Translations under genes and position numbers: made by a program
The notes under the pieces: model-generated
The model's input: the letters and a program-made list of their open reading frames with translations, nothing else
Database searches by the model: none
Told to the model about the DNA's origin: nothing
Source: Piromyces finnis finn
Taxonomy: Eukaryota > Fungi > Neocallimastigomycota
NCBI GenBank assembly: GCA_002104945.1
Contig: MCFH01000001.1
Coordinates: forward strand, 2,046,001 to 2,110,000
Reading direction: 5' to 3'
Length of the DNA: 64,000 bases
In this document: piece after piece, positions 1 through 64,000 of the stretch
Numbering within the stretch: position 1 is the stretch's first letter
Layout: each line of letters starts with the position of its first letter

Positions 1-320
1 TTTGGATGTTTGATTACTCCTATAATATGTTTGCTTGTACTGTTTTCGGTATTTTACAATATTCAATTTGGTTATATTGGGCATACAAAAATAAGCGTCG
101 TTCCTATACCAAACAAATTGTATTCACAGTACTTTTTACTTTCTGTGCTATGATGCTCGAACTTTTTGATTTCTCACCTTTCTTCTTTTCTATTGATGCT
201 CATTCACTATGGCATTTATGTACTGCCTTTATTCTTAACATCTTTTATGCTTTCTATGTTAATGATGTTCGTTATGAAACTCGTAAAGGAAAAGAAATTG
301 ACAGTTCCTATTACGATTAG
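1..320 (+). CDS. PER1: Per1/PGAP3-like GPI remodelling protein, 3' end (gene begins before the window)
   Basis: ORF 6..320 has FDYSYNMFAC, LELFDFSPFFFSIDAHSLWHLCT, matching the Per1 family 'D.H.LWH' C-terminal motif within TM segments. Confidence 0.85.
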   Translation, partial: WMFDYSYNMFACTVFGILQYSIWLYWAYKNKRRSYTKQIVFTVLFTFCAMMLELFDFSPFFFSIDAHSLWHLCTAFILNIFYAFYVNDVRYETRKGKEIDSSYYD

Positions 321-1069
321 ATATTGAAATCTATATCAATAGAAAATAATTTTATAAATAAAATTATAATATCAATCAATAGACTACTTTTTTTTTTATC
401 CATTCAAGAAAAGAAAACAATAAATAATAATTTTTTTTTAAAAAAAAAATAGAAACTATAAAACAATCAATAGATAAATAAACAAATAAATATATTAACA
501 AATGAATAAATAAATTACTGATTTATAATATCAGTTTATATTTATATAAAGGATATACACCACTAATAATATTTTTTATACCATTTAAATCTTTTTAGAA
601 ACTGAAAAAAAAAAAAATTTAAAACATTTAAATAATAAATAAATAATAATAATATCAATAGCTATTAGTAAAAAAAAAAAAAATAAAAGTAAAATTATAA
701 TTATAAAACATTAAAATATTGATGTTAATGATGTAATAACTTATTTTACAGTGTAAAAAGTATATTAAAAAAAAAAAAAACATAAAGTTATTATTTTTAT
801 CATTTTTAAGAAAAGCATTAAGGATATAAAAATTTAATATATTTTTAGTTAACTAATAATGGGAAAAAAGAAATTTTAAAATAAAATAATGAAAATGGTT
901 CAAGGTATTATTTATTTAATATGTTCTTTCTTGGTGGAACGCTAAGCTAATATGATGAAATAAAGTTATTTAAATGATCAAATTTATAGTTTATCGAGGT
1001 TTCATGATCCGTAGATAGAAAGTCTTGCGACTCTTCTTATTACTACAATCCTTATCATTAGTAGATTAT

Positions 1070-1300
1070 TGAAGGTTTTTTTTTGATAGGTTTAGTAAAT
1101 AACACCTAATATAATCATGAGTATCGTACTCGTACCAATATGGTAAAAGAACATTCTAATGTTCCGTCCACAGGGTTCAATGGTGAAAATTCAATGAATG
1201 AAATTATAAATTTATAGGAGAATTTTAGTGAACTACCACACTATACTCTACCTACCCTACCTGATATTATTTCATTTCATATATTAGGAAGGGATAACTT
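1070..1300 (+). pseudogene. Possible highly degraded retropepsin (LTR-retrotransposon aspartic protease) relic
   Basis: Manual translation across a frameshift and stops gives KVFFDRFSK*HLI ... VPSTGFNGENS ... LPTLPDIISFHILGRDNF. The order resembles catalytic-loop, flap (GFNG) and ILGRD motifs, but the catalytic D-[ST]-G is not intact. Confidence 0.3.
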
Positions 1301-4300
1301 TATAGTTTACATAGCTTATTCAACTATGATACGACTTTACATAATATATTTTATATTTACATTTTACATTTTCATTCTTAATCATACATATATACATATT
1401 ATTATTATTTTTTTAAATATATATTATCACCAAATACACATTTAATTAGATACTCTCTAAATTTATTTATTTTTTGTATATATATAATAGTTTTTTTTTT
1501 AAAAAAAAAAAATTAAAAATATACAGAAATAATACATTTTTGTTTTTCCTTATTTAATTATATTTATAATTATAAATTTTTATGTTTGAAATTTAATAAT
1601 AAAAGTGTATTTTTCCTTTTTTTTTTTTTTAATTAATGATAAATAAAGCCATCAACAAAATCATATGGTATAAAGGAGGAGGAGATATTCCATGTAGATG
1701 TAAAAATAGAAAAAATAAAAAATGAACAACAATCTTTTCTATCAAAAATTATAAATTATGGCTTAGAGATAGTATCCTAATATCAATTATAAAAATAGGA
1801 TTTGCCTAAAGATATTAAATGATATTATCATCACTATCTATTCAAGATTATCCATCCTTAAAATTTTTCATTCTATGTCATGGGCAAGCAATCTATACAA
1901 ACAACACACCTACACCCTACACAACACATCCATAAAGTGTGTAAATAAGATTTTTTTATATTTTTATTCTTTTTTTTTAAACTTCATAGTAAATAAAATT
2001 TATGCTTTTATCATATGATTAATTCTATTTGAATAAGGTTATTTTTATCAAGTTAAAAATAATTTCTATGTAAGACCACCACTACCTACTCTCACCACCT
2101 ACTATTAATACAAAAAAAATTTAAATGATGTATACTATGACAATTCATTATTTAATTCATAATTTTTTATTTTTTTTCTACATCAAATTTCTTTATTCAT
2201 ACCTTTTTGATTTATAAAGGTAACTTTTTTTTTTTTTTTTTAAAAAAGTTAATTATCCACCGCTTTATTATACCTTCATTTCCTTTTGTATTTTTATCAT
2301 TTTCCCTTTTTGATAAATTGTATGGTTTAAACTTTCTAGATACATTTTTTAAAGTAAAATGTATCATCTAAAGAATGATTGGTTAATATTCATTATAAAA
2401 TACAAGTAATATTTTCATAATGTATTTATTTTTATTTTCATTGGATAAAAATAAAAACAAAATTATAAATTCTTCATATATTAACAGTATATTTATTAAT
2501 ATACTAAACAATTTTATCAAATATTTTTTTTTATACGAATCATTTTCGAGTAAATCAATGCATATTTATAATATATTAATTATATATTAATGTAATAAAT
2601 CTTAAAATGGGAATCATCATATTAAATTATATTAAGGAGGTGATATATTATAATATAATATATTAATCATATATTAATATATTAATAAATAATGTATGTC
2701 TAAGTACATCCTAATTATTAAAGTGTATTTTAAAATAATTATTGACCAATAATATTCATTTAATTTACATTTTCTATAGTCTACCAAAGTGTTGTAGTCC
2801 TAGGGTCAATAGAAGGACAGAAAAAGATAAAATTTACAATGAATGGAAATAGAATTATTAAAAGAAAACTTCGTACATGAATAATAAAAAAAGCTAATTT
2901 TTTTTATTGAATAGAATTTATGGCGAAAATTATAGTAACAATGGGTTTAATTATAGTTTTTGACTTGCTCACAATTTTTTTTTTTAAAAGATAAAAAAGC
3001 ATAATAAATAATAAATAAATAATAAAAAATTAATATAACCCTAATAAATAATACAAAAATAAAAATAATAATAGATCAAACAAATAACAAATAATAAAAT
3101 AATAAAATAAATAAATAATATAAAATTGTATCATTAGTCGTATATTTATTATTATATCAAATTTATAATTATTAATTACTATTATTATATATAATTAATT
3201 ATATAATAGTTAAAAAAAAAAAAAATTTATTTATAATAATAAAATAAAATAGAAATAAAAAATATTAATAAAATCCTCTTTGAAAATAATAAAAAATTTT
3301 TTTCATATAACTGAAAAAAAAACTTCTTGTTTTAGATATAATAAATATTATTTATATATTTAAAGAAGTAAAAGAAAAAATAAAAAAAAATAAAAAAAAT
3401 TAAAAATAGAAAGAAAAAGAAATATAATTATTAATTAAGAAGAATATTTCTTTTATTTTTTTTATTTCTTTTTTAATTTGTAATTGTTATATATAGTATT
3501 TAATCTAAAATTCATATTTTTGTTATTTGTATAAATTATTTCATTAATTACTCAAGTATGTTTTTTTTTTAATATAATTACTTTTATTTTTTTTATTAAA
3601 TACTTTAAGATATTTTGATATTGTATAATATTTTAAATGTAGTAGTAAATGTCCATCTACATTATTAATTGGTGTTTAAATCAAATCCAAATAAATGAAT
3701 AATTTTACGAAGAAATCAATATTATTATTTAGATTCAATAAATCATTTGATACAATAAAAAGATAATGTATAACAAAAGTAAATAATAAACGGTGAAAAA
3801 AAAAGTATCAAATAAAAGAAATTATAAATCAATTAATATTTTAAATTCCTAAATTAATTCAAAATTGGCTTTTGGGAAGGCTTAAAAATTAAACAATTTT
3901 TAATTTTAGATGATAAACAAAAAACACTGTATAGAAATATTTTTAACAAAAAAATAATCAAAATAATCAGTATATAGAAATATTAACTTTACAAACTTTA
4001 AGAAAGATAAAAAAAAAGATTAAAAAAAAATAGAAAATAATTACTAAAATATAGCAAACAAAAACAAAAGATTATCGGTAAAAACTCCATATAATAAAAT
4101 AAATTATGATAGAAATATTAAAAAAGTAATAACTCAAATAGAAGAAAGCAACAAATATTTTACAATCAAGAATTAATTAAATTTTTTTTAAAAAACAAAA
4201 TTGATTAATATAAAATAAACAAATAGTCAAATGTTATAATCTTAAAATAAGATATTATTGTTTTAATTCATATAAAATTAAAAATTATGAAATTAAATCA

Positions 4301-4431
4301 GCCTTTTTTTAATAATGTAAAAGAAAAAAAAAACAATCGATATTAACATTAATAATTTATTATGATAATTATTTTAGGTTAAAATAGTAAATTTATAATA
4401 GAATTAAGATAAATAAATTAATAAAGAGAAA

Positions 4432-7220
4432 ATGACTGACGCTGAAGTTAAAACCGAAACTCAAGTTAACGAAGCTATCGTTGAAAAACAAGAAGAAAAG
4501 GCTGTTGAAAGTAGGGATATTTTATAAAAATTAAAATAAATTTAAATGATAAAAAATATATTTATAAAAAATATTTGTCATATATTGTATTAAAATTTTT
4601 TATTTATAGTTCCAAAAACCAACCCATGGAAGAAAACCGAAGTAAAAGAAACTGAAAATATTAACAAGTCATTATGGCCTTCTCTTGGTAAGGATGGTAA
4701 GGATTCTCCAGTTAAGGAAAATAGCAAAAAACAAAAGAAATCCGAAGAAAAGGAAGGTTCTGGAAAGAAGGGTAAAAAGAATGGTAAGAAGGAATGGGTT
4801 ACACTCGATGTTGATATTAAATTTAAGGGTAGTAATAATAACCATAGAGAAAAGAAAGACAAAAAGAAGAATGGTAAAAGTTTGACTTTTCTAATAATTA
4901 TTCAATATATATATTTGTAATTTCATAATGTATATATACGTTAATACGTATAAATAATTTTCTAATTATTTTTATATTTCACTGTATAAATTATCAAATA
5001 AATTTAATGATATATCATTTTTAATGATATTAAAATTATAAAGGTAAGAATTCCAAGAAACACGAAAAAGATAGCAGAAGAAGACAAAGAAAGAGAGATT
5101 CAAAGAAGAATAAGTTCAACCCAGAATTAAACTACGGATACGAATTAACTAGTATGAACGGTTTCTCACAAATTGTTCCAGAAGGTATTTTCATTACTTC
5201 AAACCCAGAAAACTTAGATGTTAATTATCTCAATTTAGACTCAGTAAGAACTTACATCAAGTTACAAATTAAGTATTACTTCAGTATTCAAAACTTATGT
5301 AAGGATATTTTCTTAAGAAAACAAATGGATGAAGAAGGTTGGATTGATTTAGAAATTATTAAGGGTTTCAAGCGTGTTGAAGGTTTATTAAAGTTAGGTC
5401 AAAATGTTGATAGAAATATTAAGGAAAACGAAAAGAAGAAGGATAAGAAGAAGGATAAGAAAGAAAAGGAAGAAGCTAAGAAAGAAGAAAAGGAAGAAAG
5501 TAAGGAAGAATTCGAATATGATGATGCTTGGTGTAACCAATTCATTTTATCCGCTATTAAGGATATTGATACCGTTGAAGTTAAGGAAGAAAAGGAAAAT
5601 GTCTACTTACGTAAGAAGGAAGACTGGAAATTCTGGATTAACCCACTCGAAAGCATCATTACTACTATGAAGGAATTATCTAGCAACGAAGAAGAAGAAG
5701 AACAATCAAAGCCAGAAATTAAGATTGAAGACACTGATGCTCCAAAGGACCGTGAAGTTGAAACTAATGAAAATGAAGAAGGATGGACCACTTACAATGG
5801 TCGTCGTCGTCAAAAGAAGAAGGCTGATGGTGAAAGCAAGCCAAGTCACGATGGTGACGATCTCTTCCAATTTGATGATGAAGAAGAATGGGGAAGTAGT
5901 CCAAGATTCCAAGATGATCCAGAAGAAAAACCAGAAGACAAGGCTGAAAAGAAGGACGATGAAGATTATGAAATTGATGATGATATGTTACAAGGTTTAA
6001 TGATTGTTACTCAAAGACGTAAGCAACAATCCAACCCACCAAACTCATTATCTCAAGGTGATCTTCCACCAAGAAAGCACAACACTGTTGCTTATGACCG
6101 TTACAAGAACAATGAAAGCTTAAATGAAATGATTAACGAAGGTCTTTACTACTATGAACACAACATGAAGGAAAGTAACAGATTAAGTATGATGACATCA
6201 AAGATTGAAGTTGTTGATGAAGAAGAATTCGAAAAATTAAATGGAGAAGAAACTTCCAAGAAGAACAAGAAGAAGCACGGAAAGAAGAATAAGCGTAACA
6301 ATGAAAAGAGTCACTCTGAATCTCAACCAAAGAATATTAAGAAGGGTCCAAGAACTAAGCGTTTCTTCCCATCTGAAACTCCAGTTAGTAGCTCTAAATT
6401 CTTAGGTACTACTCCAGGTCCAATTGGTTTCTTAATCGTTAACAATGATCAAGTTTCCCACTTTAAGAATGGTAAGAGAGGAGGTTCCAACAACATGCCA
6501 TCTCCATCTACTTCTATTCCAATTAACGGCTCATTCAAATCTGGTTCAATGAGCGGTACTGGTCTTGATATTCCAAGACGTTCATCTTATCGCTATGGTA
6601 GTTACGCCAGTAGTTACGCCAGCAGTTATGGACAAAGCTTCAAGGGTGGTCACAGTTATGGTAGTAGTTATGGTACTAGTTTCAAGGAATTCCCAATGTT
6701 CCAACATCCAAGTTACGAATTATTAAAGGACAATGGTTTCATTCAACACAAGTACTACAAGTACCATGCTAAGGCCTTAAAGGAACGTAAGAACCAAGGT
6801 ATTGGTCAATCTCAAGAAATGAACACTTTATTCCGTTTCTGGAGTCACTTCCTTCGTGAACAATTTAACAGAAGAATGTATGAAGAATTCAAGAAGCTTG
6901 CTATTGAAGATGCTGAAGGTGGTTACAGATATGGTTTAGAATGCTTATTCCGTTTCTATTCCTACGGTTTAGAAATTCATTTCAGCAAGGATATCTTTGA
7001 AGATTTCCAAGAAATGACTGTTGAAGATTACTGCAAGAAGGGTGAATTATATGGACTTGAAAAGTTCTGGGCTTACTTATACTACCGTAAAGATAAGAAG
7101 AATAGACCATTAGATGATAAAATCCGTGATGAATTAAAGGAAGCCTTAAAAATATATAAGACTATTGATGATTTCAGAAAGGCTAACAAGGAAAAGGAAG
7201 AAAAGAAGAAGAATGAGTAA
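4432..7220 (+). CDS. LARP1: La-related protein 1 (La motif plus DM15 repeats); exons ~4432-4510, 4610-4873, 5044-7220
   Basis: La motif ([38 protein letters not shown]) and DM15 region ([12 protein letters not shown]...[14 protein letters not shown]...[18 protein letters not shown]). GT-AG introns join a PKTNPW-containing N-terminus in frame. Confidence 0.93.
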
Positions 7221-9470
7221 GTTTTAATTATGAAAAATAACTAATGACTAAATATTTATGCTAACTTTTTATTTTAATTGAAAAAATTGATTGAAAATCA
7301 ATAATATATAATATTATAAAATCTCACTAATTTCAATGACACAAAAGAAAAGCTCAAAAGTAAATTAGATCATAATAACGTTAGAATTATTTATCATTAA
7401 GAAGAAATATATAATATTTAAAATGAAATAGAATGATTCATTAATATAAATATATAATAATTCAAAGTTTTTAAAATATTTATAAGTTTTTAAAGTTACA
7501 ATTTCATAATTAATACATAAAAACAAACAAAAAATAAAACAAAAACAAAAAAAGAACAAAAATTTAAAAACAAAACAAAAAAAAAATACACCATTGCTAT
7601 TTAATTATTTTCATTATAATTTTTTAATTATACTTTTATTCTTATATACATCCAATCAATATAATATATATTTTACCTTAAATTCTATTATATTTCCAAT
7701 ATTTAAAATAAATATTATATTGAGATCCAATTTTATCCACAAAGAAATCATTCATATCATTTACATCTCACCCAATTTAAAAATTTTATGACTATAATTA
7801 TTTGTAAATATTTTTAGATCCTAGTATTAGATATACAAAAGAGATAAAGTGATTTTTTTATATAAATATTATTAATTCAAAGAGAACAATAATATTAAGC
7901 CAAATAAAAAATAAAAAAAAGTGAAGAAATACAAAAAAAAAAAAAAAAAGAAGAAAAAAAAGAATTAAACAAAATATAAATATAAAAAGCGAAAAAAAAC
8001 TTTATAAGAAACAAGAAGAATAATAAAATCAAAAGTAAAATAAAGAAAGAAAAGTATAAGAAAAATAGCATATAATACCAAGAAGTAACAAAAACAAATC
8101 CATTAAAGTTAAAAAGGAAAGAAGAATAAAATATAAAAAGAAATTTAAATTTTTTTATTTTTTTTATTTTTTCCAAATATATAATTAATATTAATTATAT
8201 ATAATCACCACAACTAATATCATCAACATTTATAACCATCTCTTACATTAAACATTAAAACAAAACAAAAAATATAACAAAAAAAAAAAAAAAAAGAAAA
8301 AAAAATATATTTTATTTTTTTTTTTTTTTTAAAAAGTATTAAATTTCTTTTTATGTAATACTAAGAAAAGCAATACTATATTATCAACATTTATGATTTT
8401 TATAATTTTTTTTTTTAAATTTTTATACTTTATTTTTTTAATATATATTTTTTTATTACTTATTTTTTAATTAATTTTAATTTTTTTTTTACCATTATAT
8501 TTTTCAATTTTTTTTCATTTTATATCTTTTTTTTTTTTTTTTTAATTTTTTATTTTTTTTTTAATTTTATTTTATTATTATTATTATATTTGTTAAGCTA
8601 ATAAAACACTATATAAATATAGAATCTTAATTTTATAAAACGAAAGACCAAATTATTTAATTTTATACATCTTTAATATTAGTTATCAAAAAAAAAAAAA
8701 AAAAAAAAAGAATTTATTTTTATTTCATTTCTTTATAAATTAACTATAAATGTTATGTACAAAAATGATTCTTTACTAAAAAAAATATAACATAAATAGA
8801 TATTTTTTATATATAATTTTTTTTTTAATAATAATAATAATAAATAAAAAAAAAAAAAAAAAAAACTTTTATTTTTGCCTTTTTTTTGAAATGAATTTAA
8901 AAGTTTAAACATTTGATACGGGTTAATTTTATGTAGAAAGAATTTAACTTTAATATGTTTTATTAATAATTTTATTTATTACGTTTCAATATTGCTATTC
9001 TGTCTAACTACTAAAACGTTAATTCTATATCGTTCTTAACTTTTAAAACTTTATTAAAAACAAGAAGCCCTTTTTAATAATAATTATATACTAATCTATT
9101 TATATGAATGAGGCTTACTTAATAATTAATCGTCCAATTATAAGGCTAGAACTATATGGATTATACATCTACATTATTCTGTAACATTACATGCTATTAC
9201 CTTTGTCATACATTTACATTACATTCTTATACCTTATAGAAATAATTAATATATTATTTTAGGAAAAACTGTTAATATAATAATATGTTCAAGTCATATA
9301 TTATTTTTATAACACATTATTATATTTACTAATAAGATAAATATTTTTTATTTTTCAATTTTTTATTTTTTAATATTTTATATGGAAGATACATTTAACA
9401 AAAAATAAGATGAAAAAAGGGTATATGATAAAATATAATGAATATTGCCACATTTTATACATTGTCATTG

Positions 9471-9507
<37 letters not shown>

Positions 9508-9647
9508 TCTAAAATTTATTATAAATTAATATTTATTTATATATATGTTTTAGTATATATATTCTATCTAAGGTGTTTTGAAATGTTAAAAATATAGTTT
9601 ATATATATATATATATATATAAGATTTCAAAAGATATCATAAAATTA

Positions 9648-9801
9648 TTATTTTAAGAATGTTTTATGGTTAATAGAATGGAAACTTTCTTCATTATCTA
9701 CATTTATTTTTTCAATAATATCATCGATAGGTATTGAATCAGATAAATCAGATAAAACTTCTTCATGACCTTCATCTATAATATTAAAATCTTCTTCTTT
9801 T

Positions 9802-9838
<37 letters not shown>

Positions 9839-10352
9839 GAGGTGTAATTATTTTATTTAGTAGAAATGAACCATCCTTGGGGGGTGTATTTTCGTTTTCT
9901 TCATGATGCCTAGTTTGATGAAGAATATCATCAACAACATCATCAACATCAACATCATTAGTACTGGTTGCATCAATTTCATTATTTTTTGATAATGTAC
10001 TTATTGTGTTTATTTCATTTTCATTTTCTTTATGAATTCTATTAATAATACTATCTAGGTTTTGATGATCTTTTGTAATTAAATCATCGCTACTGAAATC
10101 ATAGATATCAGATTTATCCTCATCTATATTAATGGAAAATCCCAGGTTTAATTCTTTTGTAATATCATCTATTTTATTTAAAAGTTTTTCTTCACCTGTA
10201 CTTTTCATATTGGATTCTCCTAAAGTGTCAAAATTACAATTGCTATTTTGATGAGAATTTTCCTCTATTTTTTTATTATTGATTGTGATAATATTTGCAT
10301 TATTATTATTGTTGTTATTGTTGTTGTCGTTGTCGTCGGCATCATTAATATA

Positions 10353-10391
<39 letters not shown>

Positions 10392-12413
10392 GTTACTATA
10401 ACTATTATTACTACTACTATGATTATTGATATTATCATTACTATTATTGTTATTATCATTAATATTAATATTATTATCATTATTATTAATTTTATTATTC
10501 ATGGTAAAAGTATGGTTAGTATTTCCATAGGGTGGTTTATAATTCATTTTATTATCGGTTCCATCAATTGATTTATTATTCGTGTTATAGGAATGTATCA
10601 TGGGATGATTTAATGGATCATTAACACCAATAATACTATTTTCATCGGTAGTTTCACTTGAGGTATCTGAAAAATTTTCGGGGTTTTCAAGTTTTTTATT
10701 GATATAGTTTTCATACTTTTTTAACATAAAAGTCATGTCTTGTTTTTTATTATTAAGGCATTTTATTAAATCTTCAATTTCTTTTTTATTTCTTTCCTTT
10801 TCTTGTAAATTCAACCTAATTTTATCATTTAATTTTTGTTTTATTTTATCTAATTCCATCAAATATTGATTCTTATTAAAATCTATTCTAATTCCCGGTT
10901 TAAACCGTATACTATCATTGTTACATTTTAAAAGTTCATCATTTAAAATTTCTAAATTTTCATTTAATTTTTGTATATTTTTTTGCTTTTGTTTTATTTC
11001 ATTATACATTGCTTGACATTCCGATTCCATTTTACTTTTTTCATCATTAAGTTTATCTTGAATGTCATCCACAACACAAATACTAACTTGTTTATTTTGT
11101 GAAGAGAATCGTTTTTCGGGTGGATTGAATTTATTACAGGCAAGGTCATTAAATATACGTTTCATTTGAAGGGTTTGTTTTTTCAACAGCTCATCTCGAT
11201 TGTTAATATATATTTTTAATTCTTTTTCTTTCGATTGAAATTGCTTTAGTTGATGTGTGGAATGATCCAAGGTATCTTGTAACTTTTTTATTTCTGATTG
11301 TATTTTATCCACACGTTCTTTATTATTATTAATAATAACAATTTTACTTGCTTTTTCCTTTTCTAGTTCTCGTTTTAATACATTTAATTGTTTATTGACA
11401 GCAAGAATTTCATTTTGTTTTTTACACGATTCATCTATTAATTGAGTACGTTGTTCTATCAATACTTCCCATTCTTCTAACCATTCTTTACGTTTTTCAT
11501 TCAATTGATGATTTTCTTGTTTGATACTTTCAATTGTAGATTCTAACGTTTTATTTTCCATCATCATTTTGTCTAAATTAATATTTAAACTTTGGTTTTC
11601 CTTTTTTAATTTACTTACATAGGCATTGGCCTTTTCACGATCACTGGCTAATTTTTCAATATTATTCGTACTTTCCTTTTTTTCTTCCATAATTTTTTCT
11701 AATATGTTCTTTACTTTAATTTTTTCGTTCATTAAATCTTCAATAGTCGCTTTGTCATTTTTCTTTTCATCCATTAGTTTTTCAAAAGAGGATCGTAATT
11801 TTAATTCATTTTCAGCAAGTTTTTTAATGATTTCTTTATCTTTTTGATTATCATTTAATAGTTTAGCCATGTTATCATTTAAAATTTCTTTATCCCTGGC
11901 AAGTTCATCAAAGTTTTGATATAATTTTTGTTTTTCTTCCAATAACCTGCTAAAATTCTCCTTTAGTAGTTTATTCTCTTTAATAATATTTTCTGAGGAT
12001 AGAATAATATTTGTACATTCTTCTTTTATCTTTTTTAATTCATTTTCTAATCCATTATTTATTTGTTCTAAGCTTTTATAATCTTTTTTAAATTTTGATA
12101 TTTCATCCTTTAATTGAATATTAATATTATGCAAAGTTTCATTATCTAATTCTTGTCTATTTAATTTTTCCTTTAATTCATTATTTATTTTTGAAATGTT
12201 CTTTTCGTTAAACTTTAATCTTTTTAATTCCTAAAAATTATTATTATTATTATTATTTTTTAAATTTATATATTATATATAATAATAAAAAAATTTTTTT
12301 TTATTATTTATTGTTAATAATGCTTATATTTCTTTTCTATTATAATTTTCTTTATATATATTTCAGATAAATAATATTAAAATTTAAAGTGTATAATATT
12401 TCTTTTCACCCCT

Positions 12414-12451
<38 letters not shown>

Positions 12452-14429
12452 TTACCTTTGATATATTTTGGTTTTCTTCCGTTATTTCCGTTAGATTATT
12501 TTGAATTTTTTCTTTATCTATTTTTAAATTATCAATATAGGTTTGTAATCTTTTAGATTTGTTATTTGAATCTTCTAATTTTTTATTCAAATTTTTATTA
12601 TTGGTCAGGGTATTGGAAAGATCTTGTTGGAGGAGAACTATTTTTTCTTGAACATCCATTAATGTTTGATTAAATTTAGTTTCATTTTCACATTTATTTT
12701 GATAGAGAGCACCCTTTAAATCTTCTATTTCCATATTTGCATCCTCAAGATTTTTTTTTAATTTATCAATGGTGGTATAGTTATTATCCAACTTTTTCTT
12801 CATATCTATATTCTCATTAAAATAGGTATCAATTTCTTTTTTAAGCTTTTCATTTGTATCATAATATCCGTTTAATTCTTCTTTTAATTTTTTATGTGAA
12901 TTATAATGAGTTTCAAGATCCTTTTTTAACTTTGAATTAGAATTATAACTTTTTTCAAGCTGTTCTTTTAATTCATTATTTAAAAGTAATTTCTCATCTA
13001 TTTCTTTTTTCAATTTTTCATTTAACGAATGATATATTTTAATTTCACTTTTATCTCTGTCATTTGCCGTTGCTAATTCATTCATTTTCTTTTTTAATTC
13101 ATCATTCTCTTTTTGAATACGGTCAATGTCAATGGAAAATTCTTTTGTTATACTTTCCTCCTCACTTAAATCTTTTTTCAATTTATTAATGGTGGTACGT
13201 TGATTTCGTATATCTTGTTGTAATCCATTATTAACAATATCATATTCCGATAGTTCTTTGGACAGTTTATTGATTTGTTCTTTTAAATTTTCAATCATAC
13301 TTTCTTTTTCCGTTATATTTTCCCAACTTTTCTCTAATTTTTCCTTGTAACGATCATTACTTAATTTATAGTCCTTTTTCTTTATTTCCTGAAGGGATGT
13401 GATATTTTTAAGATTTTCATTTTCCAATAATAAATTATCCAAGGCTTTCTTTAACGAAATAATTTGTTGATTCAATTTATTGGTTATGGTTTTCTCTTTT
13501 TCTAATAAAACCTCTTTTTCTTTTAAATCTGTTTTTAATGATGCCGTATATTCTTTTGTTTTTATTCTTTCTAATATTTCTTTACTCTTTTCTTCTCTTT
13601 TACATTGATCATTACTATTTTTTAATATTAAATTTTCTTTTTTCAATGATTTTATCAATTCATTATCTCTGGAAGCATTATTTTTTAAATCATTAATAAT
13701 TCTTGTAAGATGACTAGAGGCTTCCTTTTCACGTTCATTATCATTTTGTAATGACCTCAATTGATTCTTAACTTCATTTAATTCTTTTAATTTATCATCA
13801 ATAATAGCCTGTAAATCCTTACATTCTTTATCCTTTTCTTTAAAAATACTTTTTAAATGGTGATAATCCTCTTGAATTTTTTCAACAATTCTGTCATTTT
13901 CACTATCAAAGTTTTTATTTGATTTTAACCGGATAATTTCATCTTCAAATTTATTTTTTAATTCTATCCATTTATCGGAATCATTTAAATATTTTGTTTG
14001 CCATTTCTTTATTTCTTCATCTTTAATTTTTACCACTGCTTTATATTTTTTTTCTTCAAGTTTTAAACGTAAGGAATAATCATTTATTTCTCTATGGTAA
14101 GTTCCTTCCAATTGTTGATATTGTGATTGTAATTTTCGATAAATATGTTCCAGTCGTATATATTTATTTTTTTCTATTTCAATATCTGTTATATGACTAT
14201 CATCATTTATATAATCCTGAAGTTGATTATTTATTATCAATGGTAGAAATAGTTTTTATTATTATTATTATTATTATTTTAAAAAAAATAGTTTTTGAAA
14301 AATAAAAAAAAAAAATTAGTTTTAAATATATTTTATAATTTTTAATAAATATTTAAATATATATATATATATATTTTCTAGATCCTAATAAACATTTACA
14401 TCTATATCATTTATATTATCATAACTCAT
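9648..14429 (-). CDS. Large coiled-coil protein (~1450 aa) with N/T-rich low-complexity C-terminal part; proposed exons 14429-14400, 14216-12456, 12230-9648
   Basis: Two long ORFs (12384..14240, 9648..12134) rich in K/E/L heptads. A phase-0 GT-AG intron (12455-12231) joins them in frame. A 30-nt first exon (MSYDNINDID) is inferred from ATG plus gtaaat donor and a cag acceptor. No family recognised. Confidence 0.75.
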
Positions 14430-14855
14430 TTTTTTTTCTTTTATATTATTATATTAAAAATTACTTTTTTATTTTAAAAAGAAAAGAAAAAAAAATAGGT
14501 AAAAGTTTAAAAAATATTTATTGTCAAGGTATGTATTATTTAATTCTTATTATTTTTCTCTATTCATCAAGTAACCTCTTTTACTTTTTTTTTTTCTTTA
14601 TCATTTTTTAAAATTATAAAATGTAAAAAAAAAAAAAAAGGATTATTGTTCCTGTATATTTATTAATATATTTAAATTTGAATTTTGTAAATATTTTTTA
14701 TAACTTGATAGATTATAAGGTTAATTAAGTTTATTAAAAGAAATTTAAAAATACTTTACAAAATTAATATCTATTTATTGACTTTAAATACTTTAAATAT
14801 TATTTGTAGTATTTGTAGTATTGTAGGAATAATTGAAATTCATTAACTAATAATA

Positions 14856-14857
<2 letters not shown>

Positions 14858-14891
<34 letters not shown>

Positions 14892-15020
14892 TTATTACTA
14901 CTACTACTACTACTAATAATAATAATAATAATAATAATATTACTACTACTACTACTACTAATAATAATAATAATAATAATAATAATATTACTACTACTAC
15001 TACTAATAATAATAATAATA
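14858..15020. repeat. Compound (AAT)n/(ACT)n microsatellite with a ~42-45-nt higher-order period
   Basis: Blocks of aataataat...attactactact... repeat three to four times. Confidence 0.85.
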
Positions 15021-15603
15021 AATTAAATTTAATTGCAATACAACAACACTACACACTACTAAAAGAAATAATAACATATAAAGTGACATTAAACAATAAT
15101 AACAATGACAACAACATAAAAAAAAAAGAACTTTAACAACAACAATTTATATATTTATATATTTATATTCTATCTATCCGTCATTTACATTTATGTATTA
15201 AAATAAAAAAAAAAAAAATACTTCTTTTTGACTTTAATAATAATTCTATATTTTATTGAATAAAATATTAAGAATTAAAGTTTTATTTAGAATTCTCTTT
15301 AAAAAAAATTAAGATTTTTATTATTATTTTATTTAAATTATTTATATGAAAAGATTAATTAAATAGTTTGTGAATTTTATAATTATGATATAGATAGGTG
15401 AGATAACGGAATAAAAGAGTATAAAGTAAAAAGAAATATATAATATAATATAATAGTATAATATATATATATATTAAGGATATAATGAATATTATTTAGA
15501 ATATGAAAATGTTATTATCAATCAGTCTTTTTTTTTTTTTTTTTAACTTTTATAATTTATCAAGTTTATTTTTGTTGATTTAATGAATAGTATCATTAAC
15601 GAT

Positions 15604-17246
15604 TTATTTTCCCATAGCAGCCAATCTTTCTTTTTCTTTCTTTCTTTCCAAGTATCTTCTTTTAGCATCTGAAATAGTTTCATCAGTTGATTTCTTTGAC
15701 ATTTTTCTTTGTAATTCCTCTTTTTGTTTTTGTATTTCAGCTTCTTTTTCCTTTTCCTTTTCTAGTTTTTGACTTTGAACATATTCATAGGCTCTTTTTC
15801 TTTGTTCTTTAATAAGTTCACGACGTTTTCTCTCTTCTTCTCTCTTTTTACGTTCTTCTTCCTTCTTTAATTCATAAGCTTTTCTTCTTTCTTCTTCTCT
15901 ACGTCTTCTTTCCTCTTCTCTTTCTTTTTCTAATGATTTTACTTTCTTTTTAGATATATTCAAACCGGCGTTTAATAATTGTCTTTTATCAATAACTTCA
16001 TTGTCATCATTTAAAGCAATCTTTTTACCAGCATTTAATGCTTCTTTTAATTGATCTTCCTCTTCCTCCTCTTCTTCTGATTTAGAGTCATCACTATCAT
16101 TACCAGAAGCTTCTTGTGAATTTTCGTTTTTATTTCTTGATGCTTCTGGTTTTATTGGTTCATGTGATCTTGAATCCAATATATTTCTGTAGAAACCTGT
16201 CATACTACCCTTATTAGCTTCTTCTTCCTCTATATTAAATTAATAATAATTCGTAAATATTAATTAGCTTTTAATATTATTAAAATGATATTAATATTTT
16301 AATAATATTAAAATAATATTTGTATAAAAAACTTTTATATTCCCCCCTCCCCCCTTTTTTTTTTTTCATCATCATTATAATTTAAATAATAATTTTATAT
16401 AATTAATTATTGTATATATATTATTTATATACCTTCTCTTTTTCTTTCTTCTTCTTCTAATCTTCTTAATTCTTCTTGTTGTTCTCTATAAGCAGAAGTA
16501 ATAAACATTTCTTTATCCTTATATTTATCGCCTTCTTCTTCACGTTCCTTTTGAATTCTTCTTTCCATAATACGCATTTGTTCTTTTTTACGTCTTTCGG
16601 CTGAAGCTAATAAAGAGGCTATATATTTTGGCTGTATATATATATTAAAATAACAAGTTTAAAAAAAAATTAATATAATTATTTTATGAAAAAAAAATAT
16701 TTCAAACATTTTTTTTTTTTTTTACTAATGAGATAATTATTCTTATTTTATTAATGAATATATCAATAATAAAAATTATAAAATTGAAAATTTCATTATA
16801 ATGTATTTTATCTCAACAGTTTTTTTTTTTTTTTTTTTTTTTACCTTTTTTTTTTCATCTTTATCTTTATTTTTTCCTTTCCTTCTTTCCAATTCGTCAC
16901 GTTTCATACTATCATAAACTTCATCATAATCATAGACATTTGGGTTTTCTTCCATTGCTTTTTTATATTCCGCTTCAACTTGTTTAGAAGCATTTTTTGT
17001 CATATTTCTTAGTTCTAAATTGATATTCTTTCTGGAAGAAGCAAGACTTGATAAATTACTATCATTGGTATTATCTTCTTCATCATCTAATTGTGAAAAC
17101 AATGGATTAACTTTTATTGGTTTTGAATTTAAACCTGTTTTTTTATTTTTTCCAAAACTTATATTGACTTTATTTGATTTAACTGGCATAATTAAACCAT
17201 ATTTTTTTCCTCCTTCAACATTTCTTAAACTTCCTGTTGATGCCAT
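15604..17246 (-). CDS. NSRP1: Nuclear speckle splicing regulatory protein 1 / CCDC55 (DUF2040); three exons (~17246-16845, ~16633-16432, ~16231-15604)
   Basis: KKYGLI N-terminus, ENPNVYDYDEVYDSMK, PKYIASLLASAERRKKEQ...EREEEGDKYKDKEMFITSAY, MTGFYRNIL and terminal DAKRRYLERK are all typical of the family. Confidence 0.88.
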
Positions 17247-18533
17247 TTTATTGCTATATATTTATATTTATGAAATTATATGAATTTATGACTATTATTA
17301 TAATGTTTTTTTTTTTCTAAACATTATTTCATAAAAAAAAAAAAAAACCATTACAATAAAATATAAAATAGATAAAAAAATTATAATTTAGAAATTCAAT
17401 TTTTAACTCTATTTTAATTAAATAAAGAAAAATATTTTAATTTAATAATACTTACTATTTCTTTTATTTATCTAACTACTTTTATTACCTTATAAGACTA
17501 TTGTTGAATATTATTCTGATGTATTGATGAAATTTATTATTTGATTATTCAACCAGAAATTACCTAATATTAAGTAAATAATAAGATGAATTACCGTGGC
17601 GTAGCAATATATGATTCATGTGTATTTTTCTTCCTAATAATTTTCGCGCCTCGTTATATCAACTAAATGATATGATTTTTATAATATATTATAAAAAAAT
17701 TATAAAAAAGAATTAATTATAAACATTCCATAGTAGGATATTTAGAAAATTTAGAAAATAGAAATCATTATTGATATGAATAATAATAATAACCTTTTTT
17801 TTCATATCATTTTTTTACATTAAAAAAGATATATTTTTCTTTAGTAAATTATGTTATAAAAATCATTCTTTTGTATATATTAAATATTAAAAAATGATCA
17901 AAACAAATTCATTAAAGTAAAAAGTTAACATGTATAATAATTAATATTTAAATCGTATTTCATTTATTATTTGTATAACTTTTTTTTGTAAAGTTTTTAA
18001 TCACTTTGAAGAAATTTAGTTAATTTTAATGCAAAGTCATTAATTATAATAGTAGTGATACTTAAATGCCACTTTATTTTCGTTATATATAATATTGCAG
18101 AATAAATACTTTAATAAATCATTCCACACAAAGGCAAAAGAAAAAAAAGGAGTGGTAAAAAAGCAAGTCTTTTTTATGCCTATAATTAGCCTTGTGACAG
18201 AGAATCTAAATTTTTTGTGGAACCAATAATTTTTAAAATTTTTCATCATAAAGGTATTTTAAAACCATATAAAATCTCCTTTTAAAAAGCATTTTATTTA
18301 AAAAAAAAAAAAAAAAGAAAAAAAGCCTTTTTTTCCATTTATTTTAAAATACCAACAAAAATAATTGTATATATATTCTTATACAAAAAAAAACTTTTAA
18401 TTATTATTGAGATCTTTTTTTTTTTAATAATAAATGTCATTTTATATTAAATATAAAAAAATTATAATATAAAAATTAACCCCTATAATTTTATTTATTT
18501 TTAAAAAATCCATCTTTTTTTTTTTCTCCTTAG

Positions 18534-18617
18534 AATAATAAATAAATAATAAATAATAAATAATAAATAATAAATAATAAATAATAAATAATAAAAAATA
18601 AATAATAAATAATAAAT
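18534..18617. repeat. Heptamer tandem repeat (AAATAAT)n
   Basis: About ten consecutive aaataat units are visible. Confidence 0.8.
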
Positions 18618-21600
18618 ATTGATATATTAAAATAGAATAATAACAATGTAGGTAGAATGATTCATTTTTTTTTAAAAAAAAATAAAAAAAAAACTTTGCC
18701 AAATATTAATTATATACTATTCTTTCTTTTGTTAATATAGGGTTATGAACAATATATATGATATTAGGTATTAATAACTAATAATAATGATCCTATAATC
18801 TACAATATCATAATTATTGATGATGATATAAAATTATAATTATTCATATATTCATATATATATTTTTTTTTATTTTGTAAAATTAATTTATACTTTTATA
18901 AATCATTCTAATTATGAATGATAAAATAAAAAAAGTTTATAATAATTATACCTAATTATCTAGTTAAATATTTTATGATGATAGATACAAAAGATACAAA
19001 ATGCCTTTTTTAACTTTCCATTATAATATTCTCATCCTTATTACCTTGTCATCATGAATAATAATAAAAGAGAACAATGTTAAATTAAAAAATTTTATTA
19101 TAAAAAACAGCGATCAATTGATGTCACCAAAATTAAATTTTCATTCTTTTTTTTTTTTATTTATTTATTTTTATTTATAAAAGAACAATAAATCAAATTG
19201 TCTTTTTTTTTTTTCTTTTCTATTATTATTTCTTTTTATTTATTTATTTATCATTCTCTTTATTTTATTTATTAATAATCTTTTTTTTTTTTTTAAAAAA
19301 ATGAACATGCACCTCTTTTTTTTTTAATTAATATCTTTTAATATTAAAAAAAATGTATACTAAAATTTTAATTTAATCTACACAAATAAATTAATTAAAA
19401 AGAAAATAATTTATGTTTCAATTTATAAGAATTTTCTTTTTAAATTAAAGACTTTTTTTTTTTTTTTACAAATAGTCAAAAGTTTATTATTTAATTAAAC
19501 GTTGAGTTTTAAAACAAAAAATTGTTTTTTAAACTCATTAAAATTTAATATCTGTTTTATTTTGTAAGAAAGCATTTTGAAATTTAATGATAAATTTAAA
19601 TAATATTATATATATAATTTATATCAATTTTTTATTCTAAATTGCAAATACTATTATTTTTTTCAAAAAATAAATATTAAAATAGTTTATAAAGAAAAGA
19701 ATTGTTTAATAAAACCTTAATTTTATATGGATTAAAAAAAAAAAAAAGAAGGATGTTTAATGAATTCATCACAAATAGTAGTTTGATATCTTTTTAATAA
19801 TGAATCATAAAAATTGATGATTCACCTTTTTATTGGTAAAAAATAATGTTCATTGTATATTTTAAGAGGATAAAATTATAATAAAAATAGAAAAAAAAAA
19901 GATTATTAATAATATTCATTATATTTATTATTATTGGTTCCATGTTGATCATAAAGTCATAATAGAATATTAAAAAAAAGAACTTTTTTTTATCATTAAT
20001 TAATGAGAATATATCATGATAAAATTATCTCTTTCCGTTGACCATTTCCATTGAATTCTTAGAATAATTAATATTATGAATCAAAGTTTTAATTAAAAAT
20101 TGTTTACTTTTATTGTTATATAATAAACAAAAAACTTTTTTTATTTTATTGAATTATTATCATATTATTGTAAATGCGCTTTTTTTTTTTTTTTTACTTA
20201 TTTCGTTTTGAAAAAAAAAAAAAACATCTTTTTTTTTTGCTAATAAAAACTTAAAAATATGACTAGGAATACTAGCAACATCTACCTACCAAGATTAATG
20301 GATGGTATAAAATAGAGTGATAAAAAATAAAAGGATACTATTTGAAAATATAATATAATATATTATATTTTAATATATAGTCAAATTAAATTTTTTTGTA
20401 TCAAACTTTATTTGTAATGAAATTTATTCAATTTATTCAATTTATTATATAAATAATATAAATATTATGAATGATATGCATCGCATCAGAATTTTAATAT
20501 ACATCTATACAAGATAATATTAAAAAAAAAAAAAAAGTATAACACTTTTCTTTTTTAATAATAATGATATTTTACCAATTTTAAGAATACAAAGTAATTG
20601 ATATCTCTCTATTTACATTGCCTCATCATAAAACGTATTACTTTTAAAATATAAGAGTGTGCGGCGGTCTATATTTAAAAAATATAAAAAACAAACTTTT
20701 ATTTAAAAAAATTTCCTTTTTAATATAAATTAAAATTTTTTTAAAAAAAACTTTTAAAAATATAAATGTGCCTGATCATTTGGCAGGACTATAATAAAGA
20801 AAAAAAAGGTGAAAAACTAAAAGTTGGAAATAAAAATAATCATCCATAAAAATAAGCAGAAATAAAATTGAAAGTAGTGATAATTTGAAGAAAATAATAA
20901 TTTTTTTAACATTTTTAAATGGTTAAGATTTTATATATTTTAATAAAACTATGGATCTATAAAATTTTACCATTTAATAAAATGATTTATCCATTCATAT
21001 TTTTTTTTTATATGTTATAATGAAAATAATTTATTATAATAATAAATTGTATGTGATAATAATAATAATAGTAATATGTGTATCTTTTTTTTTTATTATT
21101 ATTTTATTCTTTTGTAATACTATTATATATATTGCATTCTATATAGGGAGATAAAGGAAGATCATGTATGAATAAAATGATAAAGTTTATTAATCCTAAA
21201 AAATGTGAAATATTAAAATTTTACCATTATAAATAAACATTTTCTTTTCTAACACTAGTCGTCAATATATAATTAGTTTTTATTTAGCATTGTTGATTTA
21301 TAACTTGATGATCAAAGAGAATTTCTCCTACATCAAATAGATTATAATGCCTAATATTAAGAAATATTTTATTAATAAAAGTTTATCATAAAAAAACTAT
21401 TAAAAAAGTTATTCCTTTGATTGTTTTTAGTATTATTATTATTATTATTATTTTACCTATAAATCAAATAATAATAATAGTACACTTTATTACTTGAAAA
21501 AAAAAAAGTTGAATTTACAAGAAAATGATTACAAATTTGTTATTGAAACAAAAATAAATCTCAAAAAGTTTTTTTTTTTTTTTTTTTTAGCTTCTTTAGC

Positions 21601-24600
21601 ATTTATTATATTTTAAAGTTTTCACCCATTTCTTTTATTATTATTACTCTTATTATTTTTATAAAATACAATAGGATGTAACCAATAAAAAGAAAATTTT
21701 TTGTATATTAAATTATCCAATTTATTATTTAATATATTTTTTTTTCAACTTCATTTGGTATTATTATTTTTAATGCAATGCTAATGACATCATGATGGAT
21801 AATTTAAAAAAAAAAAAAAGGATATTAAGATATGCAATATGTTGAAAAAATATTTATATTATATAATGTTGTGGATGAAGAAAAAAAAAGTATCATTTAT
21901 AGAAATATAACTATATATAAATATATTCTTTTTTAATAATAGTTTTTAATCAATTATTCAAGAATAGTGTATTTTTTTTAAAAAAAAATATTATTAAATG
22001 CTCACTCTTGTCATCTTTTCTAAACACTTAAATTTATTTGTTAATTATTTAATACCTAACTCTTTTCTATATAATTTTTTATATTTAATTAATGACCAAT
22101 GCTTTTAATAATTCTACTGAATTTTTGTTGGTACGATAAAGTTTCAAAATTTATTTAAAACATTTCATATAACCATTTTTGAATGTTTTTTTTTTTTTTT
22201 ACCTTGTATTCAACTACAATTTTTAAACTTTAAAAGGTTGGTGTTTATAAAAATAGTTATATTAATTATTTGCTGTTGCTGTAATTAAAAATTTAGATTA
22301 AAACCAACCAAATCGTTTATAATTCTAATATCTTTATGATAATTCTAAATATATTATTTATGATTATTATTGATAAAAAGTAGACTAATAATTAAAAATT
22401 ATCTTTTCAATATAAATCTTCATAGATAAAAGAATTGAGAACTGGTTTTTTTGTTTTGTTTTGCTATTTTTCTTTGTTGTGTTTATAAAAAGTAATTTCA
22501 ACTTTTTCAATAATTTAAAAAAGTAAAAAAAAAAATTTTTAAAAAATTGTTATATATAGCAAATATATAACAAAATATATTGTAATATATAGTAGTAATA
22601 TATTATAATATTATAATATTGATTATTATATATATAATTTTAAAAAATAGAGATGGATAAATTTCAAATAAAAAAGATTAGGTAGGTAGATACTGTTAGT
22701 AATGTTTCATTGTTATTATCGTAGATATTGTTGTTGTTGTTATACTCAAATATTAGGAAAATATAACAAAGACTAATATAACACCTAATTAAACATAAAT
22801 GATTAAAGTTTAAAAAACAATTAATCTTTTTAGATAATTCATTACTACGATAATATAATCAAATGGATATTATGTTTTTAATTATAATTGTTTCCTTTAT
22901 ATATAAACATTATGAATGATAAACCAAGATGTAAATAAATTAAAATGCCTTTTTTTATTTTCATAAATAGATAAATATGATATTAATTAATAAAAAATAA
23001 TAATACTATCTTGTTAATAAAAAATGTATATGTAATAAGAACAATAGCTACAAAAAAAAGAAAAGGCTTATTGCTAGCAAAAACATTAATAAAAAATAGG
23101 AAACATTATACATGTCATTGTTTTTCTTCAATGATAATAAGTCATATGGACCAAAAGCTTTTTTTTTATATAAATTATTAAATTTATAATTAAATAGGAA
23201 TTGAAATTATAATAGCATAACCATTTCATTATTAAAATGGATTAAAGCGGAGTAAATTTTAAAGAATTATATTACTATATCGTGTGATTAATCCTATCAT
23301 TTTAATATCCGATATTATTAATTATTCATAGAAACAATTTAAATAGAATTATAGGAAATATCACTTAATAGCATAATCTATTAAATAAATATACTTTGAT
23401 TTTGTCAAAGAAATTTATAAATAAAATATATATTTTCAATGGAATATGAATTGAATATAGAATGTTGATTTAACTAAATAACTTTTATAAAAAATTGATT
23501 TTTTTTGATGCTTGATCCTAAATCAACTTGATTCAAAAAATTATATAAAAATTTTCATTTTAATTTATTTTTAATTTATTCTTAACTTAAATTTATATAT
23601 TATTTAATAAGACCATAACTTTAAAGTTATTGAAATAAATCCATAATAGTACATTAATCATAGATCATGATGTTATACATGTTTGTGTAACCATAAAAGT
23701 TTTTTTGTCCTTAACTTTTTTTTTATAAAGGAAATGTTAATACTACTACAAAAGTATTTTTTAATGATTAATAATTCATAAAAAAGTTTTTTATGATGAT
23801 GTCCTCTAATAAGTATTAGTATATATAGTTTATTATAGGATTAATTATTGATTATAAAATATTCAATGTACTAATCTTTTTTTGTTACAGATAAATGTAT
23901 CATAAAAAGAATATTTAATATAACCATATTTAGAGAAATATGAAAAATTTTTTTTTTAAACAATGACATAATAACGATAGGATTAATGATCTTTCCCCAC
24001 CCACTCTATTATCTAAATTTGTTTTTTGTATTATTTATCCAAGCATATATTAATTTTTATTTCTATTCAATATGAATCAATATGAATACATTTATTCTTT
24101 ATATATTATTATATTAATTTTTTTACAATAGAATATTAATTAAAAAAAAAATGATTTTTTCCAACTTTTTTATAGCACTAGTTTTTATTTTTCTTATATT
24201 AATGTGCTTATCTACATATATATAATATTAAAAAGTCTTGTAAATAAATGATATGGTTTTTTACGCTAGAGTATATTTTAATGAACATCAAACTTTTTTT
24301 TTTATCAAAGTTAAAAAAAAAAAGATTTAATATGGTCCTATAACTCTTTGATAAATATATAATTATATTTAGTATTTATATATAATAAATGTATCCATAT
24401 ATTAATTGAAATTGATAATATATAAATAATATATAGGACAAATTTATTTTATTTTATTTTTTTTTAGTTTTGTAGAAAAAAAAGAATACAATGGTTCATT
24501 TTCTTTTTTTCTTTTTTCATGTGTTTTTGAGAAAAAAAAATAGTAATAGATCTTTCATAATTCAGCTTAAATTTAGAGTTATTGAATAATTAAGAAAAAG

Positions 24601-27257
24601 AAAAACTTTTTAAATAAAAATAAAAAGGCCGAGAAACTTTTAAACATTTTTTTAAATTTTAAATGCTTAAAAAAAGGTTTATTAATTTAACCTTAAAAAG
24701 AAACTAATTTAATAATATTCAAAAAAAATTGTGTTTTAAAACTAAAAAGTATGAAAATCAATGGTTTAAAACTTGCAACAATTTAATTCTTAATCTTTAA
24801 ATTGGCTAAAAAAAATTTTTTTTTTGTCTTAACTAATAACATTGGAATGATACCTTTTTTTTTCCTATTACATAATATAATTAAAAGTCAAATATAATAG
24901 TTTTAATGTAAAAAACTTTAGGTTAAATAGTAAATAATTATATAAAAAAAAAGTTTTCTAATATATATAATTTACTTTTTTTTTTTTATATTATCATCAC
25001 TAATAGTAAAATTTTACAAAAGGTCTTTCTTTAAAAATTATATTTTAACTTTAATTCTTATAGATAAAAATGTGTTACAACAAAAACTAAATTAAATAAT
25101 AAAATTATTCTTAATCTTTAATATTAATATATATCATTATATAGTTTAATTAATAAATGTCCGATTTTAATTTAATTTAATTTACCATTAACTTTATTTT
25201 TATTTAAAAGGGAAGCTATAATAAAACCAAAATCTTTATGAACAATGAAAAAAACAATCAATAATGAAATAGTTACTTTTTATTTTTACTTTTTCATTTC
25301 TCCTTCACAATTTATTTATTTTCTTCATATTATAATAATTATAGTTTATTATAAAGGATATTTAATATTATATTATTATTAAATTCCTTACATATTTCCT
25401 TTTATTTATATCATATGTTGATAGAATGATGATGATTATATTTTCATAAAAATGCCCCCTTTTTTCTTTTTTCATTTCTTTTTAATAATGTTAAAGAATA
25501 CTTATTGCTAAAAAAAAACTAAACAATATTTATTTTAATGGTGTGGGATGAGTAATATGTCATTTTTTATAATGATGATTTAGGATTTAAATTAGAAATA
25601 ATAAATATTATTGATGAATAGTTATTTTTAAAGATTAATCCTTACTTTAATATTGTTTAAAGGTAAGAAAAATAATTTTTTTTTTAGAATAAATATTTAT
25701 TTGTAGTAATCGCCTAGTTTTCTTTTTTTTTTATTTATTTATTCATTAAACCTCAGATGAGCCTATTAAACAAGTAAATAATAACCATTATTTAATTATT
25801 AAATATCCTATATTCTTTTTGATGATGGTATATTTTAAATAGTTTAAAAAATATTTACTTTTTCTTTCTATCATTAAGGTTTACAATTAATTAAATTATT
25901 ATGTCACGATTCTTTTCATCATACAAAATTTAAGGTTTTAATTTAATCTATTTTATTATTATTCTAAGTATTTAATAAAACCAATGATCGTAAAGGATAT
26001 TACAATATCATCAATTGTTGACTTTAAATATAAATCTAAATTATTATAAAAAATACATAATTGATAATTTAAGGTATCTGACTTTTATTTTTTAATAAAA
26101 AATTAAGTTTAATAAAAAATAAATTTAGGAAGAAATTAATTTAATGTATTAAAACTTTCTTTGATATAATTATTAATATTGATAAATAATATATTGATAA
26201 ATATATTATTATAAATATATTATTATATTTATTATTATATACAACCAGCAGCATGAATATATAATATATTATGTATATCAATATAAATAATTATATTAGA
26301 AATAAATATGGTTTATATCAATAAATATATTAATTTATAAATAAATATATGTCATCAATTCATAGGAAATAATATTCCGCTTATATTAATATATTAGCGT
26401 ATATATCCTCAGTTTAATTAATGAATTTTTATATGAACTAAAATAACAATATTTTATAATATATACGGAATGTAGTTATAATATATGTTACGGTATCTTT
26501 AACTTCTGTATGACCATATATTAAAAATATATAATGCTATTATATTTCATTAAAAATTATGTATAATCAAGTTTATTTATAATAAATTATATTTTTATAT
26601 GAATTAACGTTTCTTTACACCAAAATATTAATTTTTAAAGTTGAATAGTAAGAAAAATGAATGGAACCTACTAAGACCATTCCTATTATTTTTCTAAAAA
26701 AGTATATATAAATACTTGGATACCCAACTTTTTTTTCAAATTTTTATTTTTTTTTATAAAGTTTTCCAAACTTTTTTATTATTATTTGTAAAAATATTAT
26801 TATTTCTAATTAAAAAAAAAAAAACTTTTTAATTTTTAAAATAAAAATTTAAAAATTAATATCGTTAAATAAATATATAAATTATAGTTGTTAATTTAAA
26901 TATTTAAAACAAAGATATTATTATTTGTATATATGTATAAAAAGAATAATATATATTAAAAATTAATAATATCAAAATTAGAAGTAATTAAATAAAATAA
27001 TAATAATAATAAAAAAAATATCGTTATACATATAATAAAATTTCGCATTTGCAATATCACTAAATTTTAATCCCTAAAATAATAATAATAATAATAATAA
27101 TAAATATACTTTTTTAAAAGTATAATAAAACATAGTTTAATATATATAAAAATACTATGTTAACAATAAATAATATATAAATTTAATTTAAGAAAAATAT
27201 ATATAAATTAAAAGGAAAGTAAACCATATTAAATCATAAAAAATAAAGTAAATAAAA

Positions 27258-28703
27258 ATGGATGGAATTTTATATGATTATGCAAATAAGGCATTTGAAA
27301 AATTTCCTTATACCGATAATTCACAAAATACTCCAGAATATGTTTTAGAACAACTTAAAAAAGCACAAGAAAAAAATTATTTCGTAACTCCAGGACATAG
27401 TGGATATTTTGACTGGATTTTTAGTAAGGGAACAAATATGACTTGTTATGCAGAGTATTTAGCAGGCCTTTCAAAAGAAGATTATGTAGGAAGTAAAATT
27501 GATCTTGTTAGAACAATTATATACTCATGTGCTAAACCACTTCAATCACCGTTCTTTTACTGGACCTTATTATTGCTTATTTTACACAAATTTAATTTTA
27601 AAAAACCAGTAATGAAAATTATTTTAGCTCACTATGTATTACGTGCTATTGGTGATATATTAGATCAATTAAGTGGGTTAATGCCACTTTACTTTAGTCT
27701 TGATGAAAATGGTAATTGCCGTAATAGTGTTGGAGCCGCAGAACAACATCCATTTAGATGGCTATTAACAAGGCAAATTGGTTGTATATTCTGGTATTTT
27801 GGTGAAATATGCGGTGATTGGTATCCATTACTTAGAACAAGAGCTGTTGCAAGAGATCAAAAATCAATGATTTGGGTATATACATCTTGTGTATTGTTTA
27901 ATTTATCAAAAATTACTTTGATATTTATTCAATTCTTCTTTTTGCCTGTAACTAAATTATACAAGTATAATGAGGAAACCAACTCATATTTATATGATAA
28001 CGATGAAAAAAATAAATTCTACAATAAATATTGGATTAATATTGGTGTCATTATTTTATGCTCTGTATTATACGATATTACAGTATTCTTTGTATTGAAA
28101 AGACAAATTTTCAGTAAAACAAAGAGTGACTTTGGATTCTTAAAGAAATTTAGAACCATTTCAGAATACAGAATTATCGTTTCCGTATTAATTTGTATCT
28201 TTTTATTACCAGTTATATTGGCTACTATTGTAATAAAATTCTACTTCTATAATAAAAAGGACATGAAGAATTTAAATTTCTCATTTGAAGATATTAGAAC
28301 ATTAATTGTTAATGTTCAATACTTTATGATTTTCATTGATCAAATCATGTTATTCCGTTCAAGAGATGACTCTAGTATGGGTGAAACTACTAGTATGACT
28401 ACTGGAGGCGGTTATAATACTAATAACTTTAGTAGTAATAATTTTAGTAGTAACAACTTTAGTAGTAATAACTCTAACCAATATGTTAAACCATACAACA
28501 TTGACTCTAAGTTATATTACACCAACTTGAATAGTTTAAATAGTAATATGGCACAAAGCAATACAACACAATTCGGTTATTCAAATAATAATAATAGTAA
28601 CTTTGGAAGAAATAATAGCAACTATTCAGGTAGAAATAATACAATAGCAAATTATGATGACTATAATGGAACGGCTAATGAATGGAATTATTTAAGAAAA
28701 TAA
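27258..28703 (+). CDS. Orphan 7-TM (GPCR-like) membrane protein, paralog A, intronless, with N/S-rich C-terminal tail
   Basis: 481-aa ORF with about seven hydrophobic segments (FFYWTLLLLIL; IILAHYVLRAIG; IGCIFWYFGEICGDWYPLLR; IWVYTSCVLFNLSKITLIF; YWINIGVIILCSVLYDITVFFVL; IIVSVLICIFLLPVILATIVI; TLIVNVQYFMIFIDQIMLF). Clear paralog at 46724-48192. Confidence 0.8.
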   Translation: MDGILYDYANKAFEKFPYTDNSQNTPEYVLEQLKKAQEKNYFVTPGHSGYFDWIFSKGTNMTCYAEYLAGLSKEDYVGSKIDLVRTIIYSCAKPLQSPFFYWTLLLLILHKFNFKKPVMKIILAHYVLRAIGDILDQLSGLMPLYFSLDENGNCRNSVGAAEQHPFRWLLTRQIGCIFWYFGEICGDWYPLLRTRAVARDQKSMIWVYTSCVLFNLSKITLIFIQFFFLPVTKLYKYNEETNSYLYDNDEKNKFYNKYWINIGVIILCSVLYDITVFFVLKRQIFSKTKSDFGFLKKFRTISEYRIIVSVLICIFLLPVILATIVIKFYFYNKKDMKNLNFSFEDIRTLIVNVQYFMIFIDQIMLFRSRDDSSMGETTSMTTGGGYNTNNFSSNNFSSNNFSSNNSNQYVKPYNIDSKLYYTNLNSLNSNMAQSNTTQFGYSNNNNSNFGRNNSNYSGRNNTIANYDDYNGTANEWNYLRK

Positions 28704-29953
28704 ATTTAAAATTGTATATAAAAAATATTGTAAAAAAAATTTAAAAAAAAAAAAAATCAAATAATCCATTTTTTAGAACTTTTCCATTAATTATAATATT
28801 CATTAAAATTTTTAAATTAAGTAATATGTAAAATTAGAAATTAATAATAGTAATATATGTTATATATATATATTTTTTTCCATTTAAAAAAAATAAATAG
28901 TAATAAAAAAAAAATAAAGATAAAAAAAAATAGTAAAAGAATAACATTTTTGTATTAATATTAATATCTTTGAAAGTATTAATTATTAATAAAATGATTT
29001 TTATTCATACTATAATTATAACAACAAAAAATAACCATATCAAATTAAAAAAAAAAAAAAAAAAAAAAAAATTTTGTAAATAGATGGTTATTAAATATAA
29101 ATTTTATATATAATGAAAAAAATAAAAAATGAAATTAGAAATCCAGCAATAATAATGTACATTTTAAAATAATAAATAATATAAAATAAAAAAAATTAAA
29201 AACAAAATTAAAAATAATAAATTTTAAAAATTTAAAGGTGTGTGAATTCATTAAAAGAATTTATAATAAAAAAAAAAAAAATAATATAGGGATAAAGGTA
29301 TAAGTTATAAAAAAAAAAAATTTTGTAAAAAAAAAAAAAAGACATTATAGCAAAAATAAAACTTCTTTCCCCGAGCAAATCATTATTGAATATTTCTTTT
29401 CTGAAACAGGATATAGAAAAAGATAAATATTTGATTAGGAGTGATAATTTTAAAAGTGTTTGTATAGGTATACATACTATATTTTTCTTTCACCTACAAT
29501 TTATTTTAAATATTAGTTGTTTTTTTTTTTTTTACCACCACTTTATAAAATTTACAATTTTAAGTTTGATTCTGTAGTATTCAATATTGTTTTTTTTTAA
29601 GAATATCTTTGATTTTGCTTTTTATTTTATACTTTACTTATTTAGACATTTATTAAATATGTTGTTTACTTATTTTCTTAGTTCTTTGCACCTTTTACTT
29701 TTTATTTAATTAGTTAGGAAGATTTGTTTTCAGTTAGCTTATTGTTCATTTAAATCTTGAATTTGTTATGGGTTCACATTACTTTTTTTCATTTATTTCA
29801 TTTATCTTAGAAGATTACGTCAAAAGTAAAATAAAATATAAGAATATAAAATATAAATGCTTAATATTTTTGTCGATTAAAAGAAATAATGAATACTATT
29901 TATTATAAATATAATTATAATAATTTATAAATTCAACTGTTAATACAACATGC

Positions 29954-32077
29954 TTATTAAAATATAACTATTTATTAAATATTAAAAAGCATAATAAATT
30001 ATATTTTTAATATTTATATTATTCAATCAGTCAAATAATGAATAAAAATGTATAAATAATGAAATTGAACATTATGTAATTACAATGGCAATATACAAAG
30101 CAATATTGTTATGTTATGTATGTAAATATATTTTTCACTCTGTTTTTATAATAAATAATAATATTATTATTATTTTATTCTTATTATTTAATAGAATAGA
30201 ATTAATGTAATCAAAATAATAATTAAGAAATTCATGCATATAAAATATTTTATAAACGAACATTTAAAATTTATAATATTATTTTTTATTTATTTATTCG
30301 TTTATTTTTTTGTGAATGATAAGAAAAATAAAATACATATACATATTCATAGTATAAATTGATAACGGATTGGTAGTTATATTACAACTTTTTAACTACT
30401 TCTTCTGTTATCTTATATTGTTTTATCTCGACAGCTATTGTACGAGCTTTAACAATATCTACTAGTTTTATTAATTTATTTTAAGTTATTTTATAATTTT
30501 AATAGTTTTATTATTTTAATAATATTTATATAGAATAATAACACCAGATTTATTCTATAAAATATTATTTATTATTAACACAATAATTACAAATTAGACA
30601 AGTTTAATTTCGTTTTTATATTTTCTTTTATTTATTGTTCTTACGCTCTTTTTAACAATAATTTTTATTATATAAAAACTTATTTTTTGTCTTTTAAATA
30701 TTATTATGTATTCACTAATTAATTATATTAACTATTATTAAAATTTAACTTATTATTAGTAATCTAAGTCTTCTCATTTTCTACTAAAAATTATTATTAT
30801 TCTTTATAATAAAAATTATTTTTATAATTTAACCCAATCAAATATATAAATTTATAAAATATTTGATTTTATGTAAATTATATTTTTATAATAAACTATA
30901 TAAAATTATTTAATAATTATTTTATAATAAAAATTTCTACTAATATCAAATGTATAATATATTTATAATTATTATTTATCAAAATATATATTTCGTTCCA
31001 GTTTTTATCCTGGTTGTTAAGGCGTTTCCTTAGCATACATAAGGCTTCTGGTTCGACCCCGCAGATGTCAGTGCCTGTGGATTTTCCCACTGGGTTTGCC
31101 ATGGGTTGGGTTATGATATTCAGGTAAGTATAAATGAACTTTCTAATTTACTACTATGATAATAACACTCGTCTAGCCGGCCTGAGAGGGTCTAGTGTAC
31201 ATGGTACATTCCAAATTAGAACTTAATAAGTGGTGACTTAGGCTATGCCAAAAACACATAATATTCCTTAATCAATTTAAGTGTAAACATTAGGGGGCGG
31301 TTGACACGTGATCAAATTGACTATAAGAGGCTTAGCATTGTAGTTGTGAAATATCGTACAACGACATGCATCTAATGTACATGGATTAAGTGAGCGTCGA
31401 AGCTGAAGAAACAGTATGACAGACCAGGAGGGTCACAACCACCTAGCAATAGGAATGAGCCAACGTTTCTCTAAGAACCACCATTGGAGCTAACTCTGAT
31501 CGATGGGAGAAATGCACTCGGAAGTTAAATATATAATGAACTATATAAATAAAATATAATAAAATAAAAGTTAACCATTATAAAATTAATTATAATATTA
31601 AATAAATATAATCATTGTAATTTATTTCATTTACTTAAAAGTAAATATTTTTTTTTTTTTTTGATTATTATATATATATAATAAATATAATAAATTCAAT
31701 TAATACTTTAATTTACTATTTTATTTATAATAATTTATAATATAAAATAAATTATATTTAAAATTAAAGCAAAAACTTTTTATTGTCTTTCGTCTTTAAT
31801 AAATGAAAATGATGGTGGTTAAGTTTAAACCATTAAATTACTAATGAATAAATATTAAATAAATAAATAAGTAAATAAATAAATAAGTATAAATTAGAAT
31901 TTTTGATCAAAATAAATTTTTATTATCTCTAAATTTTATTTTTAATTTCGTAGTATTATTTATTTAAAATACTAAGAAATAAGAAGTAAAAGAAAAAAGA
32001 AAGAAAAGAAAAAAGAAAGAAAAGAAAAAAGAAGTAAAAGAAAAAAGAAAGAAAAGAAAAAAGAAAGAAAAGAAGAA
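29954..32077 (+). repeat. Upstream flank 'U' of the Rpn repeat unit, copy 1 (interrupted by the 1.17-kb insertion)
   Basis: Near-identical to 38013-38967; parts recur at 40541-40750 and, inverted, at 41992-42385. Confidence 0.9.
30360..31530 (+). mobile_element. Non-autonomous retroposon (SINE-like) insertion, ~1.17 kb, with 5-bp TSD taaat
   Basis: Absent from sister copies (empty site agtataaat|atataatgaac at ~38445-38465 and ~40631-40650). Contains a tRNA-like segment (31011-31066), and 31392-31431 matches the LINE 3' region (rc of 33660-33699) at 36/40 nt. Ends in ggaagttaa, versus ggaagtcaa for the LINE. Confidence 0.7.
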
Positions 32078-33376
32078 ATGGACTATCTAAGTTATTGTAA
32101 TAGAAGAGTCATTACTATAAAACCAACTGTCAATATTGTTTTTAAAAGACTATTTGGTAATGAAAAGAATAAAGATATTTTGGTTCATTTTTTAAATAGT
32201 GTATTGAAGTATTATGGTCATTCTGATTTTAATGTTAACAATGTTAAATTTATTGATGAAAAATTGAGGGCAGATGATTTAGAAGAAAATTTCCCAAATG
32301 CTGATATATTAGTAAGTAAATTTAAAAGATTAACAAAAGAGAATGACGAAGAACTCGTAAATATAGAAATTCATGTTTCAAATGTAAGTAGCAGGTTATA
32401 TCGATCTGAATTTTATGCTTCAAGATTAATGACTCAATCTGTATTTAAAGGACAGAAATATGGAAATATTCCAGAAATCATTATGCTTAATATATTAGAT
32501 TATATAATGTTTGACGATAGAATCGGCTATAGATACTTTCCTAGAAATGGTGTAGCTTTTTATAAAGGAAAGTTTTATCAAAATGTCAATGAAAAGTTAT
32601 ACGACAAAAAAATGAACATTCTCACTGACAAAAATGGTAATGATATAATAATGGATAATGACGATTTTGATTTTAATTGTCAATTATCAACAATTCACTT
32701 TATTGAATTACCTAAATTTAAAACTAAGAATGAAAACAATAATGACAATAATGTTAACAACAATGATATTTTAGATAATTCATTAAATAATGATAACAAA
32801 GATGATGATAATAGCGATGAAGACTTAAATCTATGGATCCAATTTTTAAATAATCCAAATGATCCAATATTCAGAAAAGAAGACACAAAAGATATATACA
32901 AAAAAGCAAGATTTGAATTATTATTTTTACAAGATGATGAAAAATTTGAAAAAGAATATTGGTATAGAATAGATTCAATAATAACAGAAAAATCAATTCG
33001 AGAGCATGATAAAAGAAAATATTTAAAAGAAGGAAGAGAAGAAGGAGAAGAAATTGAAGAAAAGAAAGGAATAATAAAAGGAAGAAAAGAAGGAGAAGAA
33101 ATTGGAATAAGAAAAAGTCAAATTAAAACTACATTTAAATTATTCCATTCAAATTTAGATTCATCTTTTATTAAAACATTATCTGAACTTCCAGAAAATG
33201 AAATAAACATTATTGATGAATTCTTAAAGAAATCTGAACGTAATGCTACGGATTTAGCCGAAAAATTAAATATTGATGCCAATTTTATTTATGAAACTTG
33301 TGATTCTTTTAAACTTTCCTATAATACATCTAATGAAGATGATGAAAGTAAAAATAGTAAAAAAATAAAAATTTAA
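32078..33376 (+). CDS. Rpn-family recombination-promoting nuclease / PD-(D/E)XK_2 putative transposase, copy 1
   Basis: Intronless 432 aa. NIVFKRLFGNEKNKDILVHFLNSVL, ADILV...VNIEIH, RSEFYASRL..Q..FKGQKY...IIMLNILDY, IHFIELPKF, LWIQFL and C-terminal EGREEG repeats are hallmark motifs of bacterial Rpn/YhgA-like proteins. Confidence 0.88.
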   Translation: MDYLSYCNRRVITIKPTVNIVFKRLFGNEKNKDILVHFLNSVLKYYGHSDFNVNNVKFIDEKLRADDLEENFPNADILVSKFKRLTKENDEELVNIEIHVSNVSSRLYRSEFYASRLMTQSVFKGQKYGNIPEIIMLNILDYIMFDDRIGYRYFPRNGVAFYKGKFYQNVNEKLYDKKMNILTDKNGNDIIMDNDDFDFNCQLSTIHFIELPKFKTKNENNNDNNVNNNDILDNSLNNDNKDDDNSDEDLNLWIQFLNNPNDPIFRKEDTKDIYKKARFELLFLQDDEKFEKEYWYRIDSIITEKSIREHDKRKYLKEGREEGEEIEEKKGIIKGRKEGEEIGIRKSQIKTTFKLFHSNLDSSFIKTLSELPENEINIIDEFLKKSERNATDLAEKLNIDANFIYETCDSFKLSYNTSNEDDESKNSKKIKI

Positions 33377-33581
33377 TATTCTTAATTTTTATTATTAATT
33401 TAATTAAGATTATAATACATGTAATATATAAAATTAAAAATAAAAATAAAAATAAAAATAAAAAAAAAAAAAAAAAATGTTTAAATAAACACAAATTAAT
33501 AAAAATTGGGTATAATGTATTCTAGTAATTTTAATTAAAGTAAGAAAGCCACTATTATACTAAAGTATAATAATTGTAATT

Positions 33582-36500
33582 GACTTCCAATGGGACACTG
33601 AGCCGAAGATCAAAATTTTATCATTGGACAAAATTATGATCTCCATTGGTTGCGCCGGTCCTCCTGGCCTGTCTTACTGTTTCTTCAGCATTGACGCTCT
33701 TGGATGTTGCTTCAAATCTTTTGAACATTGACCATTGCTGGCCAATAGCAAAAGGCATGATTTTGGTTAGAAGTTCCGCTGTTACTGTCAAGAATGGTGT
33801 TCCTTCGTTAGTGCCATATTGAATCTGACACTTGCAAAGTTCTTTCCATTCCCTTGAATTGTAATTGATATTGTTAAAACTTCTTCCCCCAAGAAGGAAT
33901 TTAAATATTTTACTGCACACACTAGAATAATCATACACATTAATATTCACCGGATTATTAGAACTATCACTATCATTAACTAAATTACTATCTAAATTAG
34001 AATTATTATCTTCACTATTGCTATCATTACTAATATTATTATTTCTATTACTACTATTGTTATTATTACTATTGTTATTATTACTATTGTTATTATTACT
34101 ATTGTTATTATTACTATTGTTATTATTACTATTGTTATTATTACTATTGTTATTATTATTATTGTTATTATTATTATTGTTATTATTACTATTAATGTTA
34201 TTACTATCTCTACTGATATTAATATTTTCATTATTATTGATAGGACTATTGGAATTACGTTGACTGAAAAAATTTAATAGCTGGACTATAGAATCATAAT
34301 GTTTAGTACGGATATCTCTAAATGTTGGAAAATCTAATAACCAATGCTTAATACTTTGAACACCACACTTGCAACATGGACAGTAGTTAGGACAAACTGG
34401 ATCAACAAATTTAGTAGCTTTTGCAACTCTAGAATCCAATTTGTATCCGCTTTTTGCTTTCAATAACCAGTAGAAGCCATAGGCAAACTCTGGGTATTCA
34501 TAACATAATTTGATAAAATCTTTAGTTTCAATAAATTTATTATCATCATAATATTGCGCTTTGATTAAATTCCCTTTGAGATCTTTCCAATAAAAGTTTT
34601 TAACTGCTTTACCATCTCCATGTTTCTTTAATTTTTTATCAAGTGTCCTACTTGATTTGCACCATGTATATTTTCTAAATTTAAGAATGTAATTGACAAG
34701 GTATGAGATAATACAATTGGAGTTTTTCCATTTGTTAAAACATCTAACCTGAGCTAACGCACATTTGGCTGACAATGGAGGAATATTCAAATCTTTTGAG
34801 ATAGAGTATAAAGATATAAACGATATAGCTTTATGAACTCCTGCAACCCAATCGTATTCCTATGTTAACATGCTTCTGAGCAATTCTAGACCTAGCTTTG
34901 TTGGATCCAAGTAATGGTGTAAAGTATGAAACTCTGCTAATTACTTGTGAGTTAAGTACTAGCTTTTTGAAAGGAATAGGAATATTAGGATTTATTAAGA
35001 ATTTACTGACTGAAAAGAGTCCTTTCAAAACTTTGTTATTAAGAGTTTTAATAATTGGTTTAAGGGACAGATTCTTATCAAACGGAACACCAAGATAAGT
35101 GTAGCAATCAGTAGTTGGAATGGGTTTTCCTGCTAAATAAAATGTTGGATCTTTCTTGTTCTGATTTTCTATTGATTCAGGACGAACCACCATCATTGAA
35201 CATTTCTGAATACCAATTTCCATTTCATTATACAAAGCCCATTCATCAACTCTTTTTAGCATCTTTTTTAAGCATCCTCATGATGAAGCACAAATAACTA
35301 TATCATCTGCAAAAAGCCCACCACAGCATCGAGTGTCACCTAAATTGACTCCTAGATCTTCGCACTCTCTAAATATATCATTAATAAAGAGATTAAAGAG
35401 AATAGGAGAAAGTGGGCAACCTTGACGGACTCCTTTCTTCACATCAAAAGATTTCGAGAATTGTCCATCTAATTTGACATTAGCCTTAGATGTTAAATAT
35501 AAATTTTTGATAAATTGTAAACTCTTATCTCGGATTCCTAAACAATCTATATCATAAATTTTTTCTTTTTTAAATCTCTTATACAACTTCATTTTGATTT
35601 TTCGAAGATTAAAAATTTGTTGTGAAATATGAAATGAAAACTTTATAACATTATTTGCTGAGGTAATACTGAGCTCGTCTGCAATTGAAAAAGCAGTTGA
35701 AGTAAACTCTTTGGAAAGTTCATCTGTAGAAACATTAGGATCGTTGAGTTTTGCTGAAAGTATTTGGAATTTATTATGACTGAGAATAGATTCCTTTTCC
35801 TCAATACATTTTAATCTATTCCATTTCAGAATTTTCTTAGGAACATTAAAGTCATTAGAAAAATCTTCCATAGGAATAATTTTACCATTAATAAGAAGTG
35901 GCTTATGGTCTGATACAGGATAAAAATTATTTATAAATGATCCTGAGTGAATAAGATTTTTCATCTTCGAATTGATAAGAGCATGATCAATGTCGGAAGA
36001 TTGATCACCACGAGTCCAAGAGATAGTAGACCCTCTAAGCGGAAGAATTTCCCAATCTCTTAATCCATTAGTTGGTAACCAGTTGGATAATTTTACTTTA
36101 GACATATTAAAATCACCAACAAGAATCGATGGATGGGATGAATGAGTTTGTAACCACAAGCGAACTTCTAACTTTGCATGATCAACATAGATGTTGTGAT
36201 GACTATGAGGCATATAAACATTTCCAATCGAACATTTGAATCTATTCCAAAGACTAAAAGTATAAATAGAAATAATATACTTTCCAGAGAAGTTTTCAAA
36301 TGAGACTTGACACGAATTGTGAAAACCTAAATATAAGCCTCTCATTACAGGAACTGATTCATCAGCTTTCTTGAAAAAGGGCCTATAGTTTCGTAAAGTA
36401 ACACGACAAGGATACTCTGTATTCGATCCAGAACCATTACCAGTTTCTTGAAAACATAAAAATAATGGTTTGAAAACAACTGTGAAATAGCTAATACTAT

Positions 36501-38012
36501 CTCTCTTTTCGTGATTCCACCCATTGGTGTTCCAACTAAGACAAAAAGAAAAGTTATCAGGCTTGTTGGATGAGGAAGAATCGTTGCTATTATTATTATT
36601 ATTAAAGTCATCATTATTAATGGATGATACATCAAAGGAATAAGTTGAACTATTACTAGATGGCTGTGAAACTGAAGAACTATCAACTATTGAACTGTTA
36701 TCAGAGTTGATAAAACTATTAGAATTAATTGTTGAATGTTGAGATTGAAATTGTGTTTGTTGTAGATCAGGAATATTTTCATAATGAAAAACTTGTTGAA
36801 GATCTTGTTGAAGATCGGATTGTTGATGAGATTGTTGAACTGATTGTTGAATTGATTGTTGAATAGAATGTTAACATTTATTAGAAACTAAAATTTTAAG
36901 TTTGAGTGAGGAAAAAGTGTATTTGTGATTCCTTCTACTACGAGCTGAAAAGGAAATTGAACTGAAAGTTTCTTCTTTAATATGTGTAAGATTTTAATAC
37001 AATCTTTCGATGAACCATGAACCTTGACTAAGAAAAAGTGATCATTGAAAGTCTGAAAATATTTAACACTAATAACTGAATTAAATTTATCTTCCAGAAT
37101 AACCTCGAGTTTTTCCCATAGCATATTAACTGACCATGATCAAATACCACGGATAAAGAAGGAGCGAATATCATCTAAGGGGATACCATAAGACCGGGTA
37201 CCATGTCTAATATAATTCTTATCTTTAATATAAAGGACTGACATGATAATTGATTCTAATTAAAAAATATTGAATATAAAATAAATACTAATAAAAATTA
37301 TAAATATAACGTATATGGAAAAAAAATCTGTCTCTCTCTTCTTAAAAGTACTGAATAGTACAAAAATTGTTACGATGCTTTGATTAAAGTTTCTTTTTTT
37401 AAATTCTAGTTGTAAATTTTCTTTAAAAATTTTAGTTTTGGTTTGTTGTTAGTAAATTCGATTCACTTTTTGACACTAAATTATTTGACTTTACTTTTCA
37501 TTAAATATTTAAATTAGTAAATAAGAAATTTAAATCAAGAATTTTGATACCGGAAAGCTTGTGAATAGTATTTTTACATGATGTAGAGTGAATCAGTCTC
37601 TTACGAGAAACAACACAATAATAGCTACATGAATATAAAAATACAAAGCAAATGCTAAAGTTGACTACATTAGATTCTTACAAGAGAAGAGTAGTACTAC
37701 ATGAATACATGAATAAAAGAAAAAATACAGCAACAAAATGTATTATTCTTCTAATTAAATATTATACAAACTTACTTAAATACCAAACATTCAACTTATC
37801 CATCAATACTTAAATTCGATGGGTAAATGTTTTTTTAATCTCTTAGTATCATGTACTTAGTCCTTATAAATTTCCTTTAAAGACTAACCAAGTATCCATT
37901 GTGCAATATTTGGATTTTTTCTACTTTTTCAGTACCATGAGCATGAATAGAGCCTCTTGAAAAATTTCATTTATTAAATAAATGAAAGTACGTTCCCAAG
38001 GGATGGGATATG
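33582..38012 (-). mobile_element. Decayed non-LTR retrotransposon (LINE) with ORF1 remnant, APE endonuclease, truncated RT and C-terminal zinc knuckle
   Basis: APE motifs SWNTNG, FQET, ILVGDFN, SDIDHAL, VSDHKPL. RT motifs GVRQGCPLSPILFNL, LFADD, YTYLGV. C-terminal CPCCKC...IKHWLL. ORF2 is broken into at least three ORFs and lacks the N-terminal RT subdomains. The 5' boundary is set where U-flank homology resumes. Confidence 0.92.
34050..34195. repeat. In-frame 15-nt tandem repeat (actattgttattatt)n encoding NNNSN runs within LINE ORF2
   Basis: At least six consecutive units are visible. Confidence 0.85.
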
Positions 38013-38967
38013 TTTATTAAAATATAACTATTTATTAAATATTAAAAAGCATAATAAATTATATTTTTAATATTTATATTATTCAATCGGTCGAATGATG
38101 AATAAAAATGTATAAATATGATCCTGTAAAGTACGATCGATGTGTATAAATAATGAAATTGAACATTATGTAATTACAATGGCAATATACAAAGCAATAT
38201 TGTTATGTTATGTATTTAAATATATTTTTCACTCTGTTTTTATAATAAATAATAATATTATTATTATTTTATTCTTAATATTTAATAGAATAGAATTAAT
38301 GTAATCAAAATAATAATTAATAAATGCATGCATATAAAATATTTTATAAACGAACATTTAAAATTTATAATATTATTTTTTATTTATTTATTCGTTTATT
38401 ATTTTGTGAATGATAAGAAAAATAAAATACATATACATATTCATAGTATAAATATATAATGAACTATATAAATAAAATATAATAAAATAAAAGTTAACCA
38501 TTATAAAATTAATTATAATACTAAATAAATATAATCATTGTAATTTATTTCATTTACTTAAAAGTAAATATTTTTTTTTTTTTCGATTATTATATATATA
38601 TAATAAATATAATAAATTCAATTAATACTTTAATTTACTATTTTATTTATAATAATTTATAATATAAAATAAATTATATTTAAAATTAAAGCAAAAACTT
38701 TTTATTGTCTTTCGTCTTTAATCAATGAAAATGATGGTGGTTAAGTTTAAACCAATAAATTACTAATGAATAAATATTAAATAAATAAATAAGTAAATAA
38801 ATAAATAAGTATAAATTAGAATTTTTGATCAAAATAAATTTTTATTATCTCTAAATTTTATTTTTAATTTCGTAGTATTATTTATTTAAAATACTAAGAA
38901 ATAAGAAGTAAAAGAAAAAAGAAAGAAAAGAAAAAAGAAAGAAAAGAAAAAAGAAAGAATAGAAGAA

Positions 38968-40266
38968 ATGGACTATCTAAGTTATTGTAATAGAAGAGTC
39001 ATTACTATAAAACCAACTGTCAATATTGTTTTTAAAAGACTATTTGGTAATGAAAAGAATAAAGATATTTTGGTTCATTTTTTAAATAGTGTATTGAAGT
39101 ATTATGGTCATTCTGATTTTAATGTTAACAATGTTAAATTTATTGATGAAAAATTGAGGGCAGATGATTTAGAAGAAAATTTCCCAAATGCTGATATATT
39201 AGTAAGTAAATTTAAAAGATTAACAAAAGAGAATGACGAAGAACTCGTAAATATAGAAATTCATGTTTCAAATGTAAGTAGCAGGTTATATCGATCTGAA
39301 TTTTATGCTTCAAGATTAATGACTCAATCTGTATTTAAAGGACAGAAATATGGAAATATTCCAGAAATCATTATGCTTAATATATTAGATTATATAATGT
39401 TTGACGATAGAATCGGCTATAGATACTTTCCTAGAAATGGTGTAGCTTTTTATAAAGGAAAGTTTTATCAAAATGTCAATGAAAAGTTATACGACAAAAA
39501 AATGAACATTCTCACTGACAAAAATGGTAATGATATAATAATGGATAATGACGATTTTGATTTTAATTGTCAATTATCAACAATTCACTTTATTGAATTA
39601 CCTAAATTTAAAACTAAGAATGAAAACAATAATGACAATAATGTTAACAACAATGATATTTTAGATAATTCATTAAATAATGATAATAAAGATGATGATA
39701 ATAGCGATGAAGACTTAAATCTATGGATCCAATTTTTAAATAATCCAAATGATCCAATATTCAGAAAAGAAGACACAAAAGATATATACAAAAAAGCAAG
39801 ATTTGAATTATTATTTTTACAAGATGATGAAAAATTTGAAAAAGAATATTGGTATAGAATAGATTCAATAATAACAGAAAAATCAATTCGAGAGTATGAT
39901 AAAAGAAAATATTTAAAAGAAGGAAGAGAAGAAGGAGAAGAAATTGAAGAAAAGAAAGGAATAATAAAAGGAAGAAAAGAAGGAGAAGAAATTGGAATAA
40001 GAAAAAGTCAAATTAAAACTACATTTAAATTATTCCATTCAAATTTAGATTCATCTTTTATTAAAACATTATCTGAACTTCCAGAAAATGAAATAAACAT
40101 TATTGATGAATTCTTAAAGGAATCTGAACGTAATGCTACGTATTTAGCCGAAAAATTAAATATTGATGCCAATTTTATTTATGAAACTTGTGATTCTTTT
40201 AAACTTTCCTATAATACATCTAATGAAGATGATGAAAGTAAAAATAGTAAAAAAATAAAAATTTAA
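38968..40266 (+). CDS. Rpn-family PD-(D/E)XK_2 nuclease, copy 2
   Basis: 432 aa; differs from copy 1 at three visible residues (REH/REY, KKSE/KESE, ATD/ATY). Confidence 0.88.
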   Translation: MDYLSYCNRRVITIKPTVNIVFKRLFGNEKNKDILVHFLNSVLKYYGHSDFNVNNVKFIDEKLRADDLEENFPNADILVSKFKRLTKENDEELVNIEIHVSNVSSRLYRSEFYASRLMTQSVFKGQKYGNIPEIIMLNILDYIMFDDRIGYRYFPRNGVAFYKGKFYQNVNEKLYDKKMNILTDKNGNDIIMDNDDFDFNCQLSTIHFIELPKFKTKNENNNDNNVNNNDILDNSLNNDNKDDDNSDEDLNLWIQFLNNPNDPIFRKEDTKDIYKKARFELLFLQDDEKFEKEYWYRIDSIITEKSIREYDKRKYLKEGREEGEEIEEKKGIIKGRKEGEEIGIRKSQIKTTFKLFHSNLDSSFIKTLSELPENEINIIDEFLKESERNATYLAEKLNIDANFIYETCDSFKLSYNTSNEDDESKNSKKIKI

Positions 40267-40466
40267 TATTCTTAATTTTTATTATTAATTTAATTAAGAT
40301 TATAATACATGTAATATATAAAATTAAAAATAAAAATAAAAATAAAAATAAAAAAAAAAAAATGTTTAAATAAACACAAATTAATAAAAATTGGGTATAA
40401 TGTATTCTAGTAATTTTAATTAAAGTAAGAAAGCCACTATTATACTAAAGTATAATAATTGTAATT

Positions 40467-40540
40467 GACTTCCAATGGGACACTGAGCCGAAGATCAAAA
40501 TTTTATCATTGGACAAAATTATGATCTCCATTGGTTGCGC
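40467..40540 (-). mobile_element. 74-nt 3'-terminal fragment of the LINE, duplicated together with the Rpn downstream flank
   Basis: Identical to 33582-33655, then switches abruptly into U-flank sequence at 40541. Confidence 0.9.
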
Positions 40541-40788
40541 ACATTTAAAATTTATAATATTATTTTTTATTTATTTATTCGTTTATTTTTTTGTGAATGA
40601 TAAGAAAAATAAAATACATATACATATTCATAGTATAAATATATAATGAACTATATAAATAAAATATAATAAAATAAAAGTTAACCATTATAAAATTAAT
40701 TATAATATTAAATAAATATAATCATTGTAATTTATTTCATTTACTTTTTTGATTAAATTTTTATTTTTTTATTATTTTTACTTTCATC

Positions 40789-41991
40789 TTATTCATTAGA
40801 TGTATTATAGGAAAGTTTAAAAGAATCACAAATTTCATAAATATATTTTGTATCAATATTTAATTTTTCTGCTAAATCCGTAGCATTACGTTCAGATTTC
40901 TTTAAGAATTCATCAATAATGTTTATTTCATTTTCTGGAAGTTCAGATAATTTTTTAATAAGAGATAAATCTAAATTTGAATGGAAATATTCAAATGTAG
41001 TTTTAATTTGTCTTTTTCTTATTCCAATTTTTCTTCCTTCTTCTCTTCCTTTTCTCCAATAATACTCTAGAGTTGATTTTTCTGTTATTATTGAATCTAT
41101 TCTATACCAATATTCTTTTTCAAATTTTTCATCATCTTGTAAAAATAATAATTCAAATCTTGCTTTTTTGTATATATCTTTTGTGTCTTCTTTTCTGAAT
41201 ATTGGATCATTTGGATTATTTAAAAATTGGATCCATAGATTTAAGTCTTCATCGCTATTATCATCATCTTTGTTATCATTATTTAATGAATTATCTAAAA
41301 TATCATTGTTGTTAACATTATTGTCATTATTGTTTTCATTCTTAGTTTTAAATTTAGGTAATTCAATAAAGTGAATTGTTGATAATTGACAATTAAAATC
41401 AAAATCGTCATTATCCATTATTATATCATTACCATTTTTGTCAGTGAGAATGTTCATTTTTTTGTCGTATAACTTTTCATTGACATTTTGATAAAACTTT
41501 CCTTTATAAAAAGCTACACCATTTCTAGGAAAGTATCTATAGCCGATTCTATCGTCAAACATTATATAATCTAATATATTAAGCATAATGATTTCTGGAA
41601 TATTTCCATATTTTTGTCCTTTAAATACAGATTGAGTCATTAATCTTGAAGCATAAAATTCAGATCGATATAACATACTATTTACATTTGAAACATGAAT
41701 TTCTATATTTACGAGTTCTTCGTCATTCTCTTTTGTTAATCTTTTAAATTTACTTACTAATATATCAGCATTTGGGAAATTTTCTTCTAAATCATCTGCC
41801 CTCAATTTTTCATCAATAAATTTAACATTGTTAACATTAAAATCAGAATGACCATAATACTTCAATACACTATTTAAAAAATGAACCAAAATATCTTTAT
41901 TCTTTTCATTACCAAATAGTCTTTTAAAAACAATATTGACAGTTGGTTTTATAGTAATGACTCTTCTATTACAATAACTTAGATAGTCCAT
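40789..41991 (-). CDS. Rpn-family PD-(D/E)XK_2 nuclease, copy 3 (inverted, divergent C-terminus, premature stop)
   Basis: 400 aa. N-terminal ~300 aa nearly identical to copies 1 and 2 (VNSM vs VSSR). Shorter EGREEG region and a different C-terminal variant. TAA replaces a GAT codon and removes the final ~11-aa ...KKIKI tail. Confidence 0.87.
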   Translation of the reverse strand: MDYLSYCNRRVITIKPTVNIVFKRLFGNEKNKDILVHFLNSVLKYYGHSDFNVNNVKFIDEKLRADDLEENFPNADILVSKFKRLTKENDEELVNIEIHVSNVNSMLYRSEFYASRLMTQSVFKGQKYGNIPEIIMLNILDYIMFDDRIGYRYFPRNGVAFYKGKFYQNVNEKLYDKKMNILTDKNGNDIIMDNDDFDFNCQLSTIHFIELPKFKTKNENNNDNNVNNNDILDNSLNNDNKDDDNSDEDLNLWIQFLNNPNDPIFRKEDTKDIYKKARFELLFLQDDEKFEKEYWYRIDSIITEKSTLEYYWRKGREEGRKIGIRKRQIKTTFEYFHSNLDLSLIKKLSELPENEINIIDEFLKKSERNATDLAEKLNIDTKYIYEICDSFKLSYNTSNE

Positions 41992-43030
41992 TTCTTCTAT
42001 TCTTTCTTTTTTCTTTTCTTTCTTTTTTCTTTTCTTTCTTTTTTCTTTTACTTCTTATTTCTTAGTATTTTAAATAAATAATACTACGAAATTAAAAATA
42101 AAATTTAGAGATAATAAAAATTTATTTTGATCAAAAATTCTAATTTATACTTATTTATTTATTTACTTATTTATTTATTTAATATTTATTCATTAGTAAT
42201 TTAATGGTTTAAACTTAACCACCATCATTTTCATTTATTAAAGACGAAAGACAATAATAAGTTTTTGCTTTAATTTTAAATATAATTTATTTTATATTAT
42301 AAATTATTATAAATAAAATAGTAAATTAAAGTATTAATTGAATTTATTATATTTATTATATATATATAATAATCGAAAAAAAAAAAATCTACATTTATCA
42401 ATTATCAACAGTATTAAAATATTCTTTTTAAATTTTATAATTATTAATATAATTTATTTTAATTGAATATATAAAACTATTATGAAATAATGTATAATGT
42501 ATTAATAAAATATTATTTATTATTATAAAGGATAAAGTAAATATATTTTTTTTATTATTAAGAGTTACTATTATTTGAAAATATAATGGTGGTAACATAT
42601 TAGTCATTGATTTAAATCAATTTTCTTTATGATTACTCGATTGAATAGCTTTACTAATTTTAATGTAATTATAAGATATACTTATTAAGTAATACTAATC
42701 AATAATAAATAATATGATTTAGTGTTTTTCTCTCATTCAATTCCATTAATTTAAAAAATTACCTTAAAAATAAAATATAAGAATATAATATATTTTATTA
42801 TAATTATATAGTACTTTTTTAGATTAAAAGAAATAATGAATACTATTTATATAATTTATTATAGATATAATTATAATAATTTATAAATTCCATTGTTGAT
42901 ATTATATGTTTATTAAATACCATAATCTATTAAAATTAATAATAAAATTAAATATATTTTAACTAATAAAATTTATTTATTTATTTATTTATTTATTTAT
43001 TAATATATATATTTTAACAAAAATTATATA

Positions 43031-43530
43031 TTATAGTATCTCTAAAATATCCTGTTTCATCAATAATACCGTTAATTTGAGTATCACGATGATTATTATT
43101 GTTTTGTTTGGAAGAACACACATTACTTTTTTAAACACATTTTTAAATGCCTTACCATAATAATTATATGCATCTTCACTCTTAAATGAAAATAAAGGTG
43201 TATATATATTATCACAATGAACTATAAGAGTTTCTACATTAAAAGCACAATGATTATCAATGTATTCATTAGACAAACATTTTAAATATGAATTATATGT
43301 ATAATAAATGCACTACTTATTATCACTTTCAATTATAATTACAAGCAATAAATAAATTTTCATTCCCCTTCAAAAAAAAAATATATTTAATTATATTAAA
43401 ATAAAATGACTTTTTATCAAAATATAATATATATTATAAAAAGCTATAACTTAGCACGAATTTATCTAACCCCGAAAAGTCTATGCTGTAGATCTTGGTC
43501 TGATTGCAAAGGCTGAAGGCTATATAAAGT
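43031..43530 (-). pseudogene. Possible fragmented gene of unknown family
   Basis: Protein-like reading (HCAFNVETLIVHCDNIYTP...YYGKAFKNVF, then after a frame change HRDTQINGIIDETGYFRD) plus a GC-richer island at 43440-43530 reading IAFSLCNQTKIYSIDFSGLDKF on the same strand. No family recognised. Confidence 0.25.
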
Positions 43531-45829
43531 AATAATAGATTTATGTAAAATTATAAATTTATTATTAATTTTAATTATTTAATGATTAACACATGATTTT
43601 ATAAAAAAAACTTTTTTTTTGTTAAAAACTTTTAAACTTATATTACTATTAATTAATTATATTAAAATAATAACAATAGAAATAATAATAAAGTAAAAAA
43701 AAGTGTATTCTATACATTTATTGCACTATTTATAAAGTGGATGTTAGTGTTTTATTAGTCCTTGTATTTTTGTATTATTTAACTAATAATTAAAAAAAAA
43801 TGGTTATATTCTAACCCATTAAAATTTTTATTTTTTAATAAAGTCCTAGGTATTTTCGTTTTTATTATTTAAAACAAAAATAATTACTCCATAATATTAG
43901 ACATTTTATTAGTTCTACTTAGTATAAGTATACAAAAATCATAAATATTATATATATTAAAACTAGATATATTTCCATCTAACCAATTTTATATTTGATG
44001 AAAATTTTAAAGATTAATTTTCTTTTTTTTTTCTATTAAAGTTTATTGAAGCATTCCACCATTCCACCAAACTACATAGAATAAATCACATGATCATTTT
44101 TAAAGATGTTTTTTTCTATATAAAGTGTATATAATTAAATAATTTATAAATTAATTAATTAATAAATAAAAAACAAATGGAAAATTAAATAAATGAAATT
44201 GTTTTAAGAATGAATGAAAATATGAAACGAAACCATTTTCAAAAAAAAAAAAATTATGTAGTATAATAATATATTAAAACTTATAATAAAGTTTATTTTT
44301 TTTTAAAAAAATAAAGTTTAAAATAGAAAAATAAATTAATTTAAAATTGGAAAAAGAAAATTAATCACTCCTACATTTATTGGTTAAAAGAATGACAAAT
44401 CATGTATATAACTACAATAACTTATAAAGAATGAAACATTTAAAAACATTTTTCATTTAATCTTTTAATAATGAAACTGAAACATTACATTATTTAATAA
44501 GACATCATCAAAATGTAGTATACACAAAGTAATATAATATATTTGTATTAAATTGTATTAAACTAAGTCTATTTTTTAAAGACAAGTATATTATGTAATA
44601 AAGAACTTTATAAACTTATTGCCAATAATAAATATAAATATATAATAGATATATAATAGATATAAAATGTATAAATTACAATAATTAAAACAATTTTATA
44701 TATAATTTATATAATTTAATTTTTATACACTTTTTGAAATTGTGGATGAAAAAAATATTTTTTTAATAAATTATTCATTTATAGGATTATCCTTTTTTTT
44801 TTCTTTATTATACACTTAATTTTATTAGTAATTTCTTTATTTAAAGAAAAAAAATAAGGAAATTAAATAAATAATTTTAAAATTTTATTTATAATAAAAC
44901 TCTAAACAAATTTTAAAGTATAAAAAAAAATGATAGAGTCAATATGGTTTTCAATAAATTAAATTTTTGATAGAAATTTCCAATTATTTAAAATGTGTAT
45001 CATATACAAAAATTTTAAAAATAAAGAAAAATTAATATATGGGAAAATTTCCTTTTTTTTTTCTCCCATAAAACCTTTTTTTTTTTTTTTTAGAAACCAA
45101 TAAATTACAGGTTATTTTCATGAAAAATACTTTGTAGAATCAAATTTAAAAGTCATTTTACTAAAACTTATATATATTTCTATTCATGTCATGTGTAGCT
45201 ATATTATCTCACCGGTATTATTATATATAATACAATAATACTAATTATTAAATAATAAAATTTTTAATGTATCAAAAATTTTAATGTTCACATTTCTTTT
45301 AAATATGAAAAAAGTAATATAGATGTAAAAACTCGTAATTTCTTTTTTAATTTAAAAATATAATAACAAGATTAATAAATTAATTGATGGTAATACATAT
45401 TGATTTAAAAAAACCATTACTATTATATAATACTTTTAAAGAAAAAAAATAATATAATAATTTATAATATGTTTTTTTTTTTTTTATTTTTTATTTTGAA
45501 CATTTAATATAAATGTTATAGGAAAAGGATAATAGTGATATGCTGATCTATTTTTTTTCTTTTTTTTCAAAGTATTGATTAATAATTGATTAATTATTTT
45601 TAATATTTATTATTTATTTATTATAACCTAGAGATGAAAAAATTATTTTATAATTATAGATGACAGATCAATGGGATAAAAAAATAGATCAGCTAAACTT
45701 TTTAAATTATAAAAGATATCCTTTATTTTTTATATAAAAAAATGGGATGGTAGTAATATTACTATGTATTACAGTATTACATATAGAATATTAATGTTTT
45801 ATGTTTATTGGTAATATCTTTATTTTATA

Positions 45830-45860
<31 letters not shown>

Positions 45861-46394
45861 CGTTTGTTATCCTTATTCATTAAAATTAGAGATTTTCAAC
45901 AAAAAATTGATTTTTTTTAAAAATAAAAAAAAAATTATCTTTTTTTAATGTTACATGAAAAAATGATCAAAAAATTTTAGGTAAAGAAAAGGAGGAGGAA
46001 GAGGAGGAGGATAATGAATGGAAATGGATACCGTATTATATAGTAAATGATTTATTCTAAACTTTAAACGGTTACACAATTTATATTTAGGAATATAAAT
46101 AATAATGGAAATTAACCAATGAAGAAATAAAGAAACGGATGCTGTTTAGCTATATTATAAAAATTAATAATAGTCTTCTAGCCTTCTTGTTAAGGGCTTT
46201 TTTTTTTACATTAATAATAAATTCTTAATGATAATAAATATTAAAATTCAAAAAAAAAAAAAAAAAAATAATCCACTTTTCTTATATGGTTTAAAGCTTT
46301 TATTTATTTTATTATTTTTAAATTTATTTCTATTAATTTATTAAACTTTAATTTCTATATTTATATATATTTATATTTTATATTATTACTGATG

Positions 46395-46425
<31 letters not shown>

Positions 46426-46723
46426 TTCTATAAAATGGATATCTTTGAATTACATACATATTTATTTGTAATTATTTTTAAGAGTATTCTTTGAAAAAAA
46501 AAAAATTTGTTTTTATATTAAATATATCAATTATTCTTTTTTATATTTATATATATATATAAATTAATATTATTATTATCTTCATTTAAATAATAATAAT
46601 AATAATGATTTAAAATTTTTACAAAAAATTTTGGTAAATGACAAAAATTGTTTTTATAAACAATAATTTGTACATTGATAAATTAATTGGAATATTTATG
46701 ATGTATTATTTATTTAACTTCTA

Positions 46724-48192
46724 TTAATAATTCCAATCTTTGTCACTTACTTCACTATATTTATTGTTTTTGAGCATACCAAAGCTATTACTATTTATTG
46801 CTGATCCTGTATAATTATATTGTAACATTCCATTTTGAGCATTACTTGTTAGTGTATTACTACTATTGTTTAAATTACTCAAATTAGAAAAGTATGATTT
46901 TGAATCAAGATTACTTTTTTTGTAATCGTAATTACTTTTTTTAAATGAATAATTACCATTAGTACTGTAATTATTATAATTATTATAGCTAGTAGTACTG
47001 AAATTGTTATGACTATTACTTCCACTATTATTATAAGTTTCAATAGTACTTTCATCTTTTGAACGTAAAAGTAAAATTTGATCAATAAAAATCATGAAAT
47101 ATTGGACATTAGCAATTGTAGTTCTTAAATCTTCAAAATTGAAATCAATATCAGTTTTTTCCTTAATATAGAAGAAGTAATATTTTCCTATGGAAATGAA
47201 TAAAGAGATTGGTAAACCAATGACACCAATAACAGCAGATATGACAATTCTGTATTCTGAAATAGATCTGAATTTCTTCAAGAAACCAAATTCATTTTTA
47301 TTTGTTCTATCGAAAAGTTGTTTCTTTAAAACCATATATACAGTTATATCATAAATTAAAGAACAAGCTATAATGACACATTGCATAATCCAGTAACCGT
47401 TGTAAAATCCATCAACATATACTTTATTGTATACACCTCTTTTTTCCCCTCTGTATATTTTTTTTGGATCCAATGTCCATTGATAGAAGAATACAGCGAT
47501 CTTTGAAAGATTAAATAAACCACATGACATATAAACCCATTTAAGAGTATTTCTATCTCTTGCAACAGCTTTAGTACGAAGCAATGGATACCAATCTCCA
47601 ATAATTTCACCAGCATACCAAAAGAATAAATTTATTTGTCTTGTCATGAAGAATTTTAATGGATATACTTCAGTATAAATAAGACCATCTATACACTTTC
47701 CGTCATTATCATAAGCAAAATAATGTGAAAGAAAACCTCCACCAATAGTATCAATTATATCACCAATAGTTCTATATTATTAATAATAAAAGAATTTAGT
47801 ATTTTATTCATATTTTTAATTAAAACAAATATTTATTTTTCAATTTATTACCTAAATACATAATGTCCTAATACTAATTTCATAACAGGCTTTTGAAAAT
47901 TGAATTTATGAATAATACATAATAATAATGTCCAATAGAAAAAAGATTGATTTACTGGTTTAATAAATGCATTTATAATTGTTCTAATAGTATTGAGAGC
48001 ATTATTTGGAACAGTAATACCTGAGTTTTTATAATAACCAGCCATATATTCTACATAACAATCAAAGTTTGTACCTTTACTAAAAACCCAACCCCAGTAA
48101 CCAGCTTCTTGATCATTTCCGATGAAATACTTTTTTTTTGATTGTATATCATCCCACTGATCATTAGTAAATGTATAATTGTAATAATTCAT
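46724..48192 (-). CDS. Orphan 7-TM (GPCR-like) membrane protein, paralog B; exons 48192-47852 and 47771-46724
   Basis: Shares FSKGTN..CY.EY.AG, FFYWTLLL, KPVMK, GDWYPLLRT, FGFLKKFR.ISEYRI and NVQYFMIFIDQ with paralog A. An 80-nt GT-AG intron splits the Arg codon of HYVFR. Confidence 0.82.
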
Positions 48193-51100
48193 TTTTATCT
48201 AGTTTTTTATTTTAAAATTTTTTACTTAAATTAATACAAAATTTTACTTAATTCTATTTAACTGAATTAAAGTTTTTTCTATTTTTTTTTATTTACCAAT
48301 AATAATCTATAATATTGGTATTTTTTTTTCTATTTTTAATTTAAAAAAAAATGAGGAAAAATGGTTATTTATATTGAAAAAATATTTTAAATTATTTTAA
48401 AATGATGTTCTAGTTTTTGGTTTTTCTGATAGTACTTTAGATTTACCAATTTATTTATTTTTAATTTATTAAAGTACATAAAAAACCAATATTTAATATA
48501 AATTAATTAAAAAACTTTATTTTATATAAAAATTTAATTTAAATTTCAAATAATTTGAAGTGTAGATCATTTTTATAATACATTAATATATATTATATAA
48601 CTATTGGATTAAGTATTTTTTTTTTTTGTTTTTTTCATTAATTCATTCATTTCATATTTTTAAGAAATATATTAATAGATAATAATTTCATATACTTATT
48701 TATGAATGTTTATATTATAGTTATTTATAATAAATAAATTGCTTATTTTTTTTTGTTAAATTAATGTTGATATTATGCAAACAGTTAAAATATTAACATT
48801 TCAATATAATAATACAAATACTTTTTTATATGAAAATATAATTTAAAACATTAGTAGAATAGTTAATAAATCTTTAATAATATAAATAGAATAAATAGTT
48901 TTTTACGAACAAAATATAATTTTTTATGAGTATTTTTCATTTCAAAAGATAGAGTAACTATTAAAATTGATGTGTAAACTTAATAAATTAATTTTATTCA
49001 ATATATATGGTTTGTAATTTTAATATTATCCCAAAATTTTTTAATATTCTTTGTATTTCAAGTAATTTAATATTCATTAAAAATGAATTATAATTAATAT
49101 GTTAAATAATATGATCATCCTTTGTTATACTCAAAATAAAAAACTATTGGTTTCTCCTTGAATTATATATAAATTTTAATAATTATATTAAATAAAATAT
49201 CTTTCCAAAATTCACATTAAATAATTTTCATCCTGTAAAAATGAAAAAAAAAATGTTTCCAATAATACTGAAACATTAATATATTTGTACCTACATCAAC
49301 TGAAACATGAAAAATGTATTCCAACTTAATATATATTATAATATATTATGATATTCATGATGTTCCTAATTTATATTAATTTAATATATTATTTTTATTC
49401 CTAATATAATTAATATAATTATTTGTTGAAAGATTACTCTAAATTATTTTTATCTTATAGAGTGAATGTGCTAGATTATATTTAGAGTAATTACTCTAAA
49501 TTTAATTCTTTCAAGAATAGAAAAATTATTATATATATTATCACATATCATTTTTTTAAATCTTATTAATTATGTAATAATTTATTATAATTTTTTATAT
49601 ATTATAATTGATGTGTTCATTATTTTGAATATAATACAATTATTTAAATGAATTTTTATTTACCAATTAAAAAATAAAATATTTGAATTAACATGATACT
49701 ATATTATATGTTTCGAATATGAACTAATTTTTATTAATATAATTAAATTTTTAAGCATGAAGTTTTATCGAAATATGATTTTTTTTAAATTACATATATA
49801 ATAGTAATAATTTTATTATAATAATAAAGAAGGTTAAATAAATTTTAACTAATATTTAATATAATTATAGTTTCACAAACTTGAGAATTAATTTATTTTT
49901 ATTATAAATTATTATTGTTCTTTCCATTTTGTGCTTTCTTAAAATCCGTAAATAAATTAAGAAAAAAGAATTAATATACAGAATTGATATATTGATATTT
50001 AAAGTTAATTTTATAAAATCTATAAATTAGATCATTATTTTTTTGTAAAAGTCATTCTTCTATTTTTAGTATAAAGTTAAAAAAAAAAAGGATAGGAAAT
50101 ACTAATTTAATTTTTTTTTAAAATAAATTAGAAATAAATTAATTTCTTTATATTTAATTAATTCTAAGTGATTTTCAAATGGTAAATATATTAATTACTT
50201 AAAATAAAGGGTTTTTTATGTAAGAATTTCATTAATTATAAAGTTTTTTAGTTATTATTTAATTACTTAACAAGATTACTATACTCTTCTTGATAACTAA
50301 TTTACAAAACGAAGTATTGTTTTTTAGAAATATTATGGATTAAAAGTATTATTATTTTTTTAATAAAGTTTGTAAAATATCTATTTCCTATAAAGTTTTT
50401 CCATAAGAACTATTTAAAACTCAATGTTTATTTAACAATTTTAATTAAATATTTTTTTTTTATGTGACTCATTAATCAAATATATCAAATATTAATTATA
50501 TTTATTATATTCTAAAACTAATAAATCATTATTAGAAAAAATATTTTTTATATTTTTTATGTAATACACATAAAAAAAAAAAAATCTCCTTTTTTTACCC
50601 AAAATAGTTATTAAAAAATCACCAAAATTTTTTATTAAATAAATTAATTTTTTGTTAATTAGTTTATGTTGATGATTTAAAATTTTTAATTAAAAATAAT
50701 TTCTGTGTAAATTGGATGAACGATCGAAATTTTAAAATATTTATTATTTATAACAAATACAAATTATTAAAAGGAAAATATACTAATAATGAAAAAAAAA
50801 AACTGCCTAATCAGTATACTTTAATAATAATACTTTTATATATATTATCATTATTTAATAATACCATTATAAATGATTTTTTAATGATAATACATTTATT
50901 TATAATATTTCTTTATGTGGTACTACATTATTTCTTTGTTTCAATCCTTATATATTATAATGTATTAGATTAATACATTAATATTACATTACGTATTTGA
51001 TAATTTATTAATTATAATTATTTATTTTTTAAAATTAAAATTATCAATTCAAAAAAAATATTTTCTTTTATCTTTCTTTATTTCCATATTATATATACCA

Positions 51101-52315
51101 TATTATATATTTATATTACATTCTTTTACCTTAATTGTATTACATAGCATTTAATAACATTTAGGCTATTCATATGAGAAAATAAATATTAAATATTTAT
51201 TAAAATTAAAATAGGGTAGAAAGTAAAATAAATTGTTTGTTGTAAATATAATTTAATAATTAAAATTTTTAAAGTGTATAATTCAAATAAAATTCAAGAA
51301 TATTTAATTATAAAAAAAATCTATTTTTTTTTTTTTTTTAGAAAACAAGAAAATTATAATTATAAATAATATGAATAATTATCACTTATCAATAGGAGTA
51401 ATACCTTTATCTTTTTTTTATTATTATTACTTAAATTAAGAATCACTATTAAAATTCAAAATACTGTAAAAGTATATTAAAAAAAATATACACCTATATT
51501 AAATACTTATGTAAAAATAAAATAATATTAAAATTTCAATTTTTTTTTTTTTGTTTGTTTGTTATTGCTTTAATTTTTTTTTTTTTTTTGTTACTACTAT
51601 TATAATTTTCTTTATAGTCGATAGTGTTAAATATTGTAAAAGATTATTATCAAAATAATCATTATTTGCTTTTAATAATTAAAAAAAAAGATATTCAAAT
51701 ATTCAGACATATCTATAAATACTTTACTACATTTTTTTAAGTAATCTATAAAATTAAATATTAAAAATTGATTATAATGATTTTTTTTTTAAAATTAAAG
51801 TTAAACATATAAATAATTATTAACTTATTTTTGAAAACTTTAATATTATTAATTTTTTTTATTTCAACTAATATCAATTTATTTATAAACATTATAATTA
51901 TATAATAAATAATATATCACTATATTATTTATTATATAATTGAAAATTTAAAAAAAAAATAAAAAAGCAATTTTTAAATAAATAACAAGGATATAATTAT
52001 TAATAAAGCTTATTGTGTTAGTTTTAAATAATATAAAGATGCTATTGAATTTATTGACTTCTACGTTTAATAGTTATAAAAGGGATTATCCATATGAAAT
52101 TAAAAAAAGAAATAATAATGTTAAACAAAAACAAAAACAACTCAATAAAAAAACCTCTATTGAAAGAAAATCTGTCAAAAGTATGATATTTATTTATTTA
52201 TTTTTTTAAAGTATAACATGCTAATTAATAAATATATACATTCAATTACAATAATTAAAAAGAAAATTCGGGTAGAAAACGTTATGGTCAAAATAAACTA
52301 AATAAAAAAAGTTTT

Positions 52316-53832
52316 TTGAATAAAAGAAAAACTGATGTTGGAAAAAATTCATCTTGGAAAGATACCAGCAAACTACAAAAAGTTTTAAATAAATTTAAGC
52401 ATAAAACAAAAAACATCAATATTTATCCTTTTAATGTATCGAATAGTTTAAATGCAAATTCAACTATTACAATGAGTAAGGATTGTGAAACGGTAAAATT
52501 TTTAATGGAAAAATGGAATATAGATGTTACCTGGTGGGGGAATATTGATTTTAGCGAAGAAGAAAATTTTAATAAAACAAATATGGAATACTATGGTTGT
52601 TGCTATAATAATAATTATGTTGTTTGTGAAGACAATAAAATAGTTGAATTGTATGCTCAGATTAATATTAATTCTTAAAATTTATATTTGGACATTTGTA
52701 ATTAATATTATTTTTAAATTCTGTATTTTTTTATGATAGAAATATTGATGAAAATGAAATTAATGTTGCTAATCCAGAAATACCAGAAGAAATTTGTGAA
52801 TTAACGGATTTAACAAAATTGTAATTTTATTTTTGAATATCTTACCTATTAAATATTATTAAATATTATATATTAAACATATAAAATAAGGTATTGGCAT
52901 TTACTTTGAATATTTATTAATATTTAAAAATTTAAAAAAGGTCTCTTGGAACCAATAGACTTAATGGTAGTATCCCGAAAAACATAGGAAAACTAAAAAA
53001 TTTAGAATATTTGTAATAAAATTATTCTTATATATAATTTTTTTTTTTTTAATTGCGTATATTTAACAAAATAAAAATTATTATATTTATTAATATATTA
53101 ATAATTTAACCAGATGGTTATATTTTAATAATCTTAATGGAACTATTCCTACTTCTATAGGAGAATTATCAAATTTAAAATCATTGTATATATCGTTGAC
53201 ACTTTAATTAATTATTCAATTTCATTTAAAGTTAACTTTATCATTTTTTGAAAAATATTATTTATTTTATTAGAAATCTACATGGAAATGATTTATCAGG
53301 AACAATACCGAATGAAATTGGAAATTTAATCAACTTGGAAACTTTGTAATTAGTTCTATATTATTATTATTATTATTTAAACTGATAATTAAAAAATATA
53401 ATTATTAATTTATTAATTTTATATAGAGATCTTCATAGCAATAAACTTGAAGGTGAAATTCCTAATTCAATAAATAAATTAGAAAATCTGAAAAGACTGT
53501 AAATATTAATTTATATATTTAATATCTTGAAAAAATTAAAAAGATTAATTTTCCTTCTCTTCTCTCTCTCTTTTTTTTTTTTTTTTAATGTTTATTATAT
53601 ATAAAACTTTAGATATTTAAATAATAATCAATTTAATATTACTGATGTGTCGTACATTCCAACTAAAGTAGAAAAATGTGACTTAACTAACAACAATATG
53701 TCAAATTCAGTTTACAATACATATAAAGAATCCTTAACTTGTTCTTCTTCCATATCTAATATTTCTTCAATATCTTTTCAAGGAATTTTGATTTTTCTTC
53801 TTATTAATATTATCATTTTTCTTAAAAGTTAA
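52316..53832 (+). CDS. Leucine-rich-repeat cell-surface protein (plant-type 24-aa LRRs, Cys-capped N-terminus, hydrophobic C-terminal anchor); start uncertain
   Basis: Exons 52740-52820, 52941-53012, 53114-53185, 53274-53345, 53427-53498, 53613-53832. They encode repeats such as SLGTNRLNGSIPKNIGKLKNLEYL and NLHGNDLSGTIPNEIGNLINLETL. Ends ISFQGILIFLLINIIIFLKS. Confidence 0.85.
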
Positions 53833-54479
53833 ACAATAATATAGTGTTATAAAATAAAAACTTTTTATTTTTCCTCAAGTGAAAAAAAAAAAAAAAAGAA
53901 AAAAGTCGAGGATATATTATCAAGGAACTTTATATAAAAATAACAATATAAATTGTAAATAATCTCATTTAATTGAAATAAAATTATATAGAATTTATAA
54001 TACCATTATTATTTTGTGTAATAATAAAAAAAAAAGTTGAATATTTTTATTATTATTTTTTCTAATAAGTTTTTGTTTTAATATCAGTATTTATATTAAA
54101 ATTATTTCCCTTAATTTATTTTAATTGATTTATTAATTAATATTTTTTTTTTTTTGGAAATTTTTTTTTTATTCTTTTATTTTTTGAAATCTTTGAAATT
54201 TAAAATATTATAAATACATAAATAAAAAGAGTTTGAACAAAAAAATATAAAAGTGTGTAAGGGTTTTATATGAATTTTAAATATAATAAATTATTATAAC
54301 AGAATTATAATAGAATATAATAAATTAATTGTATATTAATTAATTAACAATTTTTATTATAAATATTATTAAATTTAAAACGATAATGCTAACAATTGAA
54401 TTTTAATAATAGAAAATAAGGCTTTACATTTAAATAACTGAAAATATAGACAAATTGAGATTATTAAACATTTTGAAAT

Positions 54480-54836
54480 ATGGCTTCAGATAATAAACCA
54501 GCATTAAAACGTAAAAATGATTCAGACAATATACCAAGCAAAAAAGTTAGGTTTAATAATGAAACCTATGTAAAACATTTCTCCAATGAATTAAATAACA
54601 ATAAAGAAAAAGGATATTATAATAATGTCGCTGAAGATGACGACGACGACGAAGAGGAAGAAATTGAAGATTTTGAAAAATGTATAATTTAATTTTTATT
54701 AACACATTTTAAATACTTTTTTTTTTTTTTTATATAATAAAAGAATAGGTGCATTTTGTTTAAATATCAGAAAAAATTATTTAAAATTTATATACTTCAA
54801 TTAGAAATTTTTAATACAACTAACATCTTTTTTTCT

Positions 54837-54867
<31 letters not shown>

Positions 54868-56526
54868 GAAATAAAAATAAATTTATTAATAATCAGCAAA
54901 AAATCTTCATGGTCGTGTAAATTTAGGTATATTTCAAAGTTTTTAAATACTATTCCAAATAAAATTACATTGAATATTAATATGCATTTACAATTTAATA
55001 AATAATATATATTATATATATATATTGAAAATATCAAATATAGTTATTATATATATTAAAATGAAAGAAAAGTAATAGTTTATTAATATATATATATATA
55101 CATTTTAATTAACGTTTATTATGTTTTTTATTCATTTATATATTTTTTATATAGACGGTTACAACAGTGATTCCGATTCAAACGATGAGGATAATAAAAA
55201 TGATGATGATTTTGATATGTTTGCAGATGAAGATGCAGATAAAAAGAAAAAAGGTAACTTTCTAAATAATAATTCAACATAATATTTTATTGAATATTAA
55301 ATGATAATAATAATTTAACAATTTGTTATAGATAAGAAAGTGAAAGTTGGAAAAATGAAAAGATCCGATATTGAAGGTGAAGAATGGAATGTACCAGAAG
55401 ATGAAGAAGAAGAAAAGATGATGCCATTTAATATGGATAAAGATTTAGAAGAAGGGTAATACAAAATAACATAATAAAAAAATTCTTTTTCCTTTTTTAT
55501 ATAAATATAAAACTAATGGTAATTATAATAATAATAATGATAATGACTTTAACCAATTTAGAGATTTTGATGAAAATGGACATTATATTCCAAAAAAAGA
55601 TGAAAATCAAGTTTATGATAAATGGCTTGAAGATATTTCAAAATCTGATATTATGAAGGTATTTTGTTTATTTATTTTATTATATTTTATTATTTTTATA
55701 AAGAGATATTATAGAGTATTAACAATTTTATATTAATAAATTATATTTATTTATAAAGGCAAAAGCAGCAAAAGAAAAGCAAGATGAAAGAATAAGACAA
55801 CAAGAAAATGAAGAAATAGATATTGATATAAATAAAAATGAATATTATAAAGCTTTAATTATGATTATGAAACCAAGAGAGACTGTATTAAGTGTATGTC
55901 TTAATTAAATTCCTTTAATGTATGATATTGAGAATTTTTATTAATTAATAAATATTTTTTACAATAATATTTTTAATCAATAGGCTATGAAAAGATTTGG
56001 TGGAAATAATCAGAAAGTTCCAAAATGGAAACAAAAGATGTTAGAAAAAAAGAATAAAAACAAAAAAATGGTAACTATTAATATATATTAAAAGTCTAAA
56101 CATATTATATTTATATATCTATACAGATATTAAAATTATAAATAATATTATATATATATATATACATACATAAATAGGCTGTAAATGAAAATCCTGAAAA
56201 AAGTCAAAAAAGTATTGAAGCAATAACAGCAATTTCAGAAAAAATGATGGGATTAGGGGATTATTGTATGTTTTAAAGAATATTCTTTTGTAACATTTCA
56301 ATATAATTAAAATATATTAATATAAATTATTCTTTTTTTTTTTTTTTTTTAACTATTTTTTTTATTAAAAGCAATATATGAAGAAAGTTATGAATCCATT
56401 GTAAGAAAACTTAGAATTGCAGAAGAATTAGATGATGATTGGACACCAGGAGGAAAAGTTGAAATTTCACCTCAAGTAATTCAAGTTATACCCGAAATTA
56501 AATATATTTTAGAAAATGACAAATAA
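54480..56526 (+). CDS. LIN1: CD2BP2/LIN1 (U5-52K)-like spliceosomal protein, multi-exon
   Basis: KKVRF N-terminus, DDFDMFADE, and MPFNMDKDLEEG|DFDENGHYIPKKDENQVYDKWLEDI match the family. IYEESYESIVRKLR lies near the end. Confidence 0.72.
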
Positions 56527-56998
56527 AAAAATAGTTATAAATTCTTGTTTATTATATTTAAATAGAAATTAAATTGTAATAAAAATAAATATTTCATAGT
56601 AATTATAAATAAATAAAAAAAAAAAAGAAGAAATACATAAAATACAAATTTAAACATAAAGTGAAATTATAATTATAATTTGAAATTTCATCTATCCTAG
56701 ATATAAATTAGTTAAAAAAAAAAAAAAAAGTAATCGTCATAATCGTCATAATACATGTCCATATATCATATTAATTTAAATTTATGTAAATATTAACAAT
56801 TTTAATATTTTTTTATTATTTTTATTTTATATCATTTAAAACATTAGTATAAAGAATATTATTATTTATTGCATAATGAAAATAAGTAAATAAATAGTAT
56901 GCTGTTATAAAATGGGTGACTATTTTATAAATTATTATTTTTTGATATATATATTTATGAAGATAAGTTTTATTTTTCGTCTTTTACAATAGTCATTG

Positions 56999-58280
56999 TT
57001 AAACATTATGATTTTTACTTTTAATCCATCTGGAAAGTACATCACGATTCTATTTTTTTATTTTTTAAAATAATATGTTAGAGTTTTCAATTTAAATACT
57101 TTTTTTAATATTATAATACATTACATCATCATCATCTACTAATATATTTTCATCATCATCTGAACTTTCTGAATCATCATCCATAGCATCTTGAGTTTCT
57201 TGTACTACTTTGAAAATCTTTATGAAAATACAAAATTATTATAAATACAGAAAAAAAATTCTTAATTATTTATTTTATTTTAATTTATTTTAATCATTAC
57301 TTCTACTAATTCTGTTTTGATTTCAAGAAATTCTTTTAAGTTTTCCTCTATTAGCATTAAAATTAAGAAATATTTATGTAATTTTTCTAATGAAATTTTA
57401 CTTAAATCCTTTATTATTATGAAATAAAATAATTAAATATAATTAATATTATCATTTTTATTGAAAAAAAAATATTATAATTATTATAATTATGAATGAT
57501 ATCTTACAGGTATTTCATATGGTATTTGTTCTTTAAAAACAGAACTACTTATATCTGGAAATGGTAAAACATTTCTTTGATAAGAACCTTTTCCCTCTAT
57601 ATTTATTGTAATTTAAATATATTTAAATATAAGTTAATACAATTCAAATGCTTAAAATCTTTTTTTTTTCTTCTTAATTTCATATCATACCTGTTGTTTT
57701 TTCTGTAACTAATTTTCTTGTTTTTAATTTATCTTGCTTTTTTTTTTCCAAATAAAATTTTTCCTAAAAATTTATAAAATTAATAATATTTTTTTTTTAT
57801 TTTAATAAAAATCAAAAGGTTTTAGTTATTTAATTTTTTATATTAATAAGATGTCATACAAAATTGGTAACGACCACGGCGATAATCATATTTATAAAAA
57901 CAAATGGTCCAATAATAATAAATAAAGTGAAATAAATAGTTGCAAAAAGAGATTGGCCTGCATCCTATAAATATTAAAAATACAATAGTTTATCGTAATA
58001 GCATTTAATATACTTTTTAAATAATTAAAAAAAATTTAATAAAATAAAGATGGATCAACTTTTTTTTTGCTTACATATAAAAAATCGTATATATCTGTCC
58101 AACCATCTTGTGTTAATAAAATAAATAAGGTATACATGGTTGAACCTAGATTACCAAAATCTTTTTCGTCATATGGTGAGAATAATGTTACTCCGAGTAC
58201 AGCAAAAATAAACATGAAAATCAACAATAAAATGATAATATTAATCATTTCTAATTGTTAATAAAAAATTAATGCATTTA

Positions 58281-58312
<32 letters not shown>

Positions 58313-59926
58313 GAAAAAAGAGAAAAAAGCTTATTATAAATATATAAGAATTTATTAAAATTATAATTATATATTCTTTTTTTTATATATATATTACCTG
58401 GAACAGAGTTAATTAATGTTCCAATAATAGCTTGAATTCCAGACATAAATGTAATACTTTTGAATGAACGTAAAGAACGTAATACTCTAAGAATTTTTAA
58501 AATACGACTATTACTACCCAAAAAGGATGCATCTTTTATAATTATTATTAATAAAAATATTATTAAAATGACCAATAGATATATTAATAATAATTACTAA
58601 TTTAATATGTACATCTTCCTAAAATACCGACAGCGACTAAAACAAAATCAAATATATTCCATCCACTTAACCAAAATCCAAAAAAATCAATATACCATTT
58701 TAAAAAAAGTTCCATAATATATACAGATAGGGTTGCTAAATCAAGAAAGTCAAATAATGCTGGATTTTTTTGAACCTAAAATATTTATTATAATTTATTA
58801 TATATATATATTATATTTTAATATTTTTTTTAAACTCTATGATAAAAAGAAATGATAATAAAATTAATTATAAAAATTATATACCAAGCCTTCATCAGTT
58901 TGAAGTCCAATTAAAATACAATTTAGAATAACCACTAAACACATAGTATATCTAAAATAATTTGATTCTTCTAGTCTAACTGCTAATTTGTTTTTAACAT
59001 AATCATCATAGAATGTATAATCAACATCAACAATATCAGAAAATTTTAAATTTTTCTGTCGTAGTTTTGAAAGATTCTAATAAACGTATTACCAATTAAA
59101 TTTAAATAATGTTACTTTTTTTTTTTTTTTGCTTAATACTATAAAGTATAATTATTATTTTTTTAAATTAGGGTAATATTTGATTTTTTCATATACATAC
59201 ATTTTTCATTGAGTTATTAAAGAAGATATATCTTATTTTGTTATATGAATCTCTTTTTTAATTTTAAATTTTGTTATTGTTATTATAAATGATATTATAA
59301 AAAAGTATTTTAATTCTTTTTTTCTTTTCATATTATAAAATTAAATGTAACATTAACAATAATAATGATAAAATTACATATTTTCTTCTTTCTTTATATC
59401 CATATCTGGAATAAAAAATTGTGGATTATTTAAATGATCTTCAAATATTTTTGCTTTTCTATTATTTTCTTCCGTTTGTTCATTATAAATTTGTGGAATA
59501 TTATAAATTTCTCTAATAATTTCTGGACTATCATCATATTCATTACCTAAATTAGGATTTGATAAATGACCTTCTAATCTTTCTACTGCTTCAGGTATCT
59601 TGTAATTTAAAATACGTTTATCTAAAATACCAGGCTTAATTTTTTATAATTTTAATTCATACCCATTTTATGATAATGAAAAGATAAACAAAAAAAAAAT
59701 ATATATAAATATTAAAATATAGTAGAAAATAATAATAGTAATGGATATTTCATAATAAAAATATTAACATTATAAATAATCAATTATTTATATATACTAA
59801 TGAAAATGCAGGAGCTGTTAATTCAACATCTAATCCAATTTTTTGCCTTCTTGTATCACTCCTTTGTTTAATATTTGATAATAAAGGTCCAGATTCACTA
59901 TTATTTAAATCATCGCTATCATTCAT
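56999..59926 (-). CDS. CatSper-like (CatSper4-type) single-domain 6-TM cation channel subunit, multi-exon
   Basis: S1 CLVVILNCILIGLQT; S2/S3 ELFLKWYIDFFGFWLSGWNIFDF; S4 RILKILRVLRSLRSF; pore FGNLGSTMYTLFILLTQDGWTDIY; S6 FVFINMIIAVVVTNF; C-terminal coiled coil YFLILMLIEENLKEF. Confidence 0.8.
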
Positions 59927-62099
59927 TTTTTATTTTTTATTTAATTTTTTTTAAAAAAAATAATAGAAAGTACATATATTTCAAAAATTATTTTAAATGA
60001 TATATATAATAATTTTATGTATAATATCACAAATTTAAGTTTAATATTAATTTATTTACTACGCGAAGACAAATTATAAAAAAATAAAATAAAATAAAAT
60101 AATATAAAATAAACAAGTTAATAATATTAATATATTTTTTTTAAAAAAATAAAGTAAAATGAATATTAATATATTTCTTAAATTAATAACTTTAAATAAT
60201 AATTAATTTATTTTCTAAAATTTTCAAAATTTTAAATCTCCAAAAAAAAAAAAGAAAATGTGGATGATTTTCAATAGAAAAAAAATTTAATATATTATGT
60301 CTTTTTTTTTTTTTTTTTTTTTTTTTGAATATTTTAGTAAATTAAATATTTTAACATTTTGTATTATAAAATTAAGACAAAAAAAAAATATAGTTTTAAT
60401 ATATTTATAGAATATTAAAGTTTGTAAAAATTATATATATCTTCTGCATTGAAATATAATTATTTATAAATTAAAAAACTTTTATCATGGTTCTCTATAT
60501 GAAACTGTTGAGTATTTCAAAGATAACATAAAGATTTTATTGAATATAATGTTGTAATAGGTTATATTACTGATCATTATATGTTAAGAAGATAATTCAA
60601 GAAAATTTTTATATTATAATTATTCTGATTCATAAAATAGATAACAAAAGACGTAACATAATATATATTCTGTATCGATGTAAGTTTAATATAGATAAAT
60701 TAAATATCTAGTTTTATAATTATAAAACTAAAAGTTATCACTCAACTACTAGTAATTAATATTTTTTTTATCGATATTACTATCATACATGGTATAGATA
60801 TAGCAATTAATAGCTTTTGTTTTTTTTTTAATAAAAATGGGATTAATTAACGATTATAATTTACTTTCTCAATCTATAGTGGGGTATTCTATATATGGAT
60901 ATCATTTTGATTCTTCATACCAAAAAATAAAATATACAAAATTCCTATTAAACTACTATCCTCATCTTAAAATAAAATTTAAATATGCTTTATTATATGG
61001 ATTGACTGTTTATTTACGAAAATTCAAAGAAAAACTTTATCAGAAAGACTTTATTCAGAAGGTTTATGATGATAATAAAACAAAATTAAAAAATAATATT
61101 ACAAATATTGCAAATATTATTCATGGAAATAAATTAAAACTAGAATTAAAAATAAATGTTCACATTCAAAAATGTAGATTAAATCTAATTAATAGCTTTT
61201 ACATGAAAAAGTTTAAGATTTTATTATTATATAATATATATATTCAAAAAATTATTCTTTGTTATTATTCAATTGTTAATTATATAAATAAATATTAAAA
61301 AAAAAAAAAAAAAAAAAAGACCATTAGTAATAATCATGAAAATATCAATTTTTTTTTAAAATTACCCTTTTTTAATTATAATTCTTCCAGAAATTATATA
61401 GAAATATAAAATAAAAAATAGAATTATGAAAAATGTAAAGATTTATTAATAAATAAAATTATATATTTTTATTAAAGTTTCGAGGAATAGTTTAATTTTA
61501 AAAATAAATAAAATAAAAAAATATTGATATCTAATTTATTTTATAGTTCTATTATAATTATTTATATTGCTAAAGTTTTTTTTGTATTACATTACTAAAA
61601 TAATAATAAAGATATAAAGTAATAATGATGAAAATGATAAAAAAAATGTAGAAAAAAGATGAAAAAAAAAAGGAAGAGGATGTATAAATAATAGAATAAA
61701 AAAATTTATTTTCAAAAATTCTAAATTCATTTGTTATATAGTTATACACTAATCTATTAATAATAAAATTATTGATTTAATTTTTTTGAACAGTGTAATA
61801 TTTCTTCATCATATTGACATTCTTATAATTTTATCAATTATCTCCTTTTTTCTTTTCTTTTTTATTGTATTGTTTAATATTACAATTATAAATTCTATCT
61901 TTTTCAATTTTTCAATATAATATATATATATTTTTTTCAAATTAATAAAAATGCCTAAAAATATCAATTCCCCAAATATATTTCTAATGAAAAAAAAAAC
62001 ACTAAAAACAGTAAAATATTTGATATATATAATATAGATTTTAATAATAATAATAATAATGAGATATAATATAATTAATGATTTTCATTCTTTAAATAT

Positions 62100-64000
62100 A
62101 TTAATTAATAGAAAAAAAGTAAAGAAAAAAATGAATTAGATGTTTGCGATATAAAAAAAGAACTATTTAAATTATTATTTATAAATTTCGGAATAGAGAA
62201 AGTAAATTGTCTTTTTTTAATGCTATGTAGTACATTAGTATTTAATGAGTCCGTTTCAAGTCTATCATCTCCAATACTGAGTATAATAAAATATGTCGAT
62301 GAACAAAAACATTTTATATCAGAGGAAAACTTCATTATTATGCTATTAATGAATAAAGTAGCTCATTTTGGTAGGTCTTAGAATTTAAAAATTTATTATA
62401 ATATTTTTACAATATAATTATTATATTATTAATAATTATTAATAATGCCCATATAATTTTTTTTATATATATATATAATTAGAAAATAAAAGAAAAAATA
62501 TTACTGATTTGCTGAGAGACAATAGGTAATAATTAAGATTTTTAGCAATTAATATTATTAGAATAATGATTTAATTATATATATGTATTTAATCATTAGT
62601 ATCCCAATTATGCTTCTTAATAATTATACAAAAGAAAAAGGACAATCATATCTTGTAGAAACCTTAGGAGGACCAATGGAAAAAATATTACCAATGATTT
62701 TTAAATGTGAAATAGATCCACAAAAAATTGAAAGTCAAGTTATAGAAGACATGAAAAAAAAAAACGAAGAATTAATAAATGAATCTGATCAATATAAAAA
62801 TATAGATGTAGATGATAATGAAAATGAAATGAACAACAAAATAAGTGAAGAAGAAATAATAGATAAAGAAGAAGTGAAAAAACAAGTAGATTCTATTTTA
62901 AAAGAAAATACACAAAATATTCAAAAATCATGTACATTATTATTAAAGGCTATTACAACATCAAAGAAAATTATGCCTAGTGGGTTTAAATCAATATGTC
63001 AATCATTAGCATATGTAATTCAAAAAATATACGAAGAAGATAATTTTTTTTTTTCACCAGATGTTTTAAATATATTTGATGAAGAAATTTATGTGGATAA
63101 TAATATAGACGATAATAGTAGTACAGGAAGCGAATTTTTAAAATCAAATGCCTCGTCTGATGAAGAAAGTAGTTTTAATGAGGAAAATATCAAGAGAAAA
63201 AGGAATAGCATTAAAAATGGAAATACAAAAAAAAGTGTAGGTAATTTATGTATTAACACAAAAATTTTAAAGCATTCTTATCAAAACTGTAATGATAATT
63301 GTAATTACAGTAATAAAACGTCAGATTCAATGGAATTAATTAATTTATGCCCACCTAGAACAGCAACTTCAGAATATTCCATTAAAATAAAATTACCAAC
63401 ACATATGCATGATTCATTTGAATCTTATGATGATTTATCATCTGATTTCTCATCATCTGAAAGTGAAAGTTCATCATCTACTATTTCATGTTCTAGTATC
63501 AAACTTTTTATTCCATCATATGAAGAAAAAAGTGCTGGAAATTATCTTATTCATGATAATGATATAAACTCTGAGATATTTGAAAATGGCTCTGATACTA
63601 AAGAAGAATCTTATCATGCAAATGAGGAATCATCAATTCAAAGTTTGATTATTGGGACATTATTGTTCTTAAGATTTTTTATTCCAGGTAGAATATATAC
63701 TAATATTAATATGCTTAAGTTTTTAATATATAATAATTTTTATTTATTTATATGCAAAATGATTTATAGCTATAACTTCTCCTGATTTATATAGTATTGT
63801 ACCAAATAAATTATCAATGGATTATAGAAGAGGATTAATTTTATGTGGTAAAGTATTAACAGCAATGTGCAATGATGTTGAATTTGGTGGAAAAGAACAA
63901 TATATGACTTGTTTTAATAATTTTTTACATGAAAAAAAATTTGATCTACAAGAATTTATATCTTGGACAATCTTACCAGATAAAAATGATGTATGAATAT
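62100..64000 (+). CDS. Ras GTPase-activating protein (RasGAP domain), partial; start uncertain, runs off the window
   Basis: DLLRDNS exon (~62480-62523), YLVETLG, CEIDPQK, IGTLLFLRFFIP, and LILCGKVLTAMCNDVEFGGKEQYMTCFNNFL. Confidence 0.85.

Follow-up and report, generated by a model that had tools for sequence, protein, structure and literature searches.

Bacterial-type Rpn nuclease genes in the anaerobic gut fungus Piromyces finnis: probable descent from one old transfer and local growth by duplication

Rpn proteins are, to our knowledge, known only as bacterial nucleases, toxin-antitoxin and anti-phage modules, and the presence of such genes in a fungus raises the question of how they arrived, how they multiplied and whether they still serve their host. 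The window considered here (the whole stretch of DNA that was analysed, 64,000 nucleotides of a Piromyces finnis contig) contains three intronless PDDEXK_2 (Rpn/YhgA-like) ORFs, at 32078-33376 (+ strand), 38968-40266 (+) and 40789-41991 (-), referred to below as copies 1, 2 and 3. They encode 432, 432 and 400 aa, respectively, and copies 2 and 3 share 99% and 95% protein identity with copy 1. A previous sequence-only reading of the window had described three nearly identical intronless genes and had left the choice between an actively amplifying mobile element and a domesticated defence or genome-diversifying module.

The contig belongs to a fungus and not to a bacterium. Its length is 2.6 Mb and its GC content 17% (15-29% across 2-kb windows), database names assign it to P. 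finnis, and the neighbours of the Rpn ORFs are eukaryotic, including LARP1-like and RasGAP ORFs. Near-identical repeats assemble poorly and the domain is typical of bacteria, which could speak for an assembly artefact or for bacterial contamination, both having been named beforehand as possible refutations. However, these are contradicted by the length of the contig, by its LINEs and eukaryotic genes, by copies that differ at fixed positions, by the presence of both alleles of position 39895 in the independent run X1 and by homologues in four other fungal assemblies. Both possibilities are already close to refuted and receive almost no credence here.

The three ORFs are members of the Rpn/PDDEXK_2 nuclease family. 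Matches to PDDEXK_2 (PF12784) had E-values of about 1e-20 (1e-20 for copy 1, 1.3e-20 for copy 2) and bit scores of 75-78 (cut-off 27.4). Over its whole length the protein can be aligned with 50 or more bacterial members, in which D76 and E97 are conserved, and its structure neighbours in the Atlas were all bacterial Rpn proteins (TM 0.85 by target). Together with the fungal contig, these matches uphold the proposal of bacterial-type Rpn genes in a eukaryotic genome. The AF2 model (pLDDT 77.5) comprises a nuclease core, a 70-residue helix (a single helix spanning residues 288-357) and a helical C-terminus. A Foldseek search of the full model against the PDB gave no match at E <= 0.001, a profile search of PDB sequences returned nothing, and PADLOC defence models gave no match to four family members. 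The additions relative to bacterial Rpn are a conserved insert of ~45 residues in the nuclease domain, Asn/Asp-rich low-complexity stretches and, at the C-terminus, a helical extension of ~60 residues and a basic, NLS-like tail, which reads K-K-I-K in one subclade and P-K-K-R-K-V in the other and by which the protein is predicted to enter the nucleus.

As to the origin of the genes, all fungal-type sequences formed one clade, both in a first tree with 12 of them and in a later one with 26 (SH-aLRT 99 and 100), nested in Clostridia-type Rpn. The clade includes P. finnis, Piromyces sp. E2, Orpinomyces, Anaeromyces robustus and Neocallimastix, as well as rumen-type metagenome members located on contigs of 15-19% GC, one of which adjoins a CotH and chitin-binding gene; some members carry the database name Rpn family. 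The Piromyces sp. E2 gene is readable only with a frameshift, and its two intronless neighbours had no good match near the P. finnis cluster. GC3 of the P. finnis genes is 14%, equal to that of neighbouring host ORFs, and their codon use is host-like. With a single nested clade and a host-like composition, the genes were horizontally acquired from bacteria, as had been suggested, and the phylogeny against bacteria that had been called for thus supports this part of the proposal. A single fungal clade inside Clostridia-type Rpn is also consistent with one ancient transfer and vertical descent thereafter: a Clostridia-type Rpn gene would have passed once, long ago, into the ancestor of today's anaerobic gut fungi, after which vertical inheritance and birth-and-death evolution would have shaped the family.

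The domain has been reported from these fungi before. PDDEXK_2 is one of 40 domains unique to anaerobic fungi in Table S1 of Wang et al. 2019 (PMC6712302), on which its absence from chytrids also rests. The main texts of Murphy et al. 2019 (doi 10.1101/487215) and Ciach et al. 2024 (PMC11291939) do not mention PDDEXK_2 or Rpn, and the part of the Ciach et al. supplement covered here has only a different nuclease family, PDDEXK_3 with AAA_19. The description of the locus as an undescribed system therefore holds in part, since the domain was listed without analysis, but the listing itself and the Rpn names in databases precede it. An 'rpnB' has been annotated in a rust mitochondrial genome in one paper.

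The architecture of the window records how the array grew. Repeat unit 1 (29950-33655) carries an insertion of 1,160 nt, unit 2 occupies 38010-40540, and an inverted unit lies at 40752-42472. The upstream flank of copy 1 begins with segment X and the start of a 240-nt piece, T (29950-30365, +, 90% identity to 38010-38459). T is split by the retroposon-like insertion (30366-31525, assigned to neither strand), which has TAAAT as its target duplication and is absent from copy 2, where the site at ~38449-38459 is empty; the remaining T and a segment named U-rest form the promoter/5' region of copy 1 (31526-32077, +, 97.7% identity to 38449-38967). In the upstream flank of copy 2 (38010-38967, +) the same segments are uninterrupted: X at 38010-38350, T at 38351-38591 and U-rest at 38592-38967. 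Copy 3 has its upstream flank, U-rest and partial T, in inverted orientation (41992-42472, -), forming the inverted repeat I1/I3 at 98% with homology ending at 42472, and beyond it lies a partial X-like segment (42727-42973, +, 73.6% match to 29783-30020). On its other side T forms a conserved 3' flank of ~230 nt (40538-40776, +, the reverse complement relative to copy 3), and T is also found directly 3' of the stop codon at four other Rpn loci. Long genomic matches to X occur at Rpn loci only; U-rest has full-length matches in the genome at the three window copies only, its shorter matches elsewhere being mostly to a common simple repeat within it. The repeat units, an in-frame deletion in copy 3 and uneven divergence along the gene (see below) bear out the tandem duplication, inversion, deletion and sequence exchange that had been read from the locus.

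Downstream of copy 1, a LINE of 4.6 kb (33377-38009, -) with Exo_endo_phos and RVT_1 domains (Pfam matches at 35278-36345), whose ORF2 is split over several frames, abuts the stop codon with its 3' end. A 3' fragment of this LINE, 273 nt long (40267-40540, -, 90% match to 33400-33655), follows the stop codon of copy 2 with an identical junction sequence. The LINE 3' end (524 nt) has at least 40 genomic copies at ~93% identity, all starting exactly at 33377, that is, one base past the Rpn stop codon. The duplicated AT-rich flanks that had been reported are real as a repeat, but the downstream flank D (33377-33655, 40267-40540) is the end of a high-copy LINE and not the gene's own flank. The three retro-type insertions are one LINE, its fragment after copy 2 and the 1.16-kb element with the TAAAT duplication.

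The array in the window was built by a tandem duplication of 8,060 bp and the addition of an inverted copy. At the duplication junction the LINE 5' end is joined to upstream segment X (38009/38010), and the duplicated segment consisted of the gene with the LINE already in place directly behind its stop codon. Alternatively, copy 2 could be a retro-copy made by 3' transduction, in which read-through of the minus-strand LINE into the antisense Rpn unit was followed by reinsertion with a 5' truncation that left 273 nt of the LINE. The youth and abundance of the LINE family would suit this, as would the identical junction between LINE 3' end and stop codon in both copies and the layout of unit 2 (X-T-U-gene-D273), which is what such an event would be expected to leave; yet the left edge at 38010 has no poly(T), no target duplication surrounds 38010-40540, no matching short repeats occur at 38010 and 40540, and neither poly(T) nor a target duplication was found in a search of the unit edges for marks of retro-copying. 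The left edge of unit 2 also falls exactly at the 5' end of the full-length LINE, so that tandem duplication of 8,060 bp and a later deletion give the simpler account, and we regard 3' transduction as very improbable.

A further possibility is a still-active eukaryotic DNA transposon with the Rpn gene as its transposase and X-T-U-gene-T' as a self-moving unit that would explain the dispersed copies. Rpn copies or relics lie on six contigs, the non-coding segments X and T are essentially confined to Rpn-adjacent sites, T lies on one side of copy 3 and a partial inverted T on the other, direct repeats of X enclose the C157 and C178 relics, and 'transposase' is Pfam's historical name for the family. 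However, a search of the Rpn units for terminal inverted repeats (TIRs) with target duplications found none, no unit combines sharp inverted ends with a target duplication, and the shared flanks are explained by tandem and palindromic duplication: large palindromes, for example that of the head-to-head pair (95-97%), account for the T/T' layout, while the X repeats are only 86% alike and fit remnants of a 2.4-kb tandem array. Every intact gene lies inside an 80-kb span, the four intact P. finnis copies placed in the tree group most closely with one another, and in bacteria Rpn is no transposase and the rpn genes lack defined ends. A transposon is thus quite unlikely. The proposal of an actively amplifying mobile element does not stand, the family being old, common to at least four genera of anaerobic fungi and grown by segment duplication; the suggested inspection of flanks and target duplications at other copies gave a LINE tail for D, full-length U-rest in the window only and no target duplication at unit edges. 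The retroelements would be bystanders and the Rpn gene would lack movement of its own. The best explanation, which we consider probable, is that these are fungal nuclear genes derived from one old Clostridia-type Rpn transfer, inherited vertically under birth-and-death evolution and multiplied by local tandem and inverted duplication rather than self-movement.

In P. finnis, five intact Rpn genes were identified within the 80-kb span, together with about six decayed copies, one of which lies ~20 kb beyond it and extends the span to roughly 100 kb. Copies 1 and 2 are intact. In copy 3 a premature TAA costs the last 12 codons and with them the basic tail, and a 60-nt in-frame deletion has removed five four-residue repeat units. 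Divergence of the window copies from the paralogues that lie 70 kb off is 3.4% in the 3'-terminal 261 nt and 10.2% in the nuclease domain (Fisher p = 5e-4), the C-terminal domain being nearly identical between the clusters. The catalytic residues were compared with D11, D63, E82 and Q84 of RpnA. All copies retain D76 and E97. Position 19, which corresponds to RpnA D11 in the catalytic helix, is N in the three window copies and D in the other P. finnis paralogues and the other fungi compared, as in at least 90% of 64 relatives; position 99 is H in the window copies, where Q is near-invariant among relatives. As RpnA D11A is inactive, the D19N change may have attenuated the three window copies.

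Evidence for transcription comes from assembled contigs of four runs in three studies, whose RNA status is an automatic guess combined with inference from depth (contig total per run 20-45 Mb versus a 56-Mb genome). Depth over the coding sequences was 70-800, copy-1-specific letters were included (in contigs of runs X1-X3), and the T at 39895 that distinguishes copy 2 from copy 1 was seen in runs X4 and X1. Copies 1 and 2 therefore appear to be transcribed, whereas copy 3 has almost no reads, with a depth of ~0-30 over its specific stretches. Read alignments ending at 38967 were considered as a possible 5'-UTR splice site, but the alignment method skips repeats there and they are given no weight.

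Selection was assessed by dN/dS (omega). Codon-frequency-aware ML estimates were preferred because the genome is 83% AT, and the NG86 values near 1 (0.84-1.04 among P. finnis paralogues) were set aside. ML values were 0.13-0.25 between species and 0.55-0.77 among P. finnis paralogues, which indicates weak constraint among the recent paralogues. Between copy 1 and a paralogue of 519 aa there are 106 substitutions and also 6 indels, each of a length divisible by three. An open frame was retained in <=0.8% of neutral simulations with AT-biased substitution and in 0.3-4.4% with a uniform spectrum, showing that selection maintains the open frames. The window genes might instead be functionless relics, recently duplicated and drifting, with frames open only through youth. 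An omega near 1 between copies 1 and 3 (0.55-0.95 against other paralogues), D19N and Q99H in all three window copies, the premature stop and little RNA of copy 3 and the many decayed copies elsewhere in the genome would all suit such relics. They are less easily squared with the six in-frame indels of six and the rarity of open frames in the simulations, with the low omega between species, with the high depth of copies 1 and 2 in four runs or with the near-identity of the C-terminal domains between clusters, and we consider relics unlikely, favouring maintained genes.

The hypervariable four-residue-repeat helix, a hallmark of Rpn, survives in the fungal paralogues: two fixed motifs enclose a spacer of 17, 33, 37, 37 and 69 residues in the five intact genes, all differences being multiples of 4. 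Four-amino-acid repeat variation has been described in bacterial Rpn (Zhong et al. 2023, PMC10400941), and such steps among the fungal paralogues suggest that each would pair, through the long C-terminal helix, mainly with itself. A homodimer prediction (residues 270-423, twice) scored 0.43 against 0.26 for the best control, a result from which the method gives no verdict. In bacteria, translation of the small antitoxin RpnS begins inside the gene, at an in-frame start 8-20 residues ahead of the repeats. Since copy 1 has no Met or in-frame ATG after codon 192, an RpnS-type internal antitoxin is not possible there by ordinary initiation, and no conserved Met before the repeats was found in the fungal alignment. 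The C-terminal-only relics (C157, C178 and C1:1.989 Mb) were considered as stand-alone antitoxins and rejected, being broken or without a start.

The protein is a putative Mg-dependent PD-(D/E)XK endonuclease or a DNA-binding derivative of one, with a possible role in defence, genome conflict or recombination. In a more specific scenario, the bacterial toxin-type nuclease would have been kept as a nuclear defence or genome-conflict system in anaerobic gut fungi, partner specificity being set, as in bacteria, by the number of four-residue repeats and whole paralogues replacing the overlapping antitoxin; the three D19N window copies, weakened in catalysis, would regulate the pair with D19 that lies 70 kb off, and gene conversion would keep the C-terminal interaction domains alike. 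The 37-residue spacer of the window copies differs from the 33 and 69 residues of that pair, which speaks against the regulator part, and the scenario as a whole is a long shot. Rpn function in the fungus is, on these sequence data, a lead and not a result. A nuclear-adapted Rpn branch kept across at least four genera would nevertheless be a natural experiment in which the repeat code and the nuclease persist without the overlapping antitoxin gene and the repeat helix still varies between paralogues. It adds a DNA-acting, conflict-type gene to a mostly metabolic list of anaerobic-fungus acquisitions, and offers a worked example of eukaryotic family growth through tandem and palindromic duplication and conversion among retroelements.

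Three known systems invite comparison. With bacterial Rpn (E. coli RpnA-E; Clostridia PDDEXK_2/TIGR01784; Kingston et al. 2017, PMC5350276) the fungal proteins share the order of PD-(D/E)XK core, variable four-residue-repeat helix and helical, HTH-like end, as well as D76 and E97. Bacterial rpn genes have neither inverted terminal repeats nor target duplications and form arrays via duplication (Zhong et al. 2023), and the same applies to the fungal genes. Identity is only ~25-30%, however, and the fungal genes are eukaryotic, nuclear and of host codon use, with the ~45-residue insert, Asn/Asp tracts, ~60 extra C-terminal residues and basic tail, without an in-frame internal start for RpnS in copy 1, and with H, K or Q at position 99 and N for D19 in the window copies; known here from sequence and model, their activity and defence role are putative. 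The other bacterial genes of anaerobic gut fungi (Murphy et al. 2019, Wang et al. 2019, Ciach et al. 2024) resemble Rpn in their bacterial donor, single fungal clade, host-like composition and growth in copy number after transfer, but most of those described are metabolic or plant-cell-wall enzymes, whereas Rpn is a DNA nuclease of a bacterial toxin-antitoxin/anti-phage family. Finally, like the fungal Rpn genes, eukaryotic DNA transposons that encode a PD-(D/E)XK-type nuclease occur as dispersed copies of a nuclease ORF, some with shared non-coding flanks. The fungal Rpn genes differ in having no TIRs with target duplications and no defined ends, and in their intact copies being clustered and mutually closest.

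Three uninterrupted open reading frames (ORFs) of the window matched Pfam PDDEXK_2 (E ~1e-20): Rpn copy 1 at 32078-33376 (plus strand, 432 aa), copy 2 at 38968-40266 (plus strand, 432 aa) and copy 3 at 40789-41991 (minus strand, 400 aa), of which copies 2 and 3 share 99% and 95% identity, respectively, with copy 1. The window occupies 2.046-2.110 Mb on a contig of 2.6 Mb, in a genome of 56 Mb, and has a GC content of 15-29% (2-kb windows). What the sequence-only reading had proposed, namely bacterial-type Rpn genes in a fungal genome, is confirmed. The ORFs around the array are of eukaryotic type, among them a RasGAP and a La + LARP1 HEAT protein. Bacterial contamination of the contig was excluded on the basis of these neighbours and of the base composition of the Rpn genes (GC3 14%), which is the same as that of the neighbouring ORFs. 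For two ORFs flanking the array, at 27258-28703 (481 aa) and 46724-47647 (307 aa), no Pfam match was found.

Word-based searches identified relatives in Piromyces sp. E2, Orpinomyces, Anaeromyces robustus, Neocallimastix and metagenome contigs of 15-19% GC, one of which carries a CotH + chitin-binding gene adjoining the Rpn relative; bacterial matches reached ~25-30% identity at most. In maximum likelihood (ML) trees the fungal-type rows, 12 and then 26, formed a single clade (SH-aLRT 99 and 100) on a long stem within Clostridia-type Rpn sequences, and the horizontal acquisition suspected earlier was borne out by all 26 rows falling into this one clade. The clade splits into two subclades, both of which include Orpinomyces; the four intact genes from P. 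finnis that the tree includes are mutual closest relatives, and the second subclade has no P. finnis member. This topology would fit one old transfer, followed by an early duplication and lineage-specific gain and loss. The window genes belong to an old branch of bacterial Rpn that has become adapted to fungi. PDDEXK_2 has been listed, without discussion, among the 40 Pfam domains unique to anaerobic fungi compared to chytrids (Table S1 in Wang et al. 2019, PMC6712302). The Piromyces sp. E2 homologue (KZ150884.1, 8001-9597) requires a frameshift after the N-terminal motif and before the E-x-Q strand, spanned in the annotation by a short “intron”, and an assembly gap of N is located just upstream; it may be a pseudogene or reflect a sequencing error. 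On one metagenome contig a 60-aa ORF with a weak PDDEXK_2 match (1408-1590), just downstream of a second-subclade gene, may be a tandem remnant.

Self-comparison of the locus delimited unit 1 (29950-33655), unit 2 (38010-40540) and an inverted unit (40752-42472). The stretch 33377-33900 occurs in the genome in at least 40 copies (~93% identity over the 3′ 524 nt; 1,078 first-look candidates), and since all of them start at 33377, one base past the copy-1 stop codon, the shared downstream flank previously attributed to the Rpn gene is instead the 3′ terminus of a young minus-strand LINE (33377-38009), which carries Exo_endo_phos and RVT_1 domains, with ORF2 split into several frames. The LINE family appears to be young and abundant. 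Behind copy 2 only the last 273 nt of the same LINE are present, with a junction identical to that of copy 1. As unit 2 starts, at 38010, exactly at the LINE 5′ end, the most economical history would be an insertion of the LINE behind the Rpn stop codon, a tandem duplication of 29950-38009 (8,060 bp), and a rearrangement that would have joined the second LINE to the inverted copy, with most of that LINE being lost. Neither poly(T) nor short target repeats were found at the unit edges, and 3′ transduction is therefore not supported. Unit 1 also contains an insertion of 1,160 nt (30366-31525), with TAAAT as the target duplication, and the corresponding site is empty in unit 2 (~38449-38459); the tail of this insertion (31345-31486) shows a 94% match to another locus. 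Recent segmental duplication, in a region rich in retroelements, gave rise to the array.

A six-frame search identified ~11 Rpn loci in the genome, of which five are intact genes: the three window copies and, 70 kb upstream, a head-to-head pair (475 and 519 aa) arranged as a palindrome of 95-97% identity. Truncated or stop-filled loci are located at 1.989 Mb of the same contig (C1) and on contigs C157, C174, C178, C24 and C2. One model on the contig of the head-to-head pair (C1, 2008500-2012041) is named “Essential protein Yae1 N-terminal” in the database; this is probably a misnomer, the Yae1_N match being weak (E = 0.024, on the 519-aa gene) and derived from the four-residue G-containing repeats of Rpn. 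A non-coding piece of ~230 nt (T) is found in reverse orientation directly 3′ of the stop codon in copy 3, both genes of the pair, the 1.989-Mb locus and C178, and is the ancestral 3′ flank. Long matches to a second piece (X, ~480 nt) occur at Rpn loci only. On C157, X is present as direct repeats of 520-550 nt (3934-4452 and 6319-6868 of the extracted part), 86% alike and 2,385 nt apart, around a decayed Rpn copy, as if left over from a tandem array with units of 2.4 kb. Sharp inverted ends with a target duplication were found at no Rpn unit, and the possibility of an actively amplifying mobile element is not supported.

The Rpn gene is present in four sequencing runs from three studies. With run contigs placed on 36900-42700, the coding sequences of copies 1 and 2 showed a depth of 70-800, copy-3-specific stretches ~0-30 and two intergenic stretches zero. 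The run contigs hold the copy-1-specific letters 39687C, 39895C, 40120A and 40141G, and also a T at 39895, absent from copy 1. Given this depth pattern and contig totals of 20-45 Mb per run, less than the genome, we infer that the runs, whose label as RNA is itself a guess, represent RNA, and that there is transcription of copies 1 and 2, with copy 3 nearly silent.

The Rpn genes are maintained by selection. ML estimates of dN/dS (F3x4) were 0.13-0.25 between species and 0.55-0.77 among the P. finnis paralogues, for which NG86, unreliable at such base composition, gave 0.65-1.04. Between copy 1 and the 519-aa gene there are 106 substitutions and six indels, none of them frame-shifting, and in neutral simulations the proportion of runs with a frame still open was at most 0.8% when substitution was AT-biased and 0.3-4.4% with a uniform spectrum. 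Divergence between the two clusters was 3.4% in the last 261 nt, compared with 10.2% across the nuclease domain (p = 5e-4), which indicates conversion of the C-terminal domain.

The fungal protein can be aligned with bacterial Rpn over its whole length. In E. coli RpnA, mutation of each of D11, D63, E82 and Q84 abolishes activity. D63 and E82 are conserved as D76 and E97. At the D11 position (fungal position 19) the three window copies all have N, and D is found in both remaining P. finnis genes, in the further fungi compared and in at least 90% of the 64 sequences aligned; at that of Q84 (position 99) the window copies have H and other fungi have Q or K. The window copies may possibly be weakened by D19N. 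The AF2 model (mean pLDDT 77.5) comprises a nuclease core, one helix (288-357) and four short helices, with inserts and tail disordered. The Atlas neighbours of the protein, both by features and by structure, are bacterial Rpn clusters throughout. In copy 1 the insert at residues 148-200 (32519-32677), within the nuclease domain, contains G-Y-R-Y ... F-Y-K-G-K-F-Y, strongly conserved within one fungal subclade; neither bacteria nor the other fungal subclade have this insert, and it is disordered in the model. The basic tail reads K-K-I-K, or P-K-K-R-K-V in the other subclade, and fits a monopartite nuclear localisation signal. The Rpn genes are not a mobile element, and the best reading is that their product would be a nuclear, self-pairing PD-(D/E)XK nuclease or a derivative thereof, with a predicted role in genome defence, conflict or recombination.

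Like the units described here, bacterial rpn genes are without inverted ends and target duplications, and their arrays formed through duplication (Zhong et al. 2023, PMC10400941). A four-residue-repeat helix of variable length is also common to both: in bacteria the repeat number differs between strains and sets which short antitoxin form pairs with which long form (Zhong et al. 2023, PMC10400941), and in the five intact fungal paralogues, with a helix of K/E-E/K-G-x-type units, the spacers between two fixed motifs measure 17, 33, 37, 37 and 69 residues, all differences being multiples of four. Unlike in bacteria, the internal antitoxin gene is not retained, since copy 1 has no in-frame ATG past codon 192 and the fungal alignment no conserved Met before the repeats. 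The fungal proteins further differ from bacterial Rpn in bearing the conserved insert (~residues 148-200), an Asn/Asp-rich tract, ~60 extra C-terminal residues and the basic tail.
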